Source: an uncultured Bacteroidales bacterium (lineage in GTDB: Bacteria > Bacteroidota > Bacteroidia > Bacteroidales > JAAUTT01). From it: a DNA stretch of 59,680 nt. Location: the NCBI GenBank assembly GCA_964478555.1, contig CAYZNC010000001.1, forward strand, positions 1-59,680, in the 5' to 3' direction. A program made the position numbers and the translations under genes. This document shows positions 1-59,680 of this stretch, in pieces. Position 1 is the stretch's first letter; each line of letters starts with the position of its first letter. A model generated the notes under the pieces. It ran no database searches. It saw nothing but the letters and a program-made list of their open reading frames with translations, and was not told the origin of the DNA.

Positions 1-3000
1 AGATTTGATCTCAATACCTTTACCTATTTCAACTTACAAAAAAATAAGATTAATGGTTTTCCTGAATCAGACATCAGGGCAATTATTGAATATGCACCAG
101 GAATGCTGCTTGTTGGAACCTATAATAAGGGACTTCTGATTTATAATACCGTTACTGAGAAGTTTGACTCTGTGTATTTTAACTCGTCCTTCAATTTGTC
201 AAAATCCTATGTTCATTGCCTTTATCTTGATAAGACCGGGGCAATTTGGATAGGTACTTTTAATGGTTTATTCAGCATAAAATATTTAGGTAAGCAAATA
301 AATAAATTTGAATTACTTAATAGGTTCGATCACAGTAATATCAACTACTTGGTTAGTAGCGAAGTTGTTAGTATTATGGAATCTAAAACAGGGGTAATCT
401 GGTTCCTTACTATGTCAGAAATCGCATGCTTTAATACATTAACCAAACAGATCAAAACTTTTGCAATTTATGAGGCCAACACATCATTCACTTTTATAGA
501 TGATAAAAGAATTTTGATAGGTTGTTTTGGAACAGGCCTTAAAATATTCAATACTGAAACTTTTAAATTTGAGGTTATTCGGATTAAAGGAATCTCTGAA
601 AAATCACTGGTCAGATATGTATTTAAGGACAACCAATCAAATATATGGCTAAGTATTTCCAATGTTGGTTTAATACTTTTGGAGTCTGATCTTAAAAAAC
701 CCCAAATAACGGTTATTTCAGATAAAGACCTAAAATACGCTGATTTAAATTCTAATGTTATTTACCAAATAGGTGAATCAAGAGACGGTGCATTGTGGAT
801 ATGTAGCGAAGAAGGGGTAAATATGATGTATCTGAAAAAGAATTTTTTTAAATCCTACTCATGCAATATATCTGATCATAATACTGAAATGGCAACAGGA
901 ATAAGAGCTTTGTTAAATTCAGGAAATGGATTTATCTGGACAGGAACAATTGGGGGTGGATTGAAGCAATTCAATTTGGCTTCCCAAAAATTTACTGATG
1001 TATCATTGGTAAACCAAGGCAAAGCTATTGGAAAAAATATCCAGGCAATGATGGGCGATCATCAAGGTAATTTATGGTTAGGAACAGAAGGAGAGGGTGT
1101 TATAAAATTTATACCTGAAAAAAGCTTTGGATATTCCAGGGGAACTACAATCAATTACAGAATTTATCCAAAATCATTTCCCCCTCAGGGCTTACTTAAT
1201 GATTTTATTATGTGTTTATTAGAGGACAGGCACAAAAATATTTGGATAGGAACATGGCAAGGACTAAGTTTAATAGATTCCACTGAGCTGGAAAAACCAG
1301 ATCAATCAAAAGCGATCATTAAGAACTTTGTAAATAACTCCCTGGATAAATCTTCAATTAGCAATAACATTGTTATGAGTTTGTTGGAGGACAATTTCGG
1401 AAACATTTGGGTAGGAACCCAGGAAGGACTTAATAAAATTACAAAAACATCCAAAGGTTATAAATTTGAACACAATTATAGAAATAACATCGAGACGCTT
1501 CTTTCTGAGAAAAAAATACTGGTTTCCTACCAAAGCAAAAATGGCCTCTTGTGGTTTTCAACCCAGGATGGTGGAATTGCCTGGTTAGACACAAAAACTG
1601 GCATTTTTGACGAGTTCAATTCAGATAATGGCTTTCACGATAATATTATTAATTCAATTTCTGAAGATCCTTTTGGAAATCTTTGGCTTGGTACTAATAA
1701 TGGCTTATGCAGGTTTGATCCATCAAGTCGTTCATTTAACAATTACACAACAGAAGATGGCCTTATATCAGATGATTTCTTATTTGCATCGAATTGCAAA
1801 GTCGGCGATAACCAATATTTTGGAGGAAATAGGGGCTTTACAGTTTTTGACCCAAAAGAAATTGTTCCTTCAACTTTCAAACCCAATCTGGTATTTACCG
1901 ATTTTAGGTTGTTCAATAAACCTGTAGTTATTAATACGAAAGGGTCTCCTTTGAAACAGCAAATATGTTTTGAAAAATCTATAACGCTCAAGTACGATCA
2001 GAATTTCATAACCATAGCTTTTGCAGCATTGGATTATAAACAACAAAAGGAAATACAATATTCCTGCATGATGGAAGGGCTGGTGACTACCTGGAATAAT
2101 TTAGGAAAGGAAAAAAAGGTAACTTACACTAACATTGTGCCTGGCCGTTATATGTTTAAAGTAAAGGCATATAGTTCCGACGACTACAATAATGCTTCAT
2201 ATATTGCTTTAGAAATTTTGGTGAAACCCCCTTTTTGGAAAACATTATGGGCATATATGATATATATGGTCCTGATAATTTTTGCGTTGATCCAGGTTTA
2301 TGTTTTTTTTCTTAATAAAGAAAAGCGGAAAAATTCTTTAGCTTTAGAACGTTTGAATGCCAAGAGGATACATGAATTGGATCTGATGCGGTTGCAGTTT
2401 TTTACAAACATTAGTCATGAATTTCGTACCCCATTGACCTTGCTTTCGGCTCCTCTTGAGTCATTAATGCATGAAAAACCTGAACCTGCAAAGGTCCTGT
2501 CGTATTATCAGTTAATGCTTAAAAACGTCCAAAGATTAACAAGGCTGATTGACCAGTTGCTCGATTTGAGAAAAATAGAAGAAGGTTATCTGAAGATGGA
2601 ATGGAAACAGGGTGACATTATCGAATTTATTCAAAAGACAGTAAATACTTTTCAGAATTATGCGGAAAAACGAAATATTTATTTTACATTCCACTCCGCT
2701 AATTCACAATTATTTACTTTTTTCGATGCTGATAAGTTAGATAAGATCCTGTTTAATCTTCTTTCAAATGCCTTTAAGTATACTCCGGATTATGGAATTG
2801 TCTCATTAAAGCTGGAAGAGAAAGATCCTTCTGCAATGCCATATCAAGGATTGACCGAAAAGTATCTTGAAATTAAGTTATCCGATTCTGGTATCGGGAT
2901 TCCAAAGGAATCAATAGTTAAAATATTCAACCCTTTTCAGCAGGTAAAAAAAAATAAGCCCATTGGAAGCGCTACAACTGGAATAGGTCTTTCGTTGACA

Positions 3001-3975
3001 AAAGAATTGGTAAACCTGCATAAGGGTTTTATTATTGTAGAGAGTGAGGTAAATAAAGGCTCAATTTTTACGGTTTATATGCCTATTTATGAAAACAACC
3101 CGCAAAAGGATATACAAATCAGTAATAACCAGGGAAACCCTGATGAATTGGTTAATGAAGAGATACCTGAATCAGTAGAACAAAATGGAAATTCCAAGGT
3201 AAAAACATCTGTGTCAAAACCTTTAGTGTTGATTGTTGAAGACAATTCGGAATTAAGAGCATTTCTTAAGGGTGAGCTGGAAGTGAGTTATCGCATAATC
3301 GAATCTGCCAACGGCCAAGAAGGTATTGATCAGGCAATTAATAAAATTCCTGATTTAATAGTCAGTGATATTATGATGGATAAAATAGATGGTATTGAAC
3401 TATGCGGAAAACTTAAGGTTGATGAACGTACAAGCCATATTCCCATAATTCTTTTAACGGCAAGGCATTCGGAAGATATAAAACTGGATAGTTATGAAAT
3501 TGGTGCTGATGATTATATTACTAAGCCTTTCAATACAAATTTATTACGTTCCAGGATAAAAAATTTAATAGAACAACGCCGTAAACTGCGTACACTTTTT
3601 GGCAAGGGCATTAATTTTGATTCTTCTGCAATAACAACCAACAAAATTGACTCACAGTTTGTAGAAAAACTTATTCAGGATATTGAAAAAAATATAGAAA
3701 ATCCGGATTTCGATCCGTCAATGTTAGCCTCAAATATGGCTATGAGCAGGATGCAGCTTTATCGTAAAGTTGCTGCATTGACAAATCAAACTGTCTATAA
3801 TTTAATCCGGACCATTAGATTAAACAAAGCTGCCCAATTCCTTATTACCACAGATATGCAAATTTCCGCAATCGCGTTATCAGTTGGTTATACCGAACCT
3901 TCCAATTTCACAAAATGCTTTATGCGGCAGTTTAATCAAACCCCAAGTCAATTCGTTCGTTCTAATCGAAAATAG
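1..3975 (+). CDS. Hybrid two-component system (HTCS) sensor histidine kinase/response regulator with AraC-type HTH output; 5' end lies outside the window
   Basis: Frame 1 is open from nt 1 (no stop before the first ATG at 103), so the gene is cut by the window edge. Periplasmic beta-propeller-type repeats (recurrent WIGT/WLGT/WVGT), Y_Y_Y-like module (YSCMMEGL...GRYMFKVKAY), one TM helix, H-box FFTNISHEFRTPLTL, ATP-lid TGIGLSLTKELV, receiver LVLIVEDN...DLIVSDIMMDKIDG, C-terminal AraC HTH (GYTEPSNFTKCFMRQFNQTPSQF). Confidence 0.93.
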   Translation, partial: RFDLNTFTYFNLQKNKINGFPESDIRAIIEYAPGMLLVGTYNKGLLIYNTVTEKFDSVYFNSSFNLSKSYVHCLYLDKTGAIWIGTFNGLFSIKYLGKQINKFELLNRFDHSNINYLVSSEVVSIMESKTGVIWFLTMSEIACFNTLTKQIKTFAIYEANTSFTFIDDKRILIGCFGTGLKIFNTETFKFEVIRIKGISEKSLVRYVFKDNQSNIWLSISNVGLILLESDLKKPQITVISDKDLKYADLNSNVIYQIGESRDGALWICSEEGVNMMYLKKNFFKSYSCNISDHNTEMATGIRALLNSGNGFIWTGTIGGGLKQFNLASQKFTDVSLVNQGKAIGKNIQAMMGDHQGNLWLGTEGEGVIKFIPEKSFGYSRGTTINYRIYPKSFPPQGLLNDFIMCLLEDRHKNIWIGTWQGLSLIDSTELEKPDQSKAIIKNFVNNSLDKSSISNNIVMSLLEDNFGNIWVGTQEGLNKITKTSKGYKFEHNYRNNIETLLSEKKILVSYQSKNGLLWFSTQDGGIAWLDTKTGIFDEFNSDNGFHDNIINSISEDPFGNLWLGTNNGLCRFDPSSRSFNNYTTEDGLISDDFLFASNCKVGDNQYFGGNRGFTVFDPKEIVPSTFKPNLVFTDFRLFNKPVVINTKGSPLKQQICFEKSITLKYDQNFITIAFAALDYKQQKEIQYSCMMEGLVTTWNNLGKEKKVTYTNIVPGRYMFKVKAYSSDDYNNASYIALEILVKPPFWKTLWAYMIYMVLIIFALIQVYVFFLNKEKRKNSLALERLNAKRIHELDLMRLQFFTNISHEFRTPLTLLSAPLESLMHEKPEPAKVLSYYQLMLKNVQRLTRLIDQLLDLRKIEEGYLKMEWKQGDIIEFIQKTVNTFQNYAEKRNIYFTFHSANSQLFTFFDADKLDKILFNLLSNAFKYTPDYGIVSLKLEEKDPSAMPYQGLTEKYLEIKLSDSGIGIPKESIVKIFNPFQQVKKNKPIGSATTGIGLSLTKELVNLHKGFIIVESEVNKGSIFTVYMPIYENNPQKDIQISNNQGNPDELVNEEIPESVEQNGNSKVKTSVSKPLVLIVEDNSELRAFLKGELEVSYRIIESANGQEGIDQAINKIPDLIVSDIMMDKIDGIELCGKLKVDERTSHIPIILLTARHSEDIKLDSYEIGADDYITKPFNTNLLRSRIKNLIEQRRKLRTLFGKGINFDSSAITTNKIDSQFVEKLIQDIEKNIENPDFDPSMLASNMAMSRMQLYRKVAALTNQTVYNLIRTIRLNKAAQFLITTDMQISAIALSVGYTEPSNFTKCFMRQFNQTPSQFVRSNRK

Positions 3976-4139
3976 TTAATTGATCTCTTGGCTGTGCCGC
4001 TATAAAAGACTAGCATTGATAACAATAGATTAATTTTTTTCATCTTTTTTATTAAGTAAACGCTGTTGCTAAAAATCAAAAGCTTAAGCTTATTTACTTC
4101 AAAAGTAATCTTACCTGCCTGGGTTTTATTTATTAGAGC

Positions 4140-4246
4140 GTAACAAAGAATTATCTATGGGTAACAAATTAGCTGTAGAATCTCAATTTCGCAAACAGTT
4201 AACTTGACTCTTACTCGTTTGTTACCCTGATACCATTTTTTGTTAC
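4140..4246. promoter_or_regulatory. Candidate operator array: four copies of octamer GTAACAAA, two direct and two inverted, each pair phased at exactly 21 bp
   Basis: GTAACAAA at 4140-4147 and 4161-4168. TTTGTTAC at 4218-4225 and 4239-4246. The inner pair extends to a perfect 10-bp inverted repeat GGGTAACAAA (4159-4168) / TTTGTTACCC (4218-4227). It lies in the 958-bp non-coding gap between the HTCS stop and the first SusC start. Function is inferred only. Confidence 0.35.
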
Positions 4247-4933
4247 TTACCGATAACTGGCAAAGTCTATCAGCAAATACCTTTGGCAAACTACTTAAAA
4301 TTCGAAAAATTATTACCTAACTAAATTAAACACTATGAAAAAATCTACTTTATTACTATTATTAATAATGAAGTTATCAATGATAATGGTAACCCAGCCA
4401 TTAAGAGACCGGTAACACTGTTGAAAAAGGTATTTGAGCAGATGTTTCTGATTGGAGGCTCCTCCCGGATTTTTGTACTCACATTATGAATGTCGCGCGC
4501 TATAAATTATTGAATAGTCATTTTTAAAATACACTTTAACTAGATGAAAGCCCAGTATTGCGACAGAAAGGGGACGTCATCGAAATAAAATAATCAGAGC
4601 GCAGATATTACTCAATAAATAAATGCTACCGAGTTGAACACCTTAGTTTTTATCAGACAACTGATCTGCATGCCTATATACTCTTACAAGTGATCTTGTG
4701 AAAGTTGTATGCACAACTTTTAAAAACGCTAAATTATTTAATGAATGAGATTACTAACCTTAAATCAAAGCTTATGATTACAATTAATGACAGCTAATCG
4801 CGCATTTTTTATGATAGATTTATTTGAAGCAGAGGATTTCTTTAAGAGATTTTCTTGCTAAAGTAAATTCATATTTTATCATTATTTGATAATAAGAGAT
4901 AGAATAAATTAAATCAATTTAATTAACAGTATA

Positions 4934-7900
4934 ATGGATAAAAAAATCAAAATATTATATAGAGCAGTTTCCTGGTTAAGGGATCGAAGGAAATCCTTGC
5001 AGACAAGATTTTTGTTCTTATTAATCTTTCTATGCAGCACGTCGGTATTTGCTCAAAATAATCGTACAATCAAGGGGTTGATTGTGGATGATAAACAAGA
5101 GCCTGTCATTGGAGCGACCATAGTACTTAAAGATAAACCAACTTTAGGGACTGTTACAGACCTCAATGGTGAGTTTTCTTTAAATATTCCCTCAGGGAAA
5201 CAGGTATTGGTAGTTTCCTACATAGGTATGGAAAAACAAGAAGTAGAGGTTACTGATCAGGATTATTTGAAAGTTGCTTTGAAGAACAGTGTTACCCAAC
5301 TGGACGATGTTATTGTAGTCGGTTTTGGAAAACAGAAAAAGGAAAGTGTAGTTGGGGCAATAACGCAAACAACGGGTGATGTACTGGAAAGGGCAGGAGG
5401 AGTTTCCAGTGTGGGAGCGGCATTAACAGGTAATTTGCCAGGTGTGATCACCTCCGCCAGTACAGGGATGCCAGGTGAAGAAGATCCTTCTATTGTAATT
5501 CGCGGACGGAGTACATGGAATAATTCAGATCCGCTAATTCTTGTGGACGGTGTTGAGCGTCCTATTAGTAGTGTGGATATTAACTCAGTGGAGTCTATCT
5601 CCGTATTGAAAGATGCTTCGGCTACCGCTGTATTTGGGGTAAGAGGAGGTAACGGTGTAATTCTTATTACCACCAAAAGGGGACGTGAAGGAAAAGCCGC
5701 AATCAGAGTAGGGATAAATTCTACAGCGAAAGTTCCTTCCAAATTACCCGGTAAATACGATTCTTATGATGCACTGCGAATCCGCAATGAGGCAATTGAG
5801 AACGAACTGAGTTTGAACCCCTCTAGCTGGAATGATTATCTTTCGCAAGACATTCTTAATAAATACCGTAATCCGGCTAATGCGGCAGAAGCAGAACGTT
5901 ATCCGAATGTAGACTGGACAAAAGCGTTGTTCAAAGATTTCGCTATGTCGTATAATGCCAATATTGATGTAACCGGAGGTACCAAATTTGTAAAATACTT
6001 TGCAAGTGCAGATTTCCTGCGTGAAGGGGACCTTTTCAAAGAATATACCAATGATAGAGGTTATAAGCCTGGTTATGGCTTTAATCGACTGAATGTTCGT
6101 AGTAACCTGGATTTTCAATTAACCCCTACCACTACTTTTAGAGTTAATCTTGCCGGTTCACGTGGAGTAAAAAAAAGTCCATGGGGCGCGAGTAGTAGTG
6201 ATTACTCCTATTGGATAGCAGCCTACTCAACACCGCCGGATGTTTTTTTACCGCAATATGCTGATGGTACATGGGGATATTATGCTCCGAATGAACAAAA
6301 AGGATTGAATTCGGTAAGAATTTTGGCCATTAGTGGACTTGAGTACACTACAACTAATCGTATCACTACTGATTTTACACTTGATCAGGATCTGAAAATG
6401 CTGGTAAAAGGCCTTAATTTTAAAGGAACCATTTCTCTGGACAACACCTTTGTGGAATATAACAGAGGGGTTAATGATCTGTACAATGATGCACAAAGCA
6501 AGTGGATAGATCCTGCAACCGGGCTTACTACCTATAAGAATTCTTTTGATGGAACCAACCGGTTTGATTTCCAGGAAGGTATAAATTGGACTACCAATGG
6601 TGGAACTGTGCAGGATTGGTCAACCTACCGGAAACTTTTTTATCAACTTCAGCTTAACTATGGGGTTAAACTAGGGAAACACGACATTACTGCCATGGGG
6701 CTTTTCAGTCGTAATCAATATGCTACCGGAAATATAGTACCAAGCTACCGTGAGGACTGGGTTTTCCGTGCCACCTATAAATTTGCCAATAAATACATGA
6801 TTGAGTATAATGGTGCCTATAATGGTTCGGAACAGTTTAGCCCAAGTAACCGTTTTGCGTTCTTTTCCTCAGGAGGTTTGGGTTGGATGGTCTCTCAGGA
6901 GAATTTCATGAAATCCCTCACATTTATTGACATGCTTAAAATACGTGGTTCTTATGGTGCCATAGGCGATGATGGTAATAATGGTAATGCTAATCCAGCC
7001 AATCGATTTCTCTATCTTGACCAGTGGTCTTATGGAGGTCAGGCCTTAATGGGTGTAACCGGTGAAACAGCAGAGAGTAGTCCATACGTTTGGTACAAAC
7101 AAACGACGATTGGAAATCCTAATGTACATTGGGAAAAGGTAAAGAAAACCAATATAGGTGCAGATTTTGCATTTCTCAAAGGTTTTATAGCCGGCAATGT
7201 AGATTTTTTCCAGGATAAACGTTCGGATATTCTTATAGCCTCGGCTAATAGATCAATTCCTTCTTATTTTGGTGCAACAGCCCCCACTGCTAACCTGGGG
7301 AAAGTAACAACGAAAGGATATGAGTTGGAGGTTCGTTTTAACCGCAACCTTGGTAAAAACTTGCGATTGTACGCAAACCTTAATATGACTCATTCAAAAA
7401 ATAAAATAATTGAGGCGGATGACGCTCAATTATTACCTGATTATCAGAAAATGGCGGGAAAACAGATTGGACAGACATATTCTTATGTGAGTAATGGCTA
7501 TTATAATAGTTGGGACCAGCTTTATGGTAGTACCATACAAAGCTCAAATGATAATCAAAAATTACCTGGCAACTACAATATTATTGATTATAATGGTGAT
7601 GGTGTTATTGATTCTAAGGATAATGTTCCGTATGGTTATTCTTCAATTCCGCAAAATACATACAATGCAACTATTGGCTTTGACTGGAAAGGTTTTAGTG
7701 GTTTTGTGCAGTTCTATGGTGTGAACAACGTAACACGTCAGGTAGTATTCACTAGCTTAGGAGGACAAAGCGATTTAGTTTATGAGGAAGGTAGTTACTG
7801 GTCTAGAGATAATACTAATGCCGATTCTCCAATGCCGCGATGGCTTTCTACTCCCAGTGAATACAACAGTGGTAACCGGTATATGTATGATGGGTCGTAT

Positions 7901-8128
7901 GTTCGCCTGAAGAATGCAGAAATCGCTTATACCTTTGGTAAGAGCTGGGGCTGGGTAAAAAAAGCCAGGATTGAAAAAATGCGGATTTATTTAAACGGGA
8001 ATAACCTCTGGGTATGGACCAAAATGCCGGACGATAGAGAATCTAATTTTGCCGGCACAGGATGGGCATCACAAGGGGCTTACCCAACAGTGAAACGCTA
8101 TAACCTGGGTCTTAATATTACTTTCTAA
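4934..8128 (+). CDS. SusC-like TonB-dependent outer-membrane transporter (first of tandem pair; XusA position)
   Basis: 1064 aa. Signal peptide ending VFAQ. Carboxypeptidase-regulatory-like N-domain (IKGLIVDDKQEPVIGATIVLKD...TDLNGEFSL). Plug motifs (DDVIVVGFGKQKKESVVGAI, ISVLKDASATAVFGVRGGNGVILITTKRG). Long barrel ending in aromatic residue (LGLNITF). A SusD-like gene follows 11 nt downstream. Confidence 0.95.
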   Translation: MDKKIKILYRAVSWLRDRRKSLQTRFLFLLIFLCSTSVFAQNNRTIKGLIVDDKQEPVIGATIVLKDKPTLGTVTDLNGEFSLNIPSGKQVLVVSYIGMEKQEVEVTDQDYLKVALKNSVTQLDDVIVVGFGKQKKESVVGAITQTTGDVLERAGGVSSVGAALTGNLPGVITSASTGMPGEEDPSIVIRGRSTWNNSDPLILVDGVERPISSVDINSVESISVLKDASATAVFGVRGGNGVILITTKRGREGKAAIRVGINSTAKVPSKLPGKYDSYDALRIRNEAIENELSLNPSSWNDYLSQDILNKYRNPANAAEAERYPNVDWTKALFKDFAMSYNANIDVTGGTKFVKYFASADFLREGDLFKEYTNDRGYKPGYGFNRLNVRSNLDFQLTPTTTFRVNLAGSRGVKKSPWGASSSDYSYWIAAYSTPPDVFLPQYADGTWGYYAPNEQKGLNSVRILAISGLEYTTTNRITTDFTLDQDLKMLVKGLNFKGTISLDNTFVEYNRGVNDLYNDAQSKWIDPATGLTTYKNSFDGTNRFDFQEGINWTTNGGTVQDWSTYRKLFYQLQLNYGVKLGKHDITAMGLFSRNQYATGNIVPSYREDWVFRATYKFANKYMIEYNGAYNGSEQFSPSNRFAFFSSGGLGWMVSQENFMKSLTFIDMLKIRGSYGAIGDDGNNGNANPANRFLYLDQWSYGGQALMGVTGETAESSPYVWYKQTTIGNPNVHWEKVKKTNIGADFAFLKGFIAGNVDFFQDKRSDILIASANRSIPSYFGATAPTANLGKVTTKGYELEVRFNRNLGKNLRLYANLNMTHSKNKIIEADDAQLLPDYQKMAGKQIGQTYSYVSNGYYNSWDQLYGSTIQSSNDNQKLPGNYNIIDYNGDGVIDSKDNVPYGYSSIPQNTYNATIGFDWKGFSGFVQFYGVNNVTRQVVFTSLGGQSDLVYEEGSYWSRDNTNADSPMPRWLSTPSEYNSGNRYMYDGSYVRLKNAEIAYTFGKSWGWVKKARIEKMRIYLNGNNLWVWTKMPDDRESNFAGTGWASQGAYPTVKRYNLGLNITF

Positions 8129-8139
8129 ATTATGCTAAA

Positions 8140-10041
8140 ATGAAAAAGTATATAAATATAAAAAACATTTTGTGGTGCAGCGTTATTTTGGCAATGCTCG
8201 CAATGACCTCCTGCAAAAAATATCTGGATAAATCCCCTGATACTATTATATCGGGAGATGATGCTTTTAAAAACTTTACAAATTTCCAGGGTTTTACGGA
8301 AGAACTCTACAATTGTATTCCTGATTTCTCCAATGCGTATTGGACAAATTCTTGGAACTGGGGAGATGACGAAATACAGAGCACTGTTAATAATTTTCAC
8401 TTTATATGTAAAATAGAAAACGGGAATTTCTGGGGATGGCAGCGGGAATATGATGGCTGGCAGGCCGGGTGGATGGATAGATATACAAATCTTACTACTA
8501 ACCCATCGAATACCGGTAATGAGCGATTTTACAAATCTTTGTGGGGATTAGGTTGGTATGCGGTACGCAAAGCAAATGTTGGCCTTGCAAATATGGATAA
8601 AATGACTGATGCCACCGACGAAGAAAAGAACCTGGTTAAGGGACAGTTATTGTTTTTCAGGGGTTGGTTTCAGTTTATGTTTATGCAATATTTTGGGGGA
8701 CTTCCTTATATTGATCAGGTACTGCCCGCTGATCAGAAATTAACATTGCCACGTCTCAAGTACCAGAAATGTGCCGATAAGGCAGCTCAGGATTTCAGGG
8801 CAGCCGCTGATTTATTGCCAGTCAATTGGGACAATACCACTGCAGGAAAAAGAACGCTGGGGAAGAATGCGCTACGCATCAATAAGATCATGGCTTTAGG
8901 GTATTTGGGTAAAGACTACCTGTGGGCTGGCAGTCCGCTGATGAATTATGAATCAACCGGAAACACAGCCTATAATGAAGAATATTGCAAAAAAGCGGCT
9001 GCGGCATTTGCAGAGTTATTAAACTTATGCGAAAGTGGGCAAGCCCCCTATCAATTGGTTGACTTTTCAAAAGTATATCTTAATTTTTATACAACTGGCG
9101 ATAATTGGGCTATGCCTGGGAGTACAGAGGCCATTTTCAGGGGCCCCTATTATGAGGCAAATGCTTCAAATTGGGGAACCAGTAAGCAATATATGCCTGC
9201 AATTATTGGAGGGGGCGATGTTAAATTTTTACCCACCGCCAATTATGTAGATTATTATGGAATGGCTAACGGACTGCCGATTACCGATCCCACCAAAGCC
9301 GATGCTGAATCAGGTTATGACCCTGAATATCCATGGCGTGGTCGCGATCCGCGTTTTTATAATGATATTATATATGACGGAGTAAAATGTATACAGGGGA
9401 GTACAACAGATGAAGCTAACAGATATGCTAACCTTGGCACCAATGGAAGTTACCGGGATGTTAGTACAGGGAGCCGTACGGGATATGTGCTTCACAAATT
9501 CATCCCAATGACATGCAACAAATACGATAATGGATACGATTGGGGTAACAACCTGAATGTCCATCTTCCCTATATGCGACTGGCAGATATTTACCTGATG
9601 TATGCAGAAGCAGCTTTGATGGGTTATAATTCTCCTACCGGTATGGACCCTGGCTATAGCATGACAGCTGTTGATGCAGTGAATGTTATTCGCGACAGGG
9701 CTGGCGTTGGGCATGTGGCCAGTAAGTTTCTGGGCTCAGCAGACGCCTTTTTAGGCGAAGTAAGGCGTGAACGTGCAGTAGAACTTTCTTTTGAAGGCCT
9801 CCGTTTTAACGATCTGCGCCGTTGGTTATTACTAATTGAAAGTCCTTATACACTGAAAACTTCAGTTGAATTTGACAGGGCAGGTGTGCTAAATACTACT
9901 GATCCTACCCAAAACAGGGTGCTTAACTTACATGAGAATGTCATTTTGGAGCGTAAATTTACTACCAAACACTATTGGTTGCCCTTAAAAAATGTCGATT
10001 GCAATATGTATCTGGAATTTAAACAGAATCCAGGCTGGTAG
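8140..10041 (+). CDS. SusD/RagB-family outer-membrane lipoprotein (XusB position)
   Basis: 633 aa. Lipoprotein signal LAMLAMTSC. SusD C-terminal signature RRERAVELSFEGLRFNDLRRW. Ends NPGW. Immediately downstream of the SusC-like gene. Confidence 0.93.
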   Translation: MKKYINIKNILWCSVILAMLAMTSCKKYLDKSPDTIISGDDAFKNFTNFQGFTEELYNCIPDFSNAYWTNSWNWGDDEIQSTVNNFHFICKIENGNFWGWQREYDGWQAGWMDRYTNLTTNPSNTGNERFYKSLWGLGWYAVRKANVGLANMDKMTDATDEEKNLVKGQLLFFRGWFQFMFMQYFGGLPYIDQVLPADQKLTLPRLKYQKCADKAAQDFRAAADLLPVNWDNTTAGKRTLGKNALRINKIMALGYLGKDYLWAGSPLMNYESTGNTAYNEEYCKKAAAAFAELLNLCESGQAPYQLVDFSKVYLNFYTTGDNWAMPGSTEAIFRGPYYEANASNWGTSKQYMPAIIGGGDVKFLPTANYVDYYGMANGLPITDPTKADAESGYDPEYPWRGRDPRFYNDIIYDGVKCIQGSTTDEANRYANLGTNGSYRDVSTGSRTGYVLHKFIPMTCNKYDNGYDWGNNLNVHLPYMRLADIYLMYAEAALMGYNSPTGMDPGYSMTAVDAVNVIRDRAGVGHVASKFLGSADAFLGEVRRERAVELSFEGLRFNDLRRWLLLIESPYTLKTSVEFDRAGVLNTTDPTQNRVLNLHENVILERKFTTKHYWLPLKNVDCNMYLEFKQNPGW

Positions 10042-10082
10042 ACAGATTATGTTTAAAAAATTCATATAATCTAAACGTAAAA

Positions 10083-13000
10083 ATGATGAAATATATAAAA
10101 ATAGGAATGGTATTATGCGCCATGCTTGTGCTTTTTCCAGTTCTGCTGGAAGCGCAGACTACTATGAAAATTAATATCAAAGCCATTGTCCATGGTTCCG
10201 AAGGAAAACCAATTGGCGGGGCTGTAATTAAAAGTGAAATGGATAGTACCAGTACGGTTACCGATACAACAGGTAAATTTTCGCTGAATGTTTCAACGGG
10301 TTCCAGTTTATCAGTAAGTACTTCAGGATATATTACCAAGTATGCTGAAGCATCGGCCGATTTGAAAGAAATTACCCTGATGCCCGATAACGGTGCTCAA
10401 CAGGTACAGATAGCCTTTCGAAAAGTTGATGACAAGGATCTCCTTGGAGGGGTTTCGGTTGTTAACGTAAAGGAAATCATGAAGAAAGACTATATTACCT
10501 ATAGCTTAGATGGTATGGAAGCTTTAACTAATGGTTTTCATGGTAATCTTTGGGGAATGGATAGTTATTTGTTATTGGTGGATGGTGTTCCCAGAGACAT
10601 TAATAATATTATGCCTTCGGAAATTGATCAGATAAGTTTTCTCAAAGGTGTAGGAGCTGTGGCTCTTTACGGAAGCCGAGCTGCCAAGGGAGTGATTTTT
10701 ATCACCACCAAGAGAGGAAAGGGTAATACTCAAAAAATAAATGTGCGGGCCAATACCGGGATGTATGTTCCAAAAAGCTATCCCAAGTATCTGGGATCAG
10801 CAGAATATATGACCCTTTATAATGAAGCACGCAGCAACGACGGACTAGACCCATTATATAGTGATGAAACCATTTATAATTATGCTTCCGGAAAGAATCC
10901 TTACCGATACCCCGATGTAAACTATTATTCATCGGATTATCTGAAAAAAGCATACAACCGGACCGATGCTACCGCCGAGATATACGGTGGAGGACAACGG
11001 GCCCGCTATTATACCAACTTAGGTTTCAATACTACCGGTTCTCTTTTGAACTTTGGTGAAGCTGTAAAGAATAACAGTTCTAACCGGTTTAATATGCGAG
11101 GTAATATTGATATCAATTTGAATGACTATATCACCTGTAAGGTAGATGCAAACGCTATATTTTATAACGGAAAGGGCGTAAATACTGATTATTGGGGAAG
11201 TTCGGCCACATTGCGTCCCAATCGTTTTTCACCACTTATTCCAATTAATATGATTGAAGAAAGTGACGGGGCATCTATGAAATATGTAAATACCAGTAAT
11301 TATATTATTGATGGCAAATACCTTCTCGGGGGGACCCAATTAGATCAAACGAATCCCTTTGCTGCTATTTATGCAGGTGGTTACAATAGTTACAATAGCC
11401 GTCTGTTCCAGTTTAATACGGGAGTTGATGCAAACTTGAGCGGCATTTTTGATGGATTAACTTTCCATTCCATGATGGCAGTTGATTATTCAACCTCCTA
11501 TTCGTTGGCGTACAATAGTAAATATGCAGTTTACGAGCCTACTTGGAACAATTACGCCGGAGTTGATCAGATTAGCAGTTTAACCAAATACGGTGATGAT
11601 TCTAAAACGGGTGTACAAAGCGTAAGTAATAGCGCGTACAATCAAACCTTAGCATTTTCAGGGCAGCTTAATTATTTAAAAACCTTGAATGGAAACCATC
11701 ATATTTCAGCTATGCTTATAGCAAATGGGTTTCAACAGAGTCAATCAACCGTATATCACAATACAAGTAATGCCAACCTCGGATTGCAGTTGGGTTATAA
11801 CTTCCGCCACAAGTATTATGTCGATTTCAGCGGAGCAATGGTACACTCAGCTAAATTGCCCGCAGGTAACCGTGAAGCTTTTTCGCCTACCATGTCTTTG
11901 GGCTGGCGTATCAGTGAGGAAGGTTTTATGTCAGCAGTCTCGGCTATTGACAATCTTAAGCTAACTGCATCGGCGGGTATATTGAATACCGACCTTGATA
12001 TTTCAGGTTACAATCTGTATCAAGGCTATTATACATATAATGATGCTGCCTGGTATAGTTGGAAAGATGGCGGCCTGGTTCATACATTTGACCGTCGTCG
12101 CGGAGACAATCTCAACCTTTCATTCCCTAAAAGAAAAGAAATAAATGTGGGAGTTGAAGCATCTATCTTCAAAAAACTGGTAACATTTAACGGATCATTT
12201 TTTAAAAACCGGATAACCGGCAATATTGTTCAACCTTCCGTTCTATATCCCAGCTATTTTTCGACCTATTGGCCTGTATATTCTGATATCCCATACGTCA
12301 ACTACAATGAAGACCAACGTATAGGTTTCGATTTTAATCTGAACCTGAATAAACGCATTGGGCAAATTGACGGGTCATTGGGAGTAACAGGTACCTATTA
12401 TGAAACTAAAGCCATTAAACGTGCTGAAAATTATGAGTATTCATACCAGAACAGGGCTGGTAAACCCCTGGATGCTATTTGGGGTCTTAAAAGCGATGGC
12501 TTTTTCAGCGATAATAATGATATCGCTAATTCACCTACGCAAACATTCGGAGAGGTTAAACCAGGTGATATCAAATACATAGACCAGAATGGTGATGGTG
12601 TAATTGATTCCAAAGATGAAGTTTATCTTGGAAAAGGCGGATGGTATGGAGCTCCTTTCACTTTAGGTATTAACCTGACGGCTAAATGGCGGAACCTCTC
12701 ATTTTTTGCCCTGGGTATAGGACGTTATGGCGCTTATGGAATGAAAAATAGTTCTTACTACTGGGTAAATGGAGAAGATAAATATTCGATTGTTGTTCGC
12801 GACCGTTGGACTGAAGCAACCGCAAATACAGCCAAATATCCGAGATTAACAACTACTAGTGGCGATAATAATTTCCGTAATTCCGACTTCTGGCTTTATA
12901 CTACAAACCGGTTTGATTTGGCCAAGGTTCAGATTTCCTATCAACTTCCTGAAAGCCTCTTGAAGAAAACATTTGTCCACGAAATGGATGTTTATGTTAA

Positions 13001-13109
13001 CGGCTTCAATTTATTGACCACAGCCCCTGAAAGGAAAGCGTTGGAGTTGAATGTCGGAAGTGCTCCTCAAACCCGGTTCTTTAACATAGGAGTTAAAGCG
13101 GTATTTTAA
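10083..13109 (+). CDS. SusC-like TonB-dependent outer-membrane transporter (second of tandem pair; XusC position)
   Basis: 1008 aa. Signal peptide ending LLEAQ. N-terminal carboxypeptidase-regulatory-like domain (IKAIVHGSEGKPIGGAVIKSE...TDTTGKFSL). Plug motif ISFLKGVGAVALYGSRAAKGVIFITTKRG. Barrel ends FNIGVKAVF. Confidence 0.94.
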   Translation: MMKYIKIGMVLCAMLVLFPVLLEAQTTMKINIKAIVHGSEGKPIGGAVIKSEMDSTSTVTDTTGKFSLNVSTGSSLSVSTSGYITKYAEASADLKEITLMPDNGAQQVQIAFRKVDDKDLLGGVSVVNVKEIMKKDYITYSLDGMEALTNGFHGNLWGMDSYLLLVDGVPRDINNIMPSEIDQISFLKGVGAVALYGSRAAKGVIFITTKRGKGNTQKINVRANTGMYVPKSYPKYLGSAEYMTLYNEARSNDGLDPLYSDETIYNYASGKNPYRYPDVNYYSSDYLKKAYNRTDATAEIYGGGQRARYYTNLGFNTTGSLLNFGEAVKNNSSNRFNMRGNIDINLNDYITCKVDANAIFYNGKGVNTDYWGSSATLRPNRFSPLIPINMIEESDGASMKYVNTSNYIIDGKYLLGGTQLDQTNPFAAIYAGGYNSYNSRLFQFNTGVDANLSGIFDGLTFHSMMAVDYSTSYSLAYNSKYAVYEPTWNNYAGVDQISSLTKYGDDSKTGVQSVSNSAYNQTLAFSGQLNYLKTLNGNHHISAMLIANGFQQSQSTVYHNTSNANLGLQLGYNFRHKYYVDFSGAMVHSAKLPAGNREAFSPTMSLGWRISEEGFMSAVSAIDNLKLTASAGILNTDLDISGYNLYQGYYTYNDAAWYSWKDGGLVHTFDRRRGDNLNLSFPKRKEINVGVEASIFKKLVTFNGSFFKNRITGNIVQPSVLYPSYFSTYWPVYSDIPYVNYNEDQRIGFDFNLNLNKRIGQIDGSLGVTGTYYETKAIKRAENYEYSYQNRAGKPLDAIWGLKSDGFFSDNNDIANSPTQTFGEVKPGDIKYIDQNGDGVIDSKDEVYLGKGGWYGAPFTLGINLTAKWRNLSFFALGIGRYGAYGMKNSSYYWVNGEDKYSIVVRDRWTEATANTAKYPRLTTTSGDNNFRNSDFWLYTTNRFDLAKVQISYQLPESLLKKTFVHEMDVYVNGFNLLTTAPERKALELNVGSAPQTRFFNIGVKAVF

Positions 13110-13144
13110 AGAAGGTATTGCAACTCAAATAAAATTAATAAGAC

Positions 13145-14905
13145 ATGAATAAACTCATATTAGTATTTTTATCTGTCATCATTATCATATTGTCAGGCTG
13201 TGATGATTTATTTACACCAGCCATTGAAAATAACCTGAGTCTGGATAAAGTTTATAATAACGCAACTTATGCGCAGGGACTTCTTCTTAACGGTTATACA
13301 CGTATCTCTGACAATTCATGGTCATTCAACGATGTGGCTACTGATGACGCTGTAACTAACGATTACACAAATGGTTATCTTAAAATGGCCACGGGTCAGT
13401 GGACTTCGAATAATAATCCAGTGGATCAGTGGATAAATTCAAACGCTGCCATACAATATCTCAATCTGTTTTTATCAGTGTCCGACAGTGTGAAATGGGC
13501 AATTGATAAAAATATTAACGGAATGTTCAACGACCGTATGAAAGGAGAAGCATACGGTTTGCGCGCCCTTTTTATGTTCTACCTGCTGCAGAACCATGCC
13601 GGGTGGACCTCGGATGGCACTCTGCTTGGAGTACCAATTCTTCTTGAACCGCAGAATCCTCAATCTGACTTTAATCTGCCAAGGGCTACATTTGAGGAAT
13701 GCATGCAGCATATTTACAGTGATTTGGGTAAGGCCGACACACTTCTTCCATTGGATTTTGAGGATATTGCCAACAATTCGCAGGTACCTCAAAAATACAC
13801 CGGAATAAGCAAAGATGACTACAATCGTGTGTTTGGTCTTTCTTTCCGGTTACGTATGACAGCTCGCATTGCAAAGGCTATCAGGGCAAAAGCCACTTTA
13901 TTGGCTGCAAGCCCTGCATATAGTTCAGGAAATACTACAACGTGGGTTGATGCTGCCAATGCTGCCGCTAATGTAATTAATCTGAAAGGTGGTTTATCAG
14001 GATTAGCTTCCAATGGTTTAAAGTGGTACTCCGATGCAGCAGAAATTAATGGTCTTGCGTCAGGCGTTAATCCTCCCGAAATATTATGGAGGTCTGATAT
14101 GGGAACAAACCATGATCTGGAAACACAGAACTACCCTCCAACTCTCTTTGGCAATGGCAGGTTGAATCCTACACAAAATCTTGTAGATGCTTTTCCAATG
14201 GCAAATGGATATCCCATAACGGATGTATCCGGCAATTATAATTCTGGTACTCCTTATGCGAATCGCGATCCCCGTTTACAGCTTTTTATTTTGATCAATG
14301 GCAGTACTGCTGGCACAAGTAATTCAACAATTTACACCGCAGTTGATGGGGGTACGAATGATGGTCTTAACAAAGTTGGAACATCTACTCGCACAGGATA
14401 TTACATGCGTAAATTGCTCAGACAGGATGTTAACCTTAATCCATCCTCTACAACTAACCAGAAGCACTATAAACCTCGTATCCGTTACACCGAATTATAT
14501 CTCATCTATGCCGAAGCCGCCAATGAAGCCTGGGGACCAACAGGAACTGGTGCAAATGCTTACTCAGCATACGATGTAATTAAGGCTATTCGCACAAGAG
14601 CTGGAGTTGGGACAACGAATGGCGACCCATATCTTGAGTATGTTAAGAACAGTCAGGATACTATGAGAGAATTGATAAGGAACGAGCGACGGCTGGAACT
14701 CTGCTTTGAAGGTTACCGTTTTTGGGACCTGCGCCGATGGAATAAAAATCTTAATGAAACGGCCGGAGGTGTTAAAATCCAAAATGGGACTTACCAGAAT
14801 ATCGCTGTTGAAAACAGGGTTTATCAGGACTACATGAACTACGGCCCTATTCCTTATAGTGAAATTATAAAGTATAATGCTTTAATACAAAACAAAGGAT
14901 GGTAA
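13145..14905 (+). CDS. SusD/RagB-family outer-membrane lipoprotein (XusD position)
   Basis: 586 aa. Lipoprotein signal IIIILSGC. SusD signature RNERRLELCFEGYRFWDLRRW. Ends QNKGW. Confidence 0.93.
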   Translation: MNKLILVFLSVIIIILSGCDDLFTPAIENNLSLDKVYNNATYAQGLLLNGYTRISDNSWSFNDVATDDAVTNDYTNGYLKMATGQWTSNNNPVDQWINSNAAIQYLNLFLSVSDSVKWAIDKNINGMFNDRMKGEAYGLRALFMFYLLQNHAGWTSDGTLLGVPILLEPQNPQSDFNLPRATFEECMQHIYSDLGKADTLLPLDFEDIANNSQVPQKYTGISKDDYNRVFGLSFRLRMTARIAKAIRAKATLLAASPAYSSGNTTTWVDAANAAANVINLKGGLSGLASNGLKWYSDAAEINGLASGVNPPEILWRSDMGTNHDLETQNYPPTLFGNGRLNPTQNLVDAFPMANGYPITDVSGNYNSGTPYANRDPRLQLFILINGSTAGTSNSTIYTAVDGGTNDGLNKVGTSTRTGYYMRKLLRQDVNLNPSSTTNQKHYKPRIRYTELYLIYAEAANEAWGPTGTGANAYSAYDVIKAIRTRAGVGTTNGDPYLEYVKNSQDTMRELIRNERRLELCFEGYRFWDLRRWNKNLNETAGGVKIQNGTYQNIAVENRVYQDYMNYGPIPYSEIIKYNALIQNKGW

Positions 14906-14970
14906 AAGATAACGAAGCCCAAACAGGTCTTCATGCATTTTTTAGTATGGAAAATAAAAAATTAAAAAAA

Positions 14971-15999
14971 ATGAAAAAGATATATTTTATATCACTGGTA
15001 CTACTTGTAGCCCTGGCTTCATGCAAAAATCAGGAGTGGGATTTTCCGGATTACAAGTATACGACAGTTTATTTTGCCTATCAGTATCCGGTGAGAACCA
15101 TTACATTGGGCGAAGATATTTTTGATAACACGCTTGACAATGAGCATAAGTGTGAAATAATGGCTACCACAGGTGGTGTTTATGAGAATAAGAAAGATAT
15201 CATCATTGATGTGACTGTAGATAACTCATTAAGCAATGGATTGCTGTTTGGTCAGGGCGGTGATCAAATTATTCCCATGCCCGGCAATTATTACAATTTG
15301 GCCTCGAACCAGATTGTCATTCCTAAAGGACAATTATCCGGTGGGGTTGTGGTAGAACTTACCGATGCATTCTTTGCTGATACACTGGCACTAAAGAAAA
15401 CTTATGTTATTCCAATGTATATGACTCAAGTTGTGAATGCAGACTCTATTTTATCCGGTACTCCTTTAGTTAATAATCCTAACAGATGTGTTGCTACTGA
15501 TTGGAGTGTTGTTCCCAAAGATTACATTTTGTATGCTATTAAGTATATAAATTCGTGGCATGGCTATTACCTGCGAAGGGGGACTGATGTTTTAACAGGT
15601 AAGAACGGCAATACTTCACTTGATACAACTATTGTCAGACATCAACATTATGTTGAGAATGATGCCGTCTTTCAACTAACAACCCGATCTTTAACCAAAA
15701 CGGTGTATCCTTTAATAATTAAAGATAGTCAGGGACATAATGTCGATTGTACTTTAATACTTACATTTGACGATGCAGGTAAATGTACAGTTTCATCTAA
15801 TACTTCAAATTGTACAGCTACGGGTAATGGACAGTTTGTTAAAAAAGGTGAAAAGAATAGCTGGGGCAATACTGATCGCGATGCGATCTACCTTAATTAT
15901 GAGGTTGACCTAAGTGAAATGCATGTTGCAACGAAAGATACATTGGTATCACGGAACCGCGGCGTTGTGATGGAAACATTTTCTCCGTTACCGAAGTAG
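14971..15999 (+). CDS. PUL-associated lipoprotein, candidate surface glycan-binding protein (XusE position)
   Basis: The longest ORF starts at 14899 and overlaps the SusD stop. The internal ATG at 14971 gives a clean lipoprotein signal, MKKIYFISLVLLVALASC. The gene sits between the second SusD and the GH10 gene, as in conserved Xus loci. No catalytic motif is visible. Confidence 0.65.
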   Translation: MKKIYFISLVLLVALASCKNQEWDFPDYKYTTVYFAYQYPVRTITLGEDIFDNTLDNEHKCEIMATTGGVYENKKDIIIDVTVDNSLSNGLLFGQGGDQIIPMPGNYYNLASNQIVIPKGQLSGGVVVELTDAFFADTLALKKTYVIPMYMTQVVNADSILSGTPLVNNPNRCVATDWSVVPKDYILYAIKYINSWHGYYLRRGTDVLTGKNGNTSLDTTIVRHQHYVENDAVFQLTTRSLTKTVYPLIIKDSQGHNVDCTLILTFDDAGKCTVSSNTSNCTATGNGQFVKKGEKNSWGNTDRDAIYLNYEVDLSEMHVATKDTLVSRNRGVVMETFSPLPK

Positions 16000-16026
16000 T
16001 TTTTTATTTACTTAAATAAAAATAAC

Positions 16027-17244
16027 ATGAAACATTTATGTAAAATATGGCTGTACGTTACAGCTTTAATGGTGGTTTCTTGTGCTGATAATGGCCCACT
16101 TGGCTTTCGCGTTGAAAAACCGGAAAGTATTGCATCACAGGAAAAGATAAATGCGTATAAATCATTGAAAACCTACGTTGACAGTGTAGCTAATCCTAAT
16201 TTTAAATTAGGAGCTGGTGTTTTTCTGTCCGATTATATCTCAAAAGGGGTATTATACAGGTTAATAAACGGTAATTTCAATGAAATTACCGTGGGATATG
16301 AAATGAAACATGGGGTTGTAGTTCAATCAGACGGAAGCCTGGCTCTGGATAATGTGAATAATTTGCTGGCTACTGCTAAAGCTGCTGGTATTACAGTTTT
16401 TGGCCATACCCTTTGTTGGCATAGTAATCAGAATGCAACTTATCTGAACAGTTTAATCGCTCCTTTGATTGTTACTCCTCCTGCTTTTGCAAATTCATTG
16501 GATCTGTCCGGATTGAAGGATGGAACATTAAATGGTTGGGGGCATACTAATAGTGGTGCTGGTATATCTGTGGTAAACGGGGCAGGAATGGCTAGTACCA
16601 TTGGTGCTGTTAAAATGATCTCGGGTTCCGGTTCCTCCGGAGCAGAAGAGTTGCAGTTAATAACCCCGGATATACCAATTGTGGCTGGACATAAATATGA
16701 TGTAGTATTTTACATCAAATCGGATGTACCGGGTGAAGGGCGTGTTTCTTTCGAAGGATTGTCGAATAATACTCCGGCTATGGATTGGATGAGTACTGGT
16801 AACAAGACAGCAACTTTTAATACATCGATATCATGGAAGCAAGTGAAATTTCAGGTAAGTGATTTTACAGGAAATACATTTAAAGCCCATTTGGATTTGG
16901 GTTATCAGCCTAATGTTACCTATTACGTAGATGTGAACAATTTTTATATCTATGATACTCAGGGTCAACCTGCAATCGTTAATCTAATTTCAAATGGCGA
17001 TTTTGAGGCAGGAAATATCAATGGCTGGGGAGGCTGGGGAAACGGTTCAACCAGGGGTGTCTCCACCAAAGGACAAGGATTCGGCGATATGGGTTACGCT
17101 ATATGGGAAACCAACCCTTCTATAACAAGTGGCTATTGGTCAGTCCAGACAGCCTATGCACTTCCGGCTGCACTTGAGAACGGACAACAATATACATTGA
17201 GTTTTGATGTGAAGGCTGATAACACTGGGATTATACGACCGTAG
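16027..17244 (+). CDS. GH10 endo-1,4-beta-xylanase, N-terminal part (Xyn10C-type with CBM4-like insertion), ended by an in-frame TAG; likely half of a disrupted gene
   Basis: Lipoprotein signal LMVVSC. N-terminal GH10 barrel segment (FKLGAGV...NEITVGYEMKHG...ITVFGHTLCWHSNQ). Two CBM4/9-like modules follow (NGWGHTNSG...; NGDFEAGNINGWGGWGNGS...). TAG at 17242-17244 falls inside the second module. Confidence 0.85.
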   Translation: MKHLCKIWLYVTALMVVSCADNGPLGFRVEKPESIASQEKINAYKSLKTYVDSVANPNFKLGAGVFLSDYISKGVLYRLINGNFNEITVGYEMKHGVVVQSDGSLALDNVNNLLATAKAAGITVFGHTLCWHSNQNATYLNSLIAPLIVTPPAFANSLDLSGLKDGTLNGWGHTNSGAGISVVNGAGMASTIGAVKMISGSGSSGAEELQLITPDIPIVAGHKYDVVFYIKSDVPGEGRVSFEGLSNNTPAMDWMSTGNKTATFNTSISWKQVKFQVSDFTGNTFKAHLDLGYQPNVTYYVDVNNFYIYDTQGQPAIVNLISNGDFEAGNINGWGGWGNGSTRGVSTKGQGFGDMGYAIWETNPSITSGYWSVQTAYALPAALENGQQYTLSFDVKADNTGIIRP

Positions 17245-17280
17245 ATACAAAGTCCAGATTATTCTTCGAGCGGATTTGGT

Positions 17281-18168
17281 ATGGTTAACCTTTCAACTTC
17301 CTGGAAACATATGGAATTAACAACAACAATTAATGCAACCGACAGGAAAACCCTTATAATTAGTTACGGTGAGATGGCCGGGACTGTTTATATGGACAAC
17401 ATCAAGTTATATAAGACTGCCGGTAGTTCAAGTTCTACCAGTTTAGTAGTAGAAAAAACTGCTGGGGAGAAAACACAAATCATCGGGGCTGCAATGACAA
17501 ATTGGATTTCAGGAATGGTTACAAACTGTAAATCTTCTGTAAAAGCTTGGGATGTTGTTAACGAACCAATGGACGACGGAAATCCACATAATCTTAAAAC
17601 AGGAATTGGTAAAACCAATTTAGCGCCCGATGAATTCTATTGGCAGGATTATTTGGGTAAAGATTATGCTGTACAGGCATTTAAACTTGCCCGTCAAAAT
17701 GGCAATTCAGGAGACTTACTATTTATCAACGATTATAATTTGGAATATAATTTAGATAAATGCAGAGGCTTAATTGAATATGTGAATTACCTTGAAAGCA
17801 ATGGAGCCAAGGTTGATGGTATCGGTACTCAAATGCATATGGATATTTATTCCAGTAAGGATAACATTGCCCAGATGTTTCAGTTACTTGCAGCAACCGG
17901 TAAACTTATCAAGGTTTCCGAACTTGAGGTTAGGGTAAACACTTCGTCCCCCACAGCTGATATCCTGCAACAACAAGCTGAAATGTACAAATATGTTGTA
18001 CAAATGTATTTTAAATATATTCCGGTAGCACAGCGATATGGAATTACCGTTTGGAGTCCACTGGATAGCAACAATAATTCTAATTGGTTTCAGGGGCTCT
18101 GGAATATAAAATATGATAGAAAGCCTGCATACACAGGTTTTGCCGACGGGCTATCGGGGACTAATTAG
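17281..18168 (+). CDS. GH10 endo-1,4-beta-xylanase, C-terminal part carrying both catalytic Glu regions; same frame as 16027..17244
   Basis: Same frame as the upstream ORF, and open from 17245 (IQSPDYSSSGFG precedes the ATG at 17281). Contains the end of the CBM4-like module (GTVYMDNIKLYK), then GH10 motifs WDVVNEPMDD (acid/base region) and KVSELEV (nucleophile region). This piece has no signal peptide of its own. Confidence 0.85.
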   Translation: MVNLSTSWKHMELTTTINATDRKTLIISYGEMAGTVYMDNIKLYKTAGSSSSTSLVVEKTAGEKTQIIGAAMTNWISGMVTNCKSSVKAWDVVNEPMDDGNPHNLKTGIGKTNLAPDEFYWQDYLGKDYAVQAFKLARQNGNSGDLLFINDYNLEYNLDKCRGLIEYVNYLESNGAKVDGIGTQMHMDIYSSKDNIAQMFQLLAATGKLIKVSELEVRVNTSSPTADILQQQAEMYKYVVQMYFKYIPVAQRYGITVWSPLDSNNNSNWFQGLWNIKYDRKPAYTGFADGLSGTN

Positions 18169-18195
18169 TTTTTAATTTTTATTTGAAAACAGAAG

Positions 18196-18348
18196 AGGCG
18201 ATCCAAAAAGTTTTTTTCGCTTTATTTACCCCTAAATCCCTGCCCGTTGCAGGCGAGCCCTGAAGGGGACTTCCTTACTCTCAATAAGTTGCGGAAGCCT
18301 CCGCCAGCTGGCGGATTGGGGGTCAATTCAGGACTTTTTGGACAGCCT
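18196..18348 (+). repeat. MITE/REP-like palindromic element, copy A
   Basis: Terminal inverted repeats AGGCGATCCAAAAAGT (18196-18211) and ACTTTTTGGACAGCCT (18333-18348). Internal palindrome CCGCCAGCTGGCGG (18301-18314) and GGGG/CCCC hairpin arms. The reverse complement aligns along its length with 19586-19713, except for a ~21-nt insertion in A. Confidence 0.75.
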
Positions 18349-18516
18349 TTTTTAATTTGGAAAAATCATGGGTAGAAAAAGCAGGAGATTTTGATATTAT
18401 TTATAAATTGTTGCAAAATTACCTGTGAAAAATTTGAAGAAGGTCAATTATGCAAAAATCTTCAATTTTTTCATTAAATCATTCAAGGTTTTTTAATACA
18501 ATAAAAATAGTTTCCT

Positions 18517-19545
18517 ATGAAGAATAACATTTCTCTTATTTGTTTCCTTTACCTGGTTATGTTTTTTTTATCTGGTAATACGGTTATATATTGCCAAAAG
18601 CCTGCATATATTCCTTCTCTTGTAGTAGCAAAGGATGGTTCAGGTAATTATAAAACTATTCAGGAAGCAATCAATTCTGTTCGCGACCTATCCATTAAAA
18701 GAGTAACTATTCATGTCAAAAATGGCGTTTACCATGAAAAGGTGGTAATTCCTTCATGGAAAACAAATATTTCTTTGGTCGGGGAAAGCAAGGATAGCAC
18801 TATTATCACCAACGATGATTTTTCCGGTAAACCAAACCCCGGTGGAAAAGATGCTTGTGGTAAAGATAAATTTACCACTTACACCACTTATACGGTTCTC
18901 GTGCAAGGCAATGATTTTACGATTGAAAATCTTACCATACAAAATACCGCAGGGCGTGTTGGTCAGGCAGTGGCTCTGCACGTGGAAGCTGATCGTGTAG
19001 TGATAAAGAATTGTAAGCTGCTGGGTAACCAGGATACTTTGTATGCTGCTAAAGAAGGTAGCCGTCAATACTACCAGGATTGCTATATCGAAGGAACTAC
19101 CGATTTCATTTTCGGGGAAGCAATTGCCGTTTTTCAGAACTGTACCATCAAAAGCCTGATTAATTCTTTTGTTACTGCCGCCTCCACCCGGTCGGCCCAG
19201 CAATTTGGCTTTGTACTTTTCGATTGTAAACTGATAGCGGATACGGATGTCCAAAAAGTTTACCTCGGACGACCATGGCGACCCTATGCCAAAACGGTAT
19301 ACATTAACTGCGAGTTGGGCAAGCAGATACTTCCTGAAGGGTGGAACCCGTGGAAAGGCGATGCAATGTTTCCTGACAAAGAAAAAACAGCCTTTTATGG
19401 CGAGTTCGGTAACAAAGGGTTGGGCGCATCCACAAAAGACCGGGTACCATGGTCACATCAGCTTTCTGAGAAAGAGGCAAAGCTTTATACCTTAAAAAAT
19501 ATATTAGGTGGCAAGGATGACTGGGATCCGTTGAGTATTAAATAA
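18517..19545 (+). CDS. Pectinesterase (carbohydrate esterase family 8)
   Basis: 342 aa with signal peptide. CE8 motifs GSGNYKTIQEAI, GQAVALHV, GNQDTLY, GTTDFIFG, YLGRPWRPY. Confidence 0.92.
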   Translation: MKNNISLICFLYLVMFFLSGNTVIYCQKPAYIPSLVVAKDGSGNYKTIQEAINSVRDLSIKRVTIHVKNGVYHEKVVIPSWKTNISLVGESKDSTIITNDDFSGKPNPGGKDACGKDKFTTYTTYTVLVQGNDFTIENLTIQNTAGRVGQAVALHVEADRVVIKNCKLLGNQDTLYAAKEGSRQYYQDCYIEGTTDFIFGEAIAVFQNCTIKSLINSFVTAASTRSAQQFGFVLFDCKLIADTDVQKVYLGRPWRPYAKTVYINCELGKQILPEGWNPWKGDAMFPDKEKTAFYGEFGNKGLGASTKDRVPWSHQLSEKEAKLYTLKNILGGKDDWDPLSIK

Positions 19546-19585
19546 TTCTACGTAATAATGTGGAAAATCTCTAGGGGAACTATGG

Positions 19586-19713
19586 AGTCTGTCTAAAAAG
19601 TCACCTTTTTTGTCCCCAATCTGCCATCTGGCGGAGGCTATGCAACTAATTGAGGCTAAGGAAGTCCCCCTTAGGGGATTTAGGGGTAAATGAAAAATGA
19701 GATTTTAGGAGCT
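19586..19713 (-). repeat. MITE/REP-like palindromic element, copy B (inverted relative to copy A)
   Basis: AGTCTGTCTAAAAAGT...CCCCAATCTGCCATCTGGCGGAGGCTATGCAACTAATTGAGGCTAAGGAAGTCCCCC...GGGATTTAGGGGTAAAT matches the reverse complement of copy A block by block, with the identical core GGGATTTAGGGGTAAAT. It fills the gap between the CE8 stop and the convergent esterase stop. Confidence 0.75.
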
Positions 19714-19723
19714 TTATAATTAA

Positions 19724-20806
19724 TTACCATTTAATATTTTGATCAATAAATTCGATTAAGCTGTTAGCCATCTCCTTTTGTTCGGCAACATTCGGGTGTC
19801 CATTCGCGTTTTTATAAGCAAAGAAATGAGTATATATCTTAGGATCATTTAATTGTCCAATAGCTGTTTGAATATAACCCGGCCAGGGGGAGCCCTGCCT
19901 GGTAGCATCCATGCAGCCGAGTGCGCAAATAATTGAGGCCTTGGGGTATTTGTTGCGCACGGTGGCAACAAAATTCTTATATGCCGCAATGATAAAGCTT
20001 TCGTCAGGTGCCTTGGAGCCAAATCTGTTCTTAAATTGAGGATGGTTTGGCATTTTAACGAGCCACGAATCGTTTTGAAATAAATTAATCACCACGATAT
20101 CCGGTGTATATTTGGTAAAATCCCATTTGGACGTTGAATCGGTTGGATCTAAACGGTCATACATCTCAGGCATTATAAGCGGGAACCAGCTAATTACAAT
20201 ACCAATGCCACTTTTGGAAGTGCAGTAATATTGAGCGTCAAAGTGACGTGCTGTTATGGCCGCATAAGTAAGGTAATTATTCTCAAAAAAGCCATGCCAC
20301 GAATCTTTACCGCTGCTGTCTTCTATGGCATAGCCACACGTTATGGAATTGCCAAAGAATTCGATTTTTCTCTTTTTCGGGGCAGGTGGTGGTAATAGTT
20401 TTGAATTTTTGGGAATTTCAAAGCCATAGAATAACGTTTTGCCTTTGTCCCACTCGGTACGTTTGAATAATTGAACCAAATGCGCTCCTTCCGGTAAGCC
20501 TGTTGCCAGCGTATAACTATGTTTTACGGTATCGGTATGAAATTTGAAAATTACATTATGGTCGACAATCACGTTGTAATAATTTGCCGTATCCAGATCT
20601 TTCAAAGTAACAGAGACACCATTACCCTCAAACATTATACTTGCTGTGGTGCCTGGCCACGAAAGTTCAGCAGCATCTTGTCTGAACAGAATTCTACCTT
20701 CGTAATAAATCTTAGGGCTGTTAAATGGCACATTGATGTTTTGAGCATTGCATACTCCAAATACGAACAGGATGGATAGGCAGCATAAATTCTTGATCAT
20801 TTGCAT
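19724..20806 (-). CDS. SGNH/GDSL-type hydrolase with N-terminal beta-sandwich, CE2-like acetyl(xylan) esterase
   Basis: 360 aa. Signal peptide ending VCNAQ. About 140-aa N-terminal domain, then SGNH block I FFGNSITCGYA and a C-terminal His block (NGHPN). The size and two-domain layout fit CE2. Family assignment is from motifs only. Confidence 0.7.
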   Translation of the reverse strand: MQMIKNLCCLSILFVFGVCNAQNINVPFNSPKIYYEGRILFRQDAAELSWPGTTASIMFEGNGVSVTLKDLDTANYYNVIVDHNVIFKFHTDTVKHSYTLATGLPEGAHLVQLFKRTEWDKGKTLFYGFEIPKNSKLLPPPAPKKRKIEFFGNSITCGYAIEDSSGKDSWHGFFENNYLTYAAITARHFDAQYYCTSKSGIGIVISWFPLIMPEMYDRLDPTDSTSKWDFTKYTPDIVVINLFQNDSWLVKMPNHPQFKNRFGSKAPDESFIIAAYKNFVATVRNKYPKASIICALGCMDATRQGSPWPGYIQTAIGQLNDPKIYTHFFAYKNANGHPNVAEQKEMANSLIEFIDQNIKW

Positions 20807-21043
20807 CTGACTTTAAGCTAATAAGTTAATAATGGCTATTTGGTTTATTATTTTTATTTTAATATTAGTCAGGAATTTGTTAAAATGCAAATATTTATGA
20901 TTTGAGGTTTTCTGTCAGTCAGTACTCATCGTCTAACATGATTGCGTCGAAAGGTAAGGTATAGATAAAAGGCGCAATCGCATTCATTCTTCGATTTCAA
21001 TGTATTCGTGCGCCAAAAATAGCTTATAGTTTCTAATCTTCTA

Positions 21044-21073
21044 CCGACATATGACCCCGCTGGGGTCGGTTTT
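21044..21073 (-). terminator. Possible hairpin terminator downstream of acnA
   Basis: GACCCC-gct-GGGGTC (21053-21067), 39 nt downstream of the acnA stop, with flanking CCGAC/GTCGG. The T-run is on the plus-strand side only, so its role as a terminator for the minus strand is uncertain. Confidence 0.3.
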
Positions 21074-21105
21074 GAACATATTTTTGAACACTTTGCAAGT
21101 TGATT

Positions 21106-23907
21106 TTAAGCTTTATTTTTTTCAAGAAAACTTCTTAACACATACTGCAATATTCCGCCATTTTTATAGTAAGCTATCTCAATGGGCGAATCAATTCGTG
21201 CAATAACATTGAAAGCTGATTTTGCTCCGGACGGTTTAGAAACGATAACTTTTATTTCTTTATTAGGAGCAATACTTTCCAGGTTCAACATATCGAATGT
21301 TTCATCTCCTTTTAAACCGAGAGAAGAAATATTCTCGCCTTGCCTGAATTGAAGTGGTAAAACTCCCATCCCTACCAGGTTACTACGGTGAATCCTTTCA
21401 AAACTTTCCGCAATAATAGCACGTACCCCTAAAAGCGACACCCCTTTTGCTGCCCAATCCCGTGAGGAGCCACTCCCATATTCCTTACCTGCAAGAATGA
21501 TCAGGGGGATATGTTCTGCCTTGTACTTTTCAGCTGCATCAAATACTGTCATCACTTTATTGTCGGAGAAATACATGGTTAATCCGCCTTCCCTATTCAC
21601 CAATTGATTCTTTAGACGAACATTGGCAAATGTTCCTCGCACCATTACTTCATGATTTCCCCTCCGTGAACCGTAGGAGTTAAAATCCTTTTTAATAATA
21701 CCCAGCGCTTTGAGATAATTACCAGCTGGTGATTCCTCTGCAATGGATCCCGCCGGAGAAATATGATCTGTAGTAATCGAATCGCCAAGTTTCAGTAGCA
21801 CCCTGGCAGATTTAATATCTATGATCTTTTCGGGGGCTGCGGAAATATTTTTAAAAAAAGGTGCTTCTTTGATATAAGATGATTTTGCATCCCAATGATA
21901 GACTTCACTCCTGGAGGTATGCAATTGTTTCCATTTTTCATCTCCTTCGAAAATTCTTGCGTAATTGGATACGTAATCTTTCGCCTCCAAAACGCTATTC
22001 ATAACCGTTTGAATTTCTTCCATAGTTGGCCAAATGTCGCGTAGGTATACCGGTTCAAAATTCGGATCGAATCCCAGCGGCTCTTCATGGAAATTAATAT
22101 CAATTCTTCCCGGTATGGCATAAGCAACTACAAGGAGCGGAGAAACCAGGAAATTCATTTTGATAAGCGGATGGATTCTGGCTTCAAAATTTCTGTTGCC
22201 GGAGAGGACAGAGGCCACAATTAAATCATTTTCAATAATTGCTTTGTTAATATGGACGGGTAATGGTCCGCTGTTTCCTATGCAAGTGGTGCAGCCATAT
22301 CCGACCGTGTGAAATCCCAAAGCCTCGAGGGAGGATAGTAAATTAGCTTTTTCCAGATATTCGGTCACTACTTTTGACCCTGGGGCAAGACTTGTTTTAA
22401 CCCACGGTTGGCTATTCAATCCTTTTTCAACAGCTTTCCTGGCAAGGAGTCCGGCACCTATCATAACACTGGGATTGGAAGTATTCGTGCAACTTGTAAT
22501 TGCTGCTATAACAATAGATCCGTCACTAACCATGTATTCTGCATTATTGACTTTAATTTTTACGCTTTTTAGTCCTGTCTTTATCTCTTTTTCGGTATCT
22601 ATTTGTATACCTATTTCCTCAAGCGTTTGCGTACTTTCATGAGTTTCCGGAAGCTGTCCTTCCGGATGTCCCCCTTCATTCGCCCATCTTCCTTCGGCCC
22701 TGCCATCCAGTGTAACATAATTTCTTGCATAGGTACTTTTCAGAATATCAATAAATTTCGGTTTTACCTGAACAAGAGGGATTTTATCCTGAGGCCGTTT
22801 AGGGCCGGCAATGGACGGTTCTATGTCATCTAACTTCAATTCTACAACCTCTGTAAATTTGATTTTATCTTCATTTTCCCTCCATAAAAGATTTGTTTTC
22901 AGATATTTTTCTGCGGTCTCTATCTGTTTATTGTCTCTTCCTGTAATCCGTAAATATTCCAGTGTTTTTTGATCAGGCGGGAAATAGGTCACTGTACATC
23001 CGAATTCGGGTGACATGTTTGAGATTGTGGACCTGTCGGGCACTGTCAGGTTATTTAACCCATTTCCAAAGACTTCCACAAATTTTCCTACAACACCTTT
23101 TTTTCGTAACAATTCGGCCACCGCCAATACTAAATCCGTTGAGGTTGTACCTTCCTTCATGTTTCCGGTTAGTTTTAATCCGATAACTTCCGGAAGCATA
23201 TTATAGATGGGTTGTCCAAGCATTACAGCTTCAGCTTCTATGCCGCCGACGCCCCATCCTATTACACCAATTCCGTTTACCATAGGAGTATGGGAATCGG
23301 TACCTACCAAAGTATCCGGAAATATGAGTCCATTTCTCATAGTGACCACGGTGGCCAGATACTCAAGATTTACCTGATGGCAAATGCCCATGCCAGGAGG
23401 CAGTACATTGAAATTTTCGAATGACGATTTAGCCCACTTTAGCAATACATATCGTTCATTGTTGCGTTCATATTCCAGTTCCACATTTCTTTCGAATGCA
23501 TAGTTTGTACCATAAAAATCGACCTGCACGGAATGGTCGATGATCAGATCAACAGGGACCTGCGGATTAATTTGGGACTTGGTGTTTTTGCGGGCTACTT
23601 CTGATCGTATGGATGCTATATCCACGATAGAAGGAACACCTGTAAAGTCTTGCATCAGGACTCTTGCGGGTAAGTATGGTATTTCATTAAGTGCAGGCTT
23701 GGGTTTCCAGTTTACTATATTGTCGAAGTGAGTTTTCGTAAATGTATCACCGTTGATATTACGAATTACATTTTCAAGCAGAATGCGGATTGAAAAGGGG
23801 AATTCTTCAATATCAATGTCATTCTTATGCAGGTCTCTTAAGCTATAATAGGTAAACTCACCAAGGGGCGTTGTCATTTTTTTACGCAATTCGGCAATTC
23901 CATCCAT
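21106..23907 (-). CDS. acnA: Aconitate hydratase A
   Basis: Motifs ARVLMQDFTGVPSIVDIASIR and GTDSHTPMVNG. Fe-S ligand regions ITSCTNTSNP and GCTTCIGNSG. C-terminal swivel domain (GKEYGSGSSRDWAAKG). The longest ORF starts at 23943. The ATG at 23907 (MDGIAELRKK...) or at 23877 fits the usual N-terminus better, so the start is uncertain. Confidence 0.93.
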   Translation of the reverse strand: MDGIAELRKKMTTPLGEFTYYSLRDLHKNDIDIEEFPFSIRILLENVIRNINGDTFTKTHFDNIVNWKPKPALNEIPYLPARVLMQDFTGVPSIVDIASIRSEVARKNTKSQINPQVPVDLIIDHSVQVDFYGTNYAFERNVELEYERNNERYVLLKWAKSSFENFNVLPPGMGICHQVNLEYLATVVTMRNGLIFPDTLVGTDSHTPMVNGIGVIGWGVGGIEAEAVMLGQPIYNMLPEVIGLKLTGNMKEGTTSTDLVLAVAELLRKKGVVGKFVEVFGNGLNNLTVPDRSTISNMSPEFGCTVTYFPPDQKTLEYLRITGRDNKQIETAEKYLKTNLLWRENEDKIKFTEVVELKLDDIEPSIAGPKRPQDKIPLVQVKPKFIDILKSTYARNYVTLDGRAEGRWANEGGHPEGQLPETHESTQTLEEIGIQIDTEKEIKTGLKSVKIKVNNAEYMVSDGSIVIAAITSCTNTSNPSVMIGAGLLARKAVEKGLNSQPWVKTSLAPGSKVVTEYLEKANLLSSLEALGFHTVGYGCTTCIGNSGPLPVHINKAIIENDLIVASVLSGNRNFEARIHPLIKMNFLVSPLLVVAYAIPGRIDINFHEEPLGFDPNFEPVYLRDIWPTMEEIQTVMNSVLEAKDYVSNYARIFEGDEKWKQLHTSRSEVYHWDAKSSYIKEAPFFKNISAAPEKIIDIKSARVLLKLGDSITTDHISPAGSIAEESPAGNYLKALGIIKKDFNSYGSRRGNHEVMVRGTFANVRLKNQLVNREGGLTMYFSDNKVMTVFDAAEKYKAEHIPLIILAGKEYGSGSSRDWAAKGVSLLGVRAIIAESFERIHRSNLVGMGVLPLQFRQGENISSLGLKGDETFDMLNLESIAPNKEIKVIVSKPSGAKSAFNVIARIDSPIEIAYYKNGGILQYVLRSFLEKNKA

Positions 23908-24093
23908 AACATAAAGTTTTATGATCTTATAAATGTGTAACAATGCGTTAGCCTATTTGTTTTTATTTTTTAAGTTAGATTGAGAAACTTATGATGGATG
24001 TAATCATAAATGATTGGAACATTAGTTGATATTCATTGTTATAGAATTGCAATTTCACATGACTTACAGGTAGTTAATAAAAGAATATGCAAT

Positions 24094-24648
24094 ATGAAAA
24101 AGAGCGATTCAGCCAATCATTCAGGGAAAAAGCGGCACAGAACTTTAAAATTTGCCTTTTTCCTGTTACTCGTTGCGGGTGCCGTTTTGTTATGGGCTAA
24201 CATAAAAATAAAAGCGGAGGAAAAAGAAATGAATACAATGGAAAATCGATTTACAAACGAAAAGAAACAACTCGTAAACCTTTATGATAGCATGGCAATT
24301 ACAGACATGGAACTTACGGCCAGGGTTTTCTCATGGGCCATAAGGAGTGCAATGATAAATGAGAATTTGGAACAGGTAAATGAATATTTTGTAAATTTTA
24401 TAAAAGAACCCGGTATCAGCAAAGTTCAACTTATTGATGCTCCATCTGCAAGAGTCCTTATATCTACCGATAAGAAAGATGAGGGCAAGGCTGTTACGGA
24501 AAGCAGCATTCTTGAGGCTGAAACTACTCATCACATAAACAGTAAAGGCCCAAACGAAATAATAGTTAGTCCTGTAATGGGGCTGAACTCCAAAATCGGG
24601 ATCCTGGTAATCGAGAAAAAGAAAATAGAAAAAGCAGATAAAGAATGA
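24094..24648 (+). CDS. Hypothetical membrane-anchored protein
   Basis: The ATG at 24094 gives a basic N-terminus plus one TM helix (FAFFLLLVAGAVLLWANI). The ORF-track start at 24010 adds an unlikely leader. No recognisable catalytic motif. Confidence 0.55.
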   Translation: MKKSDSANHSGKKRHRTLKFAFFLLLVAGAVLLWANIKIKAEEKEMNTMENRFTNEKKQLVNLYDSMAITDMELTARVFSWAIRSAMINENLEQVNEYFVNFIKEPGISKVQLIDAPSARVLISTDKKDEGKAVTESSILEAETTHHINSKGPNEIIVSPVMGLNSKIGILVIEKKKIEKADKE

Positions 24649-25011
24649 TAGACATATACCGTTTAATGACCTTGTGATAACCGAGGCTGGATTGAAAATG
24701 ACAAATAATATTTAACCCCCCATTGCATAATAACCTGGAATCATCGTTAATAGATTCTATAGTTTATGACAGACGTCGTACGGTAGTGGGAAGCTTCATA
24801 TTCAAGATATTCAACTGCGCACTTCGCCATTAAACAATACAATTCCCACCTATGCGGTGATCTTACGGATGCCAGGGTTCCGGGAATGTCAATGAGTTGT
24901 TTCAATAAAATCCGAATATTTAGTTGAAAATTTGCATTTGCTTAACGTTAGCGTAACATTTCATGAATATTTTTGGTCCTTGTCATTAAACAACCAAAAT
25001 ATCATTGAATC

Positions 25012-25527
25012 ATGAAGAAAAATTTAGTTTTGTTAGTATTAATCAGTAGTGTAGTATTTGGTGCTAAAGCACAGCATTTTAAAACAACAACCATAAACGG
25101 CAAGGTTTGGATGGCTGAAAATCTTAATATGGTTATTCCTGGAAGTTCGGAGTATAACTTTGATCCAGAATTGGGTCGCAAATATGGTCGTTTATATACC
25201 TGGGATGCATCTAAAAAGGCATGCCCATCGGGATGGCATCTTCCTACGGAACAGGAATGGGATCAAATGATTGACTATGTTGGTGGAGAAGGCAAGGCGG
25301 GCAAACAATTAAAACCCGGAAGTAGTTTTGGATTTAACGCACTTTTAGGTGGTCTTACAGATGTGAGTAATTTCAGGCTGATAGGTTATTATGGTACTTT
25401 TTGGTCAGCTTCAGGCTATGATCAGGATCATGCCTGGTATTTTTTTATAACCCCCAGCGACTTTATTACCAAGACCTATTTCAGAAAAACGTATGGTTTT
25501 TCAGTGCGTTGTATCAAGAATGATTAA
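25012..25527 (+). CDS. Secreted protein with Fibrobacter succinogenes major paralogous (FISUMP) domain
   Basis: 171 aa. Signal peptide. Characteristic pattern NGKVWMAENLN...YGRLYTWDAS...CPSGWHLPTEQEWDQM...GFNALLGG...FWSAS...GFSVRCIKN. Confidence 0.8.
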   Translation: MKKNLVLLVLISSVVFGAKAQHFKTTTINGKVWMAENLNMVIPGSSEYNFDPELGRKYGRLYTWDASKKACPSGWHLPTEQEWDQMIDYVGGEGKAGKQLKPGSSFGFNALLGGLTDVSNFRLIGYYGTFWSASGYDQDHAWYFFITPSDFITKTYFRKTYGFSVRCIKND

Positions 25528-25653
25528 CCAATTATTTTTTCAGGTTAACAAAATTTAATGCTGGCTTAATGCCTCCTTAAAATAAAATATTCAACTTTAT
25601 ACTCAGAATAAAAAAGTTAAATTGATTAGTTAGTTAGTTAGTTATATAGTTGT

Positions 25654-25688
25654 AAAGAGCCTTTCGTGAGAACTGCTCTTTTTTTTTG
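25654..25688 (+). terminator. Probable intrinsic terminator between convergent genes
   Basis: Stem AAAGAGC (25654-25660) / GCTCTTT (25675-25681) followed by a run of T. It lies between the FISUMP gene stop and the rsmA stop. The loop is long (14 nt), so support is moderate. Confidence 0.4.
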
Positions 25689-25735
25689 CTTCGGACATAT
25701 CAAATGGCACTCAACCCCAATGTGATTGTGGTTGT

Positions 25736-26515
25736 TCAAATTGAATGTTTGCGGGCAGCAATCCAGTTTGTTAATGCCACAAATTGATCAACACTGAGCT
25801 GTTCAGGCCTTTTCTGTAAAATTTCATTGGGTTGGGAACTCAAAATCAGCTTTTTTAATGAATTATGCAAGGTCTTTCTGCGCTGATTAAAAGCTGTTTT
25901 CACAACGGTATAAAATAATTGCTCATCGCATTCAAGTGTTGTTGTGGTGTTGCGTTTCAACCTTATAACGGCAGATTTGACTTTTGGAGGCGGTACAAAA
26001 ACATTTTCTGAAACCTTAAAAAGAAGCTCGATATGGTAAAATGCCTGCAACAATACACTCATAATACCATAGGTTTTGCTTCCGGGAGGTGCAGCAATTC
26101 GTTCGGCTACTTCTTTCTGTATCATGCCTACCACCTCGGGAATTTGGTCTTTGTGTTCCAGAATTTTAAAAAAAATCTGCGATGAAATATTGTAAGGGAA
26201 ATTTCCAATAACTGCGAATGGACTGTTAAATAGCTTCGATAGTTCAAGCTTTAGAAAATCATCTGCAATGATGCGTTTTCTCAATTCCGGAAAATTACTT
26301 TCAAGATACTCCACCGATTCACTGTCAATCTCTACCACATAAGTAGTGTATGCCTTATTTTCCAGGAGATATTGGGTAAGGACACCCATACCTGGCCCTA
26401 TTTCCAAAACGGTATTAACATTTTCAGCTATCAGGCTCGAAACTATTTTACGTGCAATATTCTGGTCCTTTAAAAAATGTTGTCCGAGTTTTTTTTTGGC
26501 TTTTACGTAGGTCAT
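25736..26515 (-). CDS. rsmA: 16S rRNA (adenine1518/1519-N6)-dimethyltransferase
   Basis: 259 aa. [22 protein letters not shown]-binding [23 protein letters not shown]. Confidence 0.93.
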
Positions 26516-26653
26516 CCGAGGAATTTTGAGTTCGCAAATTAGTTAGAAAAGTGAAATCTTTTAGCATGATGTGAATTTTTTCCGTTTTTATCTTCATCAT
26601 TTTAAGGAAAACTTGTAAATTTGAGTATATCCTTTAGGAATTAATTCAAGTTG

Positions 26654-28327
26654 ATGAAGAAACTATACTCACTTAAAATTGCCGGGAAGATTGGCTCCGG
26701 GTTTGGAATACTCGCCTTGGCCATTATACTCAATGCATATTTTACCAATGAGGTACTGAACAAGAGTCGCAAATTAAACGAACAAATTACAACAGTTTAC
26801 CAACCATCGGAAGAACTGCTGGTACGTCTGCGCGATATGATCAACAATTCTCAGATGCTCATTAAAAGCTGGGTTTTTGTGGAAAAAGTTGCAGATACCC
26901 CTGATAAACTTAAGCTTGTAAAATTACACAACCAGGATTATCCTTTACTTCAGCGTAAATTGTCCAAGATTTCAGATGAATGGGTCGATAGCACTCGGAT
27001 TAAATTTCAAAATCTTTCCTTATCCATTGATACATTGTTTACTATGCATCACACGGTAATGGATCTGTTAACCAGCATGGCTGCCTACGATGACGCCAAC
27101 CTGATGTTCCTTAGAATTACGCCTTTAGTATCTTCAGATAGTGGTGCGCTGATTATTAAAAAAACCAGTGAGATATTGTCTAACCTCGACAAATTGATCA
27201 GTATTCAGCAAGCTACGGTTTCTAAACGGCAGCAAGCTATGAATGAGTCGTTTAAAGGATTGCAAAATTTTATTTTTCTTACTTGCTTGGTTCTCATTGG
27301 AGTGTCGTTGTTATTGGCATTTTTCACCGTGCGTTCGTTGGTTGTGCCTGTAAAATATTTGAAAAAACTCCTTCGTTCAATGAGCAGGGGTATTTTGCCC
27401 AATAGGACAATAAGGGAAAGCGGTGATGAGATAGGTGAAATGACAAAAGCGCTCAACGAATTAGTCTCGGGATTAAAAGCTTTATCTGGGTTTGCTCTCG
27501 AAATTGGTCGTGGAAATTACGATAGTGATTTTAAGCCTCTTAGCGACGATGATGTGTTGGGTAATGCATTACTTCGTATGCGCGATGATCTGAAATCAGC
27601 CACTGTGGAAGATGCCAAGCGGAAACTTGAAGATGAGCAACGCAACTGGGCAACAACCGGTGTTGCAAAATTCAGTGATGTTCTGCGACACGACAATGAC
27701 AAGCTCGATGTCCTTTCCTACAACGTCATCAGCAACCTGGTTAAGTACATGGATGCTAATCAGGGAGGCATTTTTATTGTAAATGACAATGATCAGTCGA
27801 ATGTATTTATTGAATTGGTGGCTTGTTACGCTTTTAGTCAGAAAAGACATCTCGAAAAAAATATACAATTAGGCGAAGGCCTTGTAGGGCGATGTATTCT
27901 GGAAAAGGAAACCATCTACCTCACCGATATACCTGATAGCTACATAAAAATAAATTCAGGTCTGGGGGATTCAAACCCACGTAGCTTGTTATTGGTTCCT
28001 TTAGCTATGAATGATGACGTATTTGGTGTAATTGAGATTGCTTCATTCAAAGAAATTCAGGCCTATCAAATTGAATTTGTAGTGAAAATAGCCGAGATCA
28101 TAGCTGCAACATTATCGACAGTAAAAATCAACATGAAAACTACCGATTTGCTTGAACAATCACGCATTCAAGCAGAAGAACTTGCCGCTCAGGAAGAAGA
28201 GATGCGTCAAAATATGGAGGAATTGCGGGCAACACAAGAGCAATCATCTCGTAAAGAGCAAGAGCTGCAGGTAGCACTTGAAGACATGCAGCGCAAAATC
28301 GATGGTAATAAGAGACGGTCAAATTAA
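26654..28327 (+). CDS. Membrane sensor protein with HAMP and GAF domains and a C-terminal coiled coil; no recognisable output domain
   Basis: N-terminal TM, ~180-aa extracytoplasmic helical region, second TM (FIFLTCLVLIGVSLLLAFF), HAMP (VPVKYLKKLLRSMSRGILP...GDEIGEMTKALNEL), GAF-like region (GGIFIVND...LVGRCILEKETIYLTDIP...VPLAMNDDVFGVIEIASF), then AEELAAQEEEMRQNMEELRATQEQ. The ORF-track start at 26651 is TTG. The ATG is at 26654. Confidence 0.75.
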   Translation: MKKLYSLKIAGKIGSGFGILALAIILNAYFTNEVLNKSRKLNEQITTVYQPSEELLVRLRDMINNSQMLIKSWVFVEKVADTPDKLKLVKLHNQDYPLLQRKLSKISDEWVDSTRIKFQNLSLSIDTLFTMHHTVMDLLTSMAAYDDANLMFLRITPLVSSDSGALIIKKTSEILSNLDKLISIQQATVSKRQQAMNESFKGLQNFIFLTCLVLIGVSLLLAFFTVRSLVVPVKYLKKLLRSMSRGILPNRTIRESGDEIGEMTKALNELVSGLKALSGFALEIGRGNYDSDFKPLSDDDVLGNALLRMRDDLKSATVEDAKRKLEDEQRNWATTGVAKFSDVLRHDNDKLDVLSYNVISNLVKYMDANQGGIFIVNDNDQSNVFIELVACYAFSQKRHLEKNIQLGEGLVGRCILEKETIYLTDIPDSYIKINSGLGDSNPRSLLLVPLAMNDDVFGVIEIASFKEIQAYQIEFVVKIAEIIAATLSTVKINMKTTDLLEQSRIQAEELAAQEEEMRQNMEELRATQEQSSRKEQELQVALEDMQRKIDGNKRRSN

Positions 28328-28425
28328 ACGAGATATACCTTTAATTTCACTCTATAAGGAGACCTCAAAGGTTTTCAAAATGACCCCCAACTCCTCAGAC
28401 AAGTGATGACTGAACTTATTAGATA

Positions 28426-28911
28426 TTAAGTCATTTTCCTCACCTTCATCACATCTTTACATTCGTCTAAAAGCTGCTGCATCGTTTTTTTCAAAACAGG
28501 ATGCCACAGATTTGCGGCTATCTCAGTTAAGGGTTCCAGTACAAACCTTCGTTCCGGCATTTTCAGGTGAGGAATTTGCAAATCATCTGTCCTTATGATC
28601 CAATCATTATAAAGCAGTATATCAATATCTATAGTGCGGGCTGTGTATTGCACCTCTTCCCTGATTCTTCCAAGTGAATTCTCTATTTTTTGAGTTTCTC
28701 CCAATAAATTATGGGGGGCGAGATTGGTTTGCACGCAAATCACCTGGTTTAGAAATGTATTTTCGTGAACAAATCCCCATGGTTCAGTGTCATAAATGGC
28801 AGATTTTTTTGAAATAGCGCCAATATTTTTTTCGACAAGTTGGGATGCTTCTTCTAATAATTTTAGGCGATCTCCTAAATTGCTACCGAAGATCAAATAT
28901 GTGGTATTCAT
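28426..28911 (-). CDS. folK: 2-amino-4-hydroxy-6-hydroxymethyldihydropteridine diphosphokinase (HPPK)
   Basis: 161 aa. IFGSNLGDR, YDTEPWGF, FLNQV, RTIDIDILLY, IPHLKMPERRFVLEPL. Confidence 0.9.
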   Translation of the reverse strand: MNTTYLIFGSNLGDRLKLLEEASQLVEKNIGAISKKSAIYDTEPWGFVHENTFLNQVICVQTNLAPHNLLGETQKIENSLGRIREEVQYTARTIDIDILLYNDWIIRTDDLQIPHLKMPERRFVLEPLTEIAANLWHPVLKKTMQQLLDECKDVMKVRKMT

Positions 28912-29173
28912 GAAATTAAGAAATAAGGATGTGCAATGTTTTTAAATTTTTATATCGAAAATCGACTTACATCATCAGGTAAACATACGGATAATCAAAT
29001 AAATAATTTACAAAATAAAACATTACATTAACCAAAAAATTCAAAACAATGATTTTTTTGGTTATTTTAGCTAAATTAAAATTTTCGAGTGATGGAAGTT
29101 TCCGCGATTAATGTATTCACGCTGCTTCGAACCTTAAAATTCTCTGTCAATTTATAAACTTAATTTTGTTCCT

Positions 29174-30934
29174 ATGAAAAGTTTTCTGAAGTATACATTA
29201 GCCACAATAGTTGGCGTTTTAATTTCTTCGTTAATTCTGTTTTTAATTTTTTTGGCTATTATCGGCGGTATTATTGCTTCAAGCGGAAAAGAGGTTACCG
29301 TAAAATCCAATTCTATTTTACATATTAAATTGGATAAGCCAATTCCGGAGAGGACTTCAGATAATCCTTTTGCCAATTTTAACTTTAAGAATTTTAAACT
29401 TACCACCACTTTAGGATTGAAGGATATTGTTGATAATATCCAAAAAGCTAAAACAGATCCTAATATAAAAGGTATTTATCTGGATTTGAGCATGATGCTT
29501 ACAGGTTGGGGAACTATTGAGGAGATTCGTAATGCTTTGCTGGATTTTAAAACTTCTAAGAAATTTATTGTAAGTTATGCCGATTATTATACCAAAGGCG
29601 CTTATTATCTGGCCAGTGTTGCAGACAGTATATTTCTTAATCCGCAGGGTGAAATAGTTTTTAATGGTATGCGTTCGGAAGTAATGTTTTACAAAGGTAC
29701 ATTTGATAAACTTGGAGTTGAAGCTGAGGTTATACGACACGGCAAATTCAAAAGCGCTGTGGAACCTTATATTTCGGACCATATGAGTGATGAAAACCGT
29801 CAACAGTTGAATACATTGCTATCGGCTTTTTGGAATCATTTATTGGAAGGTGTTTCCAAGCAACGGCATATTCAGGTTAAGTCACTTGACAAGATGGCTG
29901 AAGACTTAACCATCAGAAATGGTAAGAGTGCTTTTGATAACAAGCTAATTGATGGTTTGAGATATAAAGACCAAATCCTTGAACGATTAGCTAAACTTTC
30001 CGGTGTTGCATCGTCAAAAAAACTGGAATTGATTGAAATCGGGCAATATAATAAAACGGTAAAACCAAAGAAAGACGATGAAAACAAAGTAGCACTGATA
30101 TATGCATCCGGAGAAATAAATATGGGACAGAGTGATGAGGAAAATATTGGCGCTGAAAGCCTTTCTAAAACCATCCGGGCAGCTCGTGAGGATTCATCTA
30201 TAAAAGTTATTGTTCTTCGCATCAATTCTCCCGGCGGAAGTTCTTTGGCTTCAGATATTATATGGAGAGAACTTGATTTGGCAAGAAAAGTGAAGCCATT
30301 AATAGTTTCGATGGGCTCCGTGGCTGCATCAGGCGGATATTATATAGCAACACCAGCAGATACCATCGTTGCTGATCCAACTACTATTACCGGATCTATT
30401 GGAGTATTCGGAATACTTTTCAACGCGCAAAGCTTTTTTAAAAATAAACTAGGGATCACTACGGATGTAGCCCAAACCAATAAACATGCCAATTTAGGCA
30501 CTATTTTCCGCCCGCTCACAACGGAAGAAAAAGGCTTTATTCAGGAAGAGGTCGAAAATATTTACGATGTTTTTCTAACCCGGGTTGCCGAAGGAAGAAA
30601 ATTATCAAAGGCAAAAGTTGATTCCATAGGACAGGGAAGGGTGTGGGGTGCACAAGATGCGCTAAGGCTTGGCTTGGTAAATACGATTGGCGGATTGGAT
30701 AAAGCCATCGAAATTGCTGCTAGGAAAGTGCATCTGAAAACATACCAAATTGTGGAACTTCCTAAGCAGGAGAGTCCTTTTGAAAGCCTGCTCAGCGACT
30801 TCTCGTCTAAAATAAGAGCCAACATCATCAAATCTGAGCTTGGGGATGAACAGGCTATTTATTTAAACATCAAAAAAATTATGGATCAAAATGGAATACA
30901 AACCCGTATGCCATTTAATATCGATATCTATTAG
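29174..30934 (+). CDS. sppA: Signal peptide peptidase SppA, 67K type (two S49 repeats)
   Basis: 586 aa. N-terminal TM anchor. Two S49-like halves. VLRINSPGGS and GSVAASGGYYIA regions. Confidence 0.9.
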   Translation: MKSFLKYTLATIVGVLISSLILFLIFLAIIGGIIASSGKEVTVKSNSILHIKLDKPIPERTSDNPFANFNFKNFKLTTTLGLKDIVDNIQKAKTDPNIKGIYLDLSMMLTGWGTIEEIRNALLDFKTSKKFIVSYADYYTKGAYYLASVADSIFLNPQGEIVFNGMRSEVMFYKGTFDKLGVEAEVIRHGKFKSAVEPYISDHMSDENRQQLNTLLSAFWNHLLEGVSKQRHIQVKSLDKMAEDLTIRNGKSAFDNKLIDGLRYKDQILERLAKLSGVASSKKLELIEIGQYNKTVKPKKDDENKVALIYASGEINMGQSDEENIGAESLSKTIRAAREDSSIKVIVLRINSPGGSSLASDIIWRELDLARKVKPLIVSMGSVAASGGYYIATPADTIVADPTTITGSIGVFGILFNAQSFFKNKLGITTDVAQTNKHANLGTIFRPLTTEEKGFIQEEVENIYDVFLTRVAEGRKLSKAKVDSIGQGRVWGAQDALRLGLVNTIGGLDKAIEIAARKVHLKTYQIVELPKQESPFESLLSDFSSKIRANIIKSELGDEQAIYLNIKKIMDQNGIQTRMPFNIDIY

Positions 30935-31120
30935 TGTATTAACTTCTGAAATATTTAACGCAAACTGTATTATATTGTTAAGATAAGTCTGGCAATGGTG
31001 TGTTAATTTTAGTGTAAGAATTAATGCATTTCGTCAAAAAAATTAAGCAAAATAATTTTAGTCACGTACTATAAGCATTTCCTCGTTTCGGATTTTAACT
31101 TAGTCATTTTTAGGAAATTT

Positions 31121-32431
31121 ATGGTTACTAAAATTTGTTGTTTGATTTCAAAGTTTTGCTTTGGGGCAATCTTATTTTTTATGGTTTCGTGTGAAGGACC
31201 AGCAGGACTCCCCGGAGAAGATGCCAATGAAAGTTGCAAATTATGCCACAACCCCAATGTCGTAGACCTGGTTAGCGCCCAATATGAACTTTCCAAACAT
31301 GCAAGAGGCGATGCTTCTTTTACTGAAACAGGCAATGTTTCCTGTGCCCCTTGTCACGAATCAACCGGATTTAAATTTGTTTGTACCAATAATATACCTG
31401 CAACATTTACCCTTAATTCCGCCACAGGTAAGTATGTTAATGATTATTTTACATCCGATAGTACAACCTATGGCACATTCACTTGTAACACATGCCATAG
31501 TAATTTACATAAATCCTACGACAAAACAGATTTTTACCCGTTCACAACTACTGCCCCTGTTAACATGACTATGTGGGCAGGTGCTAAAACTATTGATATT
31601 ACTCAAGAAAACAGCAAAAGTAACCTTTGCATAAAATGCCATCAACCTCGCCCGGCTACAACTAGTTCAACTTTGTCTGATGGCAATATTGTTGATTATA
31701 CCTATTTGGTTGCCCATCCTTCAGAAGTTTATTACGATTCAGCTGTTGGAAATGCTAAGCCAAATAAGCTCATACCAAGTTATCGTACAGGTATACATTA
31801 TGGTTCGGTTGGTGCAATATTCGCTGGTAAAGGGGGTGTTGAATTTACCGGTTCTGTGCCATCTTACGAGAGTTCTGAACATACTTCCACTTCGTCATGT
31901 CAGGATTGTCACATGGCTAAAATTACAGGTGGGGCAGGGGGGCATACCTTTAATGCAAAAGGAAATTTCGGAGGATGCAATGTTTCAGGATGTCACAGCG
32001 ATGACCCTATGAATAGCACATCATCTGAACTTGTAAATGTTCAGAATGAAATCAGAACGCTACTTGAATTATTAGCCTCTAAATTAAAATCAGGAGGCGT
32101 TGAAATTCTACATCAGGACCCCGATGTTACAACAAACTTATGGTATGGAATAACCACTAAAAATTATGATGGGAACTTAAATATATATGATCCCTCAAGC
32201 AATCCTGGCGGAACCTTTCAAAACCCGGCTCCGGCAAAAACCTGGACTACCGGTCAGATAACCACCAATAAAGCGCTACGAAAATTTACTTCATTGAAGG
32301 ATGTTCAATTAGGCGCTATCCTTAACTTTCAATTGTGTTTAAGAGACTATAGTTTGGGTGTTCATAATTACGCCTACGCAAAAGCGCTTTTAACAAATTC
32401 AATTGATGCATTAACCGTTGCTGGTTTTTAA
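31121..32431 (+). CDS. Multihaem c-type cytochrome lipoprotein
   Basis: 436 aa. Lipoprotein signal ILFFMVSC. Five CxxCH motifs (CKLCH, CAPCH, CNTCH, CIKCH, CQDCH) plus one CX4CH (CNVSGCH). Confidence 0.85.
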   Translation: MVTKICCLISKFCFGAILFFMVSCEGPAGLPGEDANESCKLCHNPNVVDLVSAQYELSKHARGDASFTETGNVSCAPCHESTGFKFVCTNNIPATFTLNSATGKYVNDYFTSDSTTYGTFTCNTCHSNLHKSYDKTDFYPFTTTAPVNMTMWAGAKTIDITQENSKSNLCIKCHQPRPATTSSTLSDGNIVDYTYLVAHPSEVYYDSAVGNAKPNKLIPSYRTGIHYGSVGAIFAGKGGVEFTGSVPSYESSEHTSTSSCQDCHMAKITGGAGGHTFNAKGNFGGCNVSGCHSDDPMNSTSSELVNVQNEIRTLLELLASKLKSGGVEILHQDPDVTTNLWYGITTKNYDGNLNIYDPSSNPGGTFQNPAPAKTWTTGQITTNKALRKFTSLKDVQLGAILNFQLCLRDYSLGVHNYAYAKALLTNSIDALTVAGF

Positions 32432-32494
32432 GTCATTTCAGGCAGAAATGATAGTAAAATTCAGCAACGAATTTAAACTAAATGTATAAATAAA

Positions 32495-33979
32495 ATGACG
32501 TTAAAATGTAAACTTTTGGTATTGGTTATAGTTCCACTATTGATTTGCACAACCGTTGCAGTATTAATTTCATCTTTTAAAATTAGAAAACAGGGTGTGG
32601 ACGGACTTGAAGATAAGAGTGCCTCCATACTTTCGTTGAGCATTCAGGAATTTGTTACACATCATAAAGATTATTCGAGCATTTTTGAAAATGATGATAA
32701 GAAATCTTCAACCCAAAATACAGCCTTATTAACGCAAAATTATAAATTCAGAATTTCATCATTGGATCCTGGGAACAAAGTCCATTTGGCTTTGGAAAAG
32801 GATAAAAAATTTATCGGGCAGTTTGAAAAGGAAAGGTGTAAAGAATTAACATATATCGATAAAGATTCGAATCTGATTTCTGTAATGCGGCCTGTTTTCA
32901 TGGAGAAATCCAAAGGATGCCTTGAATGTCATGGTACAAAAGAAGATAAGTTGAATGCAAATGCTGACAGTAAGTTAAGAGGTATGTTTATTATTACTTC
33001 ATCCATGGATCAAGTCAACAAACAAACAAACTCCGCCATATTACAGATTAGTATTATTGGATTTATCATACTGGTTATTGCGGTTGTTCTTGGATATATT
33101 TATGTAGTAAAGATCAATTCAGCTATAAAACAAATAAATAATGTTAGTAAGTGCCTGTCCGAAGGCGACCTCACGGAGAAAGTGGATATTCAGTCAAATG
33201 ACGAACTCGGCGAATTAGGTGATTATATCAACTCGATGATTCATTCAATAAGCAAAGTACTGATTGGCGTGAAGATTGCAGCTGATAAGTTAACGGTATC
33301 AACCAAAGAAATTGCAAGTACTGCCAACACTATTTCCCAAAGCGCCAGTGAATCGGCTGCATCCATTGAAGAAGTATCTTCTACAATGGAAGAAATTACT
33401 GCTCATATTGAGATCAATAGCCAAAATGCAAATCAGGCAAAAACGATATCGGAAAATGCAAACTATGGAATGATCGAAGTTAGGGAACAATCTGGGATAG
33501 CAGTGGAAGCTAATAAATCAATTGCGGATAAAATAAAATTAATAAACGATATAGCTTTTCATACTAATTTGCTTGCTCTTAACGCAGCAGTAGAAGCTGC
33601 CCGAGCTGGAGAACATGGGCGCGGATTTGCCGTAGTTGCTGCCGAAGTACGAAAACTGGCCGAAAATAGCAGGAAGGCTGCCGATGAAATACATACTTTA
33701 TCCGGAAAATGTTTGGCTCAGGCTGAACATGCAGCTAATAAGATGTTATGTCTTATGCCCGAACTTGAAAGCACTGCCAAAATGGTGCATGAAATATCAG
33801 TGGCAAGTAAGGAGCAAACACAAGGTTCGGTCCAAATAAGCGGTACCATTGTTCAGCTAACTTCTGCTACACAGCAAAATGCTTCCGCAAGTGAAGAACT
33901 ATCCTCAAGTGCCGATCAAATTGCCCACCAGGCTGAGCACCTTAGAGAACTGATATCATTTTTCAGACTTGACAATTAG
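32495..33979 (+). CDS. Methyl-accepting chemotaxis protein with periplasmic haem-c (CxxCH) sensor domain and HAMP
   Basis: 494 aa. TM1 [18 protein letters not shown]. Periplasmic domain with CLECH (nt 32918-32932) in a context resembling Tll0287-like/DUF3365 haem sensors. TM2 [23 protein letters not shown] ([10 protein letters not shown]...[13 protein letters not shown]). MCP hairpin tip [35 protein letters not shown]. Confidence 0.88.
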
Positions 33980-33985
33980 GAGTGG

Positions 33986-34708
33986 TTAATGAATGATGGT
34001 TGCATCTTCCAACAGAACTTCATAAAAATAGCCATAGCCAAAATCTTTGTTTACTGCCACTAAGCCTTGCATTATAATAGTATCTCCTATGGACACCGAG
34101 GCTTTAGTTGAAATTACCAAATCAAATTTACCTGCGTATTCGGTACCATCCTGAAGATGAACCCAATTTTTCTTCATGATGTCAGCACTAAACCTTGTTA
34201 CAATTCCTGATAATTTAACCATTTTGCCAGCATAAAGAGCTTTTTTGGCGTACAGTTCGGAAAGGGTTATCCTCCCATTTATAGATTTTATATGAATGGT
34301 GATTCTCTTTAGATTGTACGCATTTATATTTATATGCTTTTCTATGCTTTGTTGTTTCTGTGCTAAGGCCGGGGTAGTAATCAAATTCTCTTTATCGTTG
34401 CTAAGACCTTCAAGAAAAAGAATTTGTTTAAAGGTCCGCTTCAATTCTTTACTTGCAAAATTATACATGATCAATCCACCCTGATAATAATAAGCTCCTC
34501 CAATTTTTATATTAGCATGAGGAATAGCAATCCATATATCAGTGTCGTTTTCAGATGCAAGGACAAAGGTATAATCATTTGAACCAATTGATTCTTTGAT
34601 AATTACCGTGTGAGTATCAAGCGGAATAGCGCCATTTTTATTTGAAAAAAAATTTTCACAGGCAGCCAGGATTAAAATAAAGCCTGTAAATACCATTATT
34701 TTTTTCAT
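33986..34708 (-). CDS. Hypothetical two-module lipoprotein (second module OB-fold-like)
   Basis: The ATG at 34708 gives the lipoprotein signal MKKIMVFTGFILILAAC and overlaps the upstream stop as ATGA (34705-34708). The C-terminal module is GKMVKLSGIVTRFSADIMKKNWVHLQDGT...DFGYGYFYEVLLEDA. Function unknown. Confidence 0.6.
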   Translation of the reverse strand: MKKIMVFTGFILILAACENFFSNKNGAIPLDTHTVIIKESIGSNDYTFVLASENDTDIWIAIPHANIKIGGAYYYQGGLIMYNFASKELKRTFKQILFLEGLSNDKENLITTPALAQKQQSIEKHININAYNLKRITIHIKSINGRITLSELYAKKALYAGKMVKLSGIVTRFSADIMKKNWVHLQDGTEYAGKFDLVISTKASVSIGDTIIMQGLVAVNKDFGYGYFYEVLLEDATIIH

Positions 34709-35118
34709 TTTCTTAGCGTGCGCATATAATTTACCAGATTCCAAATGTCGGAATCATCAATTTTATGCTCGTATTTTGGCATTTCATTTCTTCCGAATTT
34801 GGATTGATAAAATAGTATGCCATCAGATTGGCTTTGAAATTCAGCACTTGAAAAATCGCCCGGAAATGTTTCCAGATTTTTGGATTTAATGCCATCGCCT
34901 AATCCTGTTTTACCGTGACACGACGCACAATTTTTTCGATACAACCCTTCTCCTGCCTGTATACTGGCGTCCGACGATTTAACGACATTCTTCATTGTCT
35001 TGTAATTTTCAGGTATTTTCCATGGTTTACCTTTAGGTGGTTGAGCCGTGATCATTGCCATGAGTAAAATAACTGAGCTTGCTGTCAAGAGTGCTGCCAA
35101 AGTTGTCTTCATCTTCAT
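34705..35118 (-). CDS. Class I monohaem cytochrome c
   Basis: 137 aa. Signal peptide. CASCHGKTGLGDG haem site. Downstream Met-containing region (GRNEMPKY) typical of the distal ligand loop. Confidence 0.85.
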   Translation of the reverse strand: MKMKTTLAALLTASSVILLMAMITAQPPKGKPWKIPENYKTMKNVVKSSDASIQAGEGLYRKNCASCHGKTGLGDGIKSKNLETFPGDFSSAEFQSQSDGILFYQSKFGRNEMPKYEHKIDDSDIWNLVNYMRTLRK

Positions 35119-35204
35119 ATTTTTTAGTTTAAGGAATGTTGGAACCGCTTATACTTTATGAATATGCGTTTACGTCTTGGTAATTGCATGAGTTTCACTA
35201 ATTG

Positions 35205-36095
35205 TTAGAACTTAACATTTATATTAAAAGCGAACATATAATTTTTGGAAAAATGCTTTGTAAAAGGGTCATTATCGTTATATACAAGATTTTGCTGGCC
35301 TATAATTCCCTGATAATTCGTTATAAAAATTTGAAATGCATGGGTAGCTGTTCCTATTTCCAAACCTAATGCAAGGTTTGGTTTTGATTCTACCCTGGCA
35401 GTTAACGGTTGGTCATACTCAAATAAGATCGATTTTGAGTCCCAAATTTTCACCCTTCCACCGAAAGTAATGCCGTAATTTATATTCTTATGAAGTGTGT
35501 CCACTGAATTATAGTATACGAACTGAGGAGCAAGTTGTAACGAAACTGCATCGTCGAATTTTCGGGCAATCATAAATTCAGTAAGATAGGAAAACCTGTG
35601 TATGAACCTATAAGTGGTTTTTGGTGGAAAGAAAGCCTTGTCGCGTGCATCTAAAACAACATTGCCGAAATAGCTGATTGAAACTGGTTTGGAGTCTGAG
35701 CGGTTTTGTTTTAATAATGAAACTTTCCAGTTTAAATCCTGAAGTTTATTATACATAGTTGTTCCGCAACCAACCATTATTTTGTCTGTAAGTCCATAAT
35801 TTATAGCAATTCGGGTATTGGCAGCTCCATAAATACCATAAATATCACTTATCCCATTTTCCATAGAAGAGAAGCGATGTTGTATGTTTAATTCAAGCAT
35901 TTTTTTAAAAGGACTCATCACTGATGGGGTCTCTACTAAAATACCTGCTGAAAATGTTGATTTTACAGGCAGATTCCCCGTTTCTTCCTTACCATCCTGT
36001 CCAAAGCATAATAAAGAACCAGACAAAACGGCAATTGTCAAGTTAGCCCGGATTGCAAATTTTCTCAAAAGATTATAATTTTTAATCATTTCCAA
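35205..36095 (-). CDS. Small outer-membrane beta-barrel protein (DUF5777-like)
   Basis: 296 aa. Signal peptide. Alternating hydrophobic strands throughout. Motif THAFQIFITNYQG. C-terminal NINVKF with terminal Phe, typical of OM barrels. Confidence 0.6.
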   Translation of the reverse strand: MEMIKNYNLLRKFAIRANLTIAVLSGSLLCFGQDGKEETGNLPVKSTFSAGILVETPSVMSPFKKMLELNIQHRFSSMENGISDIYGIYGAANTRIAINYGLTDKIMVGCGTTMYNKLQDLNWKVSLLKQNRSDSKPVSISYFGNVVLDARDKAFFPPKTTYRFIHRFSYLTEFMIARKFDDAVSLQLAPQFVYYNSVDTLHKNINYGITFGGRVKIWDSKSILFEYDQPLTARVESKPNLALGLEIGTATHAFQIFITNYQGIIGQQNLVYNDNDPFTKHFSKNYMFAFNINVKF

Positions 36096-36102
36096 CCTGT
36101 TT

Positions 36103-36465
36103 TTAATTATTCCTGGCCCCTTGTTTTATCCATTGCAAAATTTTCTGCAATTGATCCGGACTTACTCTGGAAGAATGTGAATTATCTGTTTTTAGCTTAA
36201 CATACAGTATACTCTGGGCAGGGTATTTAATATTAACATAATTGCCATCTTTGAGTGTTTGATAAGGGTTATCTTTCAAATTTGGAGACTTTAACCCATC
36301 GTGGCAACCAGTGCATACCGTAAAAATTGGTAGAATATCTCTTGAAAACTTTATACTATCAGCTTCAGATAACGGATTGTCTTGTAGTGTAACCCTTTCA
36401 CAAGAATTGTAAAAAAAAATGTTCCATAATATAATAGAGAATACAAGGCCTCTCTTAAAACTCAT
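36103..36465 (-). CDS. Small lipoprotein with a CxxCH haem-binding motif (PSCyt-like context)
   Basis: 120 aa. Lipoprotein signal IFFYNSC. ILPIFTVCTGCHDG. First gene of the four-gene minus-strand cluster, 7 nt upstream of the barrel gene. Confidence 0.6.
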   Translation of the reverse strand: MSFKRGLVFSIILWNIFFYNSCERVTLQDNPLSEADSIKFSRDILPIFTVCTGCHDGLKSPNLKDNPYQTLKDGNYVNIKYPAQSILYVKLKTDNSHSSRVSPDQLQKILQWIKQGARNN

Positions 36466-36847
36466 AAACCGTTCTCCTATAATTACTTTTCTTAGGTTTG
36501 ACGTTATCTCATAAAATTACTTCGTATAAAGTTAATTTTTTAGTTCAGAAAAATCAATCATTTCGGTGTAGATTTTCTCAATGAATTCAATAAAAGTAGA
36601 TGAATGCGTGAGAAATACCCATACCGTTACTTGCTACTCAGTACTTTTTTATATCTTGCAATGGTAAAATAAATTTATCGGAATTTAATTTTAAATGCTT
36701 TACAATAAATAACATAGAATTTAGCAAAAATATAAAGATGTGCTCTTCAGGGTATATCTTTTAATTATTTGGAACGAAAAGACATTTGTTGAACTACAAT
36801 GTTATCGTAGGCTCAGGAAATTAGGAAAAAAATTTACATTAAATATT

Positions 36848-37939
36848 ATGCATCCGTTAATTAAACTGTTATTATTGCCTTTTGCTTTATTGTACGGACT
36901 AATTATATTTTTTAGAAATCAATTATATAATTATAAAATATTTAAATCGAAAGAGTTTCATTTACCGGTAATTTCGGTAGGTAATATTACCGTGGGTGGA
37001 ACTGGTAAAACGCCACACACTGAATATCTGATACGTTTGTTAAAAGGCAATTACAATGTGGCTTTTTTAAGCAGAGGTTATAAGCGCAAAACCAGAAATT
37101 TTATTGTTGCCACAGAAAATTCATCTGCTGAAGTAATTGGGGATGAACCCTGCCAGATCAAACATAAATTTCCTGAATTAACTGTAGCTGTTGACCGCAA
37201 CCGTGTAAATGGTATCGAAAAGTTGACAGAGAATATACCTGAGCTTGATGTCATATTGCTGGATGATGCGTATCAGCACAGAGCTGTGATCCCCGGAGTG
37301 AATATCCTGTTAATTAATTACAACCAGCCTATTCAGGAGGATTTCATGTTGCCTTACGGCAGACTGCGGGAACCAGCATCACAGCGAAAGAGAGCTAATA
37401 TCATCATTATTTCTAAAGTTCCCCGAAATATCACAGCTATGGATAAACGTCTTCTTTTGATGAATGTTGCAGCTCAATCTCATCAAACTGTTTATTTTAC
37501 AACGATTGCATATGGAAGTTTACAACCCGTTTTTTCTTTACCAAAAGCAATAACGAAACCCGATTTAACAAATAAAGAATTGACGGTGGTGTTGTTAACC
37601 GGGATTGCTGATCCTTCCTTATTGATCAAAGAGCTTACCGTTTCTTGTAAAGAAGTTATCCCCTTCAGTTTTCCAGATCACTATGTCTTTAAACAAACAG
37701 ACATAAACACGGTTGTTGAAAAATATAAAGCCATTGCCGGAAAACATAAAATTATAATGACCACTGAAAAAGATGCTGCCAGACTTGACTCATTTGATCT
37801 TGCTCAGAATATTCCGGAAGCATGGTTTTATATTCCAATTGAAATAGAGTTTTTATCAAACGATGCCGAACATTTTAATCAACAAATATTACATTATGTT
37901 AACAACAATAGCAAAAACAGTATCTTATATAAGAAGTAA
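36848..37939 (+). CDS. lpxK: Tetraacyldisaccharide 4'-kinase
   Basis: The ATG at 36848 (MHPLIKLLLLPFALLYG) gives the usual N-terminal membrane helix. The ORF-track start at 36740 is GTG with an implausible leader. P-loop VGNITVGGTGKTP. LSRGYKRK. Confidence 0.9.
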   Translation: MHPLIKLLLLPFALLYGLIIFFRNQLYNYKIFKSKEFHLPVISVGNITVGGTGKTPHTEYLIRLLKGNYNVAFLSRGYKRKTRNFIVATENSSAEVIGDEPCQIKHKFPELTVAVDRNRVNGIEKLTENIPELDVILLDDAYQHRAVIPGVNILLINYNQPIQEDFMLPYGRLREPASQRKRANIIIISKVPRNITAMDKRLLLMNVAAQSHQTVYFTTIAYGSLQPVFSLPKAITKPDLTNKELTVVLLTGIADPSLLIKELTVSCKEVIPFSFPDHYVFKQTDINTVVEKYKAIAGKHKIIMTTEKDAARLDSFDLAQNIPEAWFYIPIEIEFLSNDAEHFNQQILHYVNNNSKNSILYKK

Positions 37940-38702
37940 GACTGATTTCGTACCCGAGTTTGGTATTATTCTTGGCACAGGTCTGGGAGGACTTGTAAAA
38001 GAAATTAAACCCGAAATAATTCTGGAATATCAGGATATTCCTAATTTTCCCGTTTCAACAGTCGAAAGCCACCATGGTAAACTAATTTTTGGTCATCTGG
38101 ATGGAAAAAAAGTAATAGCCATGCAAGGCAGGTTTCATTTTTATGAGGGTTATTCCATGGAACAGGTTACTTTTCCGGTAAGAATAATGAAATCGCTTGG
38201 AATTCGTGCTTTATTCGTTTCCAACGCATGTGGAGGATTAAATCCTGATTACGAAATTGGTGATCTGATGATTTTGAGCGACCATATTAACATGTTACCC
38301 AATCCTTTAGTTGGCAAGAATTATCAGGAGCTTGGGCCTCGTTTTCCTGATATGAGTGAACCTTATAATAAGGAATTAATTGCAAAGGGTAAAGCCATAG
38401 GACAGAAACTCGGTTTCAAGGTACAGGTGGGAACTTATGTTGCTGTTACAGGGCCATCGCTTGAAACTCCAGCCGAATATGCTTTCCTTCGGACCATTGG
38501 AGCGGATGTTGTTGGTATGTCTACAGTACCAGAAGTAATTGTCGCAAATCATGCCGATATCCCTGTATTTGCTGTATCTATTATAACCGATCTTGGCGTC
38601 CCAGGGAAAATAAGAAAGGTTTCTCTGGCGGAAATATTAGCAGTTGCCGAAAAAGCCGAACCTAAAATGACAAGATTATTGAAGGAATTGATTGTTTCGT
38701 GA
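37896..38702 (+). CDS. punA: Purine nucleoside phosphorylase (trimeric inosine/guanosine type)
   Basis: The ATG at 37896 places about 22 aa before GIILGTGLGG, as in PunA-type enzymes. Motifs MQGRFHFYEGY, NACGGLN, VGMSTVPEV. It overlaps the lpxK 3' end by 44 nt. Confidence 0.88.
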   Translation: MLTTIAKTVSYIRSKTDFVPEFGIILGTGLGGLVKEIKPEIILEYQDIPNFPVSTVESHHGKLIFGHLDGKKVIAMQGRFHFYEGYSMEQVTFPVRIMKSLGIRALFVSNACGGLNPDYEIGDLMILSDHINMLPNPLVGKNYQELGPRFPDMSEPYNKELIAKGKAIGQKLGFKVQVGTYVAVTGPSLETPAEYAFLRTIGADVVGMSTVPEVIVANHADIPVFAVSIITDLGVPGKIRKVSLAEILAVAEKAEPKMTRLLKELIVS

Positions 38703-38770
38703 CAAAAAGAAAATGAATCTTTCCAGGATAATTAATTTTCGATGATTTTATCAAGTAATTAGTAAATTGT

Positions 38771-38813
38771 AAAAGAAAAAGCTGCAATAAAAAATCTTGC
38801 AGCTTTTTCTTTT
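38771..38813. terminator. Bidirectional intrinsic terminator between convergent genes
   Basis: Perfect 17-bp inverted repeat AAAAGAAAAAGCTGCAA (38771-38787) / TTGCAGCTTTTTCTTTT (38797-38813) with a 9-nt loop. The A/T runs give a U-tract on both strands. It lies between the punA stop and the protease stop. Confidence 0.8.
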
Positions 38814-38831
38814 AAATAATTAGTAATAAGG

Positions 38832-41800
38832 TTATTGTAATTTCAATATTTTCTTTGTCACTGAACCTTCTTCTGTTTGAATTTTTATGAAATACAAGCC
38901 TGCGCTCAGCCCATTCAAATGAAGATCTGATCCATTCTTGAATTTCTGTGAGGGTATTACTACATTTCCATTAGCATTTAAAATCACAATCGTTAAATAG
39001 TCTTCTTTTGCATTTTCCATGCGAATGGTAACATAATCAATAAATGGATTTGGAGATATTACTACCGTATTAGTACCTATTTCACCCTGAGTGACGATCG
39101 ATTTGGTTGTAAGAACATTTCCATCAGTACCTTGGGCAGCAGCTGCAGCTGTGGAAGTTTGCACCACAATGGATGAAGTCCAGTCATTTAAATTGATGGC
39201 GACATTGTTGGCATACAAACTAACCAAACAAGAAAAATCTCCCTGAAACGCATATGCATCCCCTCCAAAGTTATCATCCTGATACAGAATTGCTTCATAG
39301 CCACTTTTAACTTTAATCGAGGAGATATCGTCGTTCTTAATACCTTTCGCTATCAACTGAGTAAGTGTGTAACTACCTGGTGCCAGATCTACCGCATATC
39401 CACCATAGTTGCAATCCTGATAAACTGAAGCTGCAACAGGTGCAATTATCTGCAAGCTTATCTGCACCGATGCTTGCCCTCCTCTGTCGTCTGTTACTAT
39501 TGCTGTGATTATATAAGATCCCAAAGCAACATTAGTCCATGTAAAGGAATAAGGCGCTGAAGTAGCTTCTCCAAGTTTTACAGAGCTATTAAAGAATTCT
39601 ACTTTGGAAATATTGCCATCTGCATCAGATGCATTTACTGTCAACACTACATTCGTCGGGCCATTAAGTATGGTTCCTGAAGTTGGCGAAGCAAAGCTTA
39701 CAGAAGGTAGCTGATTGCTGGTAGAACGAACTCTTAACGAAGAAGTTGAGTCGTTAAGTCCAAGAGAATACAAACAAGCTATATCAGAAGAAAATACATC
39801 CGCCTCTCCTGTGAAATTATCATTTTTGTATAATACCACTTCGTAGCCACTGCTTATTTTTAGAGAAGAAATGTCGTTGTTAGGAATGCCTTTTGCCATC
39901 AGCTGTGCAATAGTATAGTTTCCAGCTTCGAGTCCAACGGCATAGCCGGATGTCAAATAATTACAATGTTGAAATACAGTAACAGGAAGGCTGGGGGTAC
40001 CATAAACTTCAAACTCCCACAATGAATATCCCCAAGCAGTTGCACGTTGTGTGCCGTACATTCTTACGTATCTGCCAGTACCTGTAATTGCCAGATCGTT
40101 TGTTCCTCCAGTGCCGGTTGTTGTGCTGTAAATAGAAGTCCAATTGGTTGCATCAGATGATACTTGTATTTCATAAGCACTTGCATAGGCTGCTTCCCAA
40201 CTTAGTTTTACGCGGTTAATATTGTATGCGGCTCCCAGATCGACGTAAATCCATTGAGGATCCGAATAAAGGGATGACCAGCGATTTGCCATGCTCCCAT
40301 CAAATGCATAGCTGGCAGGGAAATCTGAAGTTTCCACTGACGAAGCCACAGCAGGTTTGTTCAATGCGAGGTCGAGGACGGAAATGTCAGGAGGAACAGT
40401 ACCGGAAATATAGTACGAGCCAATCGATGCATAATTCGAATACCCGTCTGTTGCAGGGTTTCCAGCCCCTGTTCCACGAACGGACACATAGTAGGTTCCC
40501 TGAGTAACGCTTGTATTGATAGTACTTGGAAGCCCCGAAGGGTCATAGGTAGCAATAACTGTTCCTGCACTATTAAACAAAGTAACAAATATGTCAAGAT
40601 CTGAATGCCTTATAATTGTACTGAAGTTAAGTACAACATTTCCTCCGCCCGTAGAAAACGAAAATACATCAATATCGGCAGCGTTTTCAATGACACCATA
40701 ATTTTGGGATGCCGAAATATTGCCCAAACCATCGATGATGAGTGGGGCTGCAGTGGCAAAGGTATTTCCATGGTCGTCGGCCCTGTATCCCAAGCCATAA
40801 TTGGCACCGGAAATAATAGCCATATCATCCTGTACGTTATTTGCATATGCATACTCACCTTTACTCCATTGTGTAATAGGTTTGTAGTAACCTACCCCCA
40901 TAATAGGAGCCCAATTCCCTTGTCCTGCATAGTATTCTTCAACCGGAGAAGTCCTGCCATCGTGGCCTAACCCGAGGGTATGTCCAATTTCGTGCGAAGC
41001 CGCTTCTCCTCCAGCTTTGCCACCAGCCATAAACGACCAGCATGGTGTTTCATCTCCCCAATTGAAACAGCCCACATAAGCAACTCCTCCAGCACCCGGA
41101 GCTGCTGTATTTGTGGGAGTAAAAATGCACCTCATCCTGCGATTTTTTGGATATGTATTATACACAGCTTCGCTGGTAGTAATGTTGATATTAAAAGGAC
41201 GATAATCTTCGCTGATCATTTCCCATGCTTCCTGAATATTGTCATCAGTTACGGCGAATGCTTGAGCATCAATTGGATTACCATTATTCCAATGCGCGTT
41301 AACAACGTATTGGCCATCGAAATCAAGTAAAACACATCCGTTAGCGCCCGGATAACTCTGCATATTCAAGGTGCTGGCACTTACAGTAGTAGTTGCCTTA
41401 GTGGGTGCAACAGCTGATTTTAGGTTGCTGTTAGGTTTGTTATAATCTATACAAATGACACCGTTAATATCGGTTTTAACTACATAAGCATTTCCCTGAT
41501 CGTCAGAATAGTACTTATAATCCTCCCTGGTGCTTTTCAAAATAATATTACCCTCTACCGAATTAGAACTGTATTTAACAAAAAAGGCAGAGGAAGGGAT
41601 ACCATCCAATTCTCCGGCGAGCTCTTGTTTGCCGCTTTCAGTTGTTCCACTGTAGGTGATTTTTGCCACAAAAGTTTGGGTACCCGAAACTGCCAAATTC
41701 AGTTTTTGAACATTACCAGGGGCCGATTTTAACTTGTCCCCAAACAGCCCTGTGCATTTACCCAATAAAAACGGAGTGCTCTGAGGTTTCTGCTGAGCAT

Positions 41801-41855
41801 AACCAAAGGTTGTTAGTAAACATAGTACGAGACTAAATAGAATAAATTTTTTCAT
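38832..41855 (-). CDS. Secreted modular metzincin zinc metalloprotease with PPC, discoidin (F5/8 type C), Ig-like and two beta/gamma-crystallin-like modules and a T9SS C-terminal sorting domain
   Basis: 1007 aa. Signal peptide. HEIGHTLGLGHD plus Met-turn candidate WAPIMG. Pre-peptidase C-terminal-like module (GNTFATAAPL...YYVSVRGTG). Discoidin module (ALNKPAVASS...RWSSLYSDPQWIYVDLG...SLWEFEVYG). Ig-like module PSVSFASPTSG...ISKVEFFNSS... flanked by two related ~90-aa modules (VFQHCNY...SSLRVRS; VYQDCNYGGY...SSIVVQ). CTD ends GLYFIKIQTEEGSVTKKILKLQ. Confidence 0.85.
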   Translation of the reverse strand: MKKFILFSLVLCLLTTFGYAQQKPQSTPFLLGKCTGLFGDKLKSAPGNVQKLNLAVSGTQTFVAKITYSGTTESGKQELAGELDGIPSSAFFVKYSSNSVEGNIILKSTREDYKYYSDDQGNAYVVKTDINGVICIDYNKPNSNLKSAVAPTKATTTVSASTLNMQSYPGANGCVLLDFDGQYVVNAHWNNGNPIDAQAFAVTDDNIQEAWEMISEDYRPFNINITTSEAVYNTYPKNRRMRCIFTPTNTAAPGAGGVAYVGCFNWGDETPCWSFMAGGKAGGEAASHEIGHTLGLGHDGRTSPVEEYYAGQGNWAPIMGVGYYKPITQWSKGEYAYANNVQDDMAIISGANYGLGYRADDHGNTFATAAPLIIDGLGNISASQNYGVIENAADIDVFSFSTGGGNVVLNFSTIIRHSDLDIFVTLFNSAGTVIATYDPSGLPSTINTSVTQGTYYVSVRGTGAGNPATDGYSNYASIGSYYISGTVPPDISVLDLALNKPAVASSVETSDFPASYAFDGSMANRWSSLYSDPQWIYVDLGAAYNINRVKLSWEAAYASAYEIQVSSDATNWTSIYSTTTGTGGTNDLAITGTGRYVRMYGTQRATAWGYSLWEFEVYGTPSLPVTVFQHCNYLTSGYAVGLEAGNYTIAQLMAKGIPNNDISSLKISSGYEVVLYKNDNFTGEADVFSSDIACLYSLGLNDSTSSLRVRSTSNQLPSVSFASPTSGTILNGPTNVVLTVNASDADGNISKVEFFNSSVKLGEATSAPYSFTWTNVALGSYIITAIVTDDRGGQASVQISLQIIAPVAASVYQDCNYGGYAVDLAPGSYTLTQLIAKGIKNDDISSIKVKSGYEAILYQDDNFGGDAYAFQGDFSCLVSLYANNVAINLNDWTSSIVVQTSTAAAAAQGTDGNVLTTKSIVTQGEIGTNTVVISPNPFIDYVTIRMENAKEDYLTIVILNANGNVVIPSQKFKNGSDLHLNGLSAGLYFIKIQTEEGSVTKKILKLQ

Positions 41856-41897
41856 AACATGGATTAATTAGTTAATAGATAAATTGATATGAAGAAT

Positions 41898-41931
41898 GTA
41901 GAGATTGCAGTCTTCTGGCCACAATCTCTAC
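41898..41931 (-). terminator. Possible hairpin terminator/attenuator between the chitinase and protease genes
   Basis: Perfect 10-bp inverted repeat GTAGAGATTG (41898-41907) / CAATCTCTAC (41922-41931), 8 nt downstream of the chitinase stop. The U-tract is weak. Confidence 0.4.
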
Positions 41932-41938
41932 AACAGTA

Positions 41939-44900
41939 TTACTTAATGATCATTTTCTTTATTTTTGAATATTTTCCAACATTCAATTTATAGAAATAAA
42001 TTCCCGCAGATAAATTACCTGCGTTCAATACAATAGAATAATCACCAGCGTTTTGCTGCGCATTTACCAGTGTCATTATTTCCTTGCCAGTTATGTCAAG
42101 TACTTTCAACAATACTGGGGAAGCCTTGGATAAGCTATATGAGATAGTTGAAGTTGTTGTAAACGGGTTAGGATAGTTCTGGTACAACACAGGCTCTGTA
42201 TTTCCATTTGTAACAGAAGATACATCGGTAGCTAAGGCACCAGTGAGATTGGCCGCAGCACTACCAAAATAAACACTATAATTATTCAGGAACTCCGAGT
42301 TATTGGTGAGGTCCCAGTTGATGGACCATGTCATTAACCCTCTGAATCCCGGATAGCCTGATGATTTTTGAAGGATATAGCCACCTCCGAACGATACGCC
42401 TTGTGTAAGGTAGGAGAGTGCCTTCTTCATCTCAGCAGGACTAATATAACCTCCACTTGGAGCTGCTGCGGGGGTGGCTGGTATTCCAATCATCACCTGA
42501 TCTTCTCTTAAAGGAGGAAACATATTGCTGCTGTTGCCGGCAATTGGAAATCCTTTCATCACCATTTCAGCCATAGCTACTTCAAAATCAGCTGTTCCCG
42601 GATTGTAGTTTTTTCCATCAAGTCCTGTGCTGCTTCCGCAATTGTAATGCTGAACATGCAGATACGTTAATTTATCACTGAGTTTATGAATAATGGGAAG
42701 ATATGCGCCCCAGGGACCCCCGTAAGCAATGATGCCACCTTGTACGTAAGCAATTTCAGGAGCCATGCTTAAAATGAAATTAGCACCAAAATGATCGCAT
42801 ATTTGGCGTGTGGCCGAAATCAGGTTCACAATCTGTGGATTTGCCGGATTATCAAGGCTCTCACCTGAGTTAACCGTAACGTTGTTCTCAAGATCAAGAT
42901 CGATGCCGTTAAATCCGTATTTCTCAATTAGAGCGATAGCGGTAGATATAAAAATATCCCGGGCATTATTATCCGAAACAATCAGTACTCCGTTTTGCCC
43001 ACCTATCGAAAGCACTACTTTTTGTCCTCTGGAATTTAACAAAGCAATGTCCGATTTAAATTCGTCGTCGGTTGCATTGAACGGAGCAAATTGAAGTGAA
43101 CACCGGTCTCCTGCAGTTTCAGCGAAAGCGACATTAATAACATTCCATTTTGAAGCAACATCTCTAAGCTTGATGGTTGTTGAGCCATTAGAGAAGTTAT
43201 GCCAGTAACCGACTAATAATTTATCGGGCAAATTTCCTCCGTTATTACCACCGCTTAGGGTAATTGCATTCGCCGTATTGGTGAAATTGGAATTGCCATA
43301 AGTATTTTCAGCGCAGACCCGGTAATAATAGTTGGTAGATTGAGCTAATCCGGTATTGGCAAAACTGGTTGTATTTGCAGCAACGGTGGTTAACAAAACC
43401 CAGGTTGTTCCATCGGAAGAACGTTCAATCCTAAAATCGCTTTCATTGGTTGAGTTATCGACCCAGGAAATAGAAATTTGGCTGCTGGATATTGCCGAGG
43501 CAGACAAACTGCCTGGAGCCGCAGGAGCTGTTTGATTGTCACCATCGCATAAACCGATGTATATCCATGCATCCTGCCAGGCAAAACCAACTCCGGGTTC
43601 ATAAGCAGAATTTGTGGAATTAGCCCATCCGTCATATGGCCAGGGTTTGCATTCGTATATATTGCCAATGTTTGAAATTCTGTCACCACCTTTGTAGGAA
43701 CCTATTCCGGAAGGGTAAGCTGGCAATCCGTTGCAGGTCGATCCACCTCTGGTAACGTCAATGACAATGCTTGTTGAAGTAGTCGATGCCCCTTTATCAT
43801 CGGTGGCTACTGCGGTAATGGTGTAAGAACCTGCTGCTACATAGTTCCAGGCAATACTATAAGGAGATGTATTATCAGTGCCTAAAGAAGTTGTACCATT
43901 AAAGAATTCGACTTTTGAGATGCTACCGTCATTATCGCTGGCATTAGCAGAAACAGTAATACTTGCAGGAGCTATGAATGTAGCTCCATTCGAAGGACTG
44001 ACTAGACTTACTGTGGGTGGTGTATTACCTGCAGTATTAACAGTTACTGATACACTGCCAGAAGTGGTAGAAGCGCCTTTGTCATCAGTAGCAACAGTAG
44101 TAATGGTATAAGAACCAGCAACCACATTGTTCCAGGCAATACTGTAAGGTAATGTATTATCAGTTCCTAAAGAAGTTGTACCATTAAAAAATTCGACTTT
44201 TGCAATACTACCGTCATTATCGCTGGCATTAGCGGATATAATTATGTTTGCCGGGGCTGTGTACGATGCTCCGGTTACAGGACTGGAAATAGCCACAGTA
44301 GGCGCTATGTTTCCTGAACTGCCGCAAGGCCCTATCAATATCCAGGCGTCCTGCCAGGCAAATCCTACCCCCGGAACATAAGCATCGGCTGCTAAATTCG
44401 CCCATCCATCGTATGGCCAAGGCTTGCATTCATATATATTACCGATGTTAGAAACCCTGTCTCCTCCTTTGTAAGATCCCCTTCCTGTGGGATAAGCTGG
44501 TAATCCACCACAATCTGATCCACTACTTACCGTGATTGTCACTCCGCCGGACATAGTTGTTGCACCTTTATCATCAGTAGCCATAGCTGTAATAGTATAA
44601 GCACCCGTTGCTACATTGTTCCAGGAAATGCTGTAAGGAGATGTATTGTCAGTTCCCAAAGAGGTAGCACCATTATAAAATTCGACTTTTGAAATACTAC
44701 CGTCACTGTCACTTGCATTGCCTGATATAGTGATGTTTGCCGGGGCAGTAAATATGGCCCCATTTGCAGGACTCGTTATACTGACTGTTGGAGGGTTATT
44801 TCCTCCGGTGCCATTAACAGCTACAGTAACCCTGCTTGAAGTGGTAGACGCTCCCTTGTCATCAGTGGCGATAGCTGTTAGGACGTAAGAACCCACCCCT

Positions 44901-46627
44901 ACATTGTTCCAGGAAATGCTATAAGGCGAAGTATTTTTGACTCCTAACGATGTTGTACCATTAAAAAATTCGACTTTTGAAATAGTTCCATCTGCATCTG
45001 CTGCATTAGCTGAAATTATAATATTGGCAGGAGCTGTAAACGAAGCTCCACTGGCAGGATTGGTGAGGCTGATTGTTGGTGATGAGTTACCTCCCCCGCC
45101 AGTGGCAAATACTTCGTTAATTTTATTTACCAGTTCGGATTTTACCGTTGACCATCGTTTTAATTTTGTTCCAAAAGAAGTTACCGCTCCACTTAGTTCC
45201 AAATCGCCATAAACTGTCCATACAATGGTTCCGGCAAGCTGGTTATCTGCAATAAACTGTGCTTTATAACCAATAGACTCAACATCATCGTAGCTTAGAA
45301 AGTATGATCCGTTGGTTAGGTATGGTACTTTTGCCTGATTGTCCCATTGTCTTGTCCATCCGCTTCCTGACGTAAGCGCTTTTTGCTTAATAAAGAAATA
45401 ATTGGGAGTGCCATCGTACACATCTTTAGGCCAATTGGTATAATCGGCACACGTAGTGATAGGGCCATCGGGCTGAACAGTTTCACTCCTTTTAACAGTA
45501 GTGGCATTTAACGCAGCAGAACCTTGGGTAATCACTCCTCGGCCATAAAAAGGTGCGCCAAAATTAATTTTACTTTTAGGAACGCCCAAAGAATTGAGTG
45601 TAGTTAATAAGCTTTGCCAGTTAAAAGTAGTGGCTTCTGCTCCGTCATAATTATATAATGGTGAGTTATGTCCTGCTTTGTTTGACCATCCGCCATTGAA
45701 ATCATAAGTCATGAAGTTGTAGTAATTCATGATATTATTGAGTTTATTCCATTCAAGCCCTTGAATCTTCGCAGGGTCAGCGGAAATGGCAGCAGTGATT
45801 AACTTGTCTGTGCCAATTGCATTTCTGATTTCCTGAACAAGTGTGGTTAAATTTGCAAAGTCTGCCGGGGTTCCTGTAAAGTTCATACCGGAATATGGTC
45901 CGGGATATTCCCAGTCCAGGTCTATTCCATCAAAACCCACATTAATCAGTTTCTTGCAATCGTCAACAAACTTTTTCCTTTTTGTAGGATCGGCAGCCAT
46001 TGCAGGATAATGCTTGCACATACTCCAGCCACCTATGGAAGCTAATACCTTAACACCCTTTTGATGTGCCAATGTCAATAGTCCTGGTGCACCTGTTTCT
46101 TTATGTAGAGGTACAGGTAAAGGTTTATTCAGCAGTCCCCAGGTTGGGTTAGACCATGTGCTTCCTCCCACTTGTACTTCAAAGCCTTGTGCCTTGCAAC
46201 GGTCAGCTGCAGTCTGGTCGATATATTGGATGGGATCAATCTCTCCGAATAAAATGTACATGTCCCAACTACTGTATATATCGGTATAAAAAATATCTGC
46301 AGGTTGTTGCACCTCATTGGTCATGTAAATGTTTTTATTACGGAAGTCGCCACTGTGGAGAGACCCATCCACAGCCACGCCAAAAAACGAAAAGTTCAGG
46401 ATCGTGTATTTTGAATAATCGATATTCAAATGAGTTAGTGCTCCTACATCGGGTAATCCTGCTGGTGCTGCTTTCCAGGCATCCCAATTGGTTATGTATC
46501 CTATCACCTGTTTACTGTGACTTGCAGTGGTTGCTGTTCCTCCTGTATTTACCTGTGCAAAACCGGTTGCTAAAGACAACCATAACACCAACGCACTTGC
46601 CAGTAGGTTTTTGAATAGTCTTTTCAT
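41939..46627 (-). CDS. Giant secreted chitinase with two GH18 catalytic domains, (Ig-like, Ig-like, CBM5/12-like) x2, FN3 and a T9SS C-terminal sorting domain (architecture like Flavobacterium johnsoniae ChiA)
   Basis: 1562 aa. Signal peptide. N-terminal GH18 with FDGIDLDWEYP. Four Ig-like modules (ISKVEFFNGTTSLG...). Two Cys-bounded modules (YKGGDRVSNIGNIYECKPWPYDGWAN...FAWQDAW). FN3 (ISISWVDNSTNESDFRIERSSDG...YYYRVCAEN). Second GH18 with GFNGIDLDLENN. CTD YPNPFTTTSTISY...GIYFYKLNVGKYSKIKKMIIK. Confidence 0.92.
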   Translation of the reverse strand: MKRLFKNLLASALVLWLSLATGFAQVNTGGTATTASHSKQVIGYITNWDAWKAAPAGLPDVGALTHLNIDYSKYTILNFSFFGVAVDGSLHSGDFRNKNIYMTNEVQQPADIFYTDIYSSWDMYILFGEIDPIQYIDQTAADRCKAQGFEVQVGGSTWSNPTWGLLNKPLPVPLHKETGAPGLLTLAHQKGVKVLASIGGWSMCKHYPAMAADPTKRKKFVDDCKKLINVGFDGIDLDWEYPGPYSGMNFTGTPADFANLTTLVQEIRNAIGTDKLITAAISADPAKIQGLEWNKLNNIMNYYNFMTYDFNGGWSNKAGHNSPLYNYDGAEATTFNWQSLLTTLNSLGVPKSKINFGAPFYGRGVITQGSAALNATTVKRSETVQPDGPITTCADYTNWPKDVYDGTPNYFFIKQKALTSGSGWTRQWDNQAKVPYLTNGSYFLSYDDVESIGYKAQFIADNQLAGTIVWTVYGDLELSGAVTSFGTKLKRWSTVKSELVNKINEVFATGGGGNSSPTISLTNPASGASFTAPANIIISANAADADGTISKVEFFNGTTSLGVKNTSPYSISWNNVGVGSYVLTAIATDDKGASTTSSRVTVAVNGTGGNNPPTVSITSPANGAIFTAPANITISGNASDSDGSISKVEFYNGATSLGTDNTSPYSISWNNVATGAYTITAMATDDKGATTMSGGVTITVSSGSDCGGLPAYPTGRGSYKGGDRVSNIGNIYECKPWPYDGWANLAADAYVPGVGFAWQDAWILIGPCGSSGNIAPTVAISSPVTGASYTAPANIIISANASDNDGSIAKVEFFNGTTSLGTDNTLPYSIAWNNVVAGSYTITTVATDDKGASTTSGSVSVTVNTAGNTPPTVSLVSPSNGATFIAPASITVSANASDNDGSISKVEFFNGTTSLGTDNTSPYSIAWNYVAAGSYTITAVATDDKGASTTSTSIVIDVTRGGSTCNGLPAYPSGIGSYKGGDRISNIGNIYECKPWPYDGWANSTNSAYEPGVGFAWQDAWIYIGLCDGDNQTAPAAPGSLSASAISSSQISISWVDNSTNESDFRIERSSDGTTWVLLTTVAANTTSFANTGLAQSTNYYYRVCAENTYGNSNFTNTANAITLSGGNNGGNLPDKLLVGYWHNFSNGSTTIKLRDVASKWNVINVAFAETAGDRCSLQFAPFNATDDEFKSDIALLNSRGQKVVLSIGGQNGVLIVSDNNARDIFISTAIALIEKYGFNGIDLDLENNVTVNSGESLDNPANPQIVNLISATRQICDHFGANFILSMAPEIAYVQGGIIAYGGPWGAYLPIIHKLSDKLTYLHVQHYNCGSSTGLDGKNYNPGTADFEVAMAEMVMKGFPIAGNSSNMFPPLREDQVMIGIPATPAAAPSGGYISPAEMKKALSYLTQGVSFGGGYILQKSSGYPGFRGLMTWSINWDLTNNSEFLNNYSVYFGSAAANLTGALATDVSSVTNGNTEPVLYQNYPNPFTTTSTISYSLSKASPVLLKVLDITGKEIMTLVNAQQNAGDYSIVLNAGNLSAGIYFYKLNVGKYSKIKKMIIK
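43531..45088 (-). repeat. Intragenic tandem duplication inside the chitinase gene: (Ig-like, Ig-like, CBM5/12-like) supermodule x2, about 780 bp each
   Basis: A recurrent DNA block on the plus strand (CCATTAAAAAATTCGACTTTTG and close variants) occurs near 43897, 44180, 44669 and 44958. The protein repeats are listed in the chitinase entry. Confidence 0.75.
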
Positions 46628-46649
46628 ATGATCAAAGTTTAAATTAACG

Positions 46650-47715
46650 TTATTCCACCACTATTTTTTTCTGAATATCTCCTTGTTCTGATTTTAAAGA
46701 AATAATATAGATACCCTTTGCCCATTTTGAAACATCAGGTTGAATGATATTCGTATCTTTTGTGATGGTGGAGATATATACAATTCTGCCGGTTATGTTG
46801 TAAATTCTGAGGATACCCTGGCTAGTTATTCCTTTAAAAGCAACTGTTAAATTACCTGTTGCCGGATTGGGATAAGCGTCCATGTTAACGGGTGAGGTAT
46901 TCTCGGGATTGGATAATTCAGATTTGACCGTACTACCATATACCTCAAATTCCCACAATGAAAAGCCATATTGTGTAGCTCTGGTTAATCCGTACATTCT
47001 TACATAGCGAGCGTTAACGGGAGGGAGGTTTATATCTTCGGTACCACCAGCACCAGCTGTTATTGTTTTTTGCACCGTCCAGTTAACATTATCAGTGGAT
47101 GTTTCGATACGGTAAGAACTTGCATAAGCGACCTCCCATTTAAGTACGATTTCGGATATGTTTTTGGTTGAGCCAAGGTCGACTAATATCCATTGGTTAT
47201 CGGCATATGAAGACGACCAGCGTGTAGTTGTGGTATTGCCATCAAAAGCTTTGGAAGGTTCAAACCCTGTAACTTCGATGGACGATGCGTTTGCCACTTG
47301 GTTCAAGGCCAGGTTCGAACTTGTTGGGGCAGCGTACACCTCGAACTCCCATAACGAAAAACCATACACTGTGGCTCTTTTCAATCCGTACATCCGCACA
47401 TAACGGGCGTTCACGGTTGGGAAGCTAATATCTTCCATGCCACCGGCACCAGACGTTATTGTTTTTTGTACTGCCCAGTTTATGTTGTCGGAGGAGGTTT
47501 CGATGCGGTACGAGCTGGCATAAGCAGCCTCCCACTTGAGCACAACGCGTGAAATATTTTGGGCAGCGCCAAGGTCGACTGATATCCATTGGTTGTCGGC
47601 ATACGAAGAAGACCAACGGGTTGTGACTGCGTCACCATCAAAAGCCTTGTATGGTTCGAAACCGGCAGTTTCGATAGAAGATGAGTTGGCTATTTTATTT
47701 AATGCCAGATTTGAA
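46650..47715 (-). repeat. Paralogous DNA blocks shared with 49094..49760 (CTD plus discoidin modules)
   Basis: 46650-46997 aligns with 49094-49440, and 47386-~47715 aligns with 49434-~49760, at high nucleotide identity judged by eye (long identical runs such as GGCACCAGACGTTATTGTTTTTTGTA and CAAGGTCGACTGATATCCATTGGTTGT). Confidence 0.8.
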
Positions 47716-48944
47716 CTAACAGTGGTGCCATAAACCTCAAATACCCATATTGAGTATCCGTATGTTGTGCCGCGTTTCGTACCATACATTCTTATATACC
47801 TTCCGGTACCGGAAACTGTTAAATCATTAATTCCTCCAGTTCCAGTGGTTGTGCTGAATATGGACGTCCATGTACTGGCGTCGTTTGATACCTGAATTTG
47901 ATATTCACTTGCATAAGCAGCTTCCCATGTAATTTTTACGCGGCTTACATTATAAGTGGCGCCCAAGTCAACCATAATCCATTGAGGGTCGGAATAAGCC
48001 GATGACCAACGGGTACTATAGCTATTGTCAACTGCATTGGCAGCCACATAGGTTGTGTTTTCGGTTGAAGAAACTGTTACAGGCTTATTCAAAGCAAGGT
48101 TATCAGGAACAGGAGTGCTTCCTTTGCAAATTGCCCCTAAAGTGTTATCGATCGAATTAATATCGCCGTATTCTGAAGCGATGTCCCAGATCATTATTCC
48201 ACCTGCAGTTGTTTTAGCAAGATTGGCTTTCTGAATATGCTCAGCTGTATTGTTATCCGAACTATAAAAAGGTACACCAAGCATACGTTTGCCTTGTGGT
48301 ACACCACGAGCTGTCCAGTAAACCATCGCATCACTTGCCATTGAATAAGGGCCGTAACACATAATATTTAACAAATCTACCATGGAAACATTGTCATAGT
48401 TGTCTCCGTAGTATGAACTCTCTGCAACTGCCGCTGTAAATAATTTGCCCATCCCGTGAATTTTCGCGGCAAGAACTGTGACGAGATTGTTCCATTTGGT
48501 TTTACTGGTAGGGTATTCCCAATCTATATCAATCCCATCTAAGTTATATGTGTTAACCAAGTTATAACATGCAGTCGCTAGCTGATTGATAGCAGTGGAA
48601 CTATTTGCTATTGATTCAAATGGAGTATTATCAGGGGAGGACGTTAACCACCCTCCAATTGACAGAAGTACTTTAACGTTATTGGCATGGCCCCTGCTAA
48701 CCAGATCGATTAACGCCGAAGCGTTTTCGACCGAACCAATATTTCCATCACTACCAGGAATTGCGAAAGCATAGCAAATATGGGTGTATTTACTATAGTC
48801 AATCTGTGAAGGTGAGGTAATATAATAGTTACCACCAGATACCCATGAAGGAAAGTATCCAACTACGTTATAGCATGTCATTTGAGCAAACGCTCCTGAC
48901 AGCATCAAAAAAGTAAACATAACTAATAGATTAAGTTTTTTCAT
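46650..48944 (-). CDS. Secreted GH18 chitinase with three discoidin (F5/8 type C) modules and a T9SS C-terminal sorting domain
   Basis: 764 aa. Signal peptide ending AFAQ. GH18 motif LDGIDIDWEYP. Three modules of pattern ALNK/Q...RWSS.Y.D.QWI.VDLG...LWEFEVY. CTD YPNPATGNLTVAF...GIYIISLKSEQGDIQKKIVVE. It lies 22 nt upstream of the giant chitinase gene. Confidence 0.9.
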   Translation of the reverse strand: MKKLNLLVMFTFLMLSGAFAQMTCYNVVGYFPSWVSGGNYYITSPSQIDYSKYTHICYAFAIPGSDGNIGSVENASALIDLVSRGHANNVKVLLSIGGWLTSSPDNTPFESIANSSTAINQLATACYNLVNTYNLDGIDIDWEYPTSKTKWNNLVTVLAAKIHGMGKLFTAAVAESSYYGDNYDNVSMVDLLNIMCYGPYSMASDAMVYWTARGVPQGKRMLGVPFYSSDNNTAEHIQKANLAKTTAGGIMIWDIASEYGDINSIDNTLGAICKGSTPVPDNLALNKPVTVSSTENTTYVAANAVDNSYSTRWSSAYSDPQWIMVDLGATYNVSRVKITWEAAYASEYQIQVSNDASTWTSIFSTTTGTGGINDLTVSGTGRYIRMYGTKRGTTYGYSIWVFEVYGTTVSSNLALNKIANSSSIETAGFEPYKAFDGDAVTTRWSSSYADNQWISVDLGAAQNISRVVLKWEAAYASSYRIETSSDNINWAVQKTITSGAGGMEDISFPTVNARYVRMYGLKRATVYGFSLWEFEVYAAPTSSNLALNQVANASSIEVTGFEPSKAFDGNTTTTRWSSSYADNQWILVDLGSTKNISEIVLKWEVAYASSYRIETSTDNVNWTVQKTITAGAGGTEDINLPPVNARYVRMYGLTRATQYGFSLWEFEVYGSTVKSELSNPENTSPVNMDAYPNPATGNLTVAFKGITSQGILRIYNITGRIVYISTITKDTNIIQPDVSKWAKGIYIISLKSEQGDIQKKIVVE

Positions 48945-49093
48945 GATGAATGGCTTTAAAAAGGTTAATTGTCAATTAAATTTCGTAAAGCAAAACCTCA
49001 AGTCGCAAAAAATATTTTTCTTTATGACCTGATGGCTTTGTGTTATAATAGATTATATTTCAAGGTATTTCAGCTAACAATCAATTTTATTAA

Positions 49094-49760
49094 TTATTTC
49101 ACTATTATTTTTTTCTGAACCTCTTCCTGCTTTGATTTTAAAGAAATAATATAAATTCCTTTAGCCCATTTTGAAATATCAGGTTGAACAATATTCGTAT
49201 CTTTTGTAATGATGGAGGTGTATACAGTTCTGCCGGTGATGTTGTAAATTTTAAGGATGCCCTGGTTGGATATTCCTTTAAAAGCAACCGTTAAGTTTCC
49301 TATTGCAGGATTGGGATAAGCGTCCATGTCAACAGAAATGCTATGTTCGGGATTAGACATTTCAGATTTGACCGTACTACCATATACTTCAAATTCCCAC
49401 AATGAAAAGCCATATTGTGTAGCCCTGGTTAATCCGTACATCCGCACATAACGGGCGTTCACGGTTGGGAAGCTAATATCTTCCGTGCCACCGGCACCAG
49501 ACGTTATTGTTTTTTGTATTGTCCAGTTTACGTTGTCGGAGGAGGTCTCGATGCGGTACGAGCTGGCATAAGCAGTCTCCCACTTGAGCACAACGCGTGA
49601 GATATTTTGAGCGGAGCCAAGGTCGACTGATATCCATTGGTTGTTGGCGTACGAAGAGGACCAACGGGTTGCGGTAGCATCTCCATCAAAAGCCTTGTAA
49701 GGTTCGAAACCGGCAGTTTCTGTAGAAGAGGCACTGGCAGTTTGGTTTAATGCCAAATTA
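49094..49760 (-). repeat. Paralogous DNA block: 3' end of the GH26-like gene, a mosaic of two segments of the GH18 gene
   Basis: See 46650..47715. The junction of the two matching segments is at about 49433-49441 (AATCCGTACAT|CCGCACATAACGGG). Confidence 0.8.
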
Positions 49761-51664
49761 GCTGATGTTGCAGTAAATTGCACCCAGTTAAGGTTAAAAT
49801 AATCTGCTGCATCCATTACAATGCGCATAATCTTTTTACCAACAGTGATTGCAGGCGTCACTGCACTGATGGTAGTCCAGGTTTGCCATTCTCCTGTATT
49901 TGGAACGGCAAGGGTTCCTGAAATATTCTGTCCATCGAGTTCTATATGGAATGTCTTGCCTGTAGTTATTGCAGCTACCCTGCACTGGATGGTATAAGGA
50001 CCGGCTGTTGTCACATTAACTGTGTATTCCACCCATTCTGAGGATTGAACATCGGCAAGATTATACCCGCCTTCGGCACAAGTCTGAATATCTACAGCTT
50101 CGTTTGGGCGATATTCGCCTTTCGTATTAGTAGGAGTTAAATCGTGAAAAGCAACACCCTCACCACCAATATCATAATCCTCTGCCTCAATTTTACCGGG
50201 AATAGACCACGCTGTTCCTCCAAAAGGAGTTTGAGGTGCAGTACCATATACTTCTAATTCGTAAATGGAATAACCATATTTTGTAGCCCTGGCAGTTCCA
50301 TAAATTCTGACATATCTGCCGGTACCGGACAAACCAGTGTTGTCATTTATGAGTGCGGTATTGCCTGATATGGCTTTCACAGTTGTCCAATTAGCGGCAT
50401 CACTGGATATTTGAATCTGATAAGCAGTGGCATAAGCTGTCTCCCAAGTAATTTTAACCTGGTTAATATCATAATTAGCACCCAGGTCGACATATATCCA
50501 TTGCGGATCGGAATAAGCAGATGACCACCGTGTGCCATAATTGCCATCTGTGGCATTGGCAGCAATATTTGTTCCTGCCTCAGTTGTTGATACAGTCACC
50601 GGTTTGGATGTGGCAAGATTTGCCGGGGCACTATTCCAACCAGGCATTTCGTCCCTTGTAAGTACCCTAGTAATATTATATACATCTTTGATAGTTTGAT
50701 CGGTGTTGTTTTGTTGCAACAAATAAGACCAGTTCATAAAAAATACCCAGCGAGGCTGATTTTGAAAAACTGATGCATCAGGCAAGTTCCCACACTCGCC
50801 AATTGCAATTGGTTTATTGCCTGCCTGGGCAACCAATGCGTTGTAATACGACATATTTGTGTATCCATCGCTATATACATCCAGAGCAGCAACATCCCAG
50901 TAGGCATCGCCAGGATTATAATCGCCGAAGTTGGTACTCATATCCTGTACATCCCAAATCCATATAAGATTTGTTAAGCCTTTGGTGTTTACAAAGTAAT
51001 CATGGGTTAATTGATAGAGTTTTTTGGTGTAATCGGGATGGACTACCCCATCTTCGGTTTTACCACCCCACCAGAACGCAGATTGATTCTGTTCGTGTAA
51101 AGGCCGGAACATTACTTCCACACCTTTATCCTTTAAATACTGAAGAAATGGAGCAATTTCGTCCATCCTCGATTTCCAAATCTGGTTTATTGAACTGCCA
51201 TTGGTAAGCAGTGATGACCATTGACTATACGTAAGATTACTTAATACGCCGCCATCCCAGTTACAAGAAGCGTTTTGTGTTGGCGGGCAGCAATGCCACA
51301 TCATATTGATAATGGCTCCTTTATTCCATTGCTGTTCTGCCTCGTAGGTAATATCCCATCGTAATTGACTGTCACCACTAAAGAGAAAATCACCACTCCA
51401 TAATCCGGGATATTTGCCCGTGATACTGTTAACCTTTTCCGTATAAGTTGAGGCTCCGGTTCCATCTTTCTGATCGTTGTGTTGACCAGCAATTGTTTTA
51501 TTACCAGAGATGGAATAGAGGTAGTTTAAGCTTTTAAAACGGGTTTGTGCATGCAATGCAGGTGACCAAAAAACTGTAAGCACAACAAATAAAAGCTGTG
51601 CAGAACGTTTTGGTTTTAAAAAACTCACATACCATAGATAATTAAAGAAATTTAGGTTTTTCAT
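49094..51664 (-). CDS. Secreted GH26-like glycoside hydrolase with discoidin, CBM6-like and second discoidin modules and a T9SS C-terminal sorting domain
   Basis: The ATG at 51664 (MKNLNFFNYLWYVSF...ALHAQ) gives a signal peptide. The ORF-track start at 51796 adds 44 unlikely residues. GH26-type motifs GQHNDQ, MMWH, FRPLHEQN..FWWGG (acid/base region), NLIWIWD, KPIAIGECG (nucleophile region). CBM6-like IEAEDYD...GEGVAFHD...NLNWVQF. CTD as in the neighbouring GH18 gene. Confidence 0.8.
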   Translation of the reverse strand: MKNLNFFNYLWYVSFLKPKRSAQLLFVVLTVFWSPALHAQTRFKSLNYLYSISGNKTIAGQHNDQKDGTGASTYTEKVNSITGKYPGLWSGDFLFSGDSQLRWDITYEAEQQWNKGAIINMMWHCCPPTQNASCNWDGGVLSNLTYSQWSSLLTNGSSINQIWKSRMDEIAPFLQYLKDKGVEVMFRPLHEQNQSAFWWGGKTEDGVVHPDYTKKLYQLTHDYFVNTKGLTNLIWIWDVQDMSTNFGDYNPGDAYWDVAALDVYSDGYTNMSYYNALVAQAGNKPIAIGECGNLPDASVFQNQPRWVFFMNWSYLLQQNNTDQTIKDVYNITRVLTRDEMPGWNSAPANLATSKPVTVSTTEAGTNIAANATDGNYGTRWSSAYSDPQWIYVDLGANYDINQVKITWETAYATAYQIQISSDAANWTTVKAISGNTALINDNTGLSGTGRYVRIYGTARATKYGYSIYELEVYGTAPQTPFGGTAWSIPGKIEAEDYDIGGEGVAFHDLTPTNTKGEYRPNEAVDIQTCAEGGYNLADVQSSEWVEYTVNVTTAGPYTIQCRVAAITTGKTFHIELDGQNISGTLAVPNTGEWQTWTTISAVTPAITVGKKIMRIVMDAADYFNLNWVQFTATSANLALNQTASASSTETAGFEPYKAFDGDATATRWSSSYANNQWISVDLGSAQNISRVVLKWETAYASSYRIETSSDNVNWTIQKTITSGAGGTEDISFPTVNARYVRMYGLTRATQYGFSLWEFEVYGSTVKSEMSNPEHSISVDMDAYPNPAIGNLTVAFKGISNQGILKIYNITGRTVYTSIITKDTNIVQPDISKWAKGIYIISLKSKQEEVQKKIIVK

Positions 51665-52040
51665 CCGTACAAAATTGTTTTTTAAAGGTCGGATGAAGCT
51701 CGTCCCGTGACTAGGGGATTCATGCAAGTTTAGTTCGCTTTGCTCATGAGAACGCTTGCGCTTAGTTGTGTATTGATTAATACATGCTCGGTTCATAATG
51801 ATAAGTTTAAAGGGTTAAGTTAGTTGAGGTTAAAAATTACCATAACTGCATAAGTAAAAATTTAATAGTTAGTTAATTACATAAACTGAAAATCAAATAA
51901 GAAAAATGATCTCAAAAACTTTCGAGGCTTTTCTTTTCTCTATAAAATCTATACTTGTTTTTCTTTCAAATGTAATGACAATGTCTGTTTCCGACCTGTA
52001 AAATAGTTTCAAAAGCATGCAAAATTGTACCAGAGTCGGG

Positions 52041-55000
52041 TTACTCTTCTATGCATATTTCTTTTTCTTTCCCCAAAACTTTTTTATACTCTGATGGTGT
52101 TTGACCATATTGTTTTTTAAAGCAACGACTAAAATAAAATGGGTCTGTAAAGCCCACAGAATATGCAATTTCTGAAATATTGCCTGTGTTATTTATCAGT
52201 AAGACAGCAGCTTTATTCAAACGCATTAACAGGATAAAATCATTAGGAGTTAATCCGGAAAGTTCCTTGGTTTTTTTAAAAAGCACATTGCGACCAATTG
52301 ATAACTCCGAAGCAAATTTCAGGATATTAAATTCAGGGTCTGCCAGATTGCGATTGACACAATCTATCAATTGTTTTATAAATTCGGAATCTCGCGATAT
52401 TGGAGTTTCCATATTTGATTTGACCAATACCTCACGATTAAAATATTCGCGCAACTTAGCCCTGTGAAAAAGTATGTTCTGAAGTCGCATTTCCAGATCT
52501 TGGGCATTAAATGGTTTCAACAGATAAGCATCGGCTCCGGCTTTTAATCCTGTTAATTTATCTTCATCACTGCTTTTGGCTGTGAGCATTATTATCGGTA
52601 TATGACTCGTGCGTATGTCGCTTTTAAGCGCATGGCAAAGCACAAGACCATCCATTTCGGGCATAATGATGTCAGAAATTACGATATCAGGAATTTTTTC
52701 TGTGCAAAGATCAAATCCCTTTTTCCCATTATTGGCCAGGATTATATTGTATTTATGTTCCAATAAACCAGCTACAAATAGTTGCATATCTATATTGTCC
52801 TCAATGATTAATATGGTAGGTAAGTTTTTGAGGTGCTTTTTAGTTTCATCAATACTAACATTGGTGTTCTGGAGTTCAAAGTCTTCTGCAATTTGTTTTT
52901 GAAGATGTTGATTTATTTTATTGGAATCTTGGCTATGATGTAATTGTTCCTTTGAAAAATGGTCTTTACCAATACCCAACTGAACTATAAAACAACTACC
53001 ATGGTTCTTCTGGCTTTCTACCCAAATTTTCCCATGATGCATTCCTACCAATTCCTTAACCAACGCAAGCCCAATTCCTGAACCAGTTGTGTGATGTTCA
53101 AATGAGTTCATTTCTTGGAAAAAGCTATTAAAAATGGCTTCTTTGTTTTGTTCGGAAATGCCTATTCCATTATCAGATACTCGAATCTCTGCGTATCCGT
53201 TCATAAAGTTTTCAGAAGATCCGTAATTTTCAATTTTTACCTGAATAGTTCCACCATCAGGTGTAAATTTTATGGCGTTTGAAAGAAGGTTAAAAAATAT
53301 TTTTTCTAACATTTCGACATCTGCCCAAATGGCAATAGAATGGTTGGGACAGGAGAGAGAAATGGTTTGCTTATGAAGGTCAGCATAAGGTTCAAAGGCG
53401 TATATTACTTCACTTATTAAACTTTCCAAATTTATTTCGGAAACCGAAACTTCCATCGAACAGGTTTCTATTTTCCTAAAATCTAGCAATTGATTGATTA
53501 GTTGCAATAAACGCTTTGAATTTCGCAACATTGTTTCTAATTGGAACTTGTTAAAAACGCCGTTTTTGATTGTGTTCTCTAGCGGGCCAATAATAAGCGT
53601 CAAGGGGGTACGGAGCTCGTGCGAAATATGAGTGAAAAAGTTGAGTTTTATTTGATTGACCTGTTTTATTTTTTCAAATTCTATTCGTTTAATCAACAGT
53701 TCGTTTTTTAGGTTGATAGCTATAATGGTGTGCTTTCGGAACATATATAAAGCTCCAATTAAAATAATAAGATAGAACACATAAGCAGGATAGGTTTTCC
53801 AAAAAGGCGGTTTTATGATAATTTTCAACGAGGCCTCTTTTTCACTCCAAACGCCATTATTGTTTGATGCTTTAACCCTAAAAATATATGTGCCGGGACT
53901 GAGATTTGTATAAGTAGCAGCTCGTCGGGTGCCAATTGTATTCCATTGTTTGTCAAAGCCCTCTAACATGCAGGTGTATTGGCACTTTTCGGGCTGAGTA
54001 AAGGTAAGCGCTACAAACCCAAATGTGAGTGAGTTTTGGTTATAACTCAGCTGTAACTCTTTTGTAAACGAAATATCCTGTTCTAAAATGGATCCTTTTT
54101 TTGGTAAAATGGCTTGATTTGAAATCTGAAGTTCGGTAATGTACAATCGTGGTAAGGTTTTATTCTCTTTAAATTGATCGGGATTGAATAAGTTGAATCC
54201 GTTTATTCCCCCAAATGCCATTTCGCCATTGGATAATTTATAAAAAGACCAACGGTTAAACTGGACGCTTTGCAGACCATCCTTTAAAGTAAATGCAATG
54301 CTCTGGTGTGTTTCAGGATCAAAACGGCAAATTCCATTATTGGTGCTAAGCCACAAGAAGTGCTTTGAATCTTCCAGTATGCCATAAATGTAATTATTAG
54401 GAAGCCCTTGATTTACGGTGAAGTTTTTAAAACTATTTTTAACAGTATCAAATAAATCTAGCCCATTTTTTGTACCCACCCAAAATCTGTCTTTACTATC
54501 AATTAGTATCGATAAAACTCCATTGCTGCTAATACTATTGGGAATGGTTTTGTTTTCGGCATATGTGGTGACTTTTTGTGTTTTGATGTTGAATTTTTTA
54601 AGACCCTCGACTTCAGTGGCAATCCATAAGTTGCCAACTTGATCGGCAATGGTTTGTATTACTTGAGGGTTAAATTCGTCTTCGTTCTTAGTATGCATGT
54701 AACGTGTAAAGTTGTTGTGTTTTTTATTGTATAAGTTGAGTGCTTTGTTCCATGTACCAATCCATATGTTATTGTTCTGGTCGCGATAAATATTAAAAAT
54801 GCAATTGCTACTTATAGAGTTCTTGTTTTTCCGATCATAGACATTGTGCGTGAACTTGTTCGCTTTTTTGTCGAAAAAATCTACTCCGCCTTCCCAAGTG
54901 CCTATCCACAGTCCATCATTTTCGTCGGCACACAGTGCCAGTACTTTATTGGTTGAAATGCTGTTGGAATTTCCGTGTTGATGCTGATAATGAGTGAACT

Positions 55001-56195
55001 GTTTGTTTTTACAGTCTAGGTAACTGAGTCCGCCTCCATCAGTCGCTATCCAAAGGTCTCCATTCTTTGCTTCTGCAAATTGCTGAACATTATTATTAAT
55101 TAAACTATTAGGATTGTATGGTTGATTTTTGAAATGCTTAAATCTAAATTGATTGGGATCATAAACGTTGATACCCCCAAATTTTGCACCTACCCATATG
55201 CGGTTCTCTTTATCAAGATAAACAGATGAAATAACGTTGCTCGAAAGCCCTTTTTCGATATTAGGCTGTTGTAATAACTGTTCAAACCGATCTGTGGAAG
55301 GGATGTATTTAATTAGTCCATAGTCGGTGGCTATCCAAATATTTCCATCGCGATCTTCGGTAAATTGTTTTACGGTAAGGTTACTTAAGCCCGAATGGTA
55401 GATAAATTGCTGGTTGTAATTAATAATTTGCCCGCTACTTTTTAGTACTTTTAATATTCCGTTGAATTCGGTTGCTATCCAAATATTGTGCTTCGAATCT
55501 TCGAAAATGCTATTCACATAATCGTGGCAAAGCAGGTCCTGGTACTTTTGTGGCAAACACGAAAATTTTTGATTGGAACTGTCAAATATACTGACACCTC
55601 CTTTTTGACCAATCCAGAATTTACCATTTGTGGCCTGTACGATGGTTTTGATGGCATTGTTGGCCAAAGATAACCTATTACTTATTGCATTTCTAAAAAT
55701 TGTAAAATGGCCATTTGCAGGGTGGTATATATTTAATCCATCATTGGTTCCCACCCAAATCTCATTTTGTGTATCGACCATTATGGACTGAATTACTGCG
55801 TTACTAATTCCATTGGGATTTTTTTTATTTGGTAAAAAACACTGAAATTTTTTATATTTTGGATTGTAACGGTTTAACCCGCTTGCTGTTCCAATCCAAA
55901 TATTATTATCCATGTCTTCGGCTAAAGAGAGAACATGATTGTTGCTAATCGAATTGTTATCGTTGGGATTATTACGGAAGATAATGAACCTATAACCATC
56001 GTAAAGATTAAGGCCATCTTCGGTGCCAAACCACAAAAAGCCACGGCTATCTTGCAATATTGCGCAAACATTGCATTGTGACAAGCCGTCATCAACCCGA
56101 AGGTTTTCAAATTCAATTTGTTGAGAAAAAGTATTCCATGCAATTAAAAGTAATTGCATAAGGCATAGCGTCTTGAGGTAAAGGTTTTTTCTCAT
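52041..56195 (-). CDS. Hybrid two-component system (HTCS) sensor histidine kinase/response regulator with AraC-type HTH output
   Basis: 1384 aa. Signal peptide. Beta-propeller-type repeats (WFGT/WIGT/WVGT). Y_Y_Y-like module (YTCMLEGFDKQW...GTYIFRVKAS). TM helix. H-box FFTHISHELRTPLTLI. ATP-lid GSGIGLALVKELV. Receiver ILIIEDNIDM...DIVISDIIMPEMDG. AraC HTH (GFTDPFYFSRCFKKQYGQTPSEY). Confidence 0.94.
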   Translation of the reverse strand: MRKNLYLKTLCLMQLLLIAWNTFSQQIEFENLRVDDGLSQCNVCAILQDSRGFLWFGTEDGLNLYDGYRFIIFRNNPNDNNSISNNHVLSLAEDMDNNIWIGTASGLNRYNPKYKKFQCFLPNKKNPNGISNAVIQSIMVDTQNEIWVGTNDGLNIYHPANGHFTIFRNAISNRLSLANNAIKTIVQATNGKFWIGQKGGVSIFDSSNQKFSCLPQKYQDLLCHDYVNSIFEDSKHNIWIATEFNGILKVLKSSGQIINYNQQFIYHSGLSNLTVKQFTEDRDGNIWIATDYGLIKYIPSTDRFEQLLQQPNIEKGLSSNVISSVYLDKENRIWVGAKFGGINVYDPNQFRFKHFKNQPYNPNSLINNNVQQFAEAKNGDLWIATDGGGLSYLDCKNKQFTHYQHQHGNSNSISTNKVLALCADENDGLWIGTWEGGVDFFDKKANKFTHNVYDRKNKNSISSNCIFNIYRDQNNNIWIGTWNKALNLYNKKHNNFTRYMHTKNEDEFNPQVIQTIADQVGNLWIATEVEGLKKFNIKTQKVTTYAENKTIPNSISSNGVLSILIDSKDRFWVGTKNGLDLFDTVKNSFKNFTVNQGLPNNYIYGILEDSKHFLWLSTNNGICRFDPETHQSIAFTLKDGLQSVQFNRWSFYKLSNGEMAFGGINGFNLFNPDQFKENKTLPRLYITELQISNQAILPKKGSILEQDISFTKELQLSYNQNSLTFGFVALTFTQPEKCQYTCMLEGFDKQWNTIGTRRAATYTNLSPGTYIFRVKASNNNGVWSEKEASLKIIIKPPFWKTYPAYVFYLIILIGALYMFRKHTIIAINLKNELLIKRIEFEKIKQVNQIKLNFFTHISHELRTPLTLIIGPLENTIKNGVFNKFQLETMLRNSKRLLQLINQLLDFRKIETCSMEVSVSEINLESLISEVIYAFEPYADLHKQTISLSCPNHSIAIWADVEMLEKIFFNLLSNAIKFTPDGGTIQVKIENYGSSENFMNGYAEIRVSDNGIGISEQNKEAIFNSFFQEMNSFEHHTTGSGIGLALVKELVGMHHGKIWVESQKNHGSCFIVQLGIGKDHFSKEQLHHSQDSNKINQHLQKQIAEDFELQNTNVSIDETKKHLKNLPTILIIEDNIDMQLFVAGLLEHKYNIILANNGKKGFDLCTEKIPDIVISDIIMPEMDGLVLCHALKSDIRTSHIPIIMLTAKSSDEDKLTGLKAGADAYLLKPFNAQDLEMRLQNILFHRAKLREYFNREVLVKSNMETPISRDSEFIKQLIDCVNRNLADPEFNILKFASELSIGRNVLFKKTKELSGLTPNDFILLMRLNKAAVLLINNTGNISEIAYSVGFTDPFYFSRCFKKQYGQTPSEYKKVLGKEKEICIEE

Positions 56196-56777
56196 GGCTA
56201 TTAATGTAGGTGAATAAATCTTTACAAAACACAGGACTCTCTGCCAGCATTAATCAGACGTATTTAATTCGACTAAGTAAAAATGGCAGACAATCCCGAA
56301 TACTCGGGAAATGGATAAATTAATCAGGGGTCAGGGATTAATTCATTACAAACCGGAATTGGGTGATTAAAAAATTACCCTGAATTGCAAGTGGAAAAAA
56401 ATATCCTGATTGAAATTAACTGTTCATGAAGAGTGGTGGCTTTTGTAAACATGGGTTATGGTATTTAATTGAGAAAATAATTGATTAGGTTAACGGTTTC
56501 AAAACTTATTTTCAACTAAATATTGCTGAAGTGGATTTTACGGTTAAAATGTAAATAGGTTATAAAAAATTAACCAATTTCATTTATGTTGATTTTAAGT
56601 GCAATACATGGCTGATCAAATTTGTAATCTGCAATCAGTATTTAGTAGCCTATCGATAGTCATTAATTCATTAATTTTTACGAAATTTACTTTTACGAAG
56701 AAAAATTTAATATGATTAAACAAGATCTTGTTTATGTTGTTTTTCATGAATAAAAATGTTCAGATTACTATCAAACA

Positions 56778-56987
56778 ATGAAAAACACATTGCTAAACAT
56801 ATTTCACTTATATGATGATGGCTTCAGGAGCATGACCGTTGGTAAGAAACTTTGGATCATCATCCTCATTAAGTTATTTGTGATGTTTCTCGTACTAAAA
56901 CTTTTTTTCTTTCACGATTTTCTTAAATCTAATTTCAATTCCGATAAGGCTCGTGCCGAATATGTTTTGAAACAACTAACTCGCTAA
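56778..56987 (+). CDS. Small membrane protein upstream of cydAB (DUF4492-like)
   Basis: 69 aa. One TM helix (LWIIILIKLFVMFLVLKLFFF). Ends 4 nt before cydA. This position matches the small conserved ORF that precedes cydAB in Bacteroidetes. Confidence 0.7.
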   Translation: MKNTLLNIFHLYDDGFRSMTVGKKLWIIILIKLFVMFLVLKLFFFHDFLKSNFNSDKARAEYVLKQLTR

Positions 56988-56991
56988 TCCT

Positions 56992-58560
56992 ATGCTTGAT
57001 AACATTGATCTCTCTTTAGTTGACTGGTCGCGGGCACAATTTGCGCTTACCGCCATGTATCATTGGTTGTTTGTCCCCCTTACCTTGGGGCTTTCTTTTA
57101 TTGTCGCATTCATGGAGTCCATCTATATCAAAACAGGTAACCCGGAATGGAAGCGTATTACAAAGTTTTGGATGACACTCTTTGGGATTAATTTTGCCAT
57201 TGGCGTAGCCACAGGTATTATTCTCGAATTTGAGTTCGGTACCAACTGGTCTAATTATTCCTGGTTTGTGGGCGATATATTTGGTGCACCACTCGCCATT
57301 GAAGGAATTATGGCTTTTTTTCTGGAGTCTACCTTTATTGCCATCATGTTTTTTGGATGGAATAAGGTAAGCCCCAAATTTCATCTGGCTTCTACATGGC
57401 TAGTGGCGATAGGAGCTAATTTGTCTGCTCTTTGGATACTGGTTGCCAATGCATGGATGCAACTTCCTATCGGCATGCATTTTAATCCTGATACTGCCCG
57501 TAATGAGATGATTAATTTCTGGCAGGTTTTATTTTCACCCATGGCTGTGGATAAGTTTCTTCATACCATTACTTCGGGCTTTACCGTAGCCTCTATTTTT
57601 GTCATAGGTATTAGCGCATGGTTTTTATTAAAGAAGCGCGAAATCGTTTTTGCTAAACGCAGTATGGTTATTGCGGGAGTTTTTGGACTTCTCGCGGCTA
57701 TTTTCCTGGCATTTACAGGCGATAGTTCTGCCAGGCTGCTTGCACACAAACAGCCTATGAAATTTGCCGCTTTCGAAGGTCTGTATGATGGTGATAACGG
57801 TGTACCTTTGCTGGCCTTCGGTGTTGTTAGTCAACAGCCACCGCATTCAAAAAATTATCTGCCGGATATAAAAATAAAAATTGAAATTCCTGATTTTCTC
57901 TCTTACATGGCCTACTTCAACTCCAAAGCCTATATTCCCGGAGTTAATGATCTAATTAATGGGAATAAGGCACAAGGTTTATTATCTGCACAAGAGAAAA
58001 TTGAAAGGGGAAAGATAGCCCGGAATGTGCTCAAGGAATATAAGGAAGCCAAAGAGAAGGGAGATTTGGCTGTTGCTGACGTGCTTCGAAGCCAATTTGA
58101 AAATCCTGAATTCCTAGAGAAGAATTTCAAATATTTCGGTTATGGTTTTCTCAATGATACTAAAAGCTTGATTCCCAATGTACCACTATCGTTTTACAGT
58201 TTTCACATCATGGTATTTTTAGGGTTTTATTTCATTTTGTTTTTTGCAATGATATTGTTTTTTGTATTTAAGAAAAACATTGATAACAAACGTTGGTTTT
58301 TGTGGATAGCCCTACTGACTATTCCTTTACCATTTATAGCAGGGCAGGCCGGGTGGATTGTTGCCGAAGTGGGCCGTCAGCCTTGGGTTATACAAGATTA
58401 CTTACCTACTGTAGCTGCAGTTTCACAGATAGATGCAAGCTCAGTGCAAATAACGTTCTGGCTATTTGCCATAGTATTCACGGCTTTACTGATTGCTGAG
58501 CTGTCCATCATGACAAAACAGGTTAAAATTGGTCCAAAAGAAGAAAAAGGGGGGGAATAA
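56992..58560 (+). CDS. cydA: Cytochrome bd ubiquinol oxidase subunit I
   Basis: 522 aa. WSRAQFALTAMYHWLFVPLTLG. Multiple TM helices. Periplasmic Q-loop. GWIVAEVGRQPWVIQ. Confidence 0.95.
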   Translation: MLDNIDLSLVDWSRAQFALTAMYHWLFVPLTLGLSFIVAFMESIYIKTGNPEWKRITKFWMTLFGINFAIGVATGIILEFEFGTNWSNYSWFVGDIFGAPLAIEGIMAFFLESTFIAIMFFGWNKVSPKFHLASTWLVAIGANLSALWILVANAWMQLPIGMHFNPDTARNEMINFWQVLFSPMAVDKFLHTITSGFTVASIFVIGISAWFLLKKREIVFAKRSMVIAGVFGLLAAIFLAFTGDSSARLLAHKQPMKFAAFEGLYDGDNGVPLLAFGVVSQQPPHSKNYLPDIKIKIEIPDFLSYMAYFNSKAYIPGVNDLINGNKAQGLLSAQEKIERGKIARNVLKEYKEAKEKGDLAVADVLRSQFENPEFLEKNFKYFGYGFLNDTKSLIPNVPLSFYSFHIMVFLGFYFILFFAMILFFVFKKNIDNKRWFLWIALLTIPLPFIAGQAGWIVAEVGRQPWVIQDYLPTVAAVSQIDASSVQITFWLFAIVFTALLIAELSIMTKQVKIGPKEEKGGE

Positions 58561-58562
58561 TT

Positions 58563-59680
58563 ATGTTCGAAACATTATCAAATCTTGCGTTACAACAGTA
58601 TTGGTGGATTATCGTATCACTGCTCGGAAGCCTTTTAGTCTTTCTTATGTTTGTGCAAGGCGGACAAACCCTCATTTATACGCTTGGAAAAAATGAAACC
58701 GAAAGAACTTTGATTGTCAATGCGCTTGGTCGCAAATGGGAATTTACTTTTACAACGCTTGTCACATTTGGGGGTGCATTTTTTGCATCGTTCCCATTGT
58801 TTTATTCCACAAGTTTCGGCGGCGCCTACTGGGTGTGGATGCTCATTTTATTTTGTTTTATTATTCAGGCAATAGCTTACGAATTCCGCTCAAAGCCTGG
58901 AAATATATTGGGACCCCGTACTTTTGAAACATTTTTATTCATCAATGGGGCACTGGGTACCATTTTAATAGGAACCGCCGTAGGTACCTTCTTCACAGGC
59001 TCAGAATTCTCAATTAACAATTATAATAATTCGCGGTGGGAATCGCCTTTTCATGGCTTAGAGGCTGCTTATAACCTTTTGAATATCTCCCTCGGTTTTG
59101 CTGTTTTTTTTCTGGCACGTGTTATGGCCATCCTGTACTTCATTAATAGTATTAGTCATACTGCTATAATTGAGCGAGCCAGGAAGAATTTATGGTACAA
59201 TGTTATTCCATTTCTGGTTTTCTTTCTGATGTTTGTGGTAATGCTAATGACGCGCAACGGATTTGCTTATTCCGATGAAACCAGGAAAGTGATGTTTGAA
59301 CCCTACAAATATTTTAACAATTTGGTGGCTATGCCAGTTGTTGCTTTGATATTCCTGCTGGGAGTAATTCTTGTTCTTTATGGAATTTTTATTTCGCTAT
59401 TCAAAGGTTCTGTCGGAGGAGTATGGTTTACAGGGACCGGAACGGTTTTTACGGTATTTTCTTTGTTTCTGATCGCCGGGTTCAATCATACCGCCTATTA
59501 TCCATCAACTTATGATCTGCAAAGCTCACTGACTATAGAAAATAGTTCATCAAGTCATTATACACTCACCGCAATGAGCTATGTATCGCTATTTGTTCCC
59601 TTTGTTTTTGCCTATATTTTCTATACATGGCGTCTAATGAATAAAAAGCAGATTTCAACAGATGAACTTAACGAAGAAAC
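58563..59680 (+). CDS. cydB: Cytochrome bd ubiquinol oxidase subunit II; 3' end lies outside the window
   Basis: The ATG at 58563, 2 nt after the cydA stop, opens a frame with no stop up to nt 59680. That is why it is absent from the ORF track. The translation MFETLSNLALQQYWWIIVSLLGSLLVFLMFVQGGQTLIY...FGGAYWVWMLILF is typical of CydB. Confidence 0.9.
   Translation, partial: MFETLSNLALQQYWWIIVSLLGSLLVFLMFVQGGQTLIYTLGKNETERTLIVNALGRKWEFTFTTLVTFGGAFFASFPLFYSTSFGGAYWVWMLILFCFIIQAIAYEFRSKPGNILGPRTFETFLFINGALGTILIGTAVGTFFTGSEFSINNYNNSRWESPFHGLEAAYNLLNISLGFAVFFLARVMAILYFINSISHTAIIERARKNLWYNVIPFLVFFLMFVVMLMTRNGFAYSDETRKVMFEPYKYFNNLVAMPVVALIFLLGVILVLYGIFISLFKGSVGGVWFTGTGTVFTVFSLFLIAGFNHTAYYPSTYDLQSSLTIENSSSSHYTLTAMSYVSLFVPFVFAYIFYTWRLMNKKQISTDELNEE

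Follow-up and report, generated by a model that had tools for sequence, protein, structure and literature searches.

What does a chemoreceptor sense when its gene directly follows that of a multihaem cytochrome, and through which partners does it signal? The window (the whole stretch of DNA analysed, a 59.7-kb Bacteroidales contig) carries such a pair, and the original prediction described it as a redox- or electron-acceptor-sensing pair whose downstream partner was unknown. The window is Bacteroidota-like in content, with SusC/SusD pairs, hybrid two-component regulators, and T9SS C-terminal sorting domains. To our knowledge, Bacteroidota are usually regarded as lacking chemotaxis and flagella.

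The receptor and its sensor domain

The open reading frame, hydropathy, and Pfam matches reproduced the receptor much as originally described, with two transmembrane (TM) segments, a single periplasmic CLECH, a HAMP domain, and a canonical hairpin tip:

32495-33979, + strand: methyl-accepting chemotaxis protein (MCP), 494 aa (ORF; Pfam)
32507-32575, + strand: TM1, about aa 5-27 (hydropathy; AF2 helix unbroken over aa 3-57)
32576-33031, + strand: periplasmic sCache_heme (Tll0287-like, PF11845) sensor, about aa 28-179 (Pfam, AF2, Foldseek)
32918-32932, + strand: CLECH, predicted haem-c attachment motif, aa 142-146 (in a short helix flanked by two beta strands)
33032-33109, + strand: TM2, about aa 180-205 (hydropathy; AF2 model)
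33116-33253, + strand: HAMP domain, aa 208-253 (Pfam)
33422-33925, + strand: signalling domain, aa 310-477 (Pfam MCPsignal)
33593-33613, + strand: canonical hairpin tip EAARAGE, aa 367-373

Scores for MCPsignal (PF00015, 114 bits) and HAMP (34.8 bits) both exceeded the Pfam cutoffs, and the protein matched Tsr structures at an E value of 1e-41. It has ~34 heptads, lacks a C-terminal pentapeptide, and contains three methylation-consensus sites, which are pattern matches only (aa 288, 456, and 463). The sensor domain is extracytoplasmic, flanked on either side by a hydrophobic helix, and Lys residues occur at the N terminus and after TM2. The single CLECH would hold one haem c covalently.

The PF11845 HMM matched aa 75-153 of the sensor with 37.1 bits (cutoff, 24.1), and the orthologues matched as well. 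In the AF2 model (pLDDT 89), the helix at 142-146 lies between strands 127-135 and 161-170. Foldseek analysis of this model gave Tll0287 (5B82) as the best PDB match (E value, 6e-6), together with the WalK sCache model 9a5d (8e-6) and GSU0935 (3B42; 2.6e-3); TM-scores were modest (0.26-0.45) because the query contained both TM helices. Searches of PDB sequences with phmmer and a subfamily profile yielded spurious matches only and no haem sensor, so family membership was taken from the Pfam HMM and the fold comparison. The sensor is of a known kind, a member of PF11845 (Tll0287/DUF3365, sCache_heme), and the link to Geobacter GSU0582/GSU0935 drawn in the original prediction is a matter of shared family rather than analogy.

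Homologue searches with the sensor recovered nothing beyond fragments, also when an 11-sequence profile was used, and an exhaustive representative search was used instead. CxxCH was present in 112 of the 113 full-length matches, and C142, C145, and H146 were the sole invariant feature across 61 diverse relatives; they are invariant in the orthologues too. Loss of this motif among homologues, or a cytoplasmic sensor, had been named beforehand as grounds for abandoning the proposal; since the motif is conserved and the domain periplasmic, that objection falls away. The tight subfamily has few members, numbering 20 clusters among 1.84 billion representatives at E values of ≤1e-30, and all nine of its loci from named genomes came from Bacteroidales/Bacteroidetes MAGs. 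The same sensor domain also occurs fused to HAMP-GAF-PAS.

No axial Cys is conserved: C115 is variable, and an extra periplasmic Cys was found in just 4 of 61 relatives. A Cys/His-ligated redox-type sensor like Tll0287 was ruled out because C115 is not conserved, and the lack of a conserved axial Cys places the domain, as judged from its sequence, in the signalling-type Cluster 2 of Deshpande et al. (bioRxiv 2026; 10.64898/2026.02.01.703092). Those authors argue that signalling-linked sCache_heme members sense NO, and the Cluster 2 member that they tested bound NO tightly and formed no stable O2 complex. MCP fusion is a common architecture in the family, and their table already catalogues sCache_heme in Bacteroidota (1793 versus 11000 genomes listed for the phylum) and in Bacteroidales (196 versus 4720). 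As this receptor type has been described, the receptor alone is not new. Geobacter members of the family behave as redox-linked ligand switches. Redox or electron-acceptor sensing is plausible for the present receptor, but the only biochemistry on a signalling-linked family member indicates NO. With the sCache_heme signal still debated (NO versus redox), the receptor's position beside a cytochrome hints at what is sensed, and a conserved, operon-like tie to a specific cytochrome cluster provides a concrete, testable hypothesis.

The hexahaem cytochrome and its gene cluster

The upstream gene encodes a lipoprotein whose signal ends in FFMVSC, with five CxxCH motifs and one CX4CH, as the original prediction had it:

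31121-32431, + strand: hexahaem c-type cytochrome lipoprotein, 436 aa (ORF; motifs)
31235-31249, + strand: haem motif 1, CKLCH, aa 39-43; aligns with the active-site CWSCK of NrfA 3UBR
31343-31357, + strand: haem motif 2, CAPCH, aa 75-79
31484-31498, + strand: haem motif 3, CNTCH, aa 122-126
31628-31642, + strand: haem motif 4, CIKCH, aa 170-174; an additional haem relative to the NrfA alignment
31898-31912, + strand: haem motif 5, CQDCH(M), aa 260-264; aligns with CxDCHM of NrfA/octahaem nitrite reductase (ONR)
31976-31996, + strand: unusual CX4CH motif CNVSGCH, aa 286-292; C286, C291, and H292 invariant

The lipidation Cys24 (nt 31190-31192) is followed by a Gly/Pro-rich linker. Cys24, all six haem motifs, and six further His residues are invariant in 49 homologues (54-69% identity), so the motifs are not due to chance. 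In most relatives, a dedicated ResB/CcsA haem lyase gene adjoins the cytochrome gene.

Pfam gave only weak matches to multihaem families. Cytochrome c7/c3 scores lay marginally above their cutoffs (PF14522, 30.7 versus 24.8; PF02085, 26.6 versus 22.9) and amounted to a motif-level resemblance, as they spanned only aa 114-181 of 436 and two haem motifs. A profile search of the PDB reached distant matches, the octahaem nitrite reductase 8rv0 (E value, 0.0015) and NrfA 8bcx (0.069). The AF2 model was poor in the haem-rich half (pLDDT <50), and Foldseek returned no matches with this low-confidence model. A bona fide NrfA was rejected: the PF02335 (NrfA, c552) score was 15.5 bits, under the cutoff of 24.1, there are six motifs rather than five, and the first is CKLCH, with His43 invariant, rather than CxxCK. 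An MtrCAB-like porin-cytochrome conduit was likewise rejected, as the DUF5777 barrel encoded nearby is too small (296 aa versus an MtrB-type barrel of about 26 strands) and the MtrC/MtrF domain match was below threshold (20.6 bits; cutoff, 30).

Downstream of the receptor, on the opposite strand, lie three core members of the cytochrome cluster and one accessory gene:

33986-34744, - strand: lipoprotein gene, found only in the window's subclade; accessory
34705-35118, - strand: monohaem class I cytochrome c (CASCH); core
35205-36095, - strand: DUF5777 predicted outer-membrane beta barrel, 296 aa; core
36103-36465, - strand: small lipoprotein with one CTGCH; core

For the accessory gene, the listed TTG start is probably upstream of the true start; MKKIMVFTGFILILAAC gives a lipobox. 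Across 80 metagenomic loci, the cytochrome c, DUF5777, small haem lipoprotein, Crp/Fnr, and ResB/CcsA genes recur near the cytochrome in most, and relatives of the cluster often carry NrfCD-like genes, CcsBA, and Fnr. The cytochrome cluster comprises 788 protein matches and 378 confirmed metagenome loci. An Fnr box (≤1 mismatch) lies ~120 nt upstream in 31 of 65 distinct cluster loci, versus a background of 1.8%, and the Fnr-type regulators of the cluster carry a CxxCxxC...C motif. The window's own copy has neither an Fnr gene nor an Fnr box, CcsBA, or NrfCD; Fnr control of this copy was rejected, no box being present within 186 nt upstream at ≤3 mismatches. Our searches found no relevant literature on DUF5777 or on this cytochrome cluster. 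A widespread Bacteroidia cluster that is regulated from Fnr boxes and combines a hexahaem lipoprotein, a cytochrome c, DUF5777, and a small haem lipoprotein may be more novel than the receptor itself, and it may represent an anaerobic pathway for respiration or detoxification that Bacteroidia of sediments and soils commonly carry and that has gone unrecognised.

Linkage of the receptor to the cytochrome and to a Che pathway

The cytochrome and MCP genes lie on the + strand, separated by an intergenic gap:

32432-32494, + strand: gap between the cytochrome and MCP genes, 63 nt

This gap contains neither a terminator-like hairpin nor the Bacteroidota-type TAnnTTTG motif, which would be compatible with co-transcription. 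A sigma-70 promoter scan performed no better than on shuffled sequences, and TAnnTTTG counts equalled chance. In four diverged lineages (the window, L005, L007/8/12, and L074), the two genes lie near each other in one orientation, separated by short gaps, and we consider them probably co-transcribed. At L009, a cytochrome 62% identical occurs without the MCP. The pairing is real but confined to one clade: absence of synteny in any relative had been named as counting against the proposal, and the pair is syntenic in several relatives, all within one subclade.

An accidental origin of the pairing is possible, though less probable than a functional one. The receptor would then be a free-standing NO or redox chemoreceptor of a Bacteroidales che system that is not specifically linked in function to the cytochrome cluster, its gene having settled at a site tolerant of insertions where the cytochrome and cytochrome c genes converge. 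That site also takes a second accessory gene, for the lip252/u241/u157 lipoprotein, irrespective of the MCP, and the MCP is present at just 1 of 46 informative metagenomic cytochrome loci. Orthologues and close homologues of the MCP occur in at least four other contexts; the orthologue adjoins a che operon at L002, L004, and L014, and at L003, L015, L016, and L017 the genomic surroundings of close homologues are unrelated. Against an accident, the linkage has been kept in four lineages whose proteins are just 58-67% identical and whose flanking genes differ, and at L007 a compact cyt-resB-ccsA-mcp string, with 8, 30, and 11 nt between successive genes, ends in the MCP gene. Both products, moreover, need periplasmic haem-c attachment.

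Across the 59.7-kb contig there is no che gene, as had been noted. The claim that the downstream partner was unknown has nevertheless to be revised. At L014, an MCP orthologue with 67% identity, from the same orthologous group, is divergent from a complete cheD-mcp-cheY-cheA-cheW-cheR-cheB operon, and the arrangement at L002 and L004 is the same. Because the orthologue adjoins a complete operon in these other Bacteroidales, the partner can be deduced, and che genes would be expected elsewhere in the genome of the window. It had also been proposed that full che operons would make the locus ordinary, and this is partly the case, in that such an operon lies beside the orthologue in Bacteroidales relatives. 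L018, where a complete che operon also adjoins the orthologue, is a frameshifted copy, and L011 is 100% identical to L014 with a shared PHO4 neighbour; we rejected the notion of three paralogues in one MAG, as the L011, L014, and L018 copies reflect assembly or bin redundancy.

Some Bacteroidales encode a complete CheA/W/Y/R/B/D pathway in a phylum usually treated as lacking chemotaxis and flagella, and what that pathway controls becomes a question. We found no relevant literature on che systems in Bacteroidota or Bacteroidales. ACF- and Wsp-type systems are Che-like pathways with alternative outputs, and the receptor might feed such a pathway to affect gene expression, biofilm formation, or surface behaviour. 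A non-motility output would fit because Bacteroidia lack flagella; the window encodes T9SS cargo proteins and no flagellar genes, early Bacteroidetes genomes lacked MCPs according to the literature, and at L015 the close homologue is followed by a SiaC-type partner-switch gene. We nevertheless regard it as unlikely, as the operon beside the orthologue encodes no output enzyme and consists of a plain CheA (Hpt, dimerisation, ATPase, and CheW domains; no receiver), a single-domain CheY, and CheD, a composition typical of motility-type systems.

We lean towards a reading in which the receptor senses a haem event, signals through a Che pathway, and is made together with the cytochrome module, giving energy- or NO-taxis. 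The MCP would be a transmembrane chemoreceptor whose periplasmic sCache_heme module responds to a change at the haem iron, which would either bind a diatomic ligand such as NO or switch in oxidation state and ligand. The change would pass through TM2 and HAMP to the signalling bundle, which would control canonical CheA-CheW-CheY with CheR/CheB/CheD adaptation, encoded elsewhere in the genome. In the window's subclade, the receptor gene was presumably placed immediately 3′ of the hexahaem lipoprotein gene. This cytochrome appears to be the hallmark of a widespread Bacteroidia cluster for periplasmic electron transfer (monohaem cytochrome c, DUF5777 barrel, and small haem lipoprotein), which in relatives also includes a quinol module of the NrfCD type, its own CcsBA haem lyase, and a regulator of the Fnr type together with an Fnr box. 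Being placed beside this cytochrome and probably co-transcribed with it, the receptor would be made together with a low-oxygen respiratory or detoxifying module. It could then report either a substrate or by-product of the module (an N-oxide, e.g., NO) or how oxidised or reduced the pool of periplasmic cytochromes is, with energy- or NO-taxis as the outcome.

A stricter version, in which the receptor haem is poised by, or reads a product of, the Fnr-controlled cytochrome/DUF5777 pathway as a dedicated pair and Che steers gliding or T9SS motility to the acceptor of that pathway, strikes us as decidedly improbable; if true, it would be the first Che-controlled energy- or NO-taxis in gliding Bacteroidia. 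We give still less credence to a direct relay in which the hexahaem lipoprotein binds to the sensor domain and passes electrons to and from the sensor haem, the receptor then reading electron flux through this particular pathway (pathway-specific energy taxis) rather than a diffusible ligand, for although the genes are adjacent and probably co-transcribed, both products are periplasm-facing haem proteins, and the Geobacter homologues act as redox-potential switches, most receptor orthologues have no such cytochrome alongside and the tested signalling-type family member is an NO binder.

Comparison with known systems

The closest counterparts in architecture are GSU0582 and GSU0935 of Geobacter sulfurreducens (3B47/3B42), which belong to PF11845 and share the order TM1, periplasmic haem-c domain, TM2, HAMP, and MCP signalling domain. 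Sequence similarity between their sensors and the present one is below direct detection by phmmer or the subfamily profile. The hosts differ (Bacteroidales here, Desulfobacterota for the Geobacter proteins), Met serves as the distal haem ligand in the Geobacter proteins, and the present receptor gene, unlike theirs, adjoins a hexahaem cytochrome cluster. Cluster 2 of sCache_heme (10.64898/2026.02.01.703092) is similar in that a short helix carrying CXXCH separates beta strands of the Cache fold, the domain is extracytoplasmic and fused to HAMP and MCP modules, and no axial Cys is conserved. Tll0287 of Thermosynechococcus, which gave the Pfam family its name and was the best structural match, is a redox-type stand-alone protein with His/Cys ligation, whereas the MCP sensor is membrane anchored, is fused to signalling modules, and has no conserved Cys ligand.

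For the cytochrome, NrfA and ONR are the nearest known systems, and the sequence similarity is marginal. The first haem motif, three further CxxCH motifs, CxDCHM, and a C-terminal helical region align weakly, and relatives of the cytochrome are accompanied by CcsBA-type lyase and NrfC/NrfD-like genes. In contrast to NrfA and ONR, the cytochrome has six haems rather than five or eight, CxxCH rather than CxxCK as its first motif, and one CX4CH, and it is a lipoprotein with no NrfH.

Cytochrome, receptor and haem sensor domain

The cytochrome and receptor ORFs were borne out in coordinates, motifs and topology; their features, and those of two genes downstream, are listed below.

Features of the cytochrome-receptor locus (window coordinates)
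31121-32431, + strand: cytochrome ORF, 436 aa, with a signal peptide ending FFMVSC, lipidation site Cys24, CxxCH motifs at aa 39, 75, 122, 170 and 260, and a CX4CH motif (CNVSGCH) at aa 286-292
32495-33979, + strand: receptor ORF, 494 aa, starting 63 nt past the cytochrome, with hydrophobic helices at about aa 5-27 and 180-205, a single haem motif (CLECH, aa 142-146, nt 32918-32932), a HAMP domain, an MCP signalling domain and a canonical hairpin tip
33986-34744, - strand: lipoprotein, 252 aa, whose listed TTG start overlaps the cyt c gene by 40 nt
34705-35118, - strand: cyt c gene

Cys24, the six haem motifs and six more His residues of the cytochrome were invariant across 49 homologues (54-69% identity), and the CxxCH triad was the sole invariant feature of the receptor across 61 diverse relatives; because of this invariance, the motifs of neither protein are due to chance. 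On the same contig, the publicly annotated cytochrome has 429 aa, implying a start ~7 codons 3′ of the ATG used here, which leaves the lipobox and haem motifs unaffected.

The periplasmic domain of the receptor matched Pfam PF11845 (Tll0287-like, formerly DUF3365) at 37.1 bits (threshold, 24.1). Sequence searches of solved structures gave no direct match to solved family members, the divergence being too great. An AF2 model made from a 61-sequence alignment was confident (pLDDT 89.3, pTM 0.81), and its top PDB matches were Tll0287 (5B82; E value of 6e-6), a WalK sCache model and the GSU0935 sensor domain (3B42; E value of 2.6e-3). As is characteristic of this family, named sCache_heme in a February 2026 preprint by Deshpande, Xing, Gumerov, Crane and Zhulin (10.64898/2026.02.01.703092), the model places the CxxCH (aa 142-146) within a short helix flanked by two strands. 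According to that preprint, CXXCH is kept in 99% of >5000 sequences, GSU0582 and GSU0935 are members, and stand-alone Cys/His redox-type proteins make up about half of the family; the other members lack the axial Cys and are joined to histidine kinases, MCPs or c-di-GMP enzymes. The only extra periplasmic Cys of the receptor, C115, is not conserved, and such a residue occurs in only 4 of the 61 relatives; lacking a conserved extra Cys, the receptor is thus, by its sequence, a signalling-type member. Its cytoplasmic part has ~17 + 17 heptads (~34H) and three matches to the methylation consensus pattern, and the C-terminal pentapeptide is absent.

An exhaustive HMMER search covering 1.84 billion representatives returned 231 matches at an E value of ≤1e-3 (20 at ≤1e-30). 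Among the 150 matches listed, 113 were full-length; 112 of these carried CxxCH and at least 77 the MCP tip motif. The nine loci found in named genomes all came from Bacteroidales, Bacteroidetes or Rikenellaceae MAGs.

The hexahaem cytochrome cluster

Pfam gave only motif-level matches to the cytochrome (c7, c3, MtrC-like and c552 families). A single-sequence search aligned it weakly to NrfA 3UBR (E value of 0.027), with the first CKLCH opposite the active-site CWSCK and CQDCHM opposite CVDCHM, and the family profile reached the octahaem nitrite reductase 8rv0 (E value of 0.0015) and NrfA 8bcx (E value of 0.069). We read the cytochrome as putatively and distantly related to the NrfA/ONR multihaem superfamily. 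Membership proper was rejected: the protein is a lipoprotein with six haems, one of them at a CX4CH motif, and has CxxCH at the site where NrfA carries CxxCK. The family comprises 788 protein matches, of which many carry Bacteroidia or Bacteroidales MAG labels, and its confirmed metagenome loci number 378.

A gene cluster recurs around the cytochrome (window 31121-36465; loci L005, L007, L009 and L019 to L098 from relatives). Among 24 loci with at least 5 kb of 3′ sequence, a monohaem cyt c was present in 21, a predicted DUF5777 barrel in 17, a small CxxCH lipoprotein in 16, and NrfD-like genes, of DsrO/DsrP or QrcCD type by NCBIfam, in 9. Among 33 loci with at least 3 kb of 5′ sequence, 27 had a Crp/Fnr regulator and 25 a ResB-CcsA haem lyase. 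In the usual cluster the ResB-CcsA fusion is dedicated and the Fnr-type regulator divergent, and NrfC/NrfD genes occur in about one third. The regulators bear an Fnr-like CxxCxxC...C motif. Of 65 distinct loci, 31 have an Fnr-type box (TTGAT-N4-ATCAA, ≤1 mismatch) ~117 to 128 nt 5′ of the cytochrome (background, 1.8%). The window's copy is reduced: cytochrome and MCP are followed, in convergent orientation, by the lipoprotein, cyt c, DUF5777 and small haem lipoprotein genes, and the window has no Fnr, CcsBA or NrfCD gene and no Fnr box at its cytochrome. A literature search on DUF5777 or the cytochrome cluster found nothing, and the cluster, widespread in Bacteroidia, is apparently unstudied.

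For the 252-aa lipoprotein, an internal start giving MKKIMVFTGFILILAAC, which supplies a predicted lipobox, is more likely than the listed one. Its gene is present in the window's subclade only, and a shorter protein of L007 corresponds to its C-terminal 119 aa.

Elsewhere, the window, which is the entire NCBI/ENA contig (59,680 nt), is Bacteroidota-like, with two SusC/SusD pairs, two hybrid two-component regulators, cytochrome bd oxidase and several T9SS-sorted glycoside hydrolases. Four large T9SS-sorted secreted proteins lie in a row at 38832-51796 (- strand), all with F5/8-type C or Big_7 modules and three with glycoside hydrolase domains (GH18, GH18 and GH26); a hybrid two-component regulator (52041-56195) comes after them. 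A GH10 xylanase is split between adjacent ORFs, 16027-17244 (N-terminal catalytic part plus CBM4_9) and 17281-18168 (the rest). It represents a pseudogene or else a CBM-interrupted GH10 disrupted by a frameshift or stop.

Linkage of cytochrome and receptor, and the che pathway

Pairing was examined both from cytochrome loci and from MCP loci. Four loci have the MCP 3′ of the cytochrome. Besides the window, these are L005, with a 65% identical cytochrome and an unchanged layout; L007/L008/L012 (63% identical), where cyt, resB, ccsA and mcp follow one another tightly, 8, 30 and 11 nt apart; and L074 (67% identical). Flanking genes differ among the four, and their MCPs are just 58-66% identical to one another. 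No MCP accompanies the cytochrome of L009 (62% identical), and among 80 metagenomic cytochrome loci an MCP was found in 1 of the 46 with at least 1.5 kb of 3′ sequence, namely L074. The best receptor orthologue (L014, from Bacteroidales MAG MFD04716.bin.2.165; 67.5% identity) lies divergent to a che operon, with no cytochrome in the vicinity; L002 and L004 are arranged likewise, and the settings of L003, L015, L016 and L017 differ from these. L010 and L013 have the same sensor domain fused to HAMP-GAF-PAS. In a neighbour-joining tree, the receptors next to a cytochrome and those next to a che operon fall into a single orthologous group. Given this pattern in both directions, the linkage is, on comparative grounds, a derived feature of one subclade and not general to either gene. 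The original prediction of a redox or electron-acceptor sensing pair is partly supported. An accidental adjacency, to which the 1-in-46 count would point, is possible but the less favored reading; the pair has been kept, amid differing flanks, for long enough to suggest selection. The 63-nt gap has no terminator-like hairpin or Bacteroidota -7 motif and would be compatible with co-transcription.

L011, L014 and L018 are three contigs of one MAG that share one MCP locus. L011 and L014 are 100% identical across their overlap and L018 (1.18 Mb) is a frameshifted copy; paralogy was rejected in favor of assembly or bin redundancy. Several MFD/ENA long-read contigs (L002 to L004) contain frameshift-fragmented genes. 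The haem sensor-HAMP-GAF-PAS proteins (L010 10001-11905, adjoining a dCache-HAMP-GAF gene; L013 2654-4558) are 634 aa with no recognisable output domain, and window 26651-28327 codes for a TM-HAMP-GAF protein of 558 aa that has a coiled-coil tail and lacks CxxCH. Output-less HAMP-GAF proteins seem to recur as a signalling type in Bacteroidales.

MCPs were absent from Bacteroidetes in early censuses and counted in later surveys. As originally noted, the 59,680-nt window contains no che genes, cheA/W/Y/R/B included. In L014 (1-8980), L018, L004 and L002 the order is cheD-mcp-cheY-cheA-cheW-cheR-cheB. Pfam identified in L014/L018, on one strand, CheD, a second MCP, a single-domain CheY, CheA (Hpt, dimerisation, ATPase and CheW domains), CheW, CheR and CheB (receiver plus methylesterase); the L014 contig also bears SusC/SusD-like genes. 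All Che components are encoded there, so the chemosensory pathway of this Bacteroidales lineage is complete. The downstream partner, initially called unknown, can be predicted by orthology to be encoded in such an operon, which the window's genome presumably shares.

Proposed mechanism and comparison with known systems

In the most likely mechanism, the receptor would carry haem c on the periplasmic side, and NO binding or a redox-linked ligand change would be passed via TM2 and HAMP to modulate CheA, with adaptation through CheR, CheB and CheD. Location behind the cytochrome would tie receptor synthesis to a low-oxygen periplasmic electron-transfer module, whose substrate, by-product or redox poise the receptor may read. 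An output other than motility, compatible with this mechanism, is rather unlikely for the receptor; a SiaC-family partner-switch phosphoprotein gene (L015 1938-2312) lies directly 3′ of a 45% identical sCache_heme MCP homologue and hints at such an output in the L015 lineage. Direct redox relay from cytochrome to sensor is improbable.

One HAMP-linked sCache_heme member binds NO, releasing it at 6e-4 per second, and gives no stable complex with O2 (10.64898/2026.02.01.703092). Geobacter GSU0582 and GSU0935 are described as switching ligands in a redox-linked manner, their midpoint potentials being -156 and -251 mV. The genomic context of the sCache_heme MCP locus is informative but clade-restricted, and the Fnr-regulated hexahaem/DUF5777 cluster and the Bacteroidales che operon are more interesting by-products than the receptor. 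Because the preprint's taxon table gives sCache_heme counts of 1793 against 11000 genomes for Bacteroidota and 196 against 4720 for Bacteroidales (10.64898/2026.02.01.703092), the domain is uncommon in Bacteroidales yet already catalogued; the receptor is an sCache_heme MCP of a known family and not a new kind of system.

Follow-up and report, generated by a model that had tools for sequence, protein, structure and literature searches.

A gene pair that encodes a monohaem lipoprotein (g1) and a β-barrel protein of the DUF5777 family (g2) is found again and again, next to respiratory-chain genes, in hundreds of uncultured Bacteroidales and is therefore probably the outer-envelope end of an anaerobic electron-transport route. 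In the window, by which we mean the whole stretch of 59,680 nucleotides analysed here, the pair heads an operon of four genes. We give an even chance to the reading that this operon encodes the outer-envelope terminus of a modular respiratory branch which is based on c-type cytochromes and common among uncultured Bacteroidales of the environment. The gene set, the folds, the conservation of the haem motif, the synteny and the swapping of modules are observed, whereas it is inferred that g1 and the barrel form a physical complex, which way the electrons flow, what accepts them and what g4 does.

The four genes and their products

The first-pass annotation had described four compact minus-strand genes, and the open reading frames were found exactly as claimed (Table 1), with the same spacings of 7 nt between g1 and g2 and 86 nt between g2 and g3 and the same ATGA overlap between g3 and g4. 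The 7-nt gap applies to the TTG start of g2; gene callers and the 100%-identical proteins P0001 and P0401 place the start at the ATG at position 36089, giving 294 aa and a gap of 13 nt, and this ATG is the likely translation start. The g4 frame is open further, to a TTG at 34744, and the length of its product is 236 to 240 aa depending on the source. Its stop codon lies 6 nt from the stop (33979) of a convergent gene for an MCP-type transducer. The head-on convergence on a block of haem proteins was confirmed, and the distance from the hexahaem gene through g1 (31121-36465) is 5.3 kb. The description of the operon as an envelope redox module without a characterised function agrees with our literature search on DUF5777, in which no paper mentioning this family was found.

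Table 1. Features of the window discussed in the text, with positions counted from its first nucleotide
Feature	Position	Strand	Length	Description
g1	36103-36465	(-)	120 aa	ORF carrying ILPIFTVCTGCH; predicted lipobox Cys22-Glu23, haem site C51-x-x-C54-H55, distal His97, C-terminal WI..GA..N
g2	35205-36095	(-)	296 aa from TTG	ORF; C-terminus ...NINVKF
g3	34705-35118	(-)	137 aa	ORF carrying CASCHGKTGLGDG; class I monohaem cytochrome c of the His/Met type, resembling c552/ActE; soluble and periplasmic; signal peptide removed before Gln
g4	33986-34708	(-)	240 aa from ATG	ORF; lipoprotein with OB-fold modules at about 32-98 and 163-238 and a disordered linker between them
MCP-type transducer	32495-33979	(+)		Periplasmic Tll0287-like c-haem sensor (CLECH), HAMP and MCP signalling domains
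Hexahaem lipoprotein (MHC436)	31121-32431	(+)		Cys-Glu-Gly-Pro, Gly/Pro/Asp tether, five CxxCH and one atypical CX4CH (CNVSGCH)
Degenerate Fnr-type half-palindrome	36544-36557	(-)		TTGATTTTTCTGAA; 2 mismatches to TTGAT-N4-ATCAA; 92 nt upstream of g1

The g1 product is a one-haem lipoprotein cytochrome, probably with bis-His ligation, that is presumably anchored in the outer membrane. The CxxCH motif, which had drawn attention to the 120-aa protein, is kept in 84 of 86 aligned orthologues, and Cys-Glu, H97 and the C-terminal WI..GA..N motif are conserved among them as well. Cytochrome c families of Pfam gave only sub-threshold matches (E about 0.06, 14-15 bits), NCBIfam gave a weak match to the LIC11213 lipoprotein, and PSCyt1 (Planctomycete cytochrome C, PF07635) was not matched by g1 itself at E<=1 in the Pfam search. 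A g1 profile, in turn, retrieved 2062 relatives, including two- to fourfold tandem arrays, fusions with PSCyt1 and cytochrome b561, and proteins with two to five PSCyt1 domains. The g1 domain thus recurs in PSCyt1-rich proteins although g1 itself stays below the Pfam thresholds, and it appears to be PSCyt1-like. The partners of the barrel bear one to four tandem g1 haem domains, as expected of a component of an electron wire; in the case of the four-domain relative P0249, the DUF5777 start lies 30 nt after its end. No g1-barrel fusion occurred among the best 150 of the 2062 relatives.

The "DUF5777-like" label given earlier to g2 on account of its β-strand pattern was borne out by a match over the full length of the Pfam profile (PF19089, positions 1-247 of 247; E=3.7e-65, 220.1 bits at a cut-off of 23.1 bits). 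An AlphaFold2 model (pLDDT 87.6, pTM 0.82) showed a barrel of 12 strands, and Foldseek matched it to FapF, OmpG, NanC and KdgM (E about 1e-5 to 1e-6, TM 0.45-0.5), outer-membrane proteins with 12 to 14 strands. The predicted strand count also upholds the statement that the barrel is far smaller than those of MtrB and PioB. The strands are amphipathic, with a charged or polar, conserved lumen face and conserved periplasmic turns, the signal peptide is cleaved before an invariant Gln33, and the last residue is Phe. The g2 product is a DUF5777 protein that is modelled with confidence as a 12-stranded outer-membrane β-barrel. The family comprised 1137 homologues, with at least 537 loci in species-representative genomes.

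The assignment of g3 as a class I cytochrome c stands on above-threshold matches to PF13442 (3.4e-13, 50.1 bits against a cut-off of 27) and PF00034 (5e-11, 44.2 bits against 21.3), and among solved structures it comes closest to cytochrome c552 (7o9u/9vr0, E about 5e-16) and to subunit E of ACIII (6f0k_E/6btm_E). For g4, which matched no Pfam family, an OB-fold-like second module had been noted. This was correct, but the first module is also predicted to be an OB-fold: the AlphaFold2 model (pLDDT 81) contains two OB-type barrels, and the Foldseek matches are tandem-OB proteins. The conserved core of g4 is the C-terminal module (NW.H.QDG ... KDFGYGY).

The conserved pair and its exchangeable partners

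In 76 of 80 independent, barrel-anchored genome loci g1 lies directly upstream of the barrel gene, and this arrangement is not due to chance. The same pair was recovered when the g4 family (L102, L111, L121, L143, L166) or a divergent g1 (L174-176) served as anchor. The conserved unit is g1 plus the barrel and not the four-gene set: g3 follows the barrel gene downstream, with the same orientation, in 56 of the 80 loci, whereas g4 is present in a single one and follows g3 directly only in the narrow clade of the window. In L081/82 a single-OB version takes its place. The proposed pairing of cytochrome and barrel proved strongly conserved, and the set of all four genes did not. All compared loci come from one order, the Bacteroidales, so that common descent and not selection may account for part of the synteny.

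The usual company of the pair consists of g3, the hexahaem lipoprotein, a Crp/Fnr regulator (55 of 80 loci), cytochrome-maturation genes, among them a fused ResB-CcsA (21 of 80), and one of three menaquinol-dehydrogenase modules. These modules are exchanged around a constant set of g1, barrel, g3 and hexahaem lipoprotein. A seven-haem cytochrome and a cytochrome b (PF01292) lie between the barrel and g3 in 76-78 of the 80 relatives, a further NrfC/NrfD/p292 module occurs in 29 loci, and a NapC-like cytochrome module is found in L166 and L121. The seven-haem cytochrome matched NrfB, the Fe-S protein matched NrfC/DsrO, and the membrane subunit belongs to the NrfD family; the curated equivalog cut-off was reached by none of these Nrf-like proteins of the relatives. 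Forms joined in a single operon were also seen (MHC > g1 > barrel > cyt c > MHC > cyt b). Upstream of the module, a block of EtfBA, Fe-S/CCG and FadE genes is present in 26-40 of the 80 loci.

Upstream of the genes, an Fnr-type box with the sequence (T/G)TGAT-N4-ATCAA was found in the relatives at a fixed distance, about -122, in 32 of 85 regions, compared to a mean of 2.9 and a maximum of 8 in shuffled sequences. The half-palindrome in front of the window's g1 is a remnant of this regulatory site, which is intact in relatives. Within its 59.7 kb the window has no quinol dehydrogenase, no Crp gene and no intact Fnr box, and it is a reduced form of the module. In the proposed reading, both the Crp gene and the linked quinol dehydrogenase have been lost in its lineage, so that the module must draw on an unlinked quinol dehydrogenase.

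The multihaem cytochrome had been regarded as a convergent neighbour of the operon. It is convergent in 44 of the 80 loci, but in L166, L121 and L174-176 its gene is co-directional and co-transcribed with g1, the barrel and g3, which makes it a core partner. The MHC436 family profile matched OcwA (6i5b, E=2.4e-11; PMC6703420), NrfA (6v0a, 5.9e-6) and ONR (3.4e-5) over the C-terminal haem module and the helix bundle, including the GVHNY helix motif, and the protein is the probable terminal reductase of the module. The MCP gene (MCPsignal 7.3e-33, Tll0287-like 5.1e-9, HAMP 2.1e-8 in Pfam) has the same position in L081-L084, L172 and L091 and is a clade-specific companion.

Electron route and alternative readings

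In the respiratory branch that we propose, g1 and the barrel would be the invariant heart, a split miniature cytochrome-porin in which the two proteins may form a complex with the haem at the barrel mouth. In most relatives, menaquinol electrons would enter via one of three interchangeable inner-membrane modules, namely a PhsC-like cytochrome b with a seven-haem cytochrome (equivalent to a split CbcL), an NrfC/NrfD-like pair or a NapC/NirT-like cytochrome; an acyl-CoA dehydrogenase, ETF and an Fe-S oxidoreductase are often encoded just upstream. From there, electrons would pass via g3 as the soluble periplasmic shuttle to the outer-membrane haem proteins, with the hexahaem lipoprotein of the OcwA/NrfA family as the presumed terminal reductase, and finally to an acceptor, which would be extracellular or gain access to the haems by way of the barrel. 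The tandem-OB lipoprotein g4 would have an accessory role; its family accompanies the CcsBA maturation system. CbcL-type proteins and unverified porin-cytochrome clusters were reported in surveys of Bacteroidetes (PMC6295460, PMC6344600).

A more specific version, which we put forward tentatively, is that g1 and the DUF5777 barrel constitute a minimal trans-outer-membrane redox device and that the g4 family is perhaps an accessory of System II cytochrome c maturation. The charged lumen and the periplasmic turns of the barrel would dock a lipoprotein with one to four PSCyt1-type haems, enabling the abundant Bacteroidales of soil, peat and sediment to exchange electrons with donors or acceptors that are extracellular or at the mouth of the pore, with no need for a porin of Mtr size. 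An Mtr-style wire through g2 is excluded, because the 12-stranded barrel is too narrow for a folded cytochrome domain and a single haem cannot span the membrane.

The matches of the MHC436 profile to NrfA and octahaem nitrite reductases besides OcwA also suggest a purely periplasmic function, which we consider rather unlikely. The module would then be a reductase of the Nrf/Mcc type for a soluble oxyanion or a small nitrogen or sulfur species (nitrite, hydroxylamine, NO, sulfite or similar). The hexahaem lipoprotein would be the enzyme, fed by g3 and multihaem proteins from the NrfCD-, NapC- and cytochrome-b-type quinol dehydrogenases, the adjacent CcsBA would be a dedicated lyase for the CX4CH haem, the barrel a substrate-specific outer-membrane channel with g1 at its periplasmic mouth as an auxiliary electron carrier or sensor, and electrons would not cross the outer membrane. 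Dedicated lyases are a known pattern of Nrf and Mcc systems, and the atypical CX4CH motif occurs here together with adjacent ResB/CcsA genes. The NrfB-, NrfC/DsrO- and NrfD-family matches among the relatives and the adjoining MCP with its haem sensor domain fit as well. In vitro, OcwA, a cell-surface terminal reductase of extracellular acceptors, also reduces nitrite and hydroxylamine (PMC6703420). The canonical Bacteroidota surface-export signal, as judged by an imperfect rule, is present in 4 of 84 g1 proteins, 0 of 30 MHC436 proteins and 2 of 67 g4 proteins, so that surface exposure of the hexahaem protein is not supported by it. His/Met class I cytochromes usually have a high potential, and soluble high-potential acceptors or inward electron flow therefore fit g3 better than mineral reduction. 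A periplasmic reductase leaves unexplained, however, why g1 is locked to the barrel and why it has grown to two to four haem domains. The NrfA similarity of the hexahaem protein is weak, and the neighbourhood census of the barrel loci revealed no recurrent nitrogen- or sulfur-cycle gene. To our knowledge, known Nrf and Mcc systems do not require a dedicated outer-membrane protein.

Inward flow would be realized if the pair acted like Cyc2, which we regard as improbable. A soluble reductant such as Fe(II) would enter the barrel and give up electrons to the g1 haem at the pore; these would move via g3, of high potential, either to an oxidase or reductase at the end of the chain or uphill into the quinone pool via a reversible module of the CbcL/MtoC type. 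Cyc2 is defined by the union of one c-type haem with a modest outer-membrane barrel, and by analogy g3 would correspond to the soluble class I cytochrome downstream in its chain; the His/Met class is found in iron oxidisers and oxidase donors, and the window encodes a cytochrome bd oxidase. Cyc2-like genes were reported in Bacteroidetes MAGs from bogs (PMC6344600), and CbcL/MtoC-type proteins are thought to be bidirectional (PMC6295460). However, Cyc2 is a single polypeptide with an N-terminal CxxCH and a C-terminal porin of about 16 strands, whereas the proteins studied here have 12 strands and one to four haem domains and are encoded by two genes 7-13 nt apart. Cyc2 belongs to Fe(II)-oxidising bacteria, whereas the context described above points to quinol-oxidising respiration in heterotrophs: the hosts look saccharolytic and fermentative, the recurrent ETF and acyl-CoA dehydrogenase block suggests electrons leaving and not entering metabolism, and Fnr-type control suits anaerobic respiration.

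The g4 family (479 members) bears on a further possibility, to which we assign a very low probability, namely that the barrel and the lipoproteins import or deliver haem in haem-auxotrophic Bacteroidales as an accessory set for cytochrome maturation, with the nearby cytochromes as clients. Members of the family have a multihaem cytochrome or ResB/CcsA (CcsBA) gene no more than 6 kb away in 28 of 43 loci, and CcsBA/ResB/CcsA lies within 400 nt in 14 of 52 loci, co-directionally in 8. HmuY and TonB-receptor genes in about 10 of the 80 barrel loci and the fused ResB-CcsA genes agree with such a function. The haem chaperone CcmE has an OB-fold and, like g4, is tethered to the membrane, and the location of g4 relatives beside cytochrome-maturation genes extends the analogy; a search for sequence similarity between g4 and CcmE detected none. 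The g1 protein has a conserved covalent-haem motif and is a cytochrome domain found in multi-domain cytochromes, not a haemophore, and g1 and the barrel co-vary with quinol dehydrogenases and not with CcsBA. The haem-handling function may hold for g4 alone. The g4 protein belongs to a separate family tracking CcsBA and multihaem clusters. We know of no System II that uses a g4-like factor.

Relation to known systems

The likeness to porin-cytochrome conduits suggested earlier holds for the gene pairing but not for a large barrel of the MtrAB/PCC type or a periplasmic partner with eight or more haems. MtrCAB, PioAB and the Geobacter PCC likewise combine adjacent barrel and cytochrome genes, a multihaem lipoprotein and a link to a CbcL- or NapC-type quinol dehydrogenase, and they share with the proposed g1-barrel route the overall principle of an electrical link between quinone pool and outer membrane. 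Their barrels have about 650-700 aa and 20-26 strands, however, compared to about 260 aa (mature) and 12 strands for g2. In the PCC, a periplasmic cytochrome with eight or more haems accompanies the barrel, whereas g1 has one CxxCH and its relatives one to four, and a deca- or octahaem protein could not thread g2. The linked hexahaem protein is likewise a multihaem lipoprotein, with the canonical export signal in 0 of 30 family members by the imperfect rule; it belongs to the NrfA/OcwA family and not to the MtrC/OmcA family of the Mtr systems. OcwA of Thermincola potens and NrfA have nine and five haems, respectively, whereas the partner in the window has six and is a tethered lipoprotein with a CX4CH motif in a diderm.

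Like Nrf (NrfABCD plus lyase) and Mcc (MccACD plus CcsA1), the relatives combine an NrfA-family cytochrome with NrfB-, NrfC- and NrfD-like proteins and a nearby CcsBA, but Nrf and Mcc are without an outer-membrane barrel or monohaem lipoprotein, and the window is without membrane subunits. Among the CbcL/MtrH/MtoC quinol oxidases of Geobacter and its relatives, CbcL has the same domain content as the seven-haem cytochrome plus PF01292 cytochrome b of the window's relatives, which is split into two genes there and is absent from the window. Five CbcL homologues were reported in Bacteroidetes (PMC6295460).

Were the proposed branch correct, Fnr-controlled delivery of electrons from acyl-CoA/ETF and menaquinol through cytochromes to the barrel pair would be a respiratory outlet of Bacteroidales that current annotation misses, and the acceptor could be metals, humics or nitrogen or sulfur oxyanions. 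Bacteroidales rank among the most abundant heterotrophs of anoxic soils, peat, sediments and digesters and generally count as fermenters, and searches for iron genes and porin-cytochromes target large barrels. Should the pair carry electrons or redox substrates through the outer membrane, no smaller device of this kind would be known, and g1 with its barrel would be a compact part for bioelectrochemical engineering. Further leads are a CcsBA that may be dedicated to the CX4CH haem, the link of an OB-fold lipoprotein with cytochrome maturation and an OcwA-like reductase in a diderm. A true PCC-like cluster (MHC - 659-aa protein - MHC) is separately present in some of the same lineages (L088, L100 and L129).

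The operon and its convergent neighbours

An ORF check recovered the four minus-strand genes where the first-pass annotation had placed them, together with the 7-nt gap between g1 and g2, the 86-nt gap between g2 and g3, and the ATGA overlap of g3 and g4. For g2, a start at the ATG at 36089, and hence a length of 294 aa, is given by gene callers and by an identical public protein. Only 6 nt separate the stops of g4 and the convergent MCP gene. In Pfam, g2 matched DUF5777 over its full length (E=3.7e-65) and g3 matched class I cytochrome c, while the cytochrome matches of g1 were all sub-threshold and g4 matched no family; in NCBIfam, g1 gave a weak LIC11213-lipoprotein match. A scan of the AT-rich Bacteroidota sequence of the window for sigma-70 promoters and terminators was uninformative.

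Coordinates of features in the window and, where an L-number is given, in loci compared with it
Feature	Coordinates	Strand	Description
g1, haem lipoprotein	36103-36465	-	120 aa, contains ILPIFTVCTGCH
g2, DUF5777 barrel	35205-36095	-	296 aa counted from TTG
g3, class I cytochrome c	34705-35118	-	137 aa, contains CASCHGKTGLGDG
g4, tandem-OB lipoprotein	33986-34708	-	240 aa; ORF can extend to TTG 34744
MCP-type transducer	32495-33979	+	periplasmic Tll0287-like c-haem sensor domain (CLECH); between operon and six-haem gene
Six-haem cytochrome (MHC)	31121-32431	+	436 aa, OcwA-type; sixth site CX4CH (CNVSGCH)
Cytochrome bd oxidase subunit I	56992-58560	+	PF01654, E=5e-165; 20 kb from operon
Polysaccharide-degrading type of surroundings	103-19545, 38832-56195
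Aconitase	21106-23943		between the two preceding ranges
19-haem cytochrome, L111	4316-7102		~930 aa
19-haem cytochrome, L143	8904-11705		~930 aa
19-haem cytochrome, L166	157-2955		~930 aa
Small membrane protein, L087	4112-4603
Small membrane protein, L172	2382-2765
Tandem g1-type lipoprotein P0249, L177	310-1494

The MCP gene holds the same place in close relatives (L081-84, L172 and L091); a haem-sensing MCP is unusual for a Bacteroidales genome. The 436-aa cytochrome beyond it is a lipoprotein (Cys-Glu-Gly-Pro) with a Gly/Pro/Asp tether and five CxxCH motifs, and the sixth site is usually CX4CH in the family, a few orthologues having a plain CxxCH. In several loci (L081, L173, L003) the six-haem gene adjoins ResB/CcsA genes. 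By analogy with Nrf and Mcc systems, ResB/CcsA beside a CX4CH cytochrome suggests a dedicated haem lyase. The profile of the six-haem family matched OcwA (6I5B, E=2.4e-11) and after it NrfA and octahaem nitrite reductase; the partner reductase belongs genuinely, though distantly, to the OcwA/NrfA family. OcwA is a cell-surface terminal reductase of Thermincola potens, of the NrfA/MccA/c554 family, whose substrates are iron oxides and shuttles and, at lower rates, nitrite and hydroxylamine (PMC6703420).

Conserved neighbourhoods of the barrel gene

A barrel-anchored scan with one genome per species yielded at least 537 loci. The following counts come from the best 80, all from uncultured Bacteroidales or Bacteroidia, and every locus compared comes from one order. 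g1 lay immediately 5' of the barrel in 76 of the 80 loci, and a C-terminally anchored seven-haem cytochrome and a PF01292 cytochrome b (PhsC-like) came after the barrel in 76-78. A TAT Fe-S protein (DsrO/NrfC-like), an NrfD-family protein and a 292-aa membrane protein were encoded downstream in 29/80 loci, g3 was last in the operon in 56/80, a homologue of the window's six-haem cytochrome was convergent in 44/80, and a Crp/Fnr regulator gene was found in 55/80. An unbiased neighbourhood census of the 80 loci counted fused ResB-CcsA in 21 and found no recurrent nitrogen- or sulfur-cycle catalytic genes. Chance co-localisation was rejected, as the same layout occurs in dozens of independent contigs and with three different anchor proteins. 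When the window was searched by tblastn for the inner-membrane modules, Crp, CcsA and NapC, no match was obtained at E<0.01; its copy of the module has no quinol dehydrogenase linked to it.

Gene layouts in the window's clade and in distant relatives
Loci	Group	Layout
L083/84	clade	Crp< g1 g2 g3 > MCP< MHC<
L081/82, L085/86	clade	as L083/84 plus an Fe-S/NrfD/p292 insertion; g3 followed by a single-OB g4
L171	clade	g1 g2 g3 g4
L172, L087	clade	g1 g2 g3 g4 with an additional cytochrome c and a small membrane protein
L166	distant	MHC(OcwA-type) > g1 > barrel > g3 > NapC-like
L121	distant	MHC > g1 > barrel > NapC-like > CcsBA ... g4-like
L174-176	distant	MHC > g1 > barrel > cyt c > seven-haem cytochrome > cyt b
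L111, L143	distant	one-directional operon versions with 19-haem cytochrome

The window's clade comprises loci with barrels 66-74% identical to the window's g2; the distant barrels (31-45% identity), found via the g4 family or a divergent g1, stand in one-directional operons. Taken together, these layouts define a constant set of g1, barrel, g3 and OcwA-type lipoprotein, around which the quinol dehydrogenase is swapped among three families. Of the four genes, whose co-occurrence in other genomes had been named as a check, g1, barrel and g3 recur; g4 lies outside the constant set and the OcwA-type lipoprotein inside it. In L111, L143 and L166, the cytochromes with 19 CxxCH directly follow the module's cytochrome b. 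In the close relatives L087 and L172, two further genes lie between g3 and g4: a second copy of the g3-type cytochrome c gene, and one for a small conserved membrane protein of 127-163 aa (no family, 76% identical between the two contigs).

Genes for EtfB, EtfA, an Fe-S oxidoreductase, a CCG-domain protein and a FadE-type acyl-CoA dehydrogenase were located 5' of the module in 26-40 of the 80 loci, on the same strand and ~2.5-7 kb upstream of g1 (L001-L080). The window lacks this block, which is reminiscent of the ETF:menaquinone route in fatty-acid oxidisers. HmuY-like/TonB-dependent receptor genes (haem uptake) lay just 3' of the module in L004, L007, L085 and ~10 of the 80 loci, a linkage that may be relevant if these Bacteroidales are haem auxotrophs importing haem for cytochromes.

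An Fnr-type palindrome, (T/G)TGAT-N4-ATCAA, was present ~122 nt 5' of g1 in 32/85 loci, against 2.9 on average and at most 8 after shuffling. A second conserved element, TGTGAA-N5-TTAACA, at about -27 from the g1 start (31/85 loci), may be a regulator site or a leader and is absent from the window. The window's clade carries a CGAT-N4-ATCG variant of the Fnr-type box; the window itself has no intact box, only a site with 2 mismatches, and this degraded site fits a loss of the neighbouring Crp gene.

The barrel and the lipoproteins g1 and g4

The model of g2, which the first-pass annotation had taken for a beta-barrel, was a 12-stranded barrel of high confidence (pLDDT 87.6, pTM 0.82) with an extended, confidently modelled N-terminal segment ahead of strand 1. 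Its structural neighbours were the small outer-membrane barrels FapF, OmpG, NanC and KdgM (E ~1e-5 to 1e-6), and TM values of ~0.45-0.5 indicate a barrel without a close solved relative; the g2 sequence gave nothing meaningful against solved structures. According to strand alternation, the lipid faces are hydrophobic and the lumen is lined by conserved Arg, Lys, Asp, Glu, Asn and Gln together with several conserved glycines. Conservation is unusually high in two periplasmic turns. A lumenal haem on the invariant His73, His166 and His252 was dropped, as strand alternation places His73 and His252 at strand ends facing the lipid. An Mtr-type wire is excluded by the size of the barrel, and with 12 strands the earlier judgement that it is too small for the Mtr mechanism stands.

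The CxxCH of g1, whose conservation had been named as a check, is kept in 84/86 orthologues, which also conserve the lipobox Cys-Glu, a distal His and a C-terminal WI..GA..N motif. A profile search retrieved 2062 relatives. Most of them are stand-alone proteins of ~120 aa; besides these there are lipoproteins in which the domain occurs 2-4 times in tandem and large PSCyt1-rich proteins, some fused to cytochrome b561. The proteins P0249, P0250, P0251 and P0252 are lipoproteins of 2, 3 or 4 tandem g1-type monohaem domains, and a DUF5777 barrel starts 30 nt beyond the four-domain form. No g1-barrel fusion, as used in a Rosetta-stone argument, was found among the best 150 of the 2062 relatives. 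Solved structures gave motif-level matches only to the g1 profile (hydrazine synthase at 0.0037, PccH at 0.039).

For g4, the model showed two OB-fold barrels with a disordered linker between them, in agreement with the OB-fold proposed for the second module and with another one in the first. The core conserved across the family (479 members, a few of them named GW-domain or OB-fold protein) is the C-terminal OB module; neither CcmE nor the other solved OB proteins resemble g4 in sequence. A multihaem cytochrome or ResB/CcsA was encoded within 6 kb of g4-family genes in 28/43 metagenome loci with enough flank and a CcsBA-type gene within 400 nt in 14/52 loci, 8 of these 14 pairs being co-directional with gaps of <=52 nt. 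A haem-handling role is very improbable for the module and more plausible for g4 alone. In Lutibacter profundi, two g4 paralogues adjoin ResB-CcsA and a classical-looking MHC / 659-aa protein / MHC cluster. Such classical-looking porin-cytochrome clusters near g4-family genes and ResB-CcsA (L088, Lutibacter profundi CP013355; L100, L119, L122, L129, L135, L159 and L164) encode an MHC of ~283 aa, the 659-aa protein without Pfam family, an MHC of ~356 aa and an NHL-repeat protein.

Candidate electron path and known systems

The evidence, all of it comparative and predictive, supports a respiratory electron-transfer module whose invariant end would be an outer-membrane cytochrome-barrel pair. This reading draws on quinol dehydrogenases being exchanged as modules while the outer set stays the same, on Fnr-type control and co-location with cytochrome maturation, and on a g1 partner that grows from a single haem to as many as four. 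Outward electron flow, from menaquinol to acceptor, is the direction favoured here and has about an even chance in our judgement: menaquinol would give electrons to the inner-membrane module, which would pass them to g3, a protein resembling c552-type shuttles and subunit E of alternative complex III, and from there they would reach g1 and the six-haem lipoprotein at the outer membrane and finally the acceptor. The barrel would either show the g1 haem to the outside or let the acceptor in. The published Bacteroidota lipoprotein export signal was absent as a family feature in all three lipoprotein families, and this imperfect rule lends no support to lipoproteins exposed at the surface; because the window's own SusD also lacks the motif, the negative is only weak evidence.

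The main rival, which we consider rather unlikely, is an Nrf/Mcc-like periplasmic enzyme system with the barrel merely as a substrate channel; a g3 of His/Met type, partners resembling Nrf proteins and the dedicated lyase speak for it. The obligate g1-barrel pairing finds no explanation in it. Cyc2-like inward electron uptake appears improbable. In its working, the respiratory module would be most like a split, miniature Cyc2 or porin-cytochrome system, but it departs from both in strand number, haem number and fusion, the features that define them.

Surveys of Bacteroidetes list unverified porin-cytochrome clusters, Cyc2-like genes and CbcL homologues (PMC6295460, PMC6344600), and the g1-barrel pair is described in none of them. 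Literature searches returned no paper mentioning DUF5777 and no characterised counterpart of DUF5777 or of Bacteroidales EET modules, in agreement with the first-pass statement that no characterised function was known for this gene set.

The cytochrome bd oxidase gene in the window indicates that the organism also has a quinol oxidase needing no c-type cytochrome. The surroundings are of a kind typical for a polysaccharide-degrading Bacteroidota: SusC/SusD pairs are encoded there, as are a hybrid two-component regulator and T9SS-sorted enzymes (GH18 and GH26) that bear F5/8 type C domains.
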